A stretch of 62,523 nt of DNA, counting the filler, from Streblomastix strix (Eukaryota): the NCBI GenBank assembly GCA_008636045.1. It is 4 parts of 4 records of this genome, joined end to end, with 100 filler letters (N's around TTAATTAATTAA, not from the genome) between each part and the next. Parts side by side here need not be neighbours in the genome. Positions count along the whole stretch, not along the records: positions 15,661 to 31,217 come from SNRW01000965.1; 3 more parts are not named here. One strand, 5' to 3'. The translations under genes and the position numbers were made by a program. Positions within the stretch are counted from its first letter, which is position 1; the number at the start of each line of letters is the position of its first letter. Positions 1 through 62,523 of this stretch are shown here, in pieces. Under the pieces are notes generated by a model. The model was given only the letters and a program-made list of their open reading frames with translations, did no database searches and was not told where the DNA came from.

Positions 1-1776
1 AAAAATAATCTATAATAAATATAACATTAATCAAACAATATTATTAGTAAAGAAATTCCATTTATACATGAATAGAAATAAATAATAATTGAAAAATAAT
101 AATTAAATGAAATTAATGATAATTAAACAACACATTAATAGATTGAATAAAAAAATTAGAATAATAAATTAAAAACAATTAACCTTTCATTATTAGAATT
201 TGATGAAGATTGGTTGAAAACTGAATAATAAAATGATTATTCAAAAGATGACAATGAAAAATAATTCGATGAAGAAATATAATAGAATAAAGACTTAAAA
301 GAATCAATTGAAACTAATGATAATAATATTTGGCCAAGATAATACTATAAAAGTATAATAGAGACAACAGATGAATTTGATCTGAATGAAGATGGGTCAG
401 TCATAAAATATGATAATAGTTAACATTAAATACAAGAAAAGATAATATCATAAAAATAAAAACTTAAAATTGTTAAGAAAGAACAAAAGAAAGAAAGAAA
501 AAGATTGAAAAAAGAATTAAAAATCGAACATAAAAAGAAAAGACAGGCGAAGAAAGCAGAGAAAATAAGAGCAAAAATTGAATTGAAAGGAAAATCTGCG
601 AATTAAGAAATAGAAAAATTGATTGAAGATTAGTCAGAGTCTGAAAAATCTGGAAAATCTGAAAATAATGAAAATAAGAGAAAATTAGTTTAGAATGAAA
701 AGTAAAAGAAAAAAGAACAATTATTAGTCACAAAAAAGAACTTGAAATTAGAAAAGAGGAAAACTAAAAAACTTCAAAAATTACTTAAAAAGAAGCTAAA
801 GATATAAAAGAAGAAAGAAATCATAGAAATGAAATATCAAGAAGATCAGGTTCGAATTGCACCAGCAGTAATATATCTTCAACATTAATTAATTGACTCA
901 TTTAAACACGAGAGACTTCCAACATATTACCCAAACACACACCTGAAACCGTCAATCAAATAGAATTATCTGTTTGATTTACTGATGTTCATTCATTTGC
1001 AGCATTCTCCAGATCTTTGGAAGCCCCCCTTAACATACAATGTTCTTTATCAGCATATTGAAACAATGAGATCTTTTATCAGACCTCTTGAGACGAAATA
1101 TGTTGGGAAGAATTCAGAGAGTGAAATTAATGTTTAGAGAAATCGTGAATATGAATAAGAAAGCTAATAGATTGACATTATCAATAATTAATAATAGGGA
1201 AAAGAAGAAAGAGAATAAAATGAATAAAAAATTGAAAATTAATAATAAATAGAAGAAAATGATAAACTTGATTCATTTGATGATGATGATGGAGAAGTTG
1301 TGAAAGGAATTAAATTATTCAATGTTATTGGTGCTGGAGCTGATACTGATTGGCATTGTTTAATATCTGTTCGAATACCAAAGGTTAATGAATAATAGAA
1401 ACATAAACAAGATCTTGGAGAGAAATAAGAAAATGATGAGAGATTGATGGATGTTCAATTACCTAATGTTAAGTTCAATTTTGATTTAACTTCTAAAGAA
1501 TGTGTGAAATAAGAACGAAATATAGAAAGTGAAGAATAAAAAGCATTCAAACAACTAACTCCAAAGATAATCTTTTAGAACTCTACTTTACAATACACTT
1601 CTGTCGATGGAGATAGCACAATCCCATGTATATGCTCAGCAAATGATATGATTGGCTCAGTTGCAAAGTTTCAAATCAATCGAACAGGACATTCGAGTAT
1701 TTTAAGGGACAAACGGCTTTTGAATCTCATATCTTGCATTCTGGACCTGCCAATGATGTATCCTAATTCTTTTTGA
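1..1776 (+). CDS. LCAT3/4-like phospholipase A / acyltransferase (alpha/beta hydrolase), 3' part, with long Lys/Glu/Gln/Asn-rich insertions; 5'-truncated by contig start
   Basis: Frame 1 is open from base 1 to TGA at 1774-1776 when TAA/TAG=Gln. The C-terminus reads LFNVIGAGADTDW...SVDGDSTIPCICSA...RTGHSSILRDKRLLNLISCIL, matching the LCAT-family Y/F-N-x-x-G-xxx-DT, DGDGTVP (catalytic Asp) and H-x-x-I/L-L-x-D (catalytic His) motifs. Confidence 0.75.
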
Positions 1777-2175
1777 ATACTCATTTAGATTTGTTGATTA
1801 TCAATCTATTTGCAATTTTTTCTGTATTTATTGAAAATTGTTATTTTCAAACACTCTGTGAATTTTTTTTGAGTAGTGTTTGTTATTATTTTATAATGAA
1901 AACATGATGCAAATTCAATTTACTTTTAATGGTATAATGGTTATTCAAATATGCGCTTTGGTGGTGACTATTTATATTTTTTTGATAACAATCTCTTTTC
2001 TCTTGCTACTCATACTTAGATTAGAGTTTTAAGTAGTTTTGATTGAAAAAAAGCTTACGAAGCCATTTTTTATTTAAATCAGAGATAAATATTAAAGTAT
2101 ATGAGAACAATTTGCAAAATTTGATATAAATAAAAAAGTAATTAAATATAAATACAGTTACTTTGATTTAATAAA

Positions 2176-5100
2176 TCAAATTCTATCAAAGCTCCTTATT
2201 ACTTCTGGGATTTCGAGAACAGTCAAAGCAGTGATACGCTAGCTTGGAATCTAAATAATAATAAAATTATTATAAAATATAGTATAAGCAAAATGAAAGC
2301 AAACCTTATTTAACATTTTCTTAATTAACTGCTTAATATTATCACTGAAGAATTCAGACATCTGGAAAGGTTCATCACGCAACACTCTTCGCATGAACTC
2401 ATGAGGTCTAATATCATCTCTAGATTCCTGAATAAAAAAGATATAAGATTTTTTATTGTTAAATGATTTAAATTTAAAATTTTAAGCAAACATCAATTCT
2501 TAAAAACGGATGTTTTAATTCTAAAAGTTCATATAAAGCAATTCCTATTGCCCACATATCTGTCTCTCGCGTATGCATTGGTTTATCATTAAAATTTGAT
2601 AAATCATCTTAAAATGGATTTCTATCCATTAGATTTTTTGGAACAATATTTATTCTAAAACGTTCAGGAGCCTCATATAAACTTGCCATGATAAAAATAC
2701 AAATATTTAAATAATTAATATAAAATAATTTGTATACAATGTTCCAGCTTTAGCAGTTGTGAAATCACGCCCCTATTTCAGTTATGTGGCAAATCTAAAT
2801 TTAAAGTAATCATAACAGTGTTTTATTTTCAATAAAAATGTTTAAATAGTTTTACATACCCAAAGTCAGCTATATTAAATATATTAAATAATAAAGTGTT
2901 AATATTAATAAAAATTAATAAAATGCAAACCAATCTTTACTTTCAAATCATTTGTCAATAAAATGTTTTCTGGTTTGATATCTTAGTGTATTTTTCCTAT
3001 ATTATGAAGTTCATTAAATACAGCAGCTATTTATCCTATAATTTTCCAAGCGAGCTGAATGAAAGAAATTATTATAAAATCAATGATGAAAATAACAAAA
3101 AATATTAATTTAATATTAGCTTAATTATTTGGTACCTCTTCTATTATTACTTAATTATTTTCTCTCAAATTTTATATGTATTTTCGCAAATCTCCTAATT
3201 AACAATATTCAATAACAAGATATGCTGTTTAGGCATCTTCTACAAAGAAACCAAATGGCTATATTATAGGATTGTAAGTTAAAGAGGAGGGAGAGCAAAA
3301 AAGTTAATATGCGTCTTTTAATTATTTAACTTCTTTATCTACCATCTAAATTTCTTCTGGAGTTTCATATCTCATCTCTTTCCATGCCATGTGTTTCTAG
3401 GATGCATTCAATTTAACATGACGAACAACGCCAAATCCACCTTTACCAAGTCTTTCCATTTATGTAACTATTGAAATTATAAAAATTATAAATCATAAAA
3501 AAGATAAAGAAATATCGTGTTTTAAAAACTAAATAAAATATTCATACAATCTTATTTTTTCCAAGTTTTAATAAATTGATACTAAGATATTTATGGAGGG
3601 GAATGAGAAGAAGAAGGTGGAGGTGATTGAGATTATTATGTTAAAGGTGAATTTGTTTCATGTCTTTAATTACTGTTATAGATAACTGAATCAATTTGTT
3701 AATTATTTAAATAATTTTAAATCATTGGTGATCCTTATGAGTTTGTTGTTATTTCATGATAAATAGATTGTTGTGATGATTACTATGATATATAAGTTGG
3801 CAATCTTGTAAGTAGATGTTAATTTGAAGAAGAAGGTGGAAGAGATGTGGATGCATGTCTTGAATTATTGTTATCAATAATTGTATCAATTTGTTAATTA
3901 TTTAAATAATTTTATTAACCTAAAAAATTATTTTAACCAGAAGAATTTGAACTATAAATAGATTATGAAGATGAAGTGATTTAAGAAGATGAAGAATTTT
4001 GTGAAAAAGAAGAAACAACAGATGTTACTTCAGGTTAAACAGACTGTTGTGATGATTAAAATTAGGTAGGCAATGATGAATATTGAGCAGAAAATTAATC
4101 ATTAGTTGCAGCAATACGAGTAAAGATTTTCATTACATTATCCATTTTTTTTCCAACGATTACTTTGCCTTAACCACGTTTGATAAGGTTCAATATACCC
4201 TCGTCAATACGACCAAATCCAATAGCATCAATTTAAATTCCCATGGCATCCAGTTGATCAGCCTCAGATTTGAAACAGTTTTTTTCATTTCCTGATTTAC
4301 CAGAGCAATATGAGCAGTTACAAACACCGTCAGTAAAGAAGAGAACTCGACACTCATATTTAGGAGGATTTCTACGAGCAATTTCGAGTGCCCTTTATAG
4401 CGCAAGTTTAAAATTATTCCTTCCACCTTCAAATCCTTCTTCTTCATCAAGTTTCCTATTCCCTTACTCATAGATAGTTTTTACTTCATGTGAGTGAGTA
4501 AATACTGAAATTATCCCTCCATTTAATGTTTGAATATCAATATATTAATTCGCTGCAATTATCAACTATTCGTATGGAGCTCCACTCATCGATCTAGAAC
4601 TATCTAGAGCTAAAATTGAGTGACGAGGGCGTACACCAACAGGTTTTGGGCGCCATCCAGCGAAAGTTTTAGTAGAATAATGCTTTATAAGAGCAGGTGA
4701 TGTTGATAGTAATTTCGATCCACTTCTCTTTGCCGCATAAAACCTCTCTTCAAATCTTGTTAACCAACATGAAATAGAAATAACCAATCTTCCCATTCCA
4801 GTTTAATCTTCTCCAAACTCTGAGAATGCTGATGTGAATCCACCATGTAGTACAATAGGTCCTGGAGATGAAATTGCTCCTTTGCATGTTTCACTACAAT
4901 ACATAGCTTCTGATTCTGGGGGAATCTTTGGATCAAAGTAAAGAATGAATGGATTAGGTGGATCTACATTCTCTGACGTCCATGCAAATGGAGTGAAAGG
5001 CCAAAGTTATTCTGCAGTTGTCAGCGGTTAATCTTTATCATTAACAGCATATGATATTGTATTTCCTTCAGAAAAATGAATCAACCCAGGTCTAAGTGAT

Positions 5101-8100
5101 ATTCGACTTTTTGCTGAACCTGGTGCATCTAAATGTAATATCGGATTGAATGATCCTACTGTAGCAACATCGTTTGGTCCTACTTAAATCTTGTTTTTTC
5201 CTCGATAATTCCCCCCAAAACGAATAGCAGAAACACCCCTTCTACCTCCGTGCGAGAAAATGAAGTGATTTGCGAGGAGATAGTTTGCTTCGAAGTTATA
5301 TGGATGATTATCACAGAATAATAAAAGACCACCTCCACCACGCCAGAAATCATCTACTGCTTCTAAGAATGGAACAATCTTGTTCGTATCTTTATCTTTA
5401 GATTCTTTTGGCAATTCTCCATATCCTTCAGATGAGAATAACCAAAGCTATGTGTAAGGGCATCTATCATTCTCAACACGTTATAACTCAATTAATCCTT
5501 CTCCATATGAACAAACAAATTTGTAGTTGAATCCTTTTCTCTTCAGCACTGCTCCACACTGTTTATCAAAGACTGCTTGTTTGATTGTGTTTGGATCTTT
5601 TTCATTTGCTCCAAGATATAAACAGACAACAAGTACACTAAATTCTTCAAATGCACCATCATGATATGGTTCTTCTAATGGATTATCTGTTATATGTTTT
5701 GCATCTCTTTTCATATACAATAAATCAGTGTTACCAAATTATTCAAAGAAATCGAAGGACAATTCTCGTTCTTTGATATTCTTTGCTAATATTGAATACA
5801 TTTTAGGATTTCCACATAAAAGTCTTTCTATTCTTTTTAATCGAGCATTGTTGGCTATAGAATATAATTATCTTGGAATAATATTTTCACATAATCCTAC
5901 TCCAGAAACTCCCAAAGCTACAGACATCGCTTATCCAAGATCTGCTGGGTTCGGAGCATATAAAGCAATAGGGAAGAGAAGTGGAAGTTATAGTGGAGCA
6001 ATTCCCAATCCAATTCCCATTACATCTATTTGATTTGCATCAAAATCAATAAGAGCCTATCGTAAAGTACTTACTTCAGATGCATTTGATATAATGCTAT
6101 CTGTAAAAGCTATTATCCGTCTCCCAAACCCAACTCCACTTCGTCTTGATGCTAATTATAGAGCTGCAGATAATCCAATTCCTAAACCACTTTCTGTTCC
6201 TGCAATTTTATCAGCTGTCCGAAGTATATCTGATATTAATGTCCAGTCTGAAAGCAACCAAACTTGAATATTTTGTATTAATAGATTTGCTTTTTCATCA
6301 CTGGCAGCAATCACATCTACAACAATTTCATCTCCTTCAGGAACAAGAGCAAATGATCCTAATATTGATGCAATTGTACAGACTGTATGGGAAATATTCA
6401 AAGGTGAGAAGATTCTTTAAGTATTATCAATCACAAATGTAATTGAATAAGCTTTTTAATTCCTTCTACTTTTCTTCATAAACAGATATGGATAAGTGAA
6501 TCCAGATTAAATGAATCTCCTAAGACCTGGAATCCATAATTGTCCAGAAGAAGCTGATGGTTCTTTTTCAGCAGCTCGATTAGGAATAAGTGAATGAGTA
6601 AGAGCTTTTGTAGCAACATCTCTGGATATTGCAACAAATGGTGTTTTATTTTCGATTGTAACTTGTCTTTACAACCATTTGTTATCTGTTTCAATATTTT
6701 TTGGTTCTTATAATAAAATAGTCTTTTCAGTTGTGTTGAGATTTACAAGTGCAAAATTTGACGTTGCTTTGATTTAAACAAAGAAATTGTTTTTAGCTCG
6801 TTCATCAACTTCATCAGATTTTGCTTTAATTTCATGAGCTTGTGTAAGATTTGCCCAAAACATTGCTTTATCTTAAACTGGAGCACATATTGTAAGTATT
6901 GTTGATTTTTATTTGACTGGACCTTTCTAATCAGTTTTTGTGATGATTTTCATTGCAATTTCAGAAAGTATTTTTGGTATTTTACTGGAATCTGGAGATA
7001 CAAACCCAGAACAAAGTTCCTTTGGATCAATGCAGAGTGAAGAGATATTATTTCCTGGAGTGAATTTTGGAATGAGCCCATTTTCATACAATTCTCTTGG
7101 AACTTTCTTTTTATCCAGTAATTCTTAATTAAATTCAGTATTAAGCGAAATAAGTATACATCTTCCAGTATTTTCACTTGACCAATCTCGATCTTCATCA
7201 AGTACTTAAGCACTGATGAAATCTGAAATGATAATTGTTAAGTGATTTGGAGCAACTTGTGTTATTCCTGAAATTTTATCTTTTCTCAAACACCATTCAT
7301 TTTGTGAAGTGATTGCAGCATCTAATGGACATGATCCAGGTCTCCCACCTTCACGAAGAGCATCAATAAGACGCATTAAATCTTCTTATGGGTTATGATG
7401 GTTTGAGTCAGAAAGTTTCCAAATTGCTTCTCTATCTGCAAATGCATAATGATATAGATGGATACCAAAACTTGATAGAATTTCAGATATTCCAGTTGCA
7501 AGAACCATAGCTCCAATTTGTTTCATTTTTGATAATTTAGTCATAGAAGAGCTTATATCAACCATAAGAGAGACTTCAGTATCCTGCAACGTGTATGGAA
7601 TGATTGTGTTCTGATCAAATGGTTTTGAAAATTGTGCAATCTCCGCATAGAGTAACGATTGAATCTGGAGTGATAGATCATGAAGTTCAACAATTTCGTG
7701 TCTATTTTCAATATTTTCTAGATCATGTCGATCTTAAGTACCATCAAGTGGAACAACAGCTTTTCCTTCTGATACTTTCTTCTTATTATCATTTCCTTGT
7801 GGAGTTCTTCTTACAGCTTCATATTCCATTATTAGTAAATCTTCTACTTTCTTTCCTTTTAGTGCTTCTTAAATGTCATTTTATATCAATTAATTTTAAA
7901 TCTCATTAACATTAACTTATTTTGGGATAAATTCTTCCCCATCGATCTAATCTTCTTGTGGAGATTATCCAACAACAGTATAATTAATTTCAATTACCAT
8001 CTTTTCTTCTTATAATTCTGGAGTTTCTTTATTTGTTGGTTTTGGTTAAAATTATCCAAAATATTATAAATTTTAAGGTTGCATAAATTGATTTAAATTT

Positions 8101-11100
8101 GCAAATGTTTGCAATAGAATATAAAGCACTGACAATCTTCTTTTATTTTCCCATTCATTTTTAGCAATTAATGCCTGTTTATATTCTATTGGGTATTTTT
8201 GATATGCAATTTCTTAACCAGGGTTTTTACTAAATTCTCGTTTCAATGTATTAAAATCAGAATCTGGATCAAATAACCATTCAGGTTAAAATTATTGCTG
8301 TTTAATTTCTTCCGAGATTGTTAATAATCTTCGAAGTATTAAGCCAACCTCATCATTTGGAATGAGTGTATTCCATTGTTATATTTCTTTTTTTTCCAAT
8401 TTTTTTCTCAATTCTCCGTTAACAAGAAGCTCTACACATTTTAAAAGTGCGTCTTTTGTATTTTGTGGAATAAAATTTTTAATATTAAAAGGAGAATAAT
8501 CAATTGATTATGCAAATATGCCAGAGAATGTTCCTGATGAAGTTGTGAATTAAATGCAAGAAAGAAGATCAGCTGGTTTAAATTCAGGAAATTGAATAAA
8601 CTTTACATTATGTGGTGAATTCTGAAGAACATGAACAATATGTTCATCACCATGAATAAGTAATTAAAGTATTTCAGAAAGTTTTACTGGATTATTCTTG
8701 ATATTAAATGCATCTGCATAAAGAAGATGAATTCTGCTTAATGATTATAAATGATCAATATCTTCATTTTAAAGTTTTTATCCTTTTTTTGCAGCTTCAA
8801 GGAGATAAATGTAAGGATCAACAATTTTGTCTACGCTCTGATCTTATTTGAATAATGCTAAAATTGAAACAATGTTATCAAATGAAGCGTCTTCAGCAGC
8901 TTTTGAAATTGCTTCCTCTCGTAGAGAATATTCAATAAGAGCAGTTACTGCATTATCATATATTGGATTTCTACTATATTTATCAACAATTTAAGATATT
9001 TAAGATATTCCAACACCAATATCATTTTTACGAAGTTTCACTAATCTGAGATATGTATTAAGCTTTTAAATGTTATTTTGAAGTTTTTATGGATCAACTG
9101 TTCTGAGAGGTTCGTTAATCTTTCTAAAAAAATAAATAACTATTTCTGATTCTCTTTCAAATTTTGTGTTACGGCTTATATTTTCAATCAATAGTATTTA
9201 GTTATTAAAATCATTTATTAGTACTCTTTATCTATCTATCATTTGACCTATTTCATTTAACTCAATCAATTGTTTGCGAGTATCTATGAGTAATTAAATA
9301 ACATTATTCCAAAGATCAATTCCAATATCTTTTAAATTATAAGTTATTTTATTTGCTGAATCGATATATGAAGCCAGACAACTCATAGAATTTTCTACAG
9401 TTTAATGAACTTTAAGAAGATTTTCTGCAATCTCACTAGGATATTATTTGTTTGTGTTATTCATAAACTAACAAATTTCAAATGCTTTTTCACACAATTT
9501 TGTACTAATTGGAAGAAGAGATGTTCCAAATGGTGCCTTTCCAATTTAAATTGCTTTTATTCTGTATTGGTGAATTGATTATATTAATTCTGAGAGTGTT
9601 TCATTTTAAGTTAGGAGATCACTCGAAATATCAGAAAATAGTTCAGTTAAAACCCATAATTTCTACTCAGCAGTTAATTCTTTCATATTAAATATCTCAT
9701 CATGAGGTTATTTGGTTAATGAAGATAAGTCAATATCAAGAAGAGGAGTAATTTGAAGTTCGCTTGTTGGAATAGTTTGAGAAACTTCAGCTATTTGTGC
9801 TGGTATTTCTTATTAATTGAAGCAAATTATTGGTTTTTAATTCTTTCGAAGAATTAATTGCACAGTTTTGTTATCTTTCTCCAATAGAGGTGCATTGTTA
9901 ATATACATTTTAATTTCAAGATCTGATCGTGCAAGATATCCAACAACTGTAGCTGATTCATCCTCTTTACTCATGAGGTTGATAAATTACAGTATCTTAC
10001 GAATATATTTATGTTCAGCTAAAACAATTGATGTTTGTTTAATATTTGATGATTTTATTATTTCCTGATCAAAGAAATTATTCATATAAGTGGAGAGCAT
10101 ATTCAAATATACAGGAATAGATGGAAATATTTCTGGAAGTGAAGTGAATATCTAAATTGTATTCTAGATTCGAGCTACTATCAGCATCCAATCTTCATCG
10201 CTTTTTCCATCAATTTCAAATCCAGCAAAACTGTCTTTATTGATGCTTTTCTTACTTAATTTTTCTCCCAAACTTTTATTAATATGAGATAAAGCTATAG
10301 CAGGTTGAATAATTTCAAGAAGGTAATGCAATCTAAAGAATCTTTAGGAAATTGGTGTTGAAATTCGATAAATTTGCATAACAATAAAATCAACTTCGGA
10401 TAAAACAGAAACTGTTCTTCGAATATCACTAATCTTCATCTCTTTAAGCCATTCAATAGTAATTTTCTCAAAAATATTCAGAATATCTTTAATTTAAATT
10501 TTTTCAATATTATCAATCTAATGAAGATCTTTCGTTCTGTCTTTTCCTTTAAAATGAATTGAGAAGAGTTAATGCAATAATTCATCCGCATCATCAGGCC
10601 ATTTCATTCCTTTCTTTTTAATGAATTAATAAACTGTTGCATATTCAAATTATCCAGCTAGTTTAATAAATTCTTCCCATCGATTTGATTATATACTTAT
10701 TTTCTCATTTCCAATCTTCGTAATAATCTTTTCAGCATTGATAGAAATATTTTTCTGATCTTTATCCTCCTTAAAACATCTTATAAATGACATTTATACT
10801 CCATAAGCAATATTTGTTGCTGTAATTTTATCATTTCCAATTCCGCGTGCAGCATTTACAATTCTGTGAGGTGAAAAAGTATCTTTGCTGAATAAAAGCT
10901 TCCGATTTTTACTCTTTTCTCTAGCATTGCAGAAGATATTTGAAAGCATTCGAGAAAATGGAATGCTAAAAGTATTGCTAGTTTCTGATTGGTTCAAAAC
11001 ACTTTCAGATAGTTCTTTCAGTTGAACTTCTTCTTGAGCTGTTTCCATTTATATACAAAAGCATCTCGATCTAAGTGCAGGTGAAAGTTTCTTTAAATCA

Positions 11101-14100
11101 TTGCACGTGATAAAAATTTGAAATCCTTCAGCAATTTCAATATTTTCCTCATCTTTAATCTCAAGTTTAGTTTTTTCTTCATTATTTTAATTATCTCTCT
11201 TTACACCACGACCATGGAATATCATAGGTCTTACTCCTTCATAAATGGTTAATGTAGGATTTTCTTCTAATAATGACATCAAGCGTTCTACTTCATGTGG
11301 AGCTGATTCCACTCCATCTAATAATACCCAACCTCCTTATCGCATCATCTTTAACAGAATTCCTTCTTTGAACACAAAATTTCTGGTTGATTTTTATTGA
11401 TATTCAGCAATATCAACTATTAATTGTATTGTATCTGTTTAAATCTAGTTTAATTCTTATTAATTTTCTTTATTATCATTTTAAGTATAATTTTTTGTTA
11501 TTTTTCTAAGAATATTTTCAATTTCACTAAAATCTGGTTAGTCGGAGAGAGCAGATGCTGCAAGTTCAATTGATAGTGGGTGTCTTGCATCTATTATACG
11601 TTCTGTAATGTCTTTTGCTCTTTAAATTAGTTCCTGAAATGATTCCGCATTCCCACTAATCTCTAAAGATCCTATAATTGCTGAATTGTCAGTATCTGCA
11701 TTAAATTGAATGACACCCAATTGCCTTCCAACTGTTTGGGCAAGTGTTCTAATGGTGTGCGTTTTTCCAGCTCCACTTTCTCCAAACAAAGCCACTGGGC
11801 AATGAGCCATCACTCCTGCACCAATTAAACACATTACTCGTCTTTATTCAGATGTGAGAGGAAGATCCAAAGGACCATCAATTAATTCTGTTGAAATTGG
11901 TACTTAGACAGAATCAGATAGAATAAGATTTCCATTTAGAACAAGAGGTGTTGTATCAACTTTAGTCTATTCAATACCAACACTTTTCAGAAATTGTTCA
12001 GCTGTCTTTCTATTGAATTATGTTGAGTAAACTAGTTCAATTAATTGATCACTACTAAAATTGGGACAAGCATCACGCATCATTCGAAAATGTATAATTT
12101 CTCGCAATGTTACTGAATCATGTTTTGAAGTTACACAAGTTTCAAATATAAATATTTCAGTAGAAGTTTTATGTGCTTTCATGATTTTCTAATGAGTTTA
12201 TGATTTTTCATGAGTTATGTCTGATTCAACAAGAATAGCTTTTGCAAGGACATCAAGTTCATATTAATTGAACGGCATTAGACGAATGAAGTGAGATGCA
12301 CCTTAAAGTTTTGTGCTTAATGCAGACCTTGCATTGGAAAAAGCTGTACTGTTCATTGTCGCTACGATTATTATTGATTTATGATTAATTTCTTTTCCAT
12401 TTGGAAGAAAGAATCGACCAGACTTTCCCATTTCAAGCATTAATGATTCAATTAATTCAAGCAAATGTGGTTCTGCAAGATTGATTTCATCAATTAATAT
12501 AGCTTATGAAGGTAAACTTTGATCAAAAATGTCATCTTTACTCTGATTCATAGCTTTTGTCAATGGCCCTGGAACAAATCTAGTTGTAAGTCCACCGCCT
12601 TCTGGATCAGCTTATGGCATCTCTCGACCAAAAAGATCTTCAATAGTTGTAGTTGGAGATAGGTTGATTCGAGTGCATTACAATCCTAAAGCTTCGAGAA
12701 CCGCTTTAGCAACAACTGTTTTCCCTCTTCCAGGTGATCCTTCAAAGATTGTTATGGCTTTTGCTGCAATGGCTGTAAGTATTGCATCAGCCATATCAAC
12801 AGCACTCTTTGTCCATATTATAGTATCAAGAACTTCAATTTATGCATTAGAATGAATAGGAATTTAAATTCCGCTTGTTTTACTTACCAATTGTTTTTAT
12901 TAATGTGATGTATCAGTGTGTATCAAAACATCCCCTCGTTGTTAAACTGGTCTTTCTTTCGTATCTGTAACAATAATGTAAATCAATTATTATGGAATAT
13001 ATGTAGAAAGAACTTCTTTTGTAATAAATCGCCTATCATTATCAGGAAGTGCATCAACAATAGTTCGGAGTGCTGCAATTCCAGCTGATTTTGTTGATGA
13101 GAAATGTTATAATTTATGAAGAGAATTTGCAGTTCGACACCATCGAATATATTCATTTATTGTTACATTTTAATGCAGTTCAATAAGGTTTCTGTGAATG
13201 TTGTTGATAGCTTCAATCAAATCATAATCTTTTTCAGTTATTCTTTCTGCAATAACTTTTAAATCATATTCTTCAACATTTTTATCTTCTTAAATGTCCT
13301 TGTTTTCTTACTTCTTATCTATTGAAGGTCGAAGCTATTTGATGATATTTAATCTGTAAGGTTCAGTATAAATACTTGTAAAACGTGATAATAGTGGTCT
13401 AGATAAACTCATTCTTCCAGTTTCTGTTGTAGTCGCAGCCAATGAAAAACCAGCGCTAATCGGAGCAGAACGTGAACTTGATTAGTTTACTTCTCTCAAT
13501 ATTATATCATCATTGAAAATCTACTCGATATCTTCAGTAATTACCAAAGAACGTGGATCTTCTAATAGTGAATTCAATCTCTCTAATATAGAAGCAGGGG
13601 GAAGATGAATAGATTTGAGAAGAAGGGGAACACCAAGAACAGCTGAAAGTGTAACAACACTTGGATTAAATATTGTTGCAAACGTTCTTATATTAGAAGA
13701 AGAAGATTATTTATTCTAGTTTTAAAATGCATCTACTTTTTCACACATTTTGTTTAAACACATCTATAAATATAATACTCCACGAAATACTCCATGTCTC
13801 TTTTCTCTATTTCTTGCTTCAATTCCTCTTTTAGTTCTAGAAATTTCATTTTTCAGTGATTATTATATATCCTTTACAAGTTATTCCCTATTTTCTTGCT
13901 TATTTATATATTCGATACTAATTAAAGCATCTCTTATGGACATTTGAAGACTTTATATTCCATCTTCAAAACTAGAAGGTGTACTAATACTAGTTGATCC
14001 GATCAATTCACTAACTTACATCTCTTGGGTCATATAAATAATGTTCCTATTCTATGGAAGAAGAAATTCCATTGCAGTTGTCTTATAGCATGTTGGTCCA

Positions 14101-15560
14101 ACAAGAAGCACACTTTCATGTGGAATTTGATCATCAGGTGTTCCTGTCCAACGAATCCAAAACAAAGAATCCAATAAAGGTTGAGGGAATAAATCTTCTT
14201 TCTCAATTTTCATAGCAATATGAGCTCTTACTAAATAATTCCCTTTATTTGTTTATATAAAATGAGTTCTACCATATGCTAAGTTTTTTGCTTCTTCATT
14301 TGATCCACCAAATGTTTTGACTGTTTGATTAATCATATCCTTACGTTCTTCATCCAAAGTATGACCACTCAAAATAAATGAAAATGCAATATCTGTTGAA
14401 GATATTGGTTAGATTTAATCAGGAAGTTATGCATCATTTGGTCTATATCCCAAAAAATCATTTGCTCTTCTAAGAAAACGACGAACATCTCTTAAAGACC
14501 ATTTAATGTGTAGAATATCCTTCATTCTATCAACAAACTGTCGAAGTGCTGTTGGTTAAAGTTAACTAATATTAATATTTGGATAATCTGCTTTCATTAT
14601 CTTTTTAATCAACCCTTCCATATCTTTTGCACTTGGATTAGAAACAATAAATCTTTGGAGAAGAGAATCAATAAATAAAGGGAGTTTGACACGTCCTCTT
14701 TCACTGTCATCATTTCCAGCTGCTACAAATAAGAAGCCATTTGCAATTGTAATTGGATCTTTAATTTCTGGATGAATGAATGTTTCACCAGGTCTTGCAG
14801 ATAAGAAAGGAACAAGTCCAATCATCACAGTTGGAGTCAATAAGTTGAATTCATCAGCAAGAAATACATATCCTTATCTTGCTGCTTATACAAGTGGTCC
14901 TTCTACAAATCGGAATCCATTCTTATAAAATGACATGTTACCAATAAACTATTCAACTTAAGTTTCTCCATTGCATGATACAGAATATACTGGATTTCTG
15001 GAATTGAAAGTACGATTAGCACTAAAATGTCGAACAGCTTCTGTTTTCCCACATCCTGGTTCACCTTATAAGAATAATGGCCATCCTGAAGCTGATGATA
15101 TTGTAAGAGCTGCAATACTCTGCCACATTGGAGTATTCCTATCTCCATCATAAAAGAATCTTTATCCTGATTTAGGTATATTTAATGTTCTTTGAATTAA
15201 TATTTCAGCTGCATTAGAAGCCAACACTTTTGGTTGTAATAAGCAAAGAGAAACTAATTCTGAAGCTGGAAGTTTATTGATAATTCCATATGTGGAGCAT
15301 GTCGCATTTGCAAGTTAAGCAATATCTCTTATAGTAGATGTATTAGGAAGTGAAGCAGATAATGCTTAAGCCAATTGATTTATTTAATCTATTTTTGGGA
15401 TTGAAGGTCTAATTCCACGTGTCAATTCTCCTTAATTAATCAATTTCATTTTCTCTGCAACTTTTGAAATGTCGGTTTAAGCAATTAATGTTCGTAATTG
15501 GTCTGATAATTCAGGAGGATCAACTGCAATAGTAACAAATCGATTTCGAAGCGCAAGTGA
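2176..15560 (-). CDS. Giant (>4,300 aa, N-terminus missing) midasin-like multi-AAA+ ATPase fused to three vWA domains, a GATase-like domain and a C-terminal Ser/Thr protein kinase
   Basis: One exon, 15560-3548 (about 4,004 codons), with no in-frame TGA on manual scan. Eight ORF-track fragments (14562, 11622, 10794, 7386, 6156, 5481, 5184, 4566) lie in this same frame. Walker A motifs: GEPGCGKT (~15050), GPTCYKT (~14090), GSPGRGKT (~12730), GESGAGKT (~11770). Walker B: FLADEFN, ILIDEIN, VLLDGVE. Arg fingers: SLALRNRF, LSPALRSRC. vWA motifs: VDISSSM (~7550), VIDNTQR (~6425), LDSSRSM...FTDG (4610-4325). The kinase follows via 7 GT-AG introns (3468-3547, 3055-3135, 2870-2930, ~2795-2859, ~2682-2737, 2428-2491, 2251-2304) with LGKGGFG, MAWKE, HQDIKPEN, ADFG, YEAPE, DMWAIG. 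Stop TGA at 2176-2178. Confidence 0.85.
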
Positions 15561-15660
15561 NNNNNNNNNNNNNNNNNNNNNNNNNNNNNNNNNNNNNNNN
15601 NNNNTTAATTAATTAANNNNNNNNNNNNNNNNNNNNNNNNNNNNNNNNNNNNNNNNNNNN
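15561..15660. other. Artificial contig spacer (N-run with TTAATTAATTAA six-frame stop linker)
   Basis: 44 N + TTAATTAATTAA + 44 N; the identical spacer recurs at 31218 and 46875. Confidence 0.97.
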
Positions 15661-16121
15661 GCTTAAATAGTGAAAGAAGGTCGTATGTCATTTCCCAGTG
15701 CTCATGCATCTACTCTAGCATATACATTTGCATTCTGTATATTTCTTGCATTCAGTTGGAGTTATGAATATTTTGTTAAATTGAAAGCGAAAGAATAAAA
15801 TGACTCTAATGATATATTATTTAAATAATAATTGGTGATGAATTAATCAAAATAAAAATAGCCAAAGAAAAGAAATAAATGAATTTAAACACAATAACTT
15901 AAAATAGAAATAAAACAAGAAAAAGCTTACTTCTAACAATAAGTTTAATCATTTCGTCTTCACTTGCTCTTATTTCATTATTTACATCTATATCTCGTAT
16001 ATCTGATAATAAACACAATATTAGTGATGTTATATGTGGATTTATTCTTGGTGTTGTAGGAGGCATAATAAGTGGATTTGCAGTTTATAAAAACATCTTT
16101 GGACATCTGATATATAGTTGA
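15661..16121 (+). CDS. PAP2-family lipid phosphate phosphatase, 3' fragment
   Basis: EGRMSFPSAHAS (C2 motif PSGH variant) in frame 1 and SRISDNKHNISDVICGFILG (C3 motif SRxxxxxHxxxD) in frame 3, with hydrophobic helices. The frame change implies an intron (possibly 15761-15861) or an indel. Ends TGA TGA at 16119. Confidence 0.85.
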
Positions 16122-16766
16122 TGAATAATTCTTTCATAATTATTCTGCATCTCAAATGGGAGATACAATATAGAAAAAATGAATTCCAATCTAAATCTAT
16201 TATCATGTTATTCTTTGATTATAATTTCAATACCAATTTAAACTATTTATAAAAGAAGAATTACTTTTAATTTTTAATTTTTTGAGAATTTTTTTAGTTT
16301 GTAATCTTATCGTAATAACTTGATAAAATAATATTTTCTGTAACATTCTTCTATTTAGTTTAATAATAATTAATATTTTCATTTCTTTTTTAAAAAAATT
16401 TCGTTTTATTATAAATCTTTTGTTTTATTTTTGTATCATTCTTCAATAGTACATTTTATCTAAATTTATAATTTAACATTAATAAAGAAATAAGTAAACT
16501 TGATATTTAATGTAATTATAACTTAAATCGTTATCTATTTGATATATTACTTAATAAATTTCATAATCCTTGCAATGTAATATTAAATAAATTTAACAAA
16601 TTAAAGAAAGAAGAAGAAAAATAAAAAAAGATGGAAAATAAAAATATAACTACAATTTTTGATTGAAAGAAGGATAAATAATTTATTATAAATAATTTTC
16701 ATAAAAATAAAATAATTCTGATGAATATAATGGATTTTGCAAAAATTTCCATTATTTCTATTTGCA

Positions 16767-19700
16767 ATGTAGAATTCAAGAGATAAAAATGGAAATAGTA
16801 ATGTATATGTAGAAAGTAAGATAAATTCTATAAACCAAGCACAAATACGATTGCAGAGTGCGTTAGATCGAGTCGAGAGAGAAACGAAGCGTATTTCGAC
16901 AGAACTGCAGAATAATATTTTAATTGTGAATTCTTTTGCGAATATGCAAGAACATCCTATAGTTACACGGATAAATTCCGAAATCAAGTCTGAAGTGAGA
17001 GCTTTATGAGATAAGTTGCTTAATTATGAAAAAGATACAACTCAAACGCTGGAAGGGTTAGACCAGAGAATATAATTATGGGAAGATCACAAAGATATTG
17101 AATTCATGAATAAGATATAAAACAATTAAAGTCAATACTCACACTTAACAGATAATAAGCAAAGCAACAATCAAAATATTCTTTCTTCAGGTTCCTACAA
17201 TTCATTATCCTCAAGAGGCAGAAGCTCAATTCAAACTCCCGAGCCTCTTCATACTATTGGATCAGATATTGGACAAGGAATGTCTCTTGGCCAAGCATTG
17301 AGACACATGAACATAAAAGAACAAAACGCTTTGCTTCGAATGGCCTCGCCTCTGCGTTCAACAGTATTATAATTATTATTATTGATTTTATTTATTTCAT
17401 TGTATCCTTATATTTAGGATACTTCAACTTCGCGTATTACTGCCTTAGAAAAGACTATACATGAGCTTCAACTCAAAATTTTACGACCTGAAAATATGAA
17501 TAAATTTCATGATAAATAAAATGAAGAAGAAGAAAGAAATAAAACAATTCATAAATTGGAAGAACAAATTAATGAAATGGAAACATAACTGAATAATGAT
17601 CTCAAAATATAATAAAAACAATATCATGAAACATTTGAGGTAAGCATTTTATTAAATTTCATAATAAATTTAAAATATTTAATTTTATTATATCATATAA
17701 TTAACAAAATATTATTTACAGTAAATCCAAAATAAATTTGAATAGTAAATTCAGCAACTAGCTAATAGAGTTGAAGAATAAGAAAATGGATTTAATTAAA
17801 CTTTTCAGAAAATGTAAAATCATTAGGAAGAAGAACAATAATAAATGAGAAATATTTATGAAAATAATTAAAATGAAAAAGAAAGATAAATTTCAGAAAA
17901 AATTCTGATAAATGTAGAAAAAATGATTAATGAATAAAATTAATTGAAATAGAATTAAATCAGAGAAATTATTTAATAGGAAATAAAAAAAGAAATAAAA
18001 TAAATTACTATTGAATTATAATCATAAAATCAATAATTAACAAATTTTGCTAAACAAAATGAACTGAAATAATTGAAAGATTTTGTTAAATTATAAAATG
18101 AATAAATAGCCAACAAACTTCCAGAACTTCAAAATGAGATAGCAGTGGAAATGGGAAAACAAATTGTCAATCTTTAATTTTAATTTTAATAAGATAATGA
18201 ATCCATCTTATAAGTTATTTAATTAATTGAATAAGAAAATACAACAAATTAATAAGAAACATAGAAAAATATTGTTTTTTAAATTGCATCTGAAGTAAAG
18301 AAGTAATTATAAAATGAAATGGAAAGAATGGTTGAAGTTTGCATATAACGAAGCATTTGTAAGATGAATGAAATTGAAGAGAAGAAGAATAAATATAATG
18401 AAGAACAGAAAAAGAAAGAATTGAATTAGAAAATGTTAAATGAAATGAAATAAGAAATGATTTAAACCCTCAGAAATGAAGCTTAATTAATGATAAGTAA
18501 AGCAATTGATGAGAAAATGTAATAAGGAAAAGAAATATAAAATAAGAAATATGAGATAGAAAATATTTTATAAAAACAAATAAACAAATCCAATAAATAA
18601 GAACACTTAGAATCACAACATTAAAATTAACTACCATCAAAAATTTGTTCTTCAACGGAATAATCATAAAAATCACCATTCTTTCTTTCAGATCCAAATA
18701 TTCCTTTCCCTTCTAATAATTCTTCTTTGAAAGATATCGAAAAAAGCAAATCTCAACCACAAACAAAACGCAAAGAAAGAAAATCAGATTTGCAGTAAAT
18801 TAATTAAGAAAAAGAAAATCAAAATTATCCAAAATTGGGATAAATAGACAATAAAATATTTTCATAAACTTCTCCATAAATATTACTCATAGAATAATAA
18901 TAATAATCAATACAAAAACCAATTTAATTGATTAGAGGAAAAACATCTCCAAATGTTATTTTCTAAGATCTTTTCAATTCAAAATAAATTTCAAATGATC
19001 GAATTTCTTAAATCTAATCTGAATACCAACCAACATTATTACAATCTCATTAAGAATAAGATTAAAATTTAGAATTGAATAAAACAAACTATTTTGAATA
19101 ACAAAATGAATCAAAAGAGATTGAATAAAAGAATGATTACATAAATAAATAAATAAATTCTATTTCTAATGATTAATCTGAATCTTAAATTCACTAATCA
19201 CTTGATCCTCATAAATAATCGACAGCATTGGGAATATATTTTTCATTTCATGAAGAGGATTAACAGATTATTGAAAGTATTGATCGTCGTTTATTTTAAA
19301 TTTTCTAAAGGAAATATCCAATTAATGAATAAAATAATACTGCTATAGTATTTTAGAACTTTAATGAATACACACTTTTCTTAAATCATTTTGAAGATTT
19401 AAATTAATTAGAAGATGAAAATAATTTAAACGAATATGGTTTTATAAGATCAGATATAAAATCATCAAAACAAGGAATGAATCGAGATCCAACTCTGAAT
19501 ATGGTTTCGAATGCAAGTAAATAATCAGTTATTTTAGATAATGAAATGATCAATGAAATTAAAAGATCAAATATTTTTCATTAACATTTAATAGGAGAAC
19601 GTGAAATTGAATAAAATATAATGAATGCATATGGATTAGAAAAATTAGAGAAAGAAAAAGCTGATAAATGGAGAGATTAAGAAGATGAAGAAGAATATAA

Positions 19701-22700
19701 TAATTAGAGAATGAAAACAAACTATGAAAAAGAAGAAGTTGATAATAGAGATTAATTAATAGCTTTTTAAGAGAATGATTAAAGTATTCAGAAATCATCA
19801 AATCTGAAGATAAATAAGGAATTATTGTAGAATTTATAAAATGAAGAAAATAAAGAGGTTGTAGAAGATTATTAAGTGAACTTTAATAATTAATAAATAG
19901 AAAGTTTATAAATGGAGAAATAATCAAAAATTGAAGTTTATTAATAAAATCAAACTGCACCATAACAAGCATAAACATTGAGAAAGACAATAACAAAAAT
20001 AGTGAAGAGAAAAAAAGAGAAAAAATAAAAAGATATTAATGAATAACTCGCATTACTGGAAAAGCAAATTATGAAAACATAACAAAAATATAATCTTAAT
20101 GAAGACATTGAAAATTTATATTATGAAATTGAAAATGAAAACACATTAAATGATGATGATGAAGAAGAAGAAGAATAAGAAGAAGAAGAAGAAGAAGAAG
20201 AAGTTTAGGAAGAAGTTGAAATTGACGTAGAAGTTGATGAGAATGAAAATATCAATAATGATACTGAATTAAATTAACCTTAAATCCAAATTGGATAAAA
20301 CATATAAACCATTCAAGCAGAAAAAAATATATCTAAATTCATCTAAACAAAAGGGAGTGGATTTTTTTCACCTCCAACTTAACAGATATAATATAAACCT
20401 GTATAAATACCATATGTTCATAATCGTACAGGACTATAAAAGTCTGATTTACTTCAATTAAACTAATTAAATGAAGATGATGAAACAAATTATGATTTAG
20501 AATAATTTCGTTAATAATAAAAGGAATAAAATATAGATAGACTAAAATCTTTGTAATAACGAATTTAAGAAAGTGAAAAACGTGGAATTATACTGAGAAA
20601 GATGATGAAAGAAGTAATTGAGAGAGTTATAGATGATAAGAATACAGAATCATATAAAGTCTACAGTTCAATTATTCGAGATGAGAATTCCAAAGTTGAG
20701 AAACGGATAATGGAATAGATTAAGAAATAAAGATAATAAGATAATGAAGATTAAGAAAACTTATTTATAAACGAAAATAAATAATATTCAGATATATCAG
20801 AAGCTGAATATATGAATGGACATATTGAGAAATCAAACGATGAAGAATAAACCGAAGGAAAGCATTTCTTGGATAAACGCTAAGATTAATCATCTAACTC
20901 ACCAATTTCAATGTTTTCATACTCTACATTCCAAACATAACAAACAGATCAAGAATTTATCTCTAATCAAAACTCACCTTTTCATTAATAACCAATTAAA
21001 TATTAGACAATTCTTCAAGTTGAACAAATCAAAGAAGATATAGATGAAGAAACAAATTCAAAAATGAATTCAAATGAATAAAGCTAAATTGACAACGAAT
21101 AATCAGTTGATGAAAAAGGAAATGATAAAATAATTCATGAATTAAATCAAGATAATGATTCAATTTTAAAAGATAATTTAAAATAAATATCTGATTTAGA
21201 AACAGAGAATTTAAGATCAGAAAAGGAAAATATGAAAATTACTAAATCAAATATTTAAACTAATTTATCTTCTTCTTAAACTCGGATTTCACCAAAAAAT
21301 TCTTCTTCTTCATCATCATCTTCATCATCATCATCTTAGATAATTTAAGAATCACAAGATTGATAATAAAATAAAATATTGAAAGATAAAGCTTCAGGAA
21401 TGAAGTCATATATTTCAATCAGCACTGAAGACAGTAATCAAATATCCGGATCTATTTTATCCGATCATATTCATATCACTGATACTGAACATTGTATTTA
21501 ATAAACACTTAACATTGGAAGTTCATAATCACCAAGTATTCAATCAAGTCAGTCTTCTGATTCTGTTTCTGGATCACATTCATCTTAATAAAATCAGAAT
21601 CATCATCTCCGCCATCATATACATCATCATACTCATGAAAACTCATAATAATAGATTAAACATTAAACTTAATAAATAACAAGTCCATCTTCAAAACACA
21701 AAAGTAACCATCATAAGCATAATTAAGACAATTCTCCAGGATAATAAAATAGTTTTAACTAATAAAATCAGGAAGAATTTCTGAAAGAAGCTGATTAATA
21801 ATAAATTTAAAGAAGTAGATCTAGATCTAGATCAATGTAAGTCAATAAAATATAAAGTATTGATTTAATTAATACTGGTTATAGTGTTGGGTAGTTGGAT
21901 TACTTATAGACATTAAATATATAAGCTAAAACAAATGAATAATAATCCAATTAATAGAAATTAGATGAAATAAACTAATTTTAAAATAAATAAAACAACA
22001 AATTTGAATAAAATTAATAATAAATGAATGAAAAATAAATTTTAATTGTCAATCATCCAAACCCTACACATGCGAATACAAATGGAATCATTCAAATGAG
22101 CACACCTACTTAATCACCACGAACACCTGCGAAACATGAAGAAAATAATAAATTAAACGATCCAAACATTTCAGAATCAACTTAATATCTTTCATAATCA
22201 TTTAATAAATATTAATAATAGATTAATAATTAAATTAATTCTCCTTCTTAAAGATAATCACCCACTTAAAGATAATCACCAAATCTTTTACAAGGAAATG
22301 CTAAACCTCCATTATATCAACAAAGCTTGAAACAATAATAAAATCAATGAATGAATTAACCACAGCCTCATTCTCCAATTCTATCTCCAAGATCACCTTC
22401 AAATATATCATTCTCAGCAATTGTTATGAATGCACTACAAATGGCCAATGATCTTCCAGATTCAAGATTATCTCCAAGATTAATTAGATAAGCTGCATTG
22501 TTAGAAACAAGCCATAGTCAAAATAAGTTAATTGATACTAACAATAACAATAATAATGGTATTGCAGATGAAACCCAATTTTATTCAAATCAAGATTTAT
22601 CTTAAATTTCAATGATAGAAGATTCATTCAATACCAAAACTTCAGCGCCTTTAACTTAAGAAGATTTATAAATGAAAGATATTGATAATTATTCAGAAAA

Positions 22701-25700
22701 TGAATTAGAAAGGAATAATGATATAAATGAGAAAAACTTAATTAATTTAAATGATGATTTGTCAATTAATAGAACAATCTATAATCAAAATTCTGATCTG
22801 TAAATATTATCGTCTGAACTATACAGTTCATCATCCTCTAGTTCATCTCAACAAAAAAGACCTAATACACAACATTCTAGTATTCAAATTGCTTCTAAGA
22901 ACATATCTACTAAAATTAATCCTTAATAAGTTTAACCAATTCGATTAATCTCCCCATCTATTCAATCGACTCGTTCTACATAAACAATATCATCAGTTTC
23001 ATCAAACTCTTCAAATGTTATATTTTTAAAACCAGAAACTGAAAGATAATTTTTTGAAAGAAAAGTAGATAATATTCCATTGAGTGCAAGACCTATTCTA
23101 AAAAATTCATTAAAATTAGAAAATCTTCCAATAATAAAAGAGATTCAAAATTAATAACAATCACAGCATGAATAACAAGTATAATAGTTAGGGACTAAAC
23201 TTTAAAATTTAAATTAACTTTCTTTAGTTTAAAACCAACTTTAAGATTAAAAAATGTAAGATAAATAAATAAATATGAAATTTAATGAATTAGAAAATAA
23301 AGAAAAATAAATTATATATGAAAATGATCATGTGAATGCTGATTCAGAACAAATTTCTCTACATAATAATTCAATATATAAATCTGATAAAAATAATATG
23401 AATAGCATGAAAAACTAAGAGAAATTGATTGATTCAAAATAAAATGATATTCAATAAATAATAATATACAATTAAAAAGATAATTTAACAATTGGAAAAG
23501 AAAATGAAGAAAAAATAAATATATTTAAAGATTAATTATAAATTTAATCTTCATCATCTTAATCATAATAAAATGGTAATTCAATTTAATAGTTATATTA
23601 AGAAAATGAAAATATTCAAAATATTAACGAAAAATAAATTGAATATTTTTCAAAAGATGAAAAAGATTAAGATTATTAAAAAGATGAAATTAAATTTGAC
23701 ATTCATAATTTCCAAAATATTGATTTATAAAATGATAAAGGAGATTATTTTCCAGTCCAAATTATTGAATAATTTACATCCAATCAAAAAAACTTATTTT
23801 AATAGTAAAACAATTCTGGAATCTTATTGAATAATAGTTTAATTTAACCATAAAATTAAAATAATTCTGGGAATAATTTGAAATATTCTTCATCTTCAAA
23901 TTAGTAATTTATAATTAATTAAAATTAGAAAAAATCACTTACTATCTCATTACAAACTATATAAAATTAAAATGAATAACAATAAAACTTATAAAATTCT
24001 GATTTGTAAAGTTTAAATTAATCTCAAAACAAATAAAAACTTACAGAATAGGATTTTATATCCACAAAACAAAATAAAGTCTAGCTCCAATCACCAACTG
24101 TTTTTTCTGAATTAGAAAATAGTTAAATGAAAGGGGCTTTTAATAAATCTTCAACAATCACACATTTTGAATCATTATTTTCTAGTCCTTATGCATAAAA
24201 TTTTTTCAATCCAACATCGCCTTTAACAATTGAATCACCTTCATAATGGGAATCAGGATCGATTCATTTAATTGAAAAAGATGAAAATGAAAAATAATAT
24301 GAAGAATTAAATGATAAAAGTTTTATTAAAGATAAATCATATTCAGAAGATTATTCAAACAGTTTAAACATTCATGAAATGAATTAAGAACTTGATTAAG
24401 AAAAAGAAAATGTGAAAAATAATTAGAAAGAATAAAGAGATAGAAAAATAAATAAGAAAAGAGATTTAGAAAAAGAAGAGAGAAAAGAATAAGATAATTA
24501 TTAATAAAAAGAAAAAATCAAACAAATCGAGGGAGAAAAAGAAAAGAAGAAGAAAAATAAAAAGAAAATCAAGAATTTTTTTAATGGATCTTTGAGTGAT
24601 AGAGTTCACAAGAAACATGAAGAAAGAATGGGACTTGCTTTAGATTTTGAAGAAATGTTAAATAAAACGAAATTTAATAAATAAGAATAAGATAATAATA
24701 CAAAATATAAAGACGATGAAATAAATGAAATGATATAAAAATAACTGTAATCAACTCAGAATGGGAAAATAAATTATTAACAACAAGATCAACATCTTTC
24801 TTCAACGATGCCAATAGAAATGAATACCTCATTAATATCAAATAATTCCGATTCATCAACTTAAAATGATGATAAAGAATTAAGTCTCAACAATAAATCA
24901 AAATACGCATAATAAAATCAACAACAGCCTTCTCGCACAATTGCATAGAAGCATCATTTATTAGATTAATCATAAGTGCATAAAGTTAATACAGATCCAG
25001 AAATATATAATTCTAAAAGATCAGAAACTGAATTTGAATCCGATAGAGATTCAAATTAAGACTCTTTTGAATAGATGAAATTTAAAAAGAAGAAAAAGAA
25101 GAAGAAAAAGAAGAAATAATTTGGAGCAGAATTATAATATTAAGGAGAAGAATAATAAGGAGAAGAATTAGGAATAATAAATAATTCAATAACAAATACT
25201 TTTTAGATGCAAACTGCATCAACAGAATGATCTAGTAATTAAGATTCGCAGTCTGAATATTCTTGGGAAATTGTTATTTCTCCAAATAAAAAATAAAAAT
25301 TAACAACCGAGAAAAAACAACCCCTAACTAAATTATAAAATTCATTTAATGCAGAATTTGAAGAATAATAAACAGAATAAGAAACGAAAGAAATATTTGA
25401 TTCAAATTAAAAATTATTATCATCTAAAGATGATTAGTTAAAGTCTGAGAATTTTAATAATAAAGATTTTTACTAAGAAAAAGAAATTATTTGTGAATAA
25501 GAAAAATAAATTATAACTCTTTAATCATCATAATATTAATAGCAGACAAATTCCACTCAATTTTCGAAAGATTTAACATAATTTACTTAATTAACATCTG
25601 AAGCGCAAAGAAAAAATATTTCTCAATGAAATAAGAAATAAGAAAACAATAAATTTATTGATAATTTTATTGATGAAAAAATAAATTTGAGTTCTGAAAG

Positions 25701-27675
25701 CAATGAGTTTCATATTCAACACCCAAGTTTGTAAAGTGAAAAAGGATATGAATTTGAATGAATTAATGAAAATGAAATTATGAATGGAAGCAATAGATAA
25801 TTTTTTGCATCTGATCAATATATTTAATCAACCAAACTAACATAAGATACTCTTAAATAATATTAAACAGATAAAATTCAACAGTCTCTTAATTAATATC
25901 AGAATAATAATTCATCATCTGTTTAAAATGAATTAATTCCGTCCTAATCTGAAATATAATAAAATTATTCTAATTTAAATTACTATCCCTCTCCTGCTTA
26001 AAACAATGATATTGATTTATTAACTGTAACAGATGAACATATTCCTATTAATGGAAATGAATTTATTAAAATGAAAACTAAAATAAATTAATTGAATAAA
26101 ATTAATAAGAAAAACAATATTCAAAGAGATTCACGATAAGAAATAAACGAATTGATAAAATAAAAAGAAATTTATAATGAAAATACTAGAGAAGATGAGA
26201 AAATAGATGAAGTAGAAGATATTTGAGATAAAGAGATAAATAATTTGAACAGTAACAGTGAAATTAATTTTTATTAAGAAGAAATGGAAAATCAATTCTA
26301 AAATAATATTAATTCTGAATAAAATTAATAAATGCTTCAAAATCAAGAAAAATAATAAATAAAACTTTAGGATCAAGAAATAATAAAATATTCTTAAAAT
26401 ATTAAATAATAATAAATTGAATTGGTGAATCAAAGATAATTTGGCTTTTTAGCAAATAAATAATAAATTGATAGAGAATTCGAAGAGAAAGGAAAATTTG
26501 AATTATAACAACAATAATAATTAAATAATTAAGAAAAAATCGAATAGTTGTAATAACAATAAGAATTAATTTAGAAATAATGCGACATCAACAATCAACA
26601 AGTAAATCTTTCTTTAAATATAAATGATTCTTAACACTCAATTCATCATTTAAGTTAAATTGATGATAATTAATCAGGACTGTCCTTAATATCTTCATAT
26701 TAAGATTTTTAATACAATTCACAAACTTCTTACTCTTAAAAATCTTCTTTATAATTATAAGATCTCTCACATTAATGAGGAAATAATATAAATGAATAAT
26801 GAAATAAATTAGAATTTGTTTAAGATAATGAAAATAATTAGATTTAAATGGATTATAATAATTAGGATTTTAAAAAGAATGAAAAATATGATAAATATGA
26901 TGGGAATAATATTGACAGCTCACATACAACCATCGATGATGATTCAAGTTCATAGAATGACTTTTTAGCTAAAGTCTAATAACATGATATTTATCCTCTT
27001 CTTATAAGACATCCTGAATCTGTTATAACATTATCTCTATATGAAAAACAATTTGTTAAAACTGATGAATAATTTAATGAAAATATGTTGATTGATTAAA
27101 ATGATTAAGGAGAATAAAAAGAAGAAAATAATTAACTATTATAGCCACAAATATAAGAAATTGATTTATTTTCACATGCAAAGTTTGCACAAGATAGAAG
27201 AACTCATTCATTAACAAAATTAAATCCTCATTAAACATCTCAATAAATATTAAGAAGTTTGAGAAGAAAATTAAGTTTGGATGAACCTAAGACTAATTAA
27301 TAATTAGATGATGAAATTAATTCTACTTTCTCCATTCCAAATGAATAGACATCTTTATTTGCTACTCCTTCATAATAAACAATTTCATATTAAAATTCTT
27401 TAACTAAATCTTTTTCAAATTAAAGTAGATAACTTTAATCTACAAATAAAGATGGATATAATTAAAATAATTAAATATAAGGATAAAATTCTAATAAATA
27501 GGAATGGAAGAGAATTTATATTGATGGAACATAAGATAAAAAAATTGATACAGAATTGGTAATTAACAAATCATGGAAAGATAATTCTATTGAAAGCGAA
27601 ATAGAGAAAATGAAAGAGAAAAATATTAAATAAGAAGATGAGAAGGATGATGACAATAAATTATTAGTTGAATGA
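16767..27675 (+). CDS. Very large (~3,600 codon) Gln/Asn/Glu/Ser-rich protein with N-terminal coiled coil, unknown function; nine internal in-frame TGA codons
   Basis: ATG at 16767; GT-AG introns at 17364-17417 and 17640-17721; then frame 1 continues without frameshift for ~10 kb to TGA 27673, followed by T-rich non-coding DNA. Internal TGAs at 17007, 21361, 22348, 25228, 25627, 25759, 26224, 26776, 26800, with no change in coding-like composition across them. Confidence 0.7.
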
Positions 27676-28233
27676 AAAAATAAATAAAATCTTAAATTTA
27701 TTTGTAATTCATGAATTTAATTTTAAACTGAACAAAATATTTATTTTAATTCTTATTATCTTATTTTATTAAAATTTATTATTTTTTTGAGTATGAAAAT
27801 TTTTATTTTGATATCAACTACTTTATTTTGTATTTATTTATCTCATTCAAACCAATTATTTTAAACAAACATTTATCATTTTTTAAATTTTCTTTTCACA
27901 AATTATTTCATTTTAACGAAAAATCATATGATTTGTTTATAATTGGTTTTGAATGAATGTTTAAATCATCATTTTAATGATTATCAATTTACCTTTATTT
28001 TATTATTTATTATTTTGATACTTTTTGATAAAGAGTATATAATATAATAAAAGTTTCATTTTAATCTTTTTAACCAATTAAATTTATTATTTCAAACTGT
28101 ATAAAGAAGGAAACTATTGATAAAGTAAAACAAAGTAACTATTAGTAAAGTTAAAATATAAAACTACATTGAAAAATATAAAATTTTATAAAAACAAATA
28201 ATAGATTAGTAATGTGTAAATATTATAAAATTT

Positions 28234-31013
28234 TCATTCTTATTTCTGCTCAATTTCTTCTCCTATTACTTCTTCACCATCATGTCCACCACTCTTTCCA
28301 AGCAGTTCTTCTGGTGAAATTACTTCTTCAACGAAAGCAATGTCGTCATCCAGGAAGTGCTTATCAAAAATGCGACCTAATGTATGACAAACTGTGCTGC
28401 GAACCGAATCCAGTTTTCCTGTTGCTAATAGAAGATGATCACCCAAAATTGTTAGTCTCTGCCGCAAAAGTATATGAACCTATTAATGATCTTTCATTTT
28501 TTATTCATCATACTTTCTTTCTTCCATATCTTTCTCTTCATCTGAAAATGCTCTAAGTGTTGAAACCATCAGAATTTTATAAGGTTGTAAAATCTCTTAA
28601 ATATTTCCTTTATTCTTTATGTTATCAATGACTTCTTACCCAAAATGCATCATTCTTTCTTTAGGTCCATCCATTTTCACATATCCAGTCCTCATTGACG
28701 GAAGTAATACCATCTCTTTTTCATTGTCTTCAGCTGGAATCAAGTCAATTAGTCTCGACGATTTGCAGCTTTCTGCTCTCATGCTAAATCCCCAAGGAAG
28801 GGTATTAAACATCAATGAAACTACAACAAATATGATATAACGGATAAGTATTAATATGAATAATTGTAATTATAAATCATTTATCTTAAATTTAAAATAA
28901 ACATACAGAGAGAAAGAATTATCGATAAAATCATAACAATCACCAATGCTGTTTAAGATTGATTAACGACATCTTTTCCAATTTGAGTGATTGATGATGT
29001 AAGATCTTCCATTCCTTCTCTTAAATCATATCGTATTGCAGTAGAAATGAATCTAATCTCGTCTGATGTTTCTAACATTTCATTTGGATCCATTTCATTC
29101 ATTTATGAAATATATAGCCTCGTTCTAGCATAGAATCCACCAAGACCATAAAATGGAGGTGTCTGTTCAAAAATTCTTGTTTATGGAACTTAATCGCACT
29201 CAAGCGAATGGAGGAAGCAATCTTACTTTTCTAACAATAATTATGAGTTCTGCTTCTGAGAAAGCCTTGTTGACCGAATAGAATTCATATAAGCATCTTC
29301 TAAATTCAAATATCTATTTGATCCATAGTGAACATTAAGGTGCAGTTAATTGATATATCTCGATGCTCCCTTTGCAAGAAACAAAATAACTTTACGATCT
29401 GTGCTTACATGAGAATCATCCTTCCACACTTGATAAAAAAAATATTATAATAATTTATTTGAAATAAAATTTGAATATTGACAAACTAGGTTAAGAAACA
29501 TAAGGGAAGTTTACACGTTTAATGGTATTCAAAAATGAATAATTGATAAAGGTCCTATTAATATAATGAAAAAGAAGTATTAAAATATTGAATGAATTAT
29601 AAATCTTTAATATTAATCCAACACAGTAATATAATATGTATCTCAAACCTTAAAATTAAGTACTGCAGTTATCCAAACGTTGGAGGTCGAAGTCCAGACA
29701 ACACTACATTCTAAGGAGCACCAGAATAGTTATCAATATATAACAGTACAACAATAAGTTATGCCAAATTCATCACTAAAACGATAGTGAGTGCTAACAC
29801 CATATTAAAATAGTTCATAAATACAATTGGTGATTGAATCTTGTCATGGAGTTCTTTAAGTTTATTTTCATCATTATTCAGTTTCGTGATCCATTCCTCA
29901 TCATCAACTTCATCTCTAATAAGACCCATTTCATCATCATTAAATTCAAAATCATACTTTGAATCTTATTCTTTCTTCCCTTCTTTCTTTTTCTTTTCTT
30001 TTTTTCCTTTCTTTTTCTTATTCTTTTATTATTTATTCTTCTTATTCTTTTTATTATCTTTTTCTTTCTTTTTATCTTTAGTTTTAGTTTTATCAGAATC
30101 TTTCTTCTTTTTTTTCTATTTTTTATCATCACTTTTTTCTTATTAAATTTTGCTTGATTTTTCATTTTATTATTTTTCTTTATCTTATTTTAATTCATTT
30201 ATCTTGATATGACTTTAATGAGTTTAATTTTATGGTTAAGATTAATAATTTGAAGAATTCTTTTTTAAATTGATCTCTTTTCCAATCTCGGTTTCTATAG
30301 CTGATCCTTTCTATTAATTATTAGTCTGATCTTCAATCTAAGGAAGCAAAGACATTCCTAGTTAATATGGATTGAGAGCATTTGAAAAATCAAACTAAAA
30401 ATCTTTCATTTAATTTCCAACTTTATTTAAATTTGATGTTTATCCTCCTCCATTTCCAATTTAAAAAGGTTACTCATTCTACATTCCAAATTAAGGGATA
30501 GAAGGCAAAGAAACTGGAGAGAAAGTAGATAAATTAGATAATGGAGATAAAACTTATAAATTTGGTAAGTCCAGAGATTATGGAGAAAAGAAAAGTGGAG
30601 GAGTAATAGAAGGCATGGACGTAATAGAAAACAAAGATTAAGGAAGAGTTAAATTAGGTGTTTATGGCATTGAAAAAGCATTAAGATCCAAAGAGAATTA
30701 TGATGAACCAACTGTTTGTAATTAATTATTGTAAATATTACTACCATCTATTTATTCTTCTTATATTTCAACAACTTTTGTCTAAGATGGAGATTTTTAC
30801 AACTTTTGTGATTATGAATCAAATTATTATTATTCAAACTATTCACTCATTTATCTTTTATTTTCATCCATATTTATTGTTCCTGTATTTCTTATCTATT
30901 CATCTTCATCTTCATTCTCTTCTTATTATAATTATCTTCTAATCACATTTTATATCCGAGCTTTTGGGATGTCTAATAATTTAATCATTGCTGATTTTCG
31001 TTCTTTATAAATT
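28234..31013 (-). CDS. Membrane sensor-like protein (TmcB/TmcC-like family by resemblance) with C-terminal hemerythrin-like domain; 5'-truncated, multi-exon
   Basis: An exon starting at 31013 after a CAG acceptor gives IYKERKSAMIKLLDIPK, then a low-complexity cytoplasmic loop. TM helix MVLALTIVLVMNLAQLIVVLLYI (~29730-29810), a ~200-aa loop with Cys pair DCFLHSLEC, and TM helix TALVIVMILSIILSL/FSLMF follow. The C-terminus reads SMRTGYVKMD...RAFSDEEKDMEERKY...HQQVH...KHFLDDD. Stop TGA at 28234-28236. Confidence 0.7.
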
Positions 31014-31096
31014 CTGAGAGTGTAAAAAATAAAAAATGCTATCATCAACATTTCATTTACAGATAAGAGAGCAACTGAATAAAATTAAAAATAGTA

Positions 31097-31217
<121 letters not shown>

Positions 31218-31317
31218 NNNNNNNNNNNNNNNNNNNNNNNNNNNNNNNNNNNNNNNNNNNNTTAATTAATTAANNNNNNNNNNNNNNNNNNNNNNNNNNN
31301 NNNNNNNNNNNNNNNNN
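31218..31317. other. Artificial contig spacer
   Basis: N-run with TTAATTAATTAA linker. Confidence 0.97.
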
Positions 31318-34300
31318 AAGCTCGTGAGCTCCGGATTAATTGGAGGAATAACTTCATAACAGAAAGAACAAATTTCTTCTTAATAATTAAATAAGAAAAA
31401 GATATAATAATTACAACAATTTTTTGTTCCTATCCCAATTTAACTCACATTAGCACTTTCAAGAAATGGAATCTTAGATGATACAAATTGGGAAGTTTTA
31501 ATCCGAGTTATCATAATGGCAGTTGGATCACCAGTTGGTTGGGGAGAAACACAAAACATATCAGATAAACAACAAAATCAAAATTATACAAAAGATGATA
31601 ATGTAATATAAGCAGGAACAAATTCATTCCAAAACAATAGCGCTTTACTACCTATTCCACAACAGATTGCATTTGAATAATCAAAATTTAATGACAGAAG
31701 AATTTCATCACCTGGCAAAAATATTAATTTATTTACCTCATAATAAGAGATCGATCAACAACTTACTCGAGGAGTTCCTAATCTTCAAACTTTGTAATCT
31801 TTTGCATCTGATACTCTCTATGAAATCATCGCCTATCATACAGCAGCACGTAATTAGCTCTGGCCATTATTATTCCAGTATCTGTTTGATCCAACAGCTG
31901 CATCTTCACTTCCTGTTGTTTTAACAGCACTTTTGAGATTAGTAATTTGTAGAAAATAAAGATTAGGTGATCGTTGGGGATTGATGTGGAATCCACAGTA
32001 AATAATACAACATCTTAATAAAGAATTCATTTCTGAACAACCTTAAGAATCTCAGAATTAAACATCTGTTAATCAACTCTTCCTTCTGGAACAATCTAAA
32101 AAAGAAAACAAAAACAAAAAATTAGAACAAGAACTTTTTATTTAGTCTCAAATGAAGGATATTGATAGACCTGAAGCAAAAGATGAATAATTGATTCCTC
32201 GTGGACATGCAATCTTAATACGACTTATTATATTGGCAAGTGATATTTAGACAGATTGTAGGATAGCACTTCCAGCACTTGCATTGATTCGAGTGTTACT
32301 TCCAGGAATTCATAAAACTTTCAATGAATAAAAAATTAAGATTGATGAAAGTGAATCTGAAGATGAAGCAGACGATGAAAATAGCTAATAATTGGAAGAA
32401 AAGAAAAGTGCCAGTGAATAATTAAGATAGATGATAAAATAATTATATATATTCTGGGTTGATCATATTGTAAAGCTGAATAGAATTTAAGAAGACAAAG
32501 AACCTGATAAATAAGAAGATTTAGTTGATGAAGATTAGTAATCTGAAATTGAATTTAATTAATAAGAATAATCAATTTAAAAATAAGATAGATTCAAAGG
32601 AATTAAAATGTTAACTGTTCTTGATGGATTTCAAAATGAATCAATTTCACCATCGAAGAATTTACATTTCAATACAAATCCTTATTTTTAACTTCGCCAA
32701 AAAGTAAATAATTAATCTTCAATTTAATGTACAAAAAGTATTAACAAGCTCGTGAGCTCCGGATTAATTGGAGGAATAACTTCATAACAGAAAGAACAAA
32801 TTTCTTCTTAATAATTAAATAAGAAAAAGATATAATAATTACAACAATTTTTTGTTCCTATCCCAATTTAACCTTCACAATACACTTCCATTATATGGGA
32901 ACTGCTTGTTTTGGATTTAATACGATTTATTCTTAGAACCATTAATGATGATAAGTTCACAAGAACTGTTGGGTTTACTCTAAGTAAGTAATTTGATTAT
33001 ACAAATGAAACCTGGATTTCTAATAACAAAAATACCCATAATTTGAAACCATAAAAAGGACTTGTTACTTCTCAAAGCGATTCTTCTTTATCCAACAGTT
33101 TGCAATATTAATAACTAACATAGATCATATAAGATGCATAAATAGGAACAGAACCTTAACTTGCAGCATTATAATCGTCAGTGAGAATATTAAACAATAT
33201 CGCCCATTCTCCAATTGATGTAAATAATCTGAATTCTAAAATAGGTCATAAATAATAATAATTGAAAACACAATTTGAGATTCTGTAAAACAATTTCATT
33301 TCTCAGGCATAAATGGCTAATAATTAATCGATAAATCAGCTTTTAATGAAGAGATCTAATAATGAAAGCATTATTATTCGTTTTTATGGCACATGTATTG
33401 AAAATTTCTTAAAGACTGCCAATGACATTTCAGAACAAACAAATTTAGGAAATTAAGTTGGATCTCCTTCATCGAAGTCTCGATCAGAACTTAAATAATT
33501 CTATATAGGATATAAAACTTCAGCACCAGCATAAATTCTGCTTGAACATATGCTCCAATATATGAACCACGCTTCTGCAACATAAAGAAGAGCTTTGGCT
33601 GAATCTTTTTCTTAATCATCAAACAATCCAATGTTCATAGATACTTGCATTTAAGTTCTCTCTACACTACAAAAATAAAATATGACGATAACCAAAAAGA
33701 ATCCTCTAAATTCACAATAAGTATGGCAAGGAAATGGTGTAGTTCCAATTTTAAATTCAATTGAGCAAAGTAATCAAATTCAAAATACTTAAACATAACA
33801 TAATCAATAACAGTCATTATAACTCTTTGTAACTCCATTTTCAAACTCTCCAGTTCGATAATCTCAGTTTGTATATATAGATATGAATATAAGATGCAGT
33901 GCGATGCTTATTTACTCTGAAATTCTGAAATCAAATTTGACACTTACAAAAACCCTGACATTAATAGAAGAAGATATAATTCCTTTCTTACAAACACATT
34001 TACAGCACATTAGTACAATAGAAGAAAGAAGAAGTGCTATTTTTCTGATTTCTTCGTTGGCTGATGTTTTACAACCGTCAATTCAAGAAAAAAGACATCA
34101 TCGAAATTCACAATCATAAATTGAGATGCCATAAATGTCAATAAAAGAGAACAAGACATAAACTTAAGAAAAAAATAATCAACAATCAAATAATTATGAA
34201 TAAATTGAATAAGAAATTAATGAAGAAGAGGAAAGTGAATAATAAAATAGTATTTCATAAGATTCAACTGAAGACAAACCAAAACCCAACTTATTTCTTG

Positions 34301-37300
34301 AAAAATCATCTCCATAATAAAATATCTAATTTCCAAAGTATCAACCATTTATACTCAGTATGCGAGATGAATTGATGCTCACAGTTACCAGATATATAAC
34401 TTCTGATAAATCGCACAGTTCAGATGAAGATGCTGAAAAAATTAATAAAGATGAAAGTAGTAATATTACATAATTGAGCAGAATATTATAATCTGATGAT
34501 GAAACTGATAATCCAAGTGAAGAATTTATCCACTTAAAGAGAAGTGGTATTATTACATTAAGAAAACTTTCAGAACTTCCTCCAGCCGTTTCGAATGAAC
34601 TTCAAAGTAAAATTTTGATGAAAATAATTCCCCAAACACGTTTCGATATTACTTTTGGTTAATAAGTTATACCAAATAAGTTAATTGATGACTTTTAAGA
34701 AGATTAGATAATAATATTAGATGAAGAAAGCGTTCTTGTTAAGAATCTTAATGGAATCTAAGATCAATTCAAAAAGGAGCAAAGAGATATACCAAACATT
34801 ACCAATCTTATATCAACTCTTGTTTTAACTTTCTTATAAACATCAATCGCATCTTTGAATGTTCAATTATCAAAGAATAAAAATAATTCAAAATCCACAC
34901 ATCAAAAAGATAATATTCATTCTTCTGAAACAAAGATCTAAACTGGATATGATTTTGGGATGAGTTAGTTTCTGCGTCTTTGTGGTATTTTCTTACCATT
35001 TACACGACATTAAAACCCTTCGCTAAGATATTGTGCATTAGACATATACATTACATTTCTCAGAACATTTATTGAATTAACATCTGAAAGAATCAAAACT
35101 TTATATCCGCCTAATTCAACTGTTTATAACTTATTAAATTTTAAATGTCTTGGCGTAATTATTGCTTTACTCACTCCCAGAATAGTTGATGATTATATAA
35201 AGATTAGACAACTGGCCTGTGATTCTTTGGGATTAACTCTTTTTGCTGATCAGATTTTCCATAATGATATTCGTGTTGGATTTGATAATATTCCATCTTC
35301 AGAAATTATTGGAGTGGCCGAGTTACGAAGTTTTGTCTCTGAATGGCCAGAATGCAACATATAAGATTGGTGGAGAAAGAGATAAGCTCCAATTTAACTG
35401 TAATAATATATTAATAATTCAATAACCAACTATAGTAATTCAATAACCAATAATAATAATTCAATAACCAACAATAGTATTTCATTTAATCATTTCTCTT
35501 TGAATCATTTAAAGATTAAGAGTAAATATTAATAATAATTGAACACAACTTCATTATCTCCTTAACCTCCTCCACCGATGGAAAATCGAGATTTATTTTC
35601 AACTTCACAAATAAATAATGATTAAATTTCTAAACCACTTCCACCAAATTAGCCAAATATTATTATTATTACATCTTTCATTACTTAAAAACTATCAAAA
35701 TATCTCAATTCTTATCTGAAACTAGAAGAATTTATTGACACTGTTTCTGCACTAATCAGATTTGGAGTTTCTGATCCAACACATTAAGGCAAACTTCTCT
35801 GTATGAAAATGGCTTATGGATTAATCATTCGATTTGAAAACAATGGAAATTCAATTATTGATTTGCTTACTAAAAACAGCAATGAGATAAACGAAGTAAA
35901 CAATATGAATAATATTGAGCATTCATCATCTAAACTTATTCCTTCTGAAGCAGTTCATACTTTAGTTAAATGTGTTATTGATGCAATAACTCTTGAACCT
36001 TCATCGAATCTAACATCTTCAAAATCTTTATCTTCATTACCTTAAGAAATTAATGATATTACACAACACAGAAGAAACATATCCCAATTTATTGGAGAAG
36101 GGAAAATAGAAACAAAATAAGAAGAATCTGATTATTCTTGGATTGTAACAGATTCTGCAATCATTGGAGGTAGTTCTAACCACATAATTCCACTTCCAAC
36201 TTTTCCACAAAAACAAATTCCTAATGATGTTCAGAGAGTTGTGCTTATGTGCATATAAGCTCTTACTCTTAATCATTCATAAAATGTATTCAATTAACTA
36301 TTGGAGTAAACATAAGAAAGAAGGAATTAAGCAAATTTAGCATTCTAATAAATTGTATTTGAAGCTTGTGGATAAGAAAATTCATCTTAATAACAACCTA
36401 TGGATGACATTGATTTAATTTAATAGATTGTATTTTCCATTCGCACAAATTGCGCTCATAATTTGATGAAGTTTCTTTTGAATACAATCAAAGATCCAAA
36501 TTAATATGAAGTTAAATAAACACGTGAAAAGGAGATCTACAGACCATTATATAAACCTCATGCTGCTATATAAGCTCTGAATGCAATATTTAAGATGCCT
36601 CAAAGAAAATTAAAAATAGAATCTAAAATTGTTTCAAATAAAAAGAAATTGAATAAAAATAAAGAAATAAAAAGCATTGATTTAGAGATATTATAAAACA
36701 AATAAGAAAATAATAATGAATAGAAGAAACTTACATCAGATGATATTGAAGATTATATAGTAAGTATTGATCCATTGAAAAGTGAAGGAAGTGAGATTTA
36801 TTAAGCTTTAAGCAACTTGCGTCTGAATGATTCTTCTCCTTCATTCATTTATATGTATATTCCTGTAGTTGCAACAACTCTTCTTGCTCATATTGGCGTC
36901 CTTCATGTATGCGATAATGAAGTGGATAATTAATTTAATGGAGGAATTAATGGACATCTTATGTTTGTCTGCGCCGCTTTAAAGAATATTTTTTAGTATA
37001 TTGGACTTGTTAGTATTAAAACAAAGATTCTATATCCAGTTACATACAAATGTGATTCAACTTTACATCTCACATCATCTGATTAAGAAACAGTCAATTA
37101 AGGCGTAGTTGCTGATTATTATGAATCTCTTATGGACAATGATTGAAATGAAGCTCAGAAATAGTTGGTTTTCTCAAGTCAAGCTCTGAGTGCAGCAAAA
37201 TCTGGGATCAATCTTAGGAAAGACTAACAATAAGCATAGAAAGAGGAGATTATAGCAAATTAATAATAATAGAAAGCAATTGATGAAATTAAGAGATTGG

Positions 37301-39075
37301 GAATTCCACCAATTAATTTGTGGAATGCAGTTGCAGATAAGAAACATTTTGCTTCGTTTGTATTTGCTTGTGGTAATAAAATTGCTTCCTGGTATAATGA
37401 ATAACAATCAAATAAATAAATGATTGAAACAGAAAAAGAAATCGAAGAAGAAGACAATAAGGATTTTGAAACATAATAATCTGAAGACAGCGAGAGTGAT
37501 TCAGATGAAAATGTTAAAGAAAATATTATTGAAAAGAATTATAGTAACATTGACTTAATACAAATAATTAAAAATTATGATTAAATTACTTCTAATAATA
37601 ATATTGACTAAGGAATTATTGAAGAGTATGTTAATACTGCAGTTGCTTAATCAAATTCGCCATTTGTTACTCAACGTTTGGGTGCAGTTAGTTTATTAAC
37701 TGCTGCTTCATCACATATTAATCTGAATGAAAGTCAGCTTCAATATTACAAAAAGAATAACATAGATATTAATACCAAATAAAATCTGTTGATTAATAGA
37801 ATTGGAAGTGCGCTTTAGTAACGTGCAACAGATGTTGATTCAAATGTTTGTGATTCTGCATATGCTGGAATTTCAATTCTCACAAGACAGATTTATTTGT
37901 TTAATTAAAATCCAATTTCGAGCATTAAAAATGATTAATAATTATCCGATAAATAATCTTTTAATAAATCAATAACAGAAAATAAATAATTATAAACAAA
38001 TAATGAAGATAAAACATCTGTTTCCTCCAATTTTGAACTAATAAAATCTTTACTTTCAACATCTCTTAATTCCATAATTCACCCTTAATAAAATCCCATT
38101 CATAGATCTGCTGTACAATCTGCATCAAGACTTGTTGTTCTAATTCTTTCATCATATAGATAATTAGATTCAGACAATGATTTAGATGAGCTCATTAATA
38201 CTGGATATAAAGCAGTTCAAATCTTACTGACATCATGGAAAGGTGAATCAGCACTACGCATTGGTGGGTGTTAACTTCTATTTTCTCTCACTCAAAGTCA
38301 ATATAAAGAAAAAAATATGGAAAGTTTAAAACTGATTTAACCGATTGTTCCTCTAATTTGCATAAATATTACAGATTCTGATCGTATTGTTAGATAAGGA
38401 ACATATTTTTGCTTCAGAAAGTTGTTACCTTTACTTATTACTACATAAATTCACCCATAATAATCTGAATTTAATCTTTGCTTGTCAACTTAATTCCAAT
38501 CTGATTTGCATTTATCATCAAATGATGCAAAAATCATTTAAGATGACCTTTATAAAACCATCGCGTAATATTTCTCAAAAGATATTCCTGAAATTATGGT
38601 GAATACATTCATTCCAACGCTAACTCATATTCTGGGAAAGAATTCATCCACTCAAATACAACAATCATAACCTTCTGAACTTCATTATTCACCAACAATG
38701 CAACTTACATCAAATGTCAAGATCTAATCTTGTCTCCTTCTTGGAAGTTTTCTCAGAGAAGTTCCCAATGAATTGAAAGGATCAAAAGCAGAATAGAAAC
38801 AAATGTCTCAATAATCATAACAATATTCAATATAAAATCAAACTTCAGGTATTAAACAAAATATTTAGGATAATAATTTATTAGAAAATACCATAGAAAG
38901 CAATTTTGAGATTCTTGATGATGGACTTGAAACTGATTTGTTATAACGCCAAGCTTCTCTAGAACATCAACGAAGGCAATTATTGATGAATGCAATCAGA
39001 GCAATAATTGGACTACTCAATGATGACAGCAAACATGTCAAGGCAAGCGCATCAAGAGCATTGGGCTGGCTTTGA
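31318..39075 (+). CDS. Large HEAT-repeat protein, MROH1 (maestro heat-like / SGR6)-like, with many low-complexity insertions; 5'-truncated; one internal TGA
   Basis: Frame 1 is open for ~2,585 codons apart from TGA at 37144. Amphipathic helical repeats include QILLEHMLQYMNHASATQRRALAESF, LLTPRIVDDYIKIRQLACDSLG, QPIVPLICINITDSDRIVRQGT. The C-terminus AIIGLLNDDSKHVKASASRALGWL* resembles the terminal HEAT repeat of MROH1-family proteins. Confidence 0.65.
32746..32872 (+). repeat. Exact 127-bp direct repeat of the contig's first 127 bases (31318-31444)
   Basis: AAGCTCGTGAGCTCCGG...CCCAATTTAAC occurs identically at 31318 and 32746 and diverges at base 128. Confidence 0.9.
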
Positions 39076-40811
39076 TATTTTTGATATTGTAATCTACAAG
39101 CAAAATTTATCTTTTTATAATTCTTTTAAAATCTTCTAATTTGTTGATTATACTTAAATATATGAAATAAATATTGTTTGTGAATGATATTTGATTGAAG
39201 ATGTTAATAAACACAATTTAATCAATTTAAACATATTTATTTATTCATAATTTTAATAAATAGCAATTTATATGAAAGAAATTAAATCAATTAATTGTTA
39301 TTCATATTATTCAGCTAATGTCAATCCTACTATGCATTTATGATTCTAATACAATTGCAGTTGTATAAGAATAGGAATTACTAAATAAGAATGTTTCTTA
39401 AAATAAATGAAGCAAAATAATAAAGAATTAAAAATATTAAATTATAGAAATTAATATAAATATTAAAATAAATTATTAAAATATATTTATGGCTCAGATA
39501 GGGGCGAAATTATTACATCATAAGTAAATCTTCGGAACTATTCAATCATCACTGCCAACATAATAATAAATGATATAATATATAAAATGCACACTTTCAC
39601 TGAACAAATTAACAAACAGAAAAGTCATTTATACATATATTGAATACTAGAATGGTTTACAACTAAAAGTAGTGCAAAAAATCTAATCCTAAGCTCATAA
39701 TGAAAACAAATTGGAATTTAATATTTTGCAGAAGTTTGCCAATTTCTCGCAGATGATGAGTCAGACATCTTTCATCTTCGGTTTTCCTAACTATATTCGC
39801 GCATATAATAGCAGAGCGTCTAGGAATGCTATATAAAATGTTTGAGAACGGGTTTGTTAGGGTTTTACTGGGCTTTTTATTGATTGTTTAGTTTTCCAAG
39901 GTCTGCGGCTTGCAAAAGCTGGATTCGTTGTCATTAAAGAAGATACTATAAATAAAAGACAAAATATAATGATTTAGTTAAATGTTTAATTTTCAGATAT
40001 TGTGAGAAAAAGCAATATTAAAAAAAATATAAAAATAAAAATACATGTAACAAACATCTGCACTAGTTTATTATTTAACTGATTCAGTAAATTTATTTCT
40101 GTTCAATTTATCTTAGCAATATGATGTTTTTCTTTCCGCAGTGGCAAAAATCTGACATTTTATTTAAAACTTTACTATTTCTAAAGAATTCTGCTCCTTA
40201 TTAACATATATTTATAGTACAATAATTTTATTTCCTAAAATAATTACTTAGATATACTTTTAATCTTTGTTTGAGGCTTGAATAATTTTAGAATAATATT
40301 GTCATTTTTTTCAGAGTTCTTTAACGTAATTCTTTTTAATTATTTTTGAATTTCTCTTAGTAATATTTTATAATTTTATTTAAAATTATTTTCTCAAAAT
40401 TATTTCCTTTGCATTACGTAGAAAACACAAATTAAATATAATTTTTTTGTTAGTGCCAATCAAAATATTATTTACTCTTATTATTTAATTTTTCCAGAAG
40501 TAAATATTATTTTAATTTTATGACATAAAATGTTTTAATAGATTAATCCAATTTATTTTTTTATTTGCATTTTTAATTCATTATTTTTAATTATCTGCCT
40601 ATAGCGCTTAATATTGATTAATATTTTTTTTGTACTATTTATTTAATAACACTTATATTTTATTACCCAATTTAATATATTTTTCAATATTTAATTATTT
40701 GCCCTCGTTCCTAAAATAATAATTAATTTTTTCTTATTTATTTTTTTATTATTTAATTAATTTATTAATTTGCACTAATTTTATTTATAGTTCAAACAGA
40801 CTTCTCACATC

Positions 40812-42132
<1,321 letters not shown>

Positions 42133-42158
42133 AAGCTCCTTCAGTTCTTTAGGGAATT

Positions 42159-42312
42159 CTCTCCTTATTTATATTTCACCTCTGGTTGGAATACATATTT
42201 TTGGTGGGCCAGAGGTGAAATAAGGAGAGATGAGGATCACAAATCATTAACCTGCCTCCAAGGTAGATGGTGATAATAATTGATTACCGCCTTCTCTCCT
42301 TATCTCACCTCT
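42159..42312. repeat. Inverted-repeat / hairpin module at the DIRS 3' end
   Basis: TCTCCTTATTT..TTTCACCTCTGG (~42159-42185) is complementary to CCAGAGGTGAAATAAGGAGA (~42209-42228). A third copy, TCTCTCCTTATCTCACCTCT, lies at ~42293-42312. Confidence 0.75.
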
Positions 42313-43320
42313 TTATTGAGATACCTAGTTTAACCTTTCATTATCTTGGCCTGGATTATTTGTCAATTACCTTGCTATTTCGTTTGCTCTTATTGAGTAT
42401 GCGATGATGTAGTATTGTTGAACAGTACGTGAGTTTTAGGAGTGGTGTGTAAAGGTAGCGAGATCTCTTTCAGGGATACCTAACTTTGCAAGTTCTGTTG
42501 TTGCTGAGTGTCGTATTGAGTATGCTGATGCTCCTACTATCTTCAGTTCTCTTAATAGTTCTGTAAGTTGTAGACTGATATCTTTTGTAGTTGTTGGTTT
42601 ATTAAAACCCTTATACCACAATAAAAAGTCTGTACCTTTAGGAAATTGTTTCTTTAATCTGTCAACCCATTCATATATTACTTATTTTGGGCTTAATTTT
42701 TCATTGATTGTTTCTTATACTTCTTATGCTTATATTACTTCTGCTTGTTTTGGTGATAGTCCTAATGATGCTTGATTTTCTGTTTTGCTTACATTTGAGA
42801 ATTTTAGTCTTATTTCAGCCATTTCATTTGGCCTGATGAAGCATAATGAAATAAGTAATGAGGATATTTTAACCTGTAAGTCATAGTTGTTTAAGTATTT
42901 GTTTTGTTTTGATTATCTCCAATGGTTGAATAGTATTTGGATATTCCAAACGTTTTAATACCTTCTGTGTGGTATTGTTGCATTTGCTAGTGCTTTGTTG
43001 ATTAGTTTTGAAGTTGATGAAGATACTAAATTCTCTTTGTATATTAATGATAGCGTTGTAGTTAGGCAAGCTTTATGGGATTTAGCTGATGCAACTGAGT
43101 TGTTTTGTCTAGTGTTGAATGCAATTACTTCTGTTAATGTTACTTCAGCATCTCTCTTCATCATTTCTTCAATTGTTATTCTTTCTATGTCCAACCAATC
43201 CTGTAATAATGCTAGGGAGTAAAAATCCCTCTTAACTGTATAAAATCTTCGTCCTTTGAATAGTATATTGATTCCATCTTCAAAGAATCCTCTCACCTTC
43301 ATATATCTCATTAGCAAATC
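42240..43320 (-). pseudogene. DIRS tyrosine recombinase
   Basis: LCFIRPNEM (catalytic Arg), YSIRHSATTELAK (HxxR-like box), FTHHSQNSRTVQQYY (His and Tyr nucleophile). Frameshift near 42950. Confidence 0.85.
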
Positions 43321-43339
43321 TCTCCCGACGTCTGCAACA

Positions 43340-45270
43340 GGTCCAGAAGGAAGGCTTTAATGTTGCCTGGTGGAAGCTTTTGATCATTGTATTTTGTTCT
43401 CTGTCACATCTCCAGAATTCTCTCTGATAATACAAAGAAAAGGAATTTAATGGATAAATTTTTTAGTTTGGTGTGCCATGATTGTCCCGGTCAGATCGGT
43501 GCTATAATTATTACCTGTGCTTTATCATATTTCATTTTCTACAATATCCAATTTAATACTAGTATTGGATGATGGATATATAATTTGACTTTACTCCATT
43601 TGTATTTGATAGCGTTTTGGAAGTGTGTCCCACGGTCGTTAAGATCCACTGTTACATAGATTTTAATTAGTTTATTATATTGTGTTGCGAATATGTCTAT
43701 CTGTGGCATGCAATTGCAAGTCTTACTAATGATTTAAATCATTTCGTCCTTCAGTGTGTAGACTCCTGATCTGCGCAGTCTAGAGAATGAATCTGTCGTT
43801 GAGTTCAATTTTTCTGAGGTGTGAATTGTAGTTATTTGTAGTCTAAGTCTATTCACAAGGTAAAATACTAGTTTTATTCTTTTCATTCAGATATTCCTTT
43901 ACTTTTCATTTCCCAATATCGTAGATTGCTGTTATGTTATCTGAACGTATCAAGATTGCCTGATCTTGCATCTTCTTAAAGACTTGCTCGAAACGAAGTA
44001 GCCCGTAGTAAATAGCCTTTGTTTCTTTAGCATTGCTTGTCATCTCCACTTCCTTCTTGTTCCAACAGTCGTGTTGTATCAATTCTATCTGGTTATCGTA
44101 TATTAGCGTCGCTCCCCAGCCCTATGGAGATGCGTCTGTCGTTAACATGCATGATATTGTTTTGTTAAACAATGTCTCTGAATGGTTATCTCTTATTTTC
44201 ATTATCCACCATTTAGGTTCTCTGATTACTACTTTGTTTACTATCATTATTCCATCCCATGATCCCGTCTTTAACGCTTGTGCTTTCGCTTTGTCTAATT
44301 CTGTTAGATACAGAGACGCTTCTTTTATCTGAAGTCTCAGGAAGTTCAATCTGCCTATCAGCGCTGCTAGTTATCTTATTTTCACGAATTTGTAATTATA
44401 TATTGTGTTGCTCCAGTCTCTCAATGCTTTTATTATTTTCGACTTTCTTTCTTCTGAAATTCAGATATTCGTTTTTTTCAAGTTCCATATCCATCCAAAG
44501 AATGTTATTATTTATTTCGGTTTCGTTTCGCATTTCTCTGGTGATATTGTCCATCTGAATTGCTCCAATGTTCTCAATATTTCTGTCGTTTCTGTTTTAT
44601 GTGTTTGATTGTCTTTGTGTATTAGAAGTATGTCATTGCAGTAATTCAGAATTTTAATTTCTGAATGAATTCATATTTATCCAAGGGTTGATTCTATAGC
44701 TTCCCCGAAGATGATTGGGTTATGCTTAATCACAAAAGGAATTGTTTTATATGCATAATTATTATTTATGTCAAATATTAGGTATTGTATTGAGTTAGGA
44801 GATATAGAGATGTGGTTAAATGATGATTTGAGGTCGAAGGATGTAACGTAATCCGTATAGTTTGCTAGGTATTGTATTTCCTTTTGATCATGCATTTTGA
44901 AGTGTAATTTCTCTATTTCCTTTTTCAACTTTCTCGCACCCAAAATCTTTCTCCAAGTTCTATTGCATTTCTTTATCAGGAGTGTATGGTTCCACCATTT
45001 CACTTGATCCTGTTAAATAGGCATTATTATTCCTTCTTCCAATTCTTCCCTCAACATTTCTTGGTAAGCGTCCTTTTTTTCTTACGTTCCTCTAAATTAA
45101 ATTTTTATTTTATTCTCCTCTAATCTTTATTAACTATTCTAATCTTTAAATCTCAGATAAAATCGAATGTTTTTGAAGTCATCTTTTCCTATCTATTTCC
45201 ATGCACATATATATCTTTTGGCTTTTCCTACTATTCCATTCTCCTTTTATTTATATATCATTTCACCAAT
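43340..45270 (-). pseudogene. DIRS pol: reverse transcriptase, RNase H and DNA N6-adenine methyltransferase-like domain
   Basis: RT: KWWNHTLLIKK...WRKILGAR, TSFDLKSSFNHI, IPFVIKHNP, NYCNDILL (YxDD mutated to YCND). RNase H: TTDASPQGWGA, IRSDNITAIY, TDSFSRL. MT: IDIFATQYNK, IIIAPI*PGQSW. Confidence 0.85.
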
Positions 45271-45289
45271 CCTTTCCTCCATATCCTGA

Positions 45290-46874
45290 GGAGCCGTCTT
45301 CGTCAGCACGCTCCTCTTCTCTGTTCCAGAGGGAGACCTCAACGCCGATCTCTCTTGATTGGAGTGTCCCTACCCGATCAGGGCTCTACTCCATTTTATC
45401 CTTTTAATTAGAGTTTTTTGGTTCGGGTTTAACCTATTGGGGTTTTTTTAGGCGTAACCATAGGTTTTGGAACTTCGGAAGCTGTTTTAGCTTGAGCATG
45501 TGCATTTCTGCACTGGTTTGGTTCATTAGAGGAATTTAAGCCCTCTATTTTTGTCTTTTTGCTTCCTCCTCCTTACTTACGCTTCACCAATACTCCAATT
45601 GGAGCACGGCCTGGATTATTTTTTTCCATTTAACTCATGGTATTTAAGCCTTGGTCAATTTATGGTTATGTTCCCAGATTCTCTTAAGCTTGGGGCTATG
45701 AGATTATATTAACTCTATAGTCTTTGTTTTGGATTAGTGCTGCTTCAACGGTTTACTCATCTTCTTCCTCTTTAACATTAGCCTCATGGCTTTCATTTAT
45801 TTAAGAATCTGTTCTTTCCACATTACCGGTTGATATTAATCCCGTTTCTTTTAGCCTCAGCCTTGCATTAAAGCTTGTGCTCTGGGCACTAGAACTCGGA
45901 TACAAACCAGTAAGAAGTCCAACAGTTCCCTAAATATCAGGTATAACAACATTCCTATAGTTGAGATCATTGTTTTCTTATTGTTAAATCTATTGAGTTG
46001 CTTTTAATTATTACAATTCTCTCTCTAATTTCTTTTATCTTTATTTAATTCCAGCTCTATGTTGAGGTTTCTGTGTTGGAGTAACTGATAGTTATGATTA
46101 GTTAACTGGTTCATCTTTGTTTGTTCCTGTATTAATCATCCATAGTAATGGTGAATCTATCCTTTATTAAGTTTTAGAACCAGTTGTTAATTATTATAAT
46201 TTTGTTGATTAGAAATTGCTTGTTGCACCATTTCTTGCAATTGATTCTGAGCGACCTGGGTGCTAGATTATTATTGTTGTCCATTGCACCAATTAATTGT
46301 TACCAATCACTGTCTGAATCAGATATACTCAAATCTTCCCTCTCTTTCTATAGTGCTGCAAGTCTTTCCTGAATTATTTCTAACTCATCAATGTCATCTT
46401 AGCTCGGTGGTTAATCTCTTCTCCCTTTTTTCTTCTGTACTAGAGCTGGAGACTGTTATTTCGGTTGTACTTGTATCTATTATACTCTTTGTGTATGTTT
46501 AGCTGGATATTTAGGATGTGGTGATGTAACATGATGTTAGGGGGCATCATCTTCTGTCCAAGTTGAATCTTTATCATTATGGTTGTCTGGTGGGTCTTTC
46601 TGCATTTATGTGCGTTTTGTCCACTCATCATTTGGGTTGTCATCCCAACTTTCTCCTTCATATTAGTGTGACCTATTCCAGTTTATCGGATTTTTTGTCA
46701 TGTTAAAGGTCTATTTTGTAAATGGATTATATTTTTATGCTTCTCTGTATCTATCCTAGTTAAATTAATCTCTGTCTTAATAATTTGAACCCTTTTCTTA
46801 ATAATTGTACCCTCTTCCTCTATACGTTCCCCTACCTCTACCTCTTTATTCGTTCCTAGTCTCAAATCCATTAT
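45290..46874 (-). pseudogene. DIRS gag-like ORF1, frameshifted
   Basis: Arg/Glu-rich then Gln/Pro-rich coding-like sequence directly upstream of RT in the element. No recognisable catalytic motif; assigned by position. Confidence 0.55.
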
Positions 46875-46974
46875 NNNNNNNNNNNNNNNNNNNNNNNNNN
46901 NNNNNNNNNNNNNNNNNNTTAATTAATTAANNNNNNNNNNNNNNNNNNNNNNNNNNNNNNNNNNNNNNNNNNNN
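46875..46974. other. Artificial contig spacer
   Basis: N-run with TTAATTAATTAA linker. Confidence 0.97.
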
Positions 46975-49900
46975 TATCCTTCAATTACACTTCCATTCCC
47001 TCCTCCTGTTTTCCATATAATGCTTCATTATTATTAGAATAGCTTGTTCCACTCAAATCAATTAGATTTTCTGCTCCAATACCTATATCAAGATATATAC
47101 ATCCTCCAATTCCTGTATTAATATCAACACTAAAATTAGAGAATATACTACTACTCACACTTATCTTTCCATTATTAATAGAAATATTTCCTTAAATTAC
47201 TCCTCCTTTTCCATTTGATTCAATTCTTTAGATATTCTCAAAATTACTCTAACTTATTGAAACTATTCCACTTCCACTATTCACTCGAATCATACTATAT
47301 CCTGATACAATTATATCTTTAATTTCTAAATTTATTAAATTAAGATTTCCTTTGCTTAAATCAACAAGTCCTTTATATATGCTTGTTGAATCAATGCTCA
47401 TAATCATCTTACAATTATTAATTGTAATTCCATTCGATGAACTTATTCCTTCTATAATATATCCAACATCTGCACTATTATTAATGCAAAATGTGATTTT
47501 CTTGATTGTTAATGTTCCTGCTCTCACTGAGAACTTTTTATCACCACTTCCTTCAATTAATAATATAGAATTATCATTAGAAAATTATCCACTTTCGCTA
47601 ATTTCGTTATAAATATTTAATTATTATTCGTTCGTTTATACAATTACTTATTAATTCAATTTATATCCATTCATTATTCCAATATTTTATATACTTATAC
47701 TCCCACTTTGCAATATCCCATAATCTATTGTTAGACATGGCCATTTCAAATCTCCACATCCAATATTATCAATTCCTTTAGGATTTGAATCATAATCATT
47801 GTTAGATACATGATAAACTGATTCTAATACTGAATTCCATATATACATTAATGGAATAGCAACTTCTCTATTATCATTATCATATCCCATTAATTATTTA
47901 ATATCAGATTTTTCATTAATATCAATTAATCTTCCTAATATACTTCCATCAATACTTCCTTATAACGATAATTTCAAATCATATGCATCAATAAATAAAC
48001 TCTTTCCATATAAAGCAGAGCATTAAGAATAGCTTGTTCCACTCAAATCATATTTAGTTTCTCCTCCGTTAGAGATCTTCAGATATATAGCTCCTCCAAC
48101 TCCATTTTCAATATCTACTTTACAACTATTAAATATATTACTTATTTCATCTATCATTTTTAATGACATCTTTCCATTATTATTATTTAGATATCCTTCA
48201 ATTACACTTCCATTCCCTCCTCCTGTTTTCCATATATTCTCAAATTTACTTCCAATTATATTCACTTCTCCAATTCCTATTTCTGTTCCTATTTATGTTC
48301 CTTCATCAACTTTAATAACACTATATTCTGATATTATTACATCTTTTACATCTAAGTTATTAATATTCAGTTTTCCATTACTCAATTGCACAAGTCCAGT
48401 AGATATATAATAATCTAATTCATTGCTAAACATTCTCATTGAACAATCATTAATATTAATCTCATTACATACGTTTGATCCTCTTATTACAAATCCACTT
48501 TTTGAATTATTATTAATATTTATTGTTATTTTTGTTAATGAAAGTGTTCCTGCGCTTACTATGAATTTTCCATCATCTTAAATTAATATAATTGAATTAT
48601 TAGATGTTTACTAATCAATAATAGAATTTTATATATTCACTTATTTTCCTTCGTAATCAATTATTATTAATGAATTCAATATATATTCATTTATTATTCC
48701 TATTTTATATCCTGATTATCCTTCATTCATACTTCGTGATATACATTAATTAATACTTTAACAAGGCCATTCCAAATGTCCACAATATACATTATCATAC
48801 CCAGATCCAATATTATAGCTTTCATTACGATTATTAACATGATATATTGATGAATCAACTTCATTATATACAAAATAAAGTGGAATTGCTAAATTAATAT
48901 CGCTTCCATCATATCCCATAAGATTCTTATAATCATTTTCTGTTTCTTTTCCTCCAATCTTTATTCGAGATGAACTTCCTATTCCTATCACACTTCTAAG
49001 ACTATCTCTACCATGAATAAATAAACTCTTTCCATATAATGCTTCATTATTATTAGAATAGCTTGTTCCACTCAAATCAATTAGATTTTCTGCTCCAATA
49101 CCTATATCAAGATATATTGCTCCACCTTTGTCAGTAGCTGTACATGAATTAAACATTGTCTTAGTTGTTCCTTCAATGAATATTCCCCCAGTAGTTCCAC
49201 TATTTAATACCGCATAAATAACACCACCAGATCCATTGCTTGAACATGAAGTGAATGAACATCCATCTTTAATTATCAATTAACTTATTCCATTTAGTTA
49301 TGCATTAACAGATGATCCATTTCCGTTTCCTGTTTATTTATTAGAAATGAATGAAGTTCCACTAATTATAACTGTGGATGCTTTATCTGACTTTAAATTA
49401 ATTAAACTTTTATCATTCAGTAATACATAATTTTAAAACAGAGTCTTTTGAATTATCATCATTCCACCATTCAGTTCAATCAGAGAATGATAAATTTAGA
49501 CATCTGTGTTTTGTTCAAAAATACAATAATTTATAAAAAGTTGAGGTTTATCATCTGAATCTGTTGATATTGAGATAAGTTGTTTTGTTGAAGATGGATA
49601 AAGATTATTAAAATGAAGTCCAAGAAATGAAAGATCTCCTGTTTCACTTATTGTGAAGAGAGAATTGCTAAATGTTGATGTTAAGATTGATTATTTTGTA
49701 TAAGTATCTTCTTCAGCTTCAGGTGAATATCCTTCAGATTAGATTATAACATTTCCATTAAGTAAAGTTGTGGATGTTATTTGAATATCAATATCAAGTT
49801 CTGTATTTGAAGTTAATATTATTGAATAATTTATATCTGGTGGTGGAATTCCTGATAATGGAGTTGGATTTCTATTAATCGCATATTTAATTGTTTTGCA

Positions 49901-52900
49901 CATTATTTATAATTATCCGCAGAATTTAATATCTTTTCCATTAATAGAAGAAATATATGTTGGATTTGGAACATTTGATGTAAACGATTATTCAAATAGA
50001 GGATTATGAAGATCAAGATTGATCGTTCCTGGATTAGATGTTTAAATAGATTAATTGATTCCCATATAATCATATGCATATGAGAGAGATGTATAAAGAT
50101 CAGATATTATATTTGAAGGATTAAATAAATCTTTAATTGTAATAAGATTTCCATTTTTAATTGCTTCTCCAGTTGCAAGTGTGTTAATCGATTCAATATG
50201 AATATTATTTCCGATTGAATTAACTGCTGAACATCCAATGAAAATAAGATCTCTCATTAAGAAATTTGATTCATTAAGATTTTCTCCAATAATTGAAGTG
50301 CTTATTCTGATTGCTCCTCCCCATCCATAATTTTAATCGGATGGATTTGAAATAGTTTTACAATTAATGAAAGATGAATTAGTGATTGATATTATTGAAT
50401 TAGGATGTTGAAATAAACATAAAGCTCCTCCATCTCCAGGCTAAGTACTAGCGCAACTATCAAATGTTGCATTTTCAATATTAATTGTACCATATTATAA
50501 ATATGTATTAATTCCTCCTCCATTATTAGATATACTTTTGCATTCTGTGAATAAGCATTAATATTTAACATTAATTTATCCTCCTTAACTAATACTCAAA
50601 TACATTCCACCTCCTGTTTCAGTAGAACAATTTTTAAATAAGCATATTTAAGAAATTAATAGTGTTGCATTTGAATGAACAGCTACAAATAATCCTCCTC
50701 CTTAACTTCCAGAAGTGCAGTTCTAAAATTATACATCTATTAATTCTAAGATAGAATTTTCTGAATAAATCCATGCTTCAATTCCTCCTCCATCAGCGTA
50801 TGCTTCACAGTTAGTAAATTCAGTCCTATTAAAAATTTACTTCATTTATTCAAATCCACTAACAAATATGCCACCACCTTCTCTGTATGCATTGCAATTA
50901 TTGAATTAAACTTTGTTAATTATGATGGTTCCATACCCATAAATATAAATACATGCTCCACCACCCCAAGCTGAAGTACAATCTTCAAACTTCACTCCAT
51001 CATCTAATGTGAATTAACTGTTCAAATCGGAAATTTAAACAATAATCCCACCTCCACCATATTCAGAAGAATTACATTCAATAAACTTGCACAATCCTTC
51101 AATAATGATTTTTCCACCTGATTCTACTTATACAAATATTCCACCACCATATCCAGATTCACATTGATTGAAAGATGAATTTGATATTGTTACTTATCCT
51201 TCATTATTAATATTCAGATAAATAGCTCCTCCTTAAGAAGATCCTTTACATTCAATAAATTCAGATCCATCAATCAATAATTGACTTCCAGTTAATAAAT
51301 TTGCATTAATCGCTGCTCCATATTCATCTCCAGATAATTATATATTAGAGAATGTTGATTGAATAATTTCAATTTAATTAATTCTATAAACATTTGATGA
51401 ATGAATATAATCTGGTTAAGTCATTAAATAAATGTTTCCATTATTAAATTTATATTTTGATATCTTTGTTTTAATAATGCTCATTTATCCTCCATTAATT
51501 GAGATGATTGAATGTGAAAGACTTGAACTTGAATTTGAATAAGAAGATGAATCTTGATTGAATTCACAATCAATTATTGATAGAACTGGAATTAAATTAT
51601 TATCATCGCTTCTTATTGAGATAAGTGGATTTATTGAAGGTGGATTAAGATTATCAAAATGAAGTCCAAGAAGCGAAAGATCTCCTGTTTCACTTATCGT
51701 GAATAGAGAATTGCTAAATGATGATGTTGAGATTGATTATTTATTGTAAGTATCATTTTCCGTTTCTGGTGAATATCCTTCAGATTGAATTATAATTTTA
51801 AATCCAAATGAAGAAAGTGAATTAATTTATATATCATATTCTAAATTCGTTGAACTCAAAAGTTTAATTATTATTATATCTTAATCTTTTTTAAAGTTTT
51901 AAATCTTAGTTCCATCAAAACTTAATAAGTATTTAATTTTTTTACAAGGCATTTCTATTTAACCACAGAATACATTATCAATTCCATCAAATGCATTAAC
52001 AAGATATGGATTTAGAAATATTCAAAACGGAGGATTAACAAAAAGAGGTTCATGGAATGAAATTGGAGTATTTCCATTAATTGCTTTTGATTCATCTATT
52101 CCCATATAATTTGTACCATATAGTTTATTTTCATACAAATTAGTGGTTTCATTAACTGTAAGAAGACTTCCATTTTTAATTGCTTTTCCAGTTGCAAGAG
52201 TATTTGATGATTGAATATGAATATTATTTCCAATTGAATTAACTGCTGAACATCCAAAAAAAATAAGATCTCTCATTAAGAAATTTGATTCATTAAGATT
52301 TCCAGCACTAATTTAAGTTTAAATGAATATTGCTCCTCCCCATCCATATCTTGAATATGATGAATTTGAAATAGTTTTACAATTAATGAATGATGAATTG
52401 GTGATTGATATTAATGATGAAGATCCTTGAATCAAAGCTATTCCTCCTCCATTCCCAGATTGAATACAATTACAACTATCAAATGTTATATCTTCAATAT
52501 TAACTGTACCATCATTTATATCTGAGTAAATTCCACCTCCATTACTTGATGTACTTTTGCATTCTATAAATAAACATTAATCTTTAATACTAATTTATCC
52601 TCCATTATTAATAATTGAATATATTCCACCTCCTATTTCAGAAGTACAATCTTTAAATAATAATTTATTAATTTCAACTGTTGATTAATTATAAATTTAT
52701 AAGTAGAATCCACCTCCAGATTAATTACTCTCACAATTTATGAATGAAGATAGTCCTGCAATAGAAAATTATCCTCCAGAAACATTAACATATAATCCTC
52801 CTCCATAATTAGCTAAACAATCTTTAAATGATATATTATTAATATCGGCAGTTGATTAATTATGAATTTCTAAATATATTCCTCCACCATAACAATTTCT

Positions 52901-55900
52901 TATATAATAATTACTTTAGCATTCTACAAATTTTACTCCATCTTCTAAAATGAGTAAACTACCAATTCCAGAAATATAACAATAAATTCCTCCACCAGTC
53001 CTATACTTGCATTATGTGAAATTACATTATCCACCAATTGTTAATTTTCCACCTGATTCTATTAATGCATAGATTGCACCTCCAAAATTAGCTACGCATT
53101 GATCATAAGTCGAATTTAATATTGTTACTAATCCTTCATTATTAATATTTAGATAAATTGCACCTCCATCATTAGCTTCACATTGATCGAACGATGAATT
53201 TGATATTGTTACTTATCCATCATTATTAATATTCAGATAAATAGCACTTCCAATAGTATCAGTTCCTTCGCATTAAATGAATTAACAATCTTTAATCTAT
53301 AATTAACTTTCTGTTTAAATTTATGCATTAATTGCATCTCCATTTCTCCATCCAGATGTTTAAATATTAGAGAATGTGGAACTGATAATTTCAATATTAT
53401 TAATTCTATAAACATCTGATGAATGAATATAATCTGGTTAAGTCATTATTAAATTTTAGGAATGATTAAATTGATAATTTTCTATCCATGTTCGAATAAT
53501 ACTCATTTATCCTCCATTAATTGATATTATTGAATGTAAAAGACTTGAACTTGAATAAGAATATGAATCTTGAATGAATTCACAGTCAATGATTGTTAAT
53601 TTTGGAATTTTATTATTATCATTAGTTGTTAATGAAATAAGTGGATTTGTTGAAGATGGATTAAGATTATCAAAACGAAGTCCAAGAAGCGAAAGTTAAC
53701 CTGTTTCACTTATTGTGAAGAGAGAATTGCTAAATGATGATGTTGAGATTTATTGTTTAGAATATTAACTTGAATTCTAAATATATTATAATGATCTTAT
53801 TTAAATTTCATTTCCGATTTTCGTGTTAGAATCAATTATTATTTCATTTTCAAGTGAACTATTACTTATTAATTCAATATTAATAATTCCTGAACTTGGA
53901 TATTATAAGATATTATTTTTATCAAGATTTAATATAGAATTTATTATTAAGCAAGGTTTACTAATCGATCCACAGTTCGCTTTATTTGTTCCGGAATCAG
54001 CATTAACATAATATGTATCTTAATATCTTAAGAATAGACTAGAGAAAAGAGGAATATTATTATTAATTATTGTTCCATCTCCAACTTTAGATTCATCAAT
54101 TCCCATATAATCTTATTAATAACTATTATTATAATAAAGATTTATTGTTTCATTCACTGTAATAAGATTTTATTATTCTATTGCTTCACCAGTTCCAACT
54201 GTATTAGGTGATCGGATATGAATATTATTTCCAATGTTTTAAATGGCTTAACATGATCTAAATATAAGAGATCTAATTATCATATTTGTACTTGATAGAT
54301 CAGATCCAACTATTTATGTCTTAATATAAATACCTCCACCCCATCCAAATAATTATGTTGATGAAGATGTTCCACTAATCGTTTAACAATCTATGAATGA
54401 TGTGTTCGATATTTCAATCTTTCCATCTTTATTCATTTGAATTAATGAGATAGCTCCTCCGTTCCCAGGTTAACTGCATATGCATCTTTCAAATTTACTT
54501 AAATCTTTGATTATTATTTTACTTAATGAATTTAATATTCCTTTAATTCCTGATCCTCCTGATCCTTCATTTTATTCAATAGACATGAATTAACTACTTA
54601 TTATTTCAATATTATTAATTCGATAAATTAAGCTTGAAATTTAATCTGATTTAATCATTAAATAACTTTTATTATTACTGAATTTATAATTTTCTATCCA
54701 TGTTCGAATAATACTCATTTATCCTCCATTAATTGAGATTATTGAATGTGAAAGAATTGAACTTGGATAAGAAGATGAATCTTGATTGAATTCACAATCA
54801 ATTATTGTTATTTTAGGTTGTTATGTTTTATCAGAGCTTGTTATTGAGATAAGTGGATTTGTTGAAGGTGGATTAAGATTATCGAAATGAAGTCCAAGAA
54901 GAGAAAGATCTCCTGTTTCACTTATTGTGAATAGAGAACTGTTAAATGATGATGTTGATATTAATCTTTTAATATAAATATCATTTCCTGCTTCTGGTGA
55001 ATATCCTTCAGATTAAATTATTATATTTCCATTAAGTAATGTTGTTGAATTAATTTGAATATCAGTATCAAGTTCTGTATTTGAAGTCATAATTATTGTA
55101 TAATTCGTATCTGGTGGTGGAATTCCTGATAATGGAGTTGGATTTCTATTAATCGCATATTTAATTGTTTAACACATAGAAGATTGTTATCCACAGAATT
55201 TAATATCTTTTCCATTAATTGAATCAATATATGTCGGATTTGGAACATTCGATGTAAACGATTATTCAAATAGAGGATTATGAAGATCAAGATCTGTTGT
55301 TCCTGGATTAGATGTTTAAATTGATTAATTTATTCCCATATAATCATATGCATATTAAAGAGATGTGTAAAGATCAGATATTATATTTGGAGGATTAGAT
55401 AAGTCTTTCACTGTAAGAAGATTTCCATTCTTAATTGATTCTCCAGTTGAATGTATGTTATCTGATTGAATATGAATATTATTTCCGATTGAATTAACTG
55501 TTTCACATCCACTGAAAGTAAGATCTCTCATTAAGAAATTTGATTCGTTAAGATTTTCTGCAGTCATATTAAATTAAATATTGATTGCTCCTCCCCATCC
55601 AAAGCTCTATTCCGATGAATTTGAAATAGTTTTACAATTAATGAATGGTGAATTAGTGATTGATATTATTGATTATGTTCCTTGAATCAAAGCTATTCCT
55701 CCTCCATTTCCAGGTTGAGTGCAAGTGCATCTATCAAATGTTGCATCGTCAATTTTAAATGTGCCATTATCAATTTCTAAGAAAATGCCGCCTCCAGATA
55801 AAGCTGTACAATCATTGAAGCTAATATTATTTGATAACATTGTTCCTAAATTATTAAAATTTGAATATATGCCGCCGCCTTTTTCAGATGTGCAATTCTT

Positions 55901-58900
55901 GAATAAAGATTATCCAGTAATATTAAACTTAGATGAAAGGCTATATATATATATAATCCTCCTCCTTACTAACTAGAAGAACAATCTTTAAAAGACAATT
56001 AATTTACAACTATAATTGCATAAGCACGACATATAACATACATTCCGCCACCTCTATTTGAAGGACATTTCTCATATTCAAGTTATCCAGTCATATTAAT
56101 TTGTTCTCCAGTATTATTACATTTCGTATTAAAACCACCTCCATCTGTAATACTTGAACAATTCTTAAAAGTAGTTTTTCCATTAATTGAAAATTTGGGC
56201 CCATCTTACGCAAAAATTGTTAATCCACCTCCATCTGAGGCTGAACAGTTCTCAAAACTAAGATTGGTTAATTCTAAATAAGTACTATAATTTTACATAT
56301 CAATTCTAATTCCTCCTCCTTAATTAGCTTCACAATTACTGAAAGATGAATTTGATATTGAAACTTTCCCTCCAGTATCGATTATCAGATTTACCCCTCC
56401 ACCTTTACAATTCTCAAATATTATACTTTCTAATTCTAATTTTGAATTTAATGATGATACGCTAGAATATATTCCACCTCCATCATTAGCTTCACATTGA
56501 TCGAACGATGAATTTGATATTGTTGCTTATCCTCCATTAGCAATATATAGATAAATAGCTCCTCCATTACTATCATAACTTTCGCATTGAATGAATTCGG
56601 AATCTTTAATCAATAATTGACTTCCTGTTTATAAATCAGCATTAATTGCAGCTCCATTTCCAGTTTCAGATAATTAAATATTAGAGAATGCTGTTTAATT
56701 GATAATAATATTATTAATTCGATATATTTCGGTTGAAATTTAATCTGATCTAATCATTATTAAACTTTAATAATTATCATATTTATAATTTTTTATCCAT
56801 GTTCGAATAATATTCATTTATCCTCCATTAATTGATATTATTGAATGTGAAAGACTTGAACTTGAATTTGAACTTGAATAAGAAGATGAATCTTGATTGA
56901 ATTCACAATCAATTATTGTTATATTAGCTTGTTATGTATTATCAGAGCTTGTTATTGACATTAGTGCATTTGTTGAAGATGGATTAAGATTATCAAAATG
57001 AAGTCCAAGAAGTGAAAGATTTCCTGTTTCACTTATTGTGAAGAGAGAATTGCTAAATGATGATGTTGAGATTGATTGTTTAGAATATTCAGTCGAATTC
57101 GAAATATATTAAAATGATCTTATTTAAATTTCATTTCCGATTTTCGTGTTAGAATCAATTATTATTTCATTTTCAAGTGAACTATTACTTATTAATTCAA
57201 TATTAATAATTCCTGAACTTGGATATTATAAGATATTATTTTTATCAAGATTTAGTATCGAATTTATTATTAAGCAAGGTTTGTTAATCGATCCACAGTT
57301 CGCTTTATTTGTTCCCGAATTTGCATTAACATAATATGGATCTTAATATCTTAAGAATAGACTAGAGAAAAGAGGAATATTATTATTAATTATTGTTCCA
57401 TCTCCAACATCCGACTCGTCAATTCCCATATAATCTTATTAATAGCTATTATTATAATAAAGATTTATTGTTTCATTTACTTAAAGAAGATTATTAATTT
57501 CAATTGCTTCTCCTGTTATATATGTATCTATGGATTCAATATGGATATTATTTCCAATGTTTTAAATGGCTTAACATGATCTAAATATAAGAGATCTAAG
57601 AATCAAATTTGTACTTGATAGATCAGATCCAACTATTTATGTCTTAATATAAATACCTCCACCCCATCCAAATAATTATGTTGATGAAGATGTTCCACTA
57701 ATCGTTTAACAATCTATGAATGATGTGTTGCATATTTCAATCTTTCCATCTTTGTTCATTTGAATTAATGAGATAGCTCCTCCATTCCCAGGCTAACTGC
57801 TGATACATCTTTCAAATTTACTTAAATCTTTGATTATTATTTTACTTAATGAATTTAATATTCCTTTAATTCCTGATCCTCCTGATCCTTCATTTTATTC
57901 AATATCAATAAATTAACTGCTTATAATTTCAATTTCATTCTTTCGATAATATTAAGAACTCTAAATTTAATCCGATTTTATCATTATTATACTGTTTTCA
58001 TTCCTCAATTTATAATTTTATATTTTTGTCCGAATAATACTCATTTATCCTCCATTAATTGATATTATTGAGTGAGAAAGATTTGGAATTGGATCTGGAG
58101 TTTGATCTTAATTGAATTCACAATCAATTATCGATAGAACTGGAATTAAATTATTATCATCATTTCTTAATGAAATAAGTGGAGTTGATGATGATGGATT
58201 AAGATTATCGAAATGCAGTCCAAGAAGAGAAAGATGACCTACATCACTTATTGTGAAGAGAGAATTGCTAAATGATGATGTTGAGATTGATTGTTTATTG
58301 TAAATGTCTTCATCAGCTTCGGGTGAATATCCTTCAGATTAGATTATAACATTTCCAGTATTTAATGTCATTGAATTTATTTGAATGTTATTATCAAGTT
58401 CTGTATTTGAAGTCAATATTATTGAATAATTTGTATCTGGTGGTGGAATTCCTGATAATGGAGTTGGATTTCTATCAATCGCATATTTAATTGTTTAACA
58501 CATAGAAGATTGTTATCCACAGAATTTAATATCTTTTCCATTAATAGAATCAATGTATGTTGGATTTGGAACATTTGATGTAAACGATTATTCAAATAGA
58601 GGATTATGAAGATCAAGATCTGTTGTTCCTGGATTAGATGTTTAAATAGATTAATTTATTCCCATATAATCATATGCATATTAAAGGGATGTGTAAAGAT
58701 CAGATATTATATTTGAAGGATTAGATAAGTCTTTGACTGTAATAAGATTTCCATTTTTAATTGCTTCTCCAGTTGCAAGTGTGTTATCTGACATAATATG
58801 AATATTATTTCCGATTGAATTAACTGCTGAACATCCACTGAAAATAAGATCTCTCATTAAGAAATTTGATTCATTAAGATTTTCTCCAATAATTGAAGTG

Positions 58901-61900
58901 CTTATTCTGATTGCTCCTCCCCATCCATAACTTTAATCGGATGAATTTGAAATAGTTTTACAATTAATGAATGATGAATTAGTGATTGATATTATTGAAT
59001 TAGGATCTTGAAATAAACATAAAGCTCCTCCATCTCCAGGCTAAGTACTAGCGCAACTATCAAATGTTGCATTTTCAATATTAATTGTACCATATTATAA
59101 ATATGTATTAATTCCTCCTCCATTATTAGATATACTTTTACATTCAGTAAAGAAACTTTAATCTTAAACATTAATTTATCCTCCATTATAAATACTCAAA
59201 TATATTCCACCTCCAGATTTGCCTGAGCAATTATCAAATATAATATAATCTGTTGAACTAAAATTAACATTTCCTCCTTAAATTTATAAGTATAATCCAC
59301 CACCAGATTAATTACTCTCACAATTTTGAAATGATGTTGATCCTGTAATAGATAATTATCCATTATCAATAATTGAACATATTCCACCTCCTACTTTAGC
59401 TGAACAATCTTTAAATGAAATTTTATTTAAATTGGCAGTTGATTAATTATAAATTCTTAAGTACATTCCACCTCCACCTTAAGTCGAACTACAATTATCA
59501 AATTCAATTTATCCAGTTATTAGAATTGAACTTTCTGATCCGTTGCATAATACATCAAATCCTCCTGCATATCCATAATCATCAATATTATTACATTTAC
59601 AATTATTGAATAAAATTGAACTTGAAATTGATAATTGTCCATCATCTTCTGCAAAAACTATTAATCCACCTCCATTTTTGCTTTCGCAGTTATTAAATAT
59701 AATCTAATCTGTTGAAATAATATTAACATTTCCTCCTTAAATTTCAATATAACATCCACCACCAGATTAATTACTCTCGCAATTTTGGAATGATGTTAAT
59801 CCATTAATAGTTAATTATCCTTCAAAAACATGAACATCTAATCCTCCTCCAAAAGAAGCTGAACAATCTTTGAATGTTAATTAATTAATTTCAACTATAG
59901 ATTTATTGTTAATTATTATATACATTCCACCTCCAGCATAAGTCGAGCTACAATTATCAAATTCAATTTATCCAGTTATTAGAATTGAACTTTCTGATCC
60001 GTTACTTTTTAAATAAATTCCACCTCCATATACTTTTTCATCAATATTATTACTTTTACAATTATTGAATAAAATTGAACTTGAAATTGATAATTGTCCA
60101 TCATCTTCTGCAAAAACTATTAATCCACCTCCAAATTTGCTTTTGCAATTATCAAATATAATCTAATCTGTTGAACTAAATGCAACATTTCCTCCTTAAA
60201 TTTATAATTAGAATCCACCACCAGAATAATTACTCACACAATTCTGAAATGAAGTTAATCCTGTAATTGATAAATATCCTCCATCATAAGTTATTACAAG
60301 TAATCCTCCTCCATATACACCTGAACAATTCTCAAAACTAAGACTGGCTAATTCTAAAATGGAGTTTTTTGTATGTAATTAAATATACATTCCACCTCCA
60401 TCACTAGCTTCACAATTACTGAATGATGAATTTGATATTGTTGCTTATCCTCCATTATCAATATTTAGATAAATAGCTCCTCCATTACTATCATAACTTT
60501 TGCATTGAATGAATTCGGAATCTTTAATCAGTAATTGACTTCCTGTTTATAATTAAGAATTAATTGCAGGTCCATTTCCAGTTCCTGATCTATGTATATT
60601 GGAGAATGTTGATTCAATGATAACAATATTATTAATTCTACAAACTCCTGCCGAAATTATATCCGATTTAATTAATAAATAACTTTGATTATAAATAAAT
60701 TTATAATTTTATAATTTTGTTTTAATAATATTCATTTATCCTCCATTAATTAATATTATTGAATGTGAAAGACTTGAACTTGAATAAGAAGATGAATCTT
60801 GATTGAATTCACAATCAATTATTGTTATTTTAGGTTGTTATGTTTTATCAGAGCTTGTTATTGAGATAAGTGCATTTGTAGAAGATGGATTAAGATTATC
60901 GAAATGAAGTCCAAGAAGAGAAAGATCTCCTGTTTCACTTATTGTGAATAGAGAATCGCTAAATGATGATGTTGAGATTGATTGTTTATTATAAGTATCT
61001 TCTTCAGCTTCGTGTGAATATCCTTCAGATTGAATAATTACTTTTCCATTAAGTAATGTCGTTGAGTTTATTTGTATATTTGTATCAAGTTCTGTATTTG
61101 AAGTCAATATTATTGAATAACTTGTATCTGGTGGTGGATTTTCTGATAATGGATTTGGATCTCTATCAATTGAATATTTGATTGTTTTACACATTGTTTA
61201 AATTCCTCCACAGAATTTAATATTATTTCCATTAATAGAATCAATATATGTTGGATTTGGAACATTCGATGTAAAGGATTATTCAAATAGAGGATTATGA
61301 AGATCAAGATCTGTTGTTCCTGGATTATTTGTTTCTATTGATTAATTGATTCCTATATAATCATATGCATATGAAGGGGATGTGTAAAGATCAGATATTA
61401 TATTTGAAGGATTAGATAAGTCTTTGACTGTAATAAGATTTCCATTCTTAATTGCTTCACCAGTTGCAGATGTATTAATTGAATCAATATGAATATTATT
61501 TCCGACTGAATTGACTGCTGAACATCCAATGAAAACAAGATCTCTCATTAAGAAATTTGATTCATTAAGATTTTCTCCAATAATTGAAGTGCTTATTCTG
61601 ATTGCTCCTCCCCATCCATAACTTTAATCGGATGAATTTAAAATAGTTTTACAATTAATGAATGATGAATTAGTGATTAATATCATTGAATAAAGTCCTT
61701 GAATCAAAGCTATTCCTCCTCCATTCCCAGGTTGAGTACAACTGCAAGAATAAAATGTTGTATCTTCTATATAAACTGTACCATCATTTATATCTGATAA
61801 AATTCCACCTCCATTACCTGAGATACTTTTGCATTCTTTAAATAAACACTAATTTAAAATGTTTATTTTGCCTCCATATACAGAAATTAATATTCCACCG

Positions 61901-62523
61901 CCCCAAGTTGAAGTACAATCTTCAAATTTCACTGCATCTTCTAAAATGAGTTAACTGTCCAAATCAAAAATATTAACGCGAATACCTCCACCATATTCAG
62001 AAGAATTACATTCAGTAAATTTGCATTATCCATCAATAATCATTTACCCACCAGATTCTATTTAAACAAATATTCCACCTCCATAATAAGCTTCGCATTG
62101 ATCGAAAGATGAATTTGATATTGTTACTTATCCTTAATTGTTAATATTTAGATAAATAGCTCCTCCTTAAGAAGATCCTTTGCATTAAATAAATTCAGTA
62201 TCATTAATCAATAACTAATTTCCGGTTTATAAATAAGCACTAATTGTATATCCATTTCCAATTCCAGATTATTCTATATCAATAAATTAACTGCTTATAA
62301 TTTAAATTAAATTAATTCGATAAACTAAGCTTGAAATTTAATCTGATTTAATGATTAAATAACTTTTATCATTACTGAATTTATAATTTTCTATCAATGT
62401 TCGAATAATGCTCATTTATCCTCCATTAATTGATATTATTGAATGTGAAAGACTTGAACTTGAATTTGAACTTGAACTTGAATAAGAAGATGAATCTTGA
62501 TTGAATTCACAATCAATTATTGT
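46975..62523 (-). CDS. Giant (>5,000 codon) repetitive right-handed beta-helix / Pmp-like surface protein, open at both ends; one 2-nt frameshift at ~55943 and one internal TGA at 52022
   Basis: Dozens of F-x-x-C...GG(A/G)(I/L/M)Y repeats are arranged in about nine larger modules. Each module is opened by a Y(I/V)D/N...G.D...CG....C.TI cap and closed by GNNIHI...YMG...PLF. One frame runs 62523-55945 and another 55942 to ~47010. No introns seen. Confidence 0.8.

Follow-up and report, generated by a model that had tools for sequence, protein, structure and literature searches.

Does the minus strand of this Streblomastix strix contig encode one giant protein, and if so, is that protein a midasin? 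S. strix is a termite-gut protist, and midasin is regarded as a single-copy ribosome factor. The window (the whole stretch of DNA considered, 62,523 nucleotides) consists of four contigs with N-spacers between them, and the analysed contig spans positions 1-15560. With translation table 11, a long open reading frame is not found. With table 6 (TAA/TAG read as Gln), in which TGA is the only stop, one frame of the minus strand stays open between the contig edge (15560) and position 3408, and 4,004 codons are without a stop. In order, it encodes the AAA2 tail and AAA3-6, then a linker and three vWA domains with a GATase-fold domain among them, and finally a Ser/Gln tract. Splicing out seven GT-AG introns (54-81 nt each, GC 10-17%) extends it to one 4,307-aa frame that has a single stop and contains a complete kinase. 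On the basis of the table 6 frame, the domains and the splicing, the giant midasin-derived AAA+/vWA/GATase-like/kinase chain proposed in an earlier note is real, and its kinase is in frame in the DNA once the seven introns are removed. Read-through of TGA in the kinase region was rejected, since the introns account for this region.

We read the locus as one of at least 13 S. strix copies of a giant midasin-paralogue family, likely a single-chain ATP-driven remodeller, with a C-terminal kinase that was likely fused recently to this copy. We assign this reading a probability of about 0.55. The features of the locus are collected in Table 1.

Table 1. Features of the giant AAA/vWA locus, in window coordinates
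Feature	Position	Strand	Remarks
AAA2, C-terminal part	15141..15560	-	Arginine finger intact
AAA3	14457..15122	-	Walker A and Walker B intact (predicted live); own arginine finger degenerate
AAA4	13281..14138	-	Dead site: GPTxYK Walker A, no DE; long H2 insert
AAA5	12084..12785	-	Walker A and B intact (predicted live); without arginine finger
AAA6	10935..11855	-	Walker A intact; Walker B lacks Glu; H2 insert long
Linker, ~950 aa	8061..10934	-	Conserved in the family
In-frame deletion junction	8031..8072	-	~1,200-aa segment of relatives missing in this copy
vWA1	6945..7592	-	DxSxS motif; Asp invariant (28/28); Ser at the Thr position
vWA2	5865..6635	-	Homologue of the midasin MIDAS; pore-inserting loop at ~6453-6596
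GIFT-type class-I GATase-fold domain	4728..5684	-	Between vWA2 and vWA3
vWA3	4101..4625	-	Pfam match; DxSxS in 53/53 rows
Ser/Gln/Asn low-complexity linker	3576..4100	-	No in-frame TGA
NEK-like, non-RD (HQD) Ser/Thr kinase	2176..3575	-	Stop at 2176-2178
Kinase introns	3547-3468, 3135-3055, 2930-2870, 2859-2795, 2737-2682, 2491-2428, 2304-2251	-	GT-AG

In this copy, the contig edge cuts off AAA1, most of AAA2 and the N-terminal region; full-length relatives, for example S. strix P0176 and also P0009, have six modules. What remains here (the AAA2 tail, AAA3, a degenerate AAA4, AAA5 and AAA6) agrees with the five or more modules reported earlier, and ring comparison supports the assignment of the last two to midasin AAA5 and AAA6. 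The best PDB matches of the protein are midasins (E 8e-49), followed by NorQ and CbbQ. Across the family rows, the Walker B DE pair is present in AAA1 (12 of 13 aligned), AAA3 (13/16) and AAA5 (7/16), the last being degenerate in most parabasalid rows, and is missing from AAA2 (0/15), AAA4 (0/16) and AAA6 (0/16). The Walker A GK of AAA4 is likewise found in none of 16 rows. Judged by these motifs, sites 1, 3 and 5 of the family ring look live and sites 2, 4 and 6 dead. In this copy, AAA2, 4 and 6 retain their arginine fingers, and AAA3 and 5 have lost theirs. According to PMC6286127, the midasin arginine finger reaches from module n+1 onto site n, and AAA2-AAA5 are catalytically intact while AAA1 and AAA6 are without Walker B. 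Here, the arginine kept by AAA4 would serve the AAA3 site and the intact finger of AAA6 that of AAA5. Walker A and B of AAA2 lie 72-93 aa apart in the 14 family rows measured and 171-182 aa apart in five midasins, and the H2-alpha plug that midasin carries in this module is absent from the family, as judged on relatives because the contig lacks that part of AAA2. Related haptophyte-type proteins display the same dead GPTxYK AAA4.

All three vWA domains that had been proposed are present: vWA3 by Pfam, vWA1 and vWA2 by an AlphaFold2 model in which both show the vWA order of strands and helices (pLDDT 88, pTM 0.75), and vWA2 also by profiles. Pfam gives no match for vWA1 or vWA2. The fold of vWA1 stands on the model and motifs because its matches to other vWA profiles are weak (E 0.008-0.02); a Foldseek search with the whole tail model returned vWA matches, with no ranges given. 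Besides matching vWA profiles, vWA2 aligns with the midasin MIDAS domain (hhalign probability 92, E 5.7e-7) and with PDB 6qt8 (E 7.6e-4), and its loop is colinear with the Rea1-specific MIDAS loop (element II) of midasin, which docks in the ring pore (PMC6624252 and PMC13036017). The candidacy of vWA1 as the midasin MIDAS was rejected, as profile comparison puts vWA2 in that place. vWA1, described earlier as having an intact MIDAS, carries the DxSxS motif, with Ser at the position of the Thr. The metal site of vWA2 is degenerate in this copy (DNTQR) and in the S. strix clade, and the MIDAS Thr of vWA3 is Asn in this copy.

Other elements of midasin are missing. The PY of the PY-NLS is found in none of 59 family rows compared to seven of nine midasins. 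The acidic tail is absent, the maximum D/E fraction per 200 aa being 0.16-0.32 in the family versus 0.39-0.46 in midasins; a search for a D/E-rich tether ahead of the MIDAS domain in the S. strix window protein gave a maximum of 0.18 versus 0.39-0.46 in three midasins. The linker matches nothing in Pfam, and BLAST does not connect it with the linker or tail of fungal midasins. An exact 393-nt contig piece (7891-8283) bridges the deletion junction. This copy could be decaying, because it has lost the ~1,200-aa segment and its vWA2 and vWA3 metal sites are imperfect.

The protein belongs to a multi-copy family. A GIFT-domain search gave 147 matches, with named members from Neocallimastix, Chilomastix, Kipferlia, Aduncisulcus, Dysnectes, Tritrichomonas foetus and T. 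musculus. The family ranges over parabasalids, fornicates (including free-living ones), oxymonads and Neocallimastix. At least 13 copies are present in S. strix, and its 14 GIFT sequences form one clade (99) in which a single pair exceeds 90% identity. Some of these copies may stem from cryptic lineages, the genome being metagenome-assembled. Internal stops or frameshifts occur in eight of the 18 fetched loci. In a ring tree (LG+G4, a simple model on long branches), 16 family rows split from five midasins, all of fungal type (SH-aLRT 100), with Neocallimastix beside S. strix. Sequence comparison supports the proposed midasin-derived paralogue, in a clade separate from these five. Members appear in databases as 'PLK4', 'NEK kinase', 'Midasin' or 'hypothetical'. 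Narrow exact-pattern scans with GIFT-vWA3 found no relative in prokaryotic genomes or viral contigs, and a single-protein metagenome scan of the same kind found none either. No toxin or nuclease effector was seen. No description was found in the openly readable literature, and these probable midasin paralogues of anaerobic flagellates and gut fungi are apparently an undescribed family.

The kinase calls for closer consideration, as the family could be real and the kinase an accidental passenger, acquired when a decaying copy lost its TGA and was read into a neighbouring kinase gene, or through a mis-join near 4000-4200. Fifteen of the 18 fetched loci stop directly after vWA3, so that the kinase, put forward earlier as part of the machine, is not core. 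A C-terminal kinase is found in three S. strix proteins alone, this copy, P0003 and P0010, the fusions in the latter two being known from automatic gene models; the GIFT tree does not settle the placement of the three. The kinases of P0003 and P0010, which likewise follow vWA3, are related to the present one at 48-49% identity, versus 80-83% for the GIFT domain. The AAA/vWA core has no introns whereas the kinase part has all seven, and openness of the 185-codon Ser/Gln tract is by itself weak evidence, because 19% of its shuffles are also free of in-frame TGA. The large deletion and imperfect MIDAS sites of this copy would fit an accident as well. Against this stand the length of the stop-free run, a frame that holds through intron 1, and a kinase that is intact across eight exons, with the Gly loop, beta3 Lys, alphaC Glu, HxD, DFG and APE all present after splicing (Pfam Pkinase E 5e-41 on the database gene model). 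A 2,345-nt contig piece covers 1644-3988 with one difference, and a contig joint connects 3986 and 4104 at the depth of single-copy pieces. Among the contig pieces listed, no exact one crosses 3988-4220, and this interval is therefore backed by the joint and continuous depth alone. The run behind these pieces may be the source sample. Furthermore, P0003 shares the Cys-rich insert in vWA3 with this copy and has a terminal kinase of the same type, and its contig (9,849 nt) is too short to hold the lost segment. We consider an accidental passenger unlikely, and the C-terminal kinase likely a recent fusion.

Accessory domains vary among the paralogues, and the earlier note had proposed to look for variation in the C-terminal effectors: members carry a C-terminal kinase, an N-terminal kinase or none. 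In T. musculus P0249, a kinase sits at the N-terminus, where proteins of the Neocallimastix group have a domain resembling a kinase (hhalign probability 78, E 1.8e-5; controls stayed below 1). Automatic gene models for the family are unreliable: that of the present gene omits the Ser/Gln tract, and others attach an N-terminal kinase or a PADR1 domain.

For the domain between vWA2 and vWA3, Pfam gives no match to a GIFT domain at E 0.1. Structural comparison confirms the suspected class-I GATase-like fold, with Z scores of 15.9 for OST48, 15.6 for IFT52-N, 14.4 for site-1 protease (S1P) and 14.1 for ThuA (rmsd 2.9-4.1 over 200-225 residues, 10-17% identity), and GIFT-bearing clusters are listed in an atlas. 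The fold is common to these GIFT and ThuA-like proteins (OST48/Wbp1 among them), and the family's version lies inside an AAA giant. IFT52-N and OST48 as best matches might indicate a flagellar, basal-body or membrane-trafficking remodeller, in which the GIFT and ASH-type Ig domains would steer the protein to ciliary or trafficking complexes, with the NEK-like kinase as regulator of this work. In relatives, the segment lost here holds ASH/PapD-like Ig domains and helices, with weak matches to Cep192_D6 in six of ten loci (best E 0.0013) and Ig look-alikes of HYDIN and NPHP4 that stay below the recognition threshold; a PDB sequence search with it gave no match under E 0.2. ASH-type Ig domains occur in Cep192, Hydin and NPHP4, and GIFT in IFT52. 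NEK kinases are linked to cilia, and to our knowledge all named hosts of the family are flagellated at some stage. However, GIFT and Ig folds are also found in bacterial proteins, a family with many copies, broken ones among them, does not look like core ciliary genes, and no animal, green-algal or trypanosome member is named among the matches looked up (30 clusters and the named rows). A ciliary or trafficking role is, in our judgement, quite improbable.

Alternatively, the GATase-fold domain could work as an amidase or peptidase through a non-classical site, and the ring would feed it substrates. In the closest members, a Cys follows the strand where class-I GATases place their nucleophile, and several polar residues are conserved (Asn135, Asn143, Arg203, Glu215, Thr218 and Glu321, numbered along the 350-aa domain). 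Yet this Cys is substituted in distant members, the Cys-His-Glu triad is not conserved (neither the elbow Cys nor any His reaches 70% among 56 rows), and catalytic GATases score a Z of about 12, compared to 15-16 for the non-catalytic GIFT proteins. Catalysis by this domain is very doubtful.

Several features are shared with midasin/Rea1/Mdn1 itself: six tandem AAA_5-type modules in one chain (family modules 4-6 best match midasin 4-6), an AAA6 without the catalytic Glu, a long linker and a MIDAS domain with a pore-inserting loop. There are differences too: the rings share about 22-25% identity, midasin has live sites 2-5 versus the predicted 1, 3 and 5, and its single MIDAS domain is C-terminal with an intact metal site, while vWA2 is internal. 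The family further adds two vWA domains and the GIFT domain; most members also have an Ig-like segment, and some a kinase. That the protein is the metamonad's own highly diverged midasin, still extracting Rsa4/Ytm1 from pre-60S ribosomes, is barely credible, for despite the structure matches, the conserved module order and MIDAS loop, the 'Midasin' labels and homologue searches that reached no metamonad MDN1, the family is multi-copy, has an opposite pattern of live sites, lacks plug, tail, PY-NLS and midasin-specific Pfam domains, shows degeneration of the vWA2 metal site within the S. strix clade, and includes a protein of the fungus Neocallimastix that lies outside the fungal midasin clade.

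For the preferred reading, a midasin paralogue with remodelling activity, midasin-like pulling is the likely mechanism. The six modules would form a ring hydrolysing ATP at AAA1, AAA3 and AAA5, and the module that follows each site, itself dead, would supply the missing arginine. With the AAA2 plug gone, the pore could take up the vWA2 loop, like the fingers of midasin and NorD. vWA3, and perhaps vWA1, might grip an acidic residue of a target protein via Mg2+, and the GIFT domain might, without catalysis, act as a scaffold or bind a ligand. ATP-driven pulling or twisting would then strip or reshape the target, in the cytoplasm and not on pre-60S ribosomes, and the tethered non-RD kinase could phosphorylate the captured target or report its capture.

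RNF213/mysterin has a six-AAA ring with few live sites and an E3 ligase, and acts in innate immunity. Like the present protein, it links a signalling enzyme to a giant ring made of one chain and containing dead modules, but the resemblance is one of analogy only: RNF213 is not among the nine PDB matches, its RING/RZ E3 module was not found in the family protein, and it is not known to have a vWA triad. The MoxR AAA+/vWA pairs (NorQ-NorD, CbbQ-CbbO, RavA-ViaA) likewise combine a MoxR-clade ring with a vWA domain. As described in PMC13036017, the vWA finger of these pairs enters the pore and the MIDAS grips the target. In contrast to the single eukaryotic chain with three vWA domains, these pairs are bacterial, and their ring is a homohexamer whose vWA partner is a separate protein.

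The biological role of such a machine is the weakest step. Because duplication, decay and kinase gain recur, a role in sensing stress or conflict is conceivable, and we offer it tentatively. The response to symbionts or pathogens suggested earlier has no more than circumstantial support, and free-living fornicates also carry the family. A wider proposal, which we regard as speculative and rather unlikely, joins the family and the haptophyte-type proteins into a separate and ancient eukaryotic branch of single-chain six-AAA proteins beside dynein, midasin and RNF213, kept in anaerobic flagellates and passed to gut fungi by lateral transfer. Its members would be fast-evolving intracellular sensors, in which a trimer-of-dimers ring pulls vWA-gripped targets and signals via repeatedly recruited kinases. 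If true, protists would have in this family a counterpart to the cell-autonomous defence of the RNF213 type.

Members occur in the culturable Tritrichomonas, Neocallimastix and Kipferlia, so that their localisation and function can be tested. Beside midasin there stands a probable multi-copy sister family that has kept the finger-in-pore element, inverted the predicted pattern of live ATPase sites and dropped plug and tether, a natural experiment on how force arises in such rings and how AAA rings built from one chain diversified.

The giant protein is a real new variant of midasin (Rea1 in yeast, also MDN1), and the family that shares its architecture is the main finding. The gene lies on 1-15560, the first of the four unrelated ~15.5-kb contigs that N-spacers join in the window. 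Under table 11 no ORF exceeds 173 aa; reading TAA and TAG as Gln leaves one frame on the minus strand open between the contig edge and 3408. All of its introns, seven AT-rich GT-AG ones of 54-81 nt, fall inside the last 1.4 kb of the gene, the first 12 kb having none, and their removal gives a 4,307-aa protein with a complete C-terminal kinase, whose catalytic loop reads HQD and whose DFG motif is carried on a 10-nt microexon (2869-2860, minus strand). A 4,020-aa database protein, 99.6% identical, is labelled S. strix 'putative PLK4', automatic naming having drawn on the kinase part alone; its gene model omits the Ser/Gln tract, for which the DNA gives no need. The convergent neighbour ORF (1-1776, plus strand) is Lys/Glu-rich and has no Pfam match; its C-terminal part resembles the tail of an alpha/beta-hydrolase.

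Profiles built from nine canonical midasins identify the last three modules as AAA4, AAA5 and AAA6, in agreement with the earlier note, which had assigned the last two to AAA5 and AAA6. Full-length relatives carry six modules. Across 16 family rows, aligned with two related rows and five midasins, the catalytic Walker B residues DE are kept in AAA1 (12/13 aligned rows), AAA3 (13/16) and AAA5 (7/16, mostly missing in parabasalids) and are absent from AAA2 (0/15), AAA4 (0/16) and AAA6 (0/16); the arginine fingers of the window copy persist exactly where they would complete a live site. Yeast Rea1 is described as live at AAA2-5, its pore being plugged by an insert in AAA2 that lowers ATPase activity 10-15-fold (PMC6286127). 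In contrast, all 14 measurable family rows are without this insert, and the midasin acidic tether was not found in the family proteins checked. The ring tree (LG+G4, 1,396 columns), flagged for long branches and composition bias and sampling fungal-type midasins only, places the family on one side of a branch with support of 100, with Neocallimastix members beside S. strix and not with fungal midasins. Two midasin-like giants, P0184 (Prymnesium MAG, 6,231 aa) and P0181, group on a sister branch, with support of 98, that lies between midasin and the family. Both have the dead GPTxYK AAA4 of the family, AAA4 and AAA6 inserts far longer than its own and no detected GATase-like domain; P0184 also has the short AAA2.

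The AlphaFold2 model from vWA1 to vWA3 is confident (pLDDT 88, pTM 0.75). Judged from sequence, vWA2 is a homologue of the midasin MIDAS domain, its N-terminal extension being colinear in alignment with the Rea1 MIDAS loop. That loop is reported to dock in the ring pore and to be required for substrate release (PMC6624252), a similar finger is described for NorD (PMC13036017), and the midasin MIDAS is described as forming catch bonds under load (PMC8837202). The PY import signal in the loop occurs in 0/59 family rows versus 7/9 midasins. The metal motif DxSxS is found in vWA2 in 36 of 65 rows, with degeneration in the S. strix clade, and in vWA3 in all 53 rows. Labour might thus be split, vWA2 coupling to the ring and vWA3 gripping the target. 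The domain between them (pLDDT 92) does have the GATase-like fold claimed earlier; its nearest structural matches, however, are OST48, IFT52-N and site-1 protease (Z 14-16; catalytic GATases ~12), and no conserved catalytic triad was found in it. We refer to it as the GIFT domain.

A search with this domain returned 147 representatives, many within proteins of 4,000-7,000 aa. Across 30 looked-up clusters and those rows of three homologue searches that carry a name, the hosts are S. strix, Tritrichomonas foetus, T. musculus, Chilomastix, Kipferlia, Dysnectes, Aduncisulcus and Neocallimastix (two genomes, with members on contigs of 364 and 829 kb); many other representatives are metagenome proteins. 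The common order is a variable N-terminus, six AAA modules, linker, Ig-containing segment, vWA1, vWA2, GIFT and vWA3. The window copy lacks a ~1,200-aa segment, weakly like Cep192/Hydin-type Ig domains, that is found in P0004-P0007 and others, and shares a Cys-rich vWA3 insert with P0003. In S. strix, 14 GIFT-bearing sequences form one clade with a single pair above 90% identity, a count that could be too high if the assembly contains cryptic lineages. Eight of 18 AT-rich, standard-code metagenome loci closest to the Neocallimastix group (L001, L002, L004, L008, L011, L012, L015 and L016) have family genes broken by single internal stops or frameshifts, which suggests frequent decay or assembly errors. 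The metagenome protein P0013 (878 aa) joins Hsp70 (Pfam E 3e-165) directly to a family GIFT domain. In the open literature searched we found no description of the family; the relevant passages of PMC3495828 deal only with the dynein-midasin split, and those of PMC5100056, PMC3017767 and PMC6759080 give context only.

The C-terminal effector varies among paralogues. Fifteen of the 18 loci stop directly after vWA3; of the remaining three, one leaves the contig, another ends in a divergent tail and the third is too short. No kinase lies within the fetched stretch of any of the 18. A C-terminal kinase is present in the window copy and, according to their gene models, in P0003 and P0010, whose kinases are 48-49% identical to that of the window and likewise non-RD. 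Kinases were gained on the N-terminal side in T. musculus P0249 and in the doubtful S. strix model P0207, and the Neocallimastix group has an N-terminal kinase-like domain (P0009 ~510-790, P0035 ~40-320), missed by the kinase HMM, detected by profile comparison and probably a pseudokinase. With C-terminal kinases in few copies and gains at the other end elsewhere, the kinase is a recurring accessory rather than core, and its likely fusion here is a lineage-specific addition.

The fused kinase proposed in the earlier note is in frame with the giant ORF once the seven introns are removed, but lies outside the family core. In sequencing run X1, possibly the source sample, contig pieces cover 1644-3988 with one difference and 7891-8283 with none, and one contig joint connects 3986 with 4104 at similar depth; in run X2, one piece matches 4220-4485 exactly. 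Among the matches listed, no piece spans 3988-4220. With TGA as the sole stop, the giant frame cannot terminate after vWA3, and intron 1 brings it in phase with the kinase. The 185-codon Ser/Gln tract is stop-free in 19% of shuffles, so that its openness alone is weak evidence. We consider expression of the vWA3-kinase fusion probable, at about three chances in four.

Features on the other contigs of the window
Feature	Position	Strand	Remark
Four low-complexity ORFs in a row, all in the same frame (1,256, 328, 959, 132 aa), single TGA between	17593-25629	+	no Pfam match
Large HEAT-repeat-like protein	31318-39072	+	weak PF02985
Tyrosine recombinase ORF	42247-43383	-	Phage_integrase E 3.6e-8
Giant repetitive Gly/Cys/Ser-rich protein, ~5,000 codons, near-identical blocks	46975-62523	-	one frameshift, one TGA

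The TGA separators of the low-complexity ORFs, possibly read as a residue or lying in short introns, recur at 52021/52022 and 37146/37147. The repetitive protein has no Pfam match at 0.001; its blocks resemble pectin-lyase-like surface-protein repeats. Close to its start, the HEAT-repeat-like protein contains a stretch of ~45 codons that is duplicated exactly. The recombinase ORF lies in a GC-richer stretch reaching ~47000 and probably belongs to a DIRS-like retroelement.

Midasin-like pulling outside ribosome assembly has the best support as a mechanism: the three-site ring would pull targets held by vWA3, and the kinase would act as output or regulator. RNF213 serves as an analogy. A structural or trafficking role would also fit, given that free-living metamonads conserve the family and that its GIFT and Ig domains are of the cilia type. 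We lean towards a role of the family in stress or conflict sensing, in view of its expanded copy number, the broken copies, its patchy range and the non-RD kinases, a class described as associated with innate immunity (PMC8463890).

Follow-up and report, generated by a model that had tools for sequence, protein, structure and literature searches.

Nine in-frame TGA codons were found in a long gene of Streblomastix strix, a protist of the termite gut. The TGAs are real and interrupt a frame that is open apart from them; where a TGA of the window could be aligned (one in this gene, one in another), homologues have Gln or Arg rather than Trp. We favor, with moderate confidence, the explanation that the nine TGAs arose by ordinary nonsense mutation in a copy of the gene that likely became non-functional recently, and that UGA is still a plain stop. 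The original prediction, in which UGA was both Trp and stop, stood with respect to the background code, the reality of the TGAs, the frame and a synonymous excess among variants, while Trp was not supported and the argument from missing indels was weak. The window, i.e., the whole stretch of 62,523 nucleotides analyzed, consists of four contigs, each about 15.55 kb, linked by N44-TTAATTAATTAA-N44. The features of the gene are as follows.

16767..27675, plus strand: long gene, N-terminus coiled-coil, then Q/N/E/S/K-rich low-complexity sequence
17007..17009, plus strand: TGA 1, codon 81, inside a domain continuous in the paralog P0145, opposite Gln
17364..17417, plus strand: predicted intron 1, 54 nt, GT..AG, 59% T, frame-preserving
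17640..17721, plus strand: predicted intron 2, 82 nt, GT..AG, shifts the genomic frame
21361..21363, plus strand: TGA 2, TAA TAA directly after
22348..22350, plus strand: TGA 3, CAA before, ATG after
25228..25230, plus strand: TGA 4, in frame
25627..25629, plus strand: TGA 5, preceded by CAA
25759..25761, plus strand: TGA 6, in frame
26224..26226, plus strand: TGA 7, in frame
26776..26778, plus strand: TGA 8, preceded by TAA
26800..26802, plus strand: TGA 9, preceded by TAA
27673..27675, plus strand: terminal TGA, gene end

After removal of the two predicted introns, whose boundaries come from sequence and not from RNA, the predicted spliced CDS comprises 3590 codons with 9 internal TGAs and 6 TGG, in agreement with the roughly six TGG counted before. 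The gene retains an intact start codon and, at both introns, intact splice pairs. The earlier claim that the gene contains no frameshift held for the spliced CDS, in which the frame was kept, but not for the genomic frame, which changes at the predicted 82-nt intron (17640-17721). Of 131 windows along the long exon, 128 gave their top score to the coding frame, as did every inter-TGA stretch, which confirmed the coding-like composition described across the TGAs. The codon score held level along the gene, with the 3' part as high as the 5' part, and dropped to about zero past the terminal TGA. Four scanned pieces of the gene gave no Pfam family, and the Atlas matches for P0145 all fell below the naming bar, the shape suggesting only a long helix. 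Gene-specific CpG hypermutation was considered and rejected, as the observed/expected CpG ratio of 0.57 resembled that of the remainder of the window (0.46-0.61).

All nine predicted TGAs were present, and seven were matched by run X1, whose well-anchored contigs bridge them letter for letter with all their differences placed elsewhere. TGA 21361 had an X1 match, but only 16 letters from a contig end, and in the X1 coverage of TGA 17007 one of seven differences was unplaced. Between the X1 contigs and the window, 18 letters differ over about 9.4 kb, and the bridged TGAs are nevertheless shared, so that these TGAs do not look heterozygous. X2, which belongs to another study, has the gene only as 200-330-nt pieces, and none of the 8 pieces listed spans a TGA. 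The spread of the TGAs was uneven, six of the nine falling within the final 23% of the CDS (KS p=0.04), and a Gln neighbor stood at five of them, compared with 27% of all codons. Splicing-out of the TGAs, which had been raised as an objection, was not borne out: a T-rich in-frame GT..AG intron covered none of the 10 sites tested, under a T-richness filter that the two predicted introns themselves pass only partly.

Streblomastix strix is assigned NCBI table 6, with UAR as Gln and UGA as stop (Keeling and Leander, 2003, as given in the available text of PMC13002328). UAR is Gln in the source organism: TAA/TAG swap with CAA/CAG among the variants of the long gene, and long ORFs, up to 4097 codons, are open only with TAA/TAG read as sense. 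The organism and the UAR=Gln background named in the original prediction were thus both upheld. Heavy TAA use was common to all scored host genes, the long gene included. The homologues were S. strix proteins, and a 2,685-bp GenBank contig of this species carries the matching stretch P0144, identical at 47 of 47 residues; the gene model there begins at an out-of-frame ATG just downstream of TGA 17007. Pattern scans for further Streblomastix DNA returned 8 metagenome loci, read as chance matches, 0 viral contigs and 0 prokaryote genomes. In the main text of a 2026 oxymonad paper, UGA and TGA occur 0 times.

In-frame TGAs were present in host genes of three of the four contigs, and three further features of the window bear on them.

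31318-39075, next contig: HEAT-repeat-like gene, 7.8 kb, with one in-frame TGA at 37144..37146 (plus strand) and without a frameshift
42244..46874, minus strand: decayed DIRS-like retrotransposon with RT, RNase H and tyrosine recombinase, used as neutral control
52022..52024, minus strand: single in-frame TGA of a repeat-family gene on contig 4

No homologue or orthologue of the HEAT-like gene was found among 5408 candidates of 1561-4455 residues. Decay was frequent in the window, as seen in the retrotransposon, in a kinase gene with a TGA at 41089, and in the repeat-family gene, which besides its TGA is frameshifted at a (TA)n run near 55945. The retrotransposon pol has 5 TGAs and 1 frameshift and its gag 1 apparent frameshift, while its recombinase ORF is open; a query search of viral contigs gave no relative of it. 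TGA made up 9 of 3590 codons in the long gene and 2 of 12,211 in the other scored host genes (p=6e-5). All six host genes reported to end in TGA do so, their ends being inferred from sequence. A second TGA lay within 7 codons at three of these six (p=0.06), a comparison that does not tell the hypotheses apart. There was no tRNA gene within the window.

The residues opposite the TGAs were compared. TGA 17007 faces Gln in the intact paralog P0145 (27% identity, 183 columns), and a conserved Trp 24 codons after it is written TGG. Opposite TGA 52022, the three closest paralogous repeats (81, 86, and 71%) have R, Q, and R, respectively, and one at 46% has R. Trp columns were therefore found at 0 of the 2 alignable window TGAs, the residues being Gln or Arg/Gln, and in a neighbor model with thin Trp training Trp ranked last of 20 residues and Gln second; the neighbor score for Arg versus Gln fell inside the spread of both. 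A conserved motif in 103 S. strix family proteins has Trp at 59 of 64 instances, and 0 of 64 showed a protein end at the motif Trp (upper 95% bound 4.6%), although annotation and search favor intact copies. P0121, one of 24 complete S. strix family proteins, ends just before a Trp column, P0023 could end at either Arg or Trp, and the partial proteins P0014, P0109, and P0129 end before Trp, possibly at contig ends. False introns skipping Trp in annotated paralogs were rejected as well, with Trp in 3 of 18 gaps against 1.4 expected. As far as these alignments indicate, the predicted meaning of UGA as Trp is not supported by homologues, in a small sample of two TGAs.

Downstream of the first TGA, 17 of the 32 listed variants were synonymous, compared with 24-29% expected (p=0.0004-0.004). 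The 32 leave out 16874 (upstream of the first TGA), the adjacent changes at 24850-24852 and four multi-contig rows at 27541-27575; with the 24850-24852 changes added, 17 of 35 listed variants were synonymous (p=0.002-0.011). Under a model of loss after the X2 split, 38% would be expected to be synonymous (p=0.06, listed variants). While the overall 17/32 differs from neutral, neither the X1-only listed variants (5/10, p=0.07-0.13) nor those listed beyond 21361 (5/12, p=0.14-0.25) do so, and significance was reached only between 17010 and 21360, where 12 of 20 listed variants were synonymous. Table 6 with UGA never sense fits the aligned residues but does not fully fit this excess.

The nonsense target of the gene is unusually large, since its Gln is written mostly as TAA, which is one A-to-G step from TGA: 217 per unit divergence, of which 119 (55%) come from TAA. 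A-to-G mutation at any of the 356 TAA Gln codons would produce a TGA, and from this target nine TGAs would need about 4% neutral substitution. Frameshifts would arrive slowly enough for such a copy to have none in roughly a tenth of cases. Scaled from the retrotransposon control, which has 5 TGAs to 1-2 frameshifts, 2.0-2.9 frameshifts would be expected in the long gene against 0 observed (P(0)=0.05-0.13). The argument that a pseudogene would be unlikely to gather nine nonsense changes and no indel is thus weak in this genome, and TGA:frameshift counts were 9:0 in the long gene and 8:3 in the rest of the window (Fisher p=0.22). In a decaying copy the ribosome would halt at codon 81 or, given a downstream start, at whichever TGA comes next, and the synonymous excess might be a residue of the functional period or of selection in the other lineage. 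Counting against decay are this excess among listed variants, the shared TGAs, the intact start and splice pairs, the level codon score, and the HEAT-like gene, which sits on an unselected contig and has an in-frame TGA without a frameshift.

That S. strix has no dedicated stop, with UGA terminal near the poly(A) tail and sense internally, is a tentative alternative as a whole, and its two versions are less probable each. In the first, the gene is alive and internal UGA means Gln (or Arg), for example because a UAA-decoding tRNA-Gln beats a weakened eRF1; UGA would then carry a small cost, so that genes under constraint lose it whereas a disordered, Q-rich one tolerates it. We regard this as rather unlikely, even though Gln would be the likeliest internal meaning of a read-through UGA. 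It agrees with the excess of synonymous variants and the open frame, with the Gln neighbors, the TGAs on three contigs and the Gln found opposite both aligned window TGAs in at least one close homologue. Gln also gave the smallest gene-to-gene mismatch (TGA:TAA p=0.009, vs 1e-5 for CGA and 4e-7 for TGG) and the second neighbor rank, and yeast read-through at Gln-flanked UGA is about 8% in the available text of PMC13192750. However, a dead gene undergoing TAA-to-TGA mutation would show each of these features too. Passing nine serial stops demands near-complete read-through, 0.08^9 being nil, yet the TGA:TAA ratio is 9:356 where that of TAG:TAA is 41:356. A CGA-to-TGA change is indicated at 52022, since Arg occupies three of the four closest paralogous repeats, and a nuclear code with UGA as Gln or Arg was not found in the available parts of the ambiguous-code literature examined.

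In the second version, the code is that of table 27 (UAR as Gln, UGA as Trp/stop), with sense UGA kept rare, as in Parduczia, Condylostoma and Amoebophrya sp. ex Karlodinium. All dual-UGA codes in the available parts of the literature examined use Trp, and they can go unnoticed when rare (PMC4967479, PMC6394959, PMC5304391); the ends of P0121, P0023 and the three partial proteins could be read in its favor, and the synonymous excess and open frame would fit any read-through. We still consider it quite improbable, given that 0/2 Trp columns has p=0.03-0.08 at Amoebophrya's 72-83%, that TGG to TGA is 71:2 in the other host genes and 6:9 here (p=4e-7), and that the motif Trp and the neighbor model speak against it as well. 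The low and uneven TGA counts do not by themselves refute an ambiguous code, because true ones are rare, at 0.042-0.12% of codons in ciliates (PMC4967479), and uneven between genes (PMC6394959), as far as the available texts go. Only a slim chance is left for other explanations, in which the locus is partly alive, making a short protein that starts downstream of 17007 and ends at 21361 beside a decaying 3' remnant, or the TGAs are removed or edited in the RNA. The restriction of the significant excess to 17010-21360 and the clustering of TGAs toward the 3' end would suit a partly living locus, but TGA 17007 splits the domain that is continuous in P0145, and the 3' codon score equals the 5' one. 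Removal from RNA is opposed by the lack of intron-like sequence over any TGA.

If the gene is a decaying copy, the point is a modest one: table-6 genomes make their commonest Gln codon a one-step nonsense target, the genome carries many dead gene copies, and its annotation would be fragmented. If UGA were read through, this would be a new, independent origin of context-dependent termination without a dedicated stop, in Metamonada, perhaps seen at an early stage and with UGA given an amino acid not assigned to it before, and S. strix gene models would be cut at sense codons. With UGA as Gln, all three standard stops could mean Gln, and such a Gln/Arg meaning is absent from the available parts of the literature examined. 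The UGA question is directly testable, since deposition of single-cell transcriptomes of Streblomastix is reported in PMC13002328.

Compared with S. strix under table 6, the window likewise has UAR as sense and TGA at gene ends, but the long gene and two others contain in-frame TGAs. A recently inactivated copy (unitary pseudogene or null haplotype) would likewise show several in-frame stops one mutation from common codons, retained coding-like composition and decayed neighbors with stops and frameshifts; unlike it, the long gene is free of frameshifts over 10.8 kb, and its variants are enriched in synonymous changes. According to the available texts, Parduczia sp. and Condylostoma magnum (PMC4967479) and Amoebophrya sp. 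ex Karlodinium veneficum (PMC6394959) share with the window UAR as Gln and rare in-frame UGA, here 0.07% of codons against the ciliate range (PMC4967479). As in these codes, UGA stands at gene ends and the flanking bases do not separate internal from terminal codons. In contrast, their UGA is mostly opposite Trp (72-83% in Amoebophrya; PMC6394959), lies in essential genes, and has been demonstrated to be translated in C. magnum (PMC4967479), whereas the residues opposite the alignable TGAs here are Gln/Arg.

The window joins four contigs, each of about 15.55 kb, by artificial linkers (N44-TTAATTAATTAA-N44), so genes on separate contigs are not neighbours, and ORFs crossing a linker are artefacts. 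Table 6 (UAR=Gln, UGA stop) leaves long ORFs open in the window, and the best homologues of its proteins were Streblomastix strix proteins. Besides the main gene (16767-27675, plus strand), the features are as follows.

15561-15660, 31218-31317 and 46875-46974: linkers
3408-15560, minus strand: gene of about 4000 codons, several dynein-related AAA domains and a C-terminal VWA domain
15670-16124, plus strand: 3' end of a PAP2 phosphatase gene, with two tandem TGAs at its end
17364-17417, plus strand: predicted intron 1 of the main gene, GT-AG
17640-17721, plus strand: predicted intron 2, GT-AG, shifting the genomic frame
31318-39075, plus strand: HEAT-repeat-like gene, one in-frame TGA at 37144, no frameshift, weak C-terminal Pfam HEAT match
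40900-42170, plus strand: protein kinase gene with introns, in-frame TGA at 41089, a position not alignable to the two kinases compared
42244-46874, minus strand: decayed tyrosine-recombinase retrotransposon with RT, RNase H and recombinase matches
46975-62523, minus strand: repeat-family gene filling contig 4, TGA at 52022, frameshift at a (TA)n run near 55945

The spliced CDS of the main gene has 3590 codons, including 9 internal TGA, 12 CGA, 356 TAA and 6 TGG, the last as originally estimated, and its start and splice sites are intact. The best-scoring frame was the coding frame in 128 of the 131 windows and, likewise, in each interval from one TGA to the next; past 27675 the coding score was about zero. 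The frame had originally been described as running on without a frameshift; it is indeed open and coding between the TGAs, but predicted intron 2, unmentioned there, shifts the genomic frame. A search for intron-like stretches over the nine TGAs found none, and a Pfam scan of four pieces of the gene named no family. The GenBank model EZS28_034492 (protein P0144, 2,685-bp contig) matches 17026-17461 on the plus strand. Its start is out of frame and its frame after intron 1 differs from that of the main gene, and it is likely a mis-prediction around the TGA.

The in-frame TGAs themselves were confirmed in contigs of sequencing run X1, which span seven of them and have all their differences at other positions. 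TGA 21361 was matched close to a contig end; for TGA 17007, which is also covered, six of seven differences could be placed. These TGAs are not simple assembly errors, though the support is not independent because X1 may be the source sample of the window. Over about 9.4 kb, X1 and the window disagree at 18 letters, none of them in a bridged TGA, which suggests that the TGAs are not heterozygous. X2, a run from another study, was about 3.6% divergent over the 8 pieces listed: of about 2 kb, 74 letters differ, and there is one net 3-nt gap. None of these pieces spans a TGA.

The original prediction that TGA encodes Trp was not supported by the aligned residues, the codon counts or a neighbour model. 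The residue comparison rests on the two window TGAs alignable to homologues. TGA 17007 falls within a domain that runs unbroken in the S. strix paralog P0145 (27% identity), and Gln stands opposite it there; the conserved Trp nearby is TGG. At TGA 52022, the repeat of 81% identity has Arg, that of 86% Gln and that of 71% Arg, and a 46% identical repeat also has Arg. This repeat family is large (about 100 GenBank relatives, many fragmentary). Of 24 complete S. strix family members, a single one has a Gln/Ser column just past its end, another has Trp there, and a third is ambiguous (Arg or Trp); three partial proteins also stop short of Trp, though these stops may be contig ends. In a conserved motif of the family, 59 of 64 instances carry Trp, a position at which none of the proteins ends. 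The TGG:TGA ratio was 6:9 in the main gene compared to 71:2 in the other host genes scored (p=4e-7); the AAA/VWA gene, with no intron seen, has 32 TGG and no TGA. The neighbour model placed Trp last and Gln second, Gln and Arg not being separated.

Three observations favour a living gene: an excess of synonymous variants, the intact start and splice sites, and the HEAT-like gene carrying a TGA with no frameshift. Downstream of the first TGA, 17 of the 32 variants listed, drawn from the best 40 of 172 differences ranked by depth, were synonymous, against 24-29% expected. Among these variants the excess was significant only before 21361 (12/20, compared to 5/12 beyond) and weak for those listed only in X1 (5/10); it has p=0.06 if the main gene died after the X2 split. 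The first ~44 codons of the HEAT-like gene are repeated near 32750, perhaps through duplication, perhaps through misassembly where the contig begins.

The retrotransposon, which we take to be of the DIRS type, served as the frameshift control. It shares the host's TAA/TAG=Gln, and a recombinase ORF of 379 codons remains open. Its pol has five TGAs, presumably at Arg, Arg, Trp, Trp and Gly positions, and one frameshift, and its gag has one apparent frameshift. Scaled to the main gene, this rate gives 2.0-2.9 expected frameshifts and P(0)=0.05-0.13, figures that depend on a by-eye reading of one or two events and are subject to selection, the main gene having been chosen for its lack of frameshifts. 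Nine stops without an indel had been called odd for a pseudogene; no frameshift was seen, but by this control the argument weighs less.

The main gene is probably a copy undergoing ordinary decay in a table 6 genome. Its nonsense target was 217 per unit divergence, 119 from TAA, by an X2 substitution spectrum that includes noise from unrelated contigs, and about 4% neutral change would yield nine TGAs. TAA-to-TGA mutation would also account, with no code change, for the Gln in P0145 and the Gln-rich surroundings (Gln neighbour at 5 of 9 TGAs). A living gene would fit the same data, with every step inferred: internal UGA might be read as Gln or Arg, which we consider rather unlikely, or as Trp, which is less probable still, and distance to the poly(A) tail would set termination, as proposed for Condylostoma. 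Nine stops in series would demand near-complete read-through, far over the 8% at Gln-flanked UGA that was measured in yeast (PMC13192750). Decay is ranked first because the mutational target suffices and such read-through would be needed. Least probable is a gene that still makes a shorter protein while its 3' part is dead, or TGA removal at the RNA level. Overall, a dual meaning of UGA in Streblomastix has about one chance in three.

The main-text passages returned by a full-text literature search make no mention of UGA being read as sense in oxymonads, and describe Streblomastix solely as TAR=Gln (PMC13002328, PMC10120064, PMC8629427, PMC5304391, PMC9161772, PMC6394959, PMC4967479, PMC13192750). 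A low count leaves Trp some probability, since UGA is also sparse in Condylostoma and Parduczia (0.042 and 0.12% of codons in the excerpt of PMC4967479), compared to 0.07% in the window. In Amoebophrya, by contrast, 72-83% of UGA align to Trp (passage of PMC6394959), whereas the alignable window TGAs stand at Gln or Arg/Gln; given that range, Trp columns at 0 of 2 have p=0.03-0.08. A Trp meaning is disfavoured by this comparison together with the aligned residues, the motif, the TGG:TGA counts and the neighbour model.
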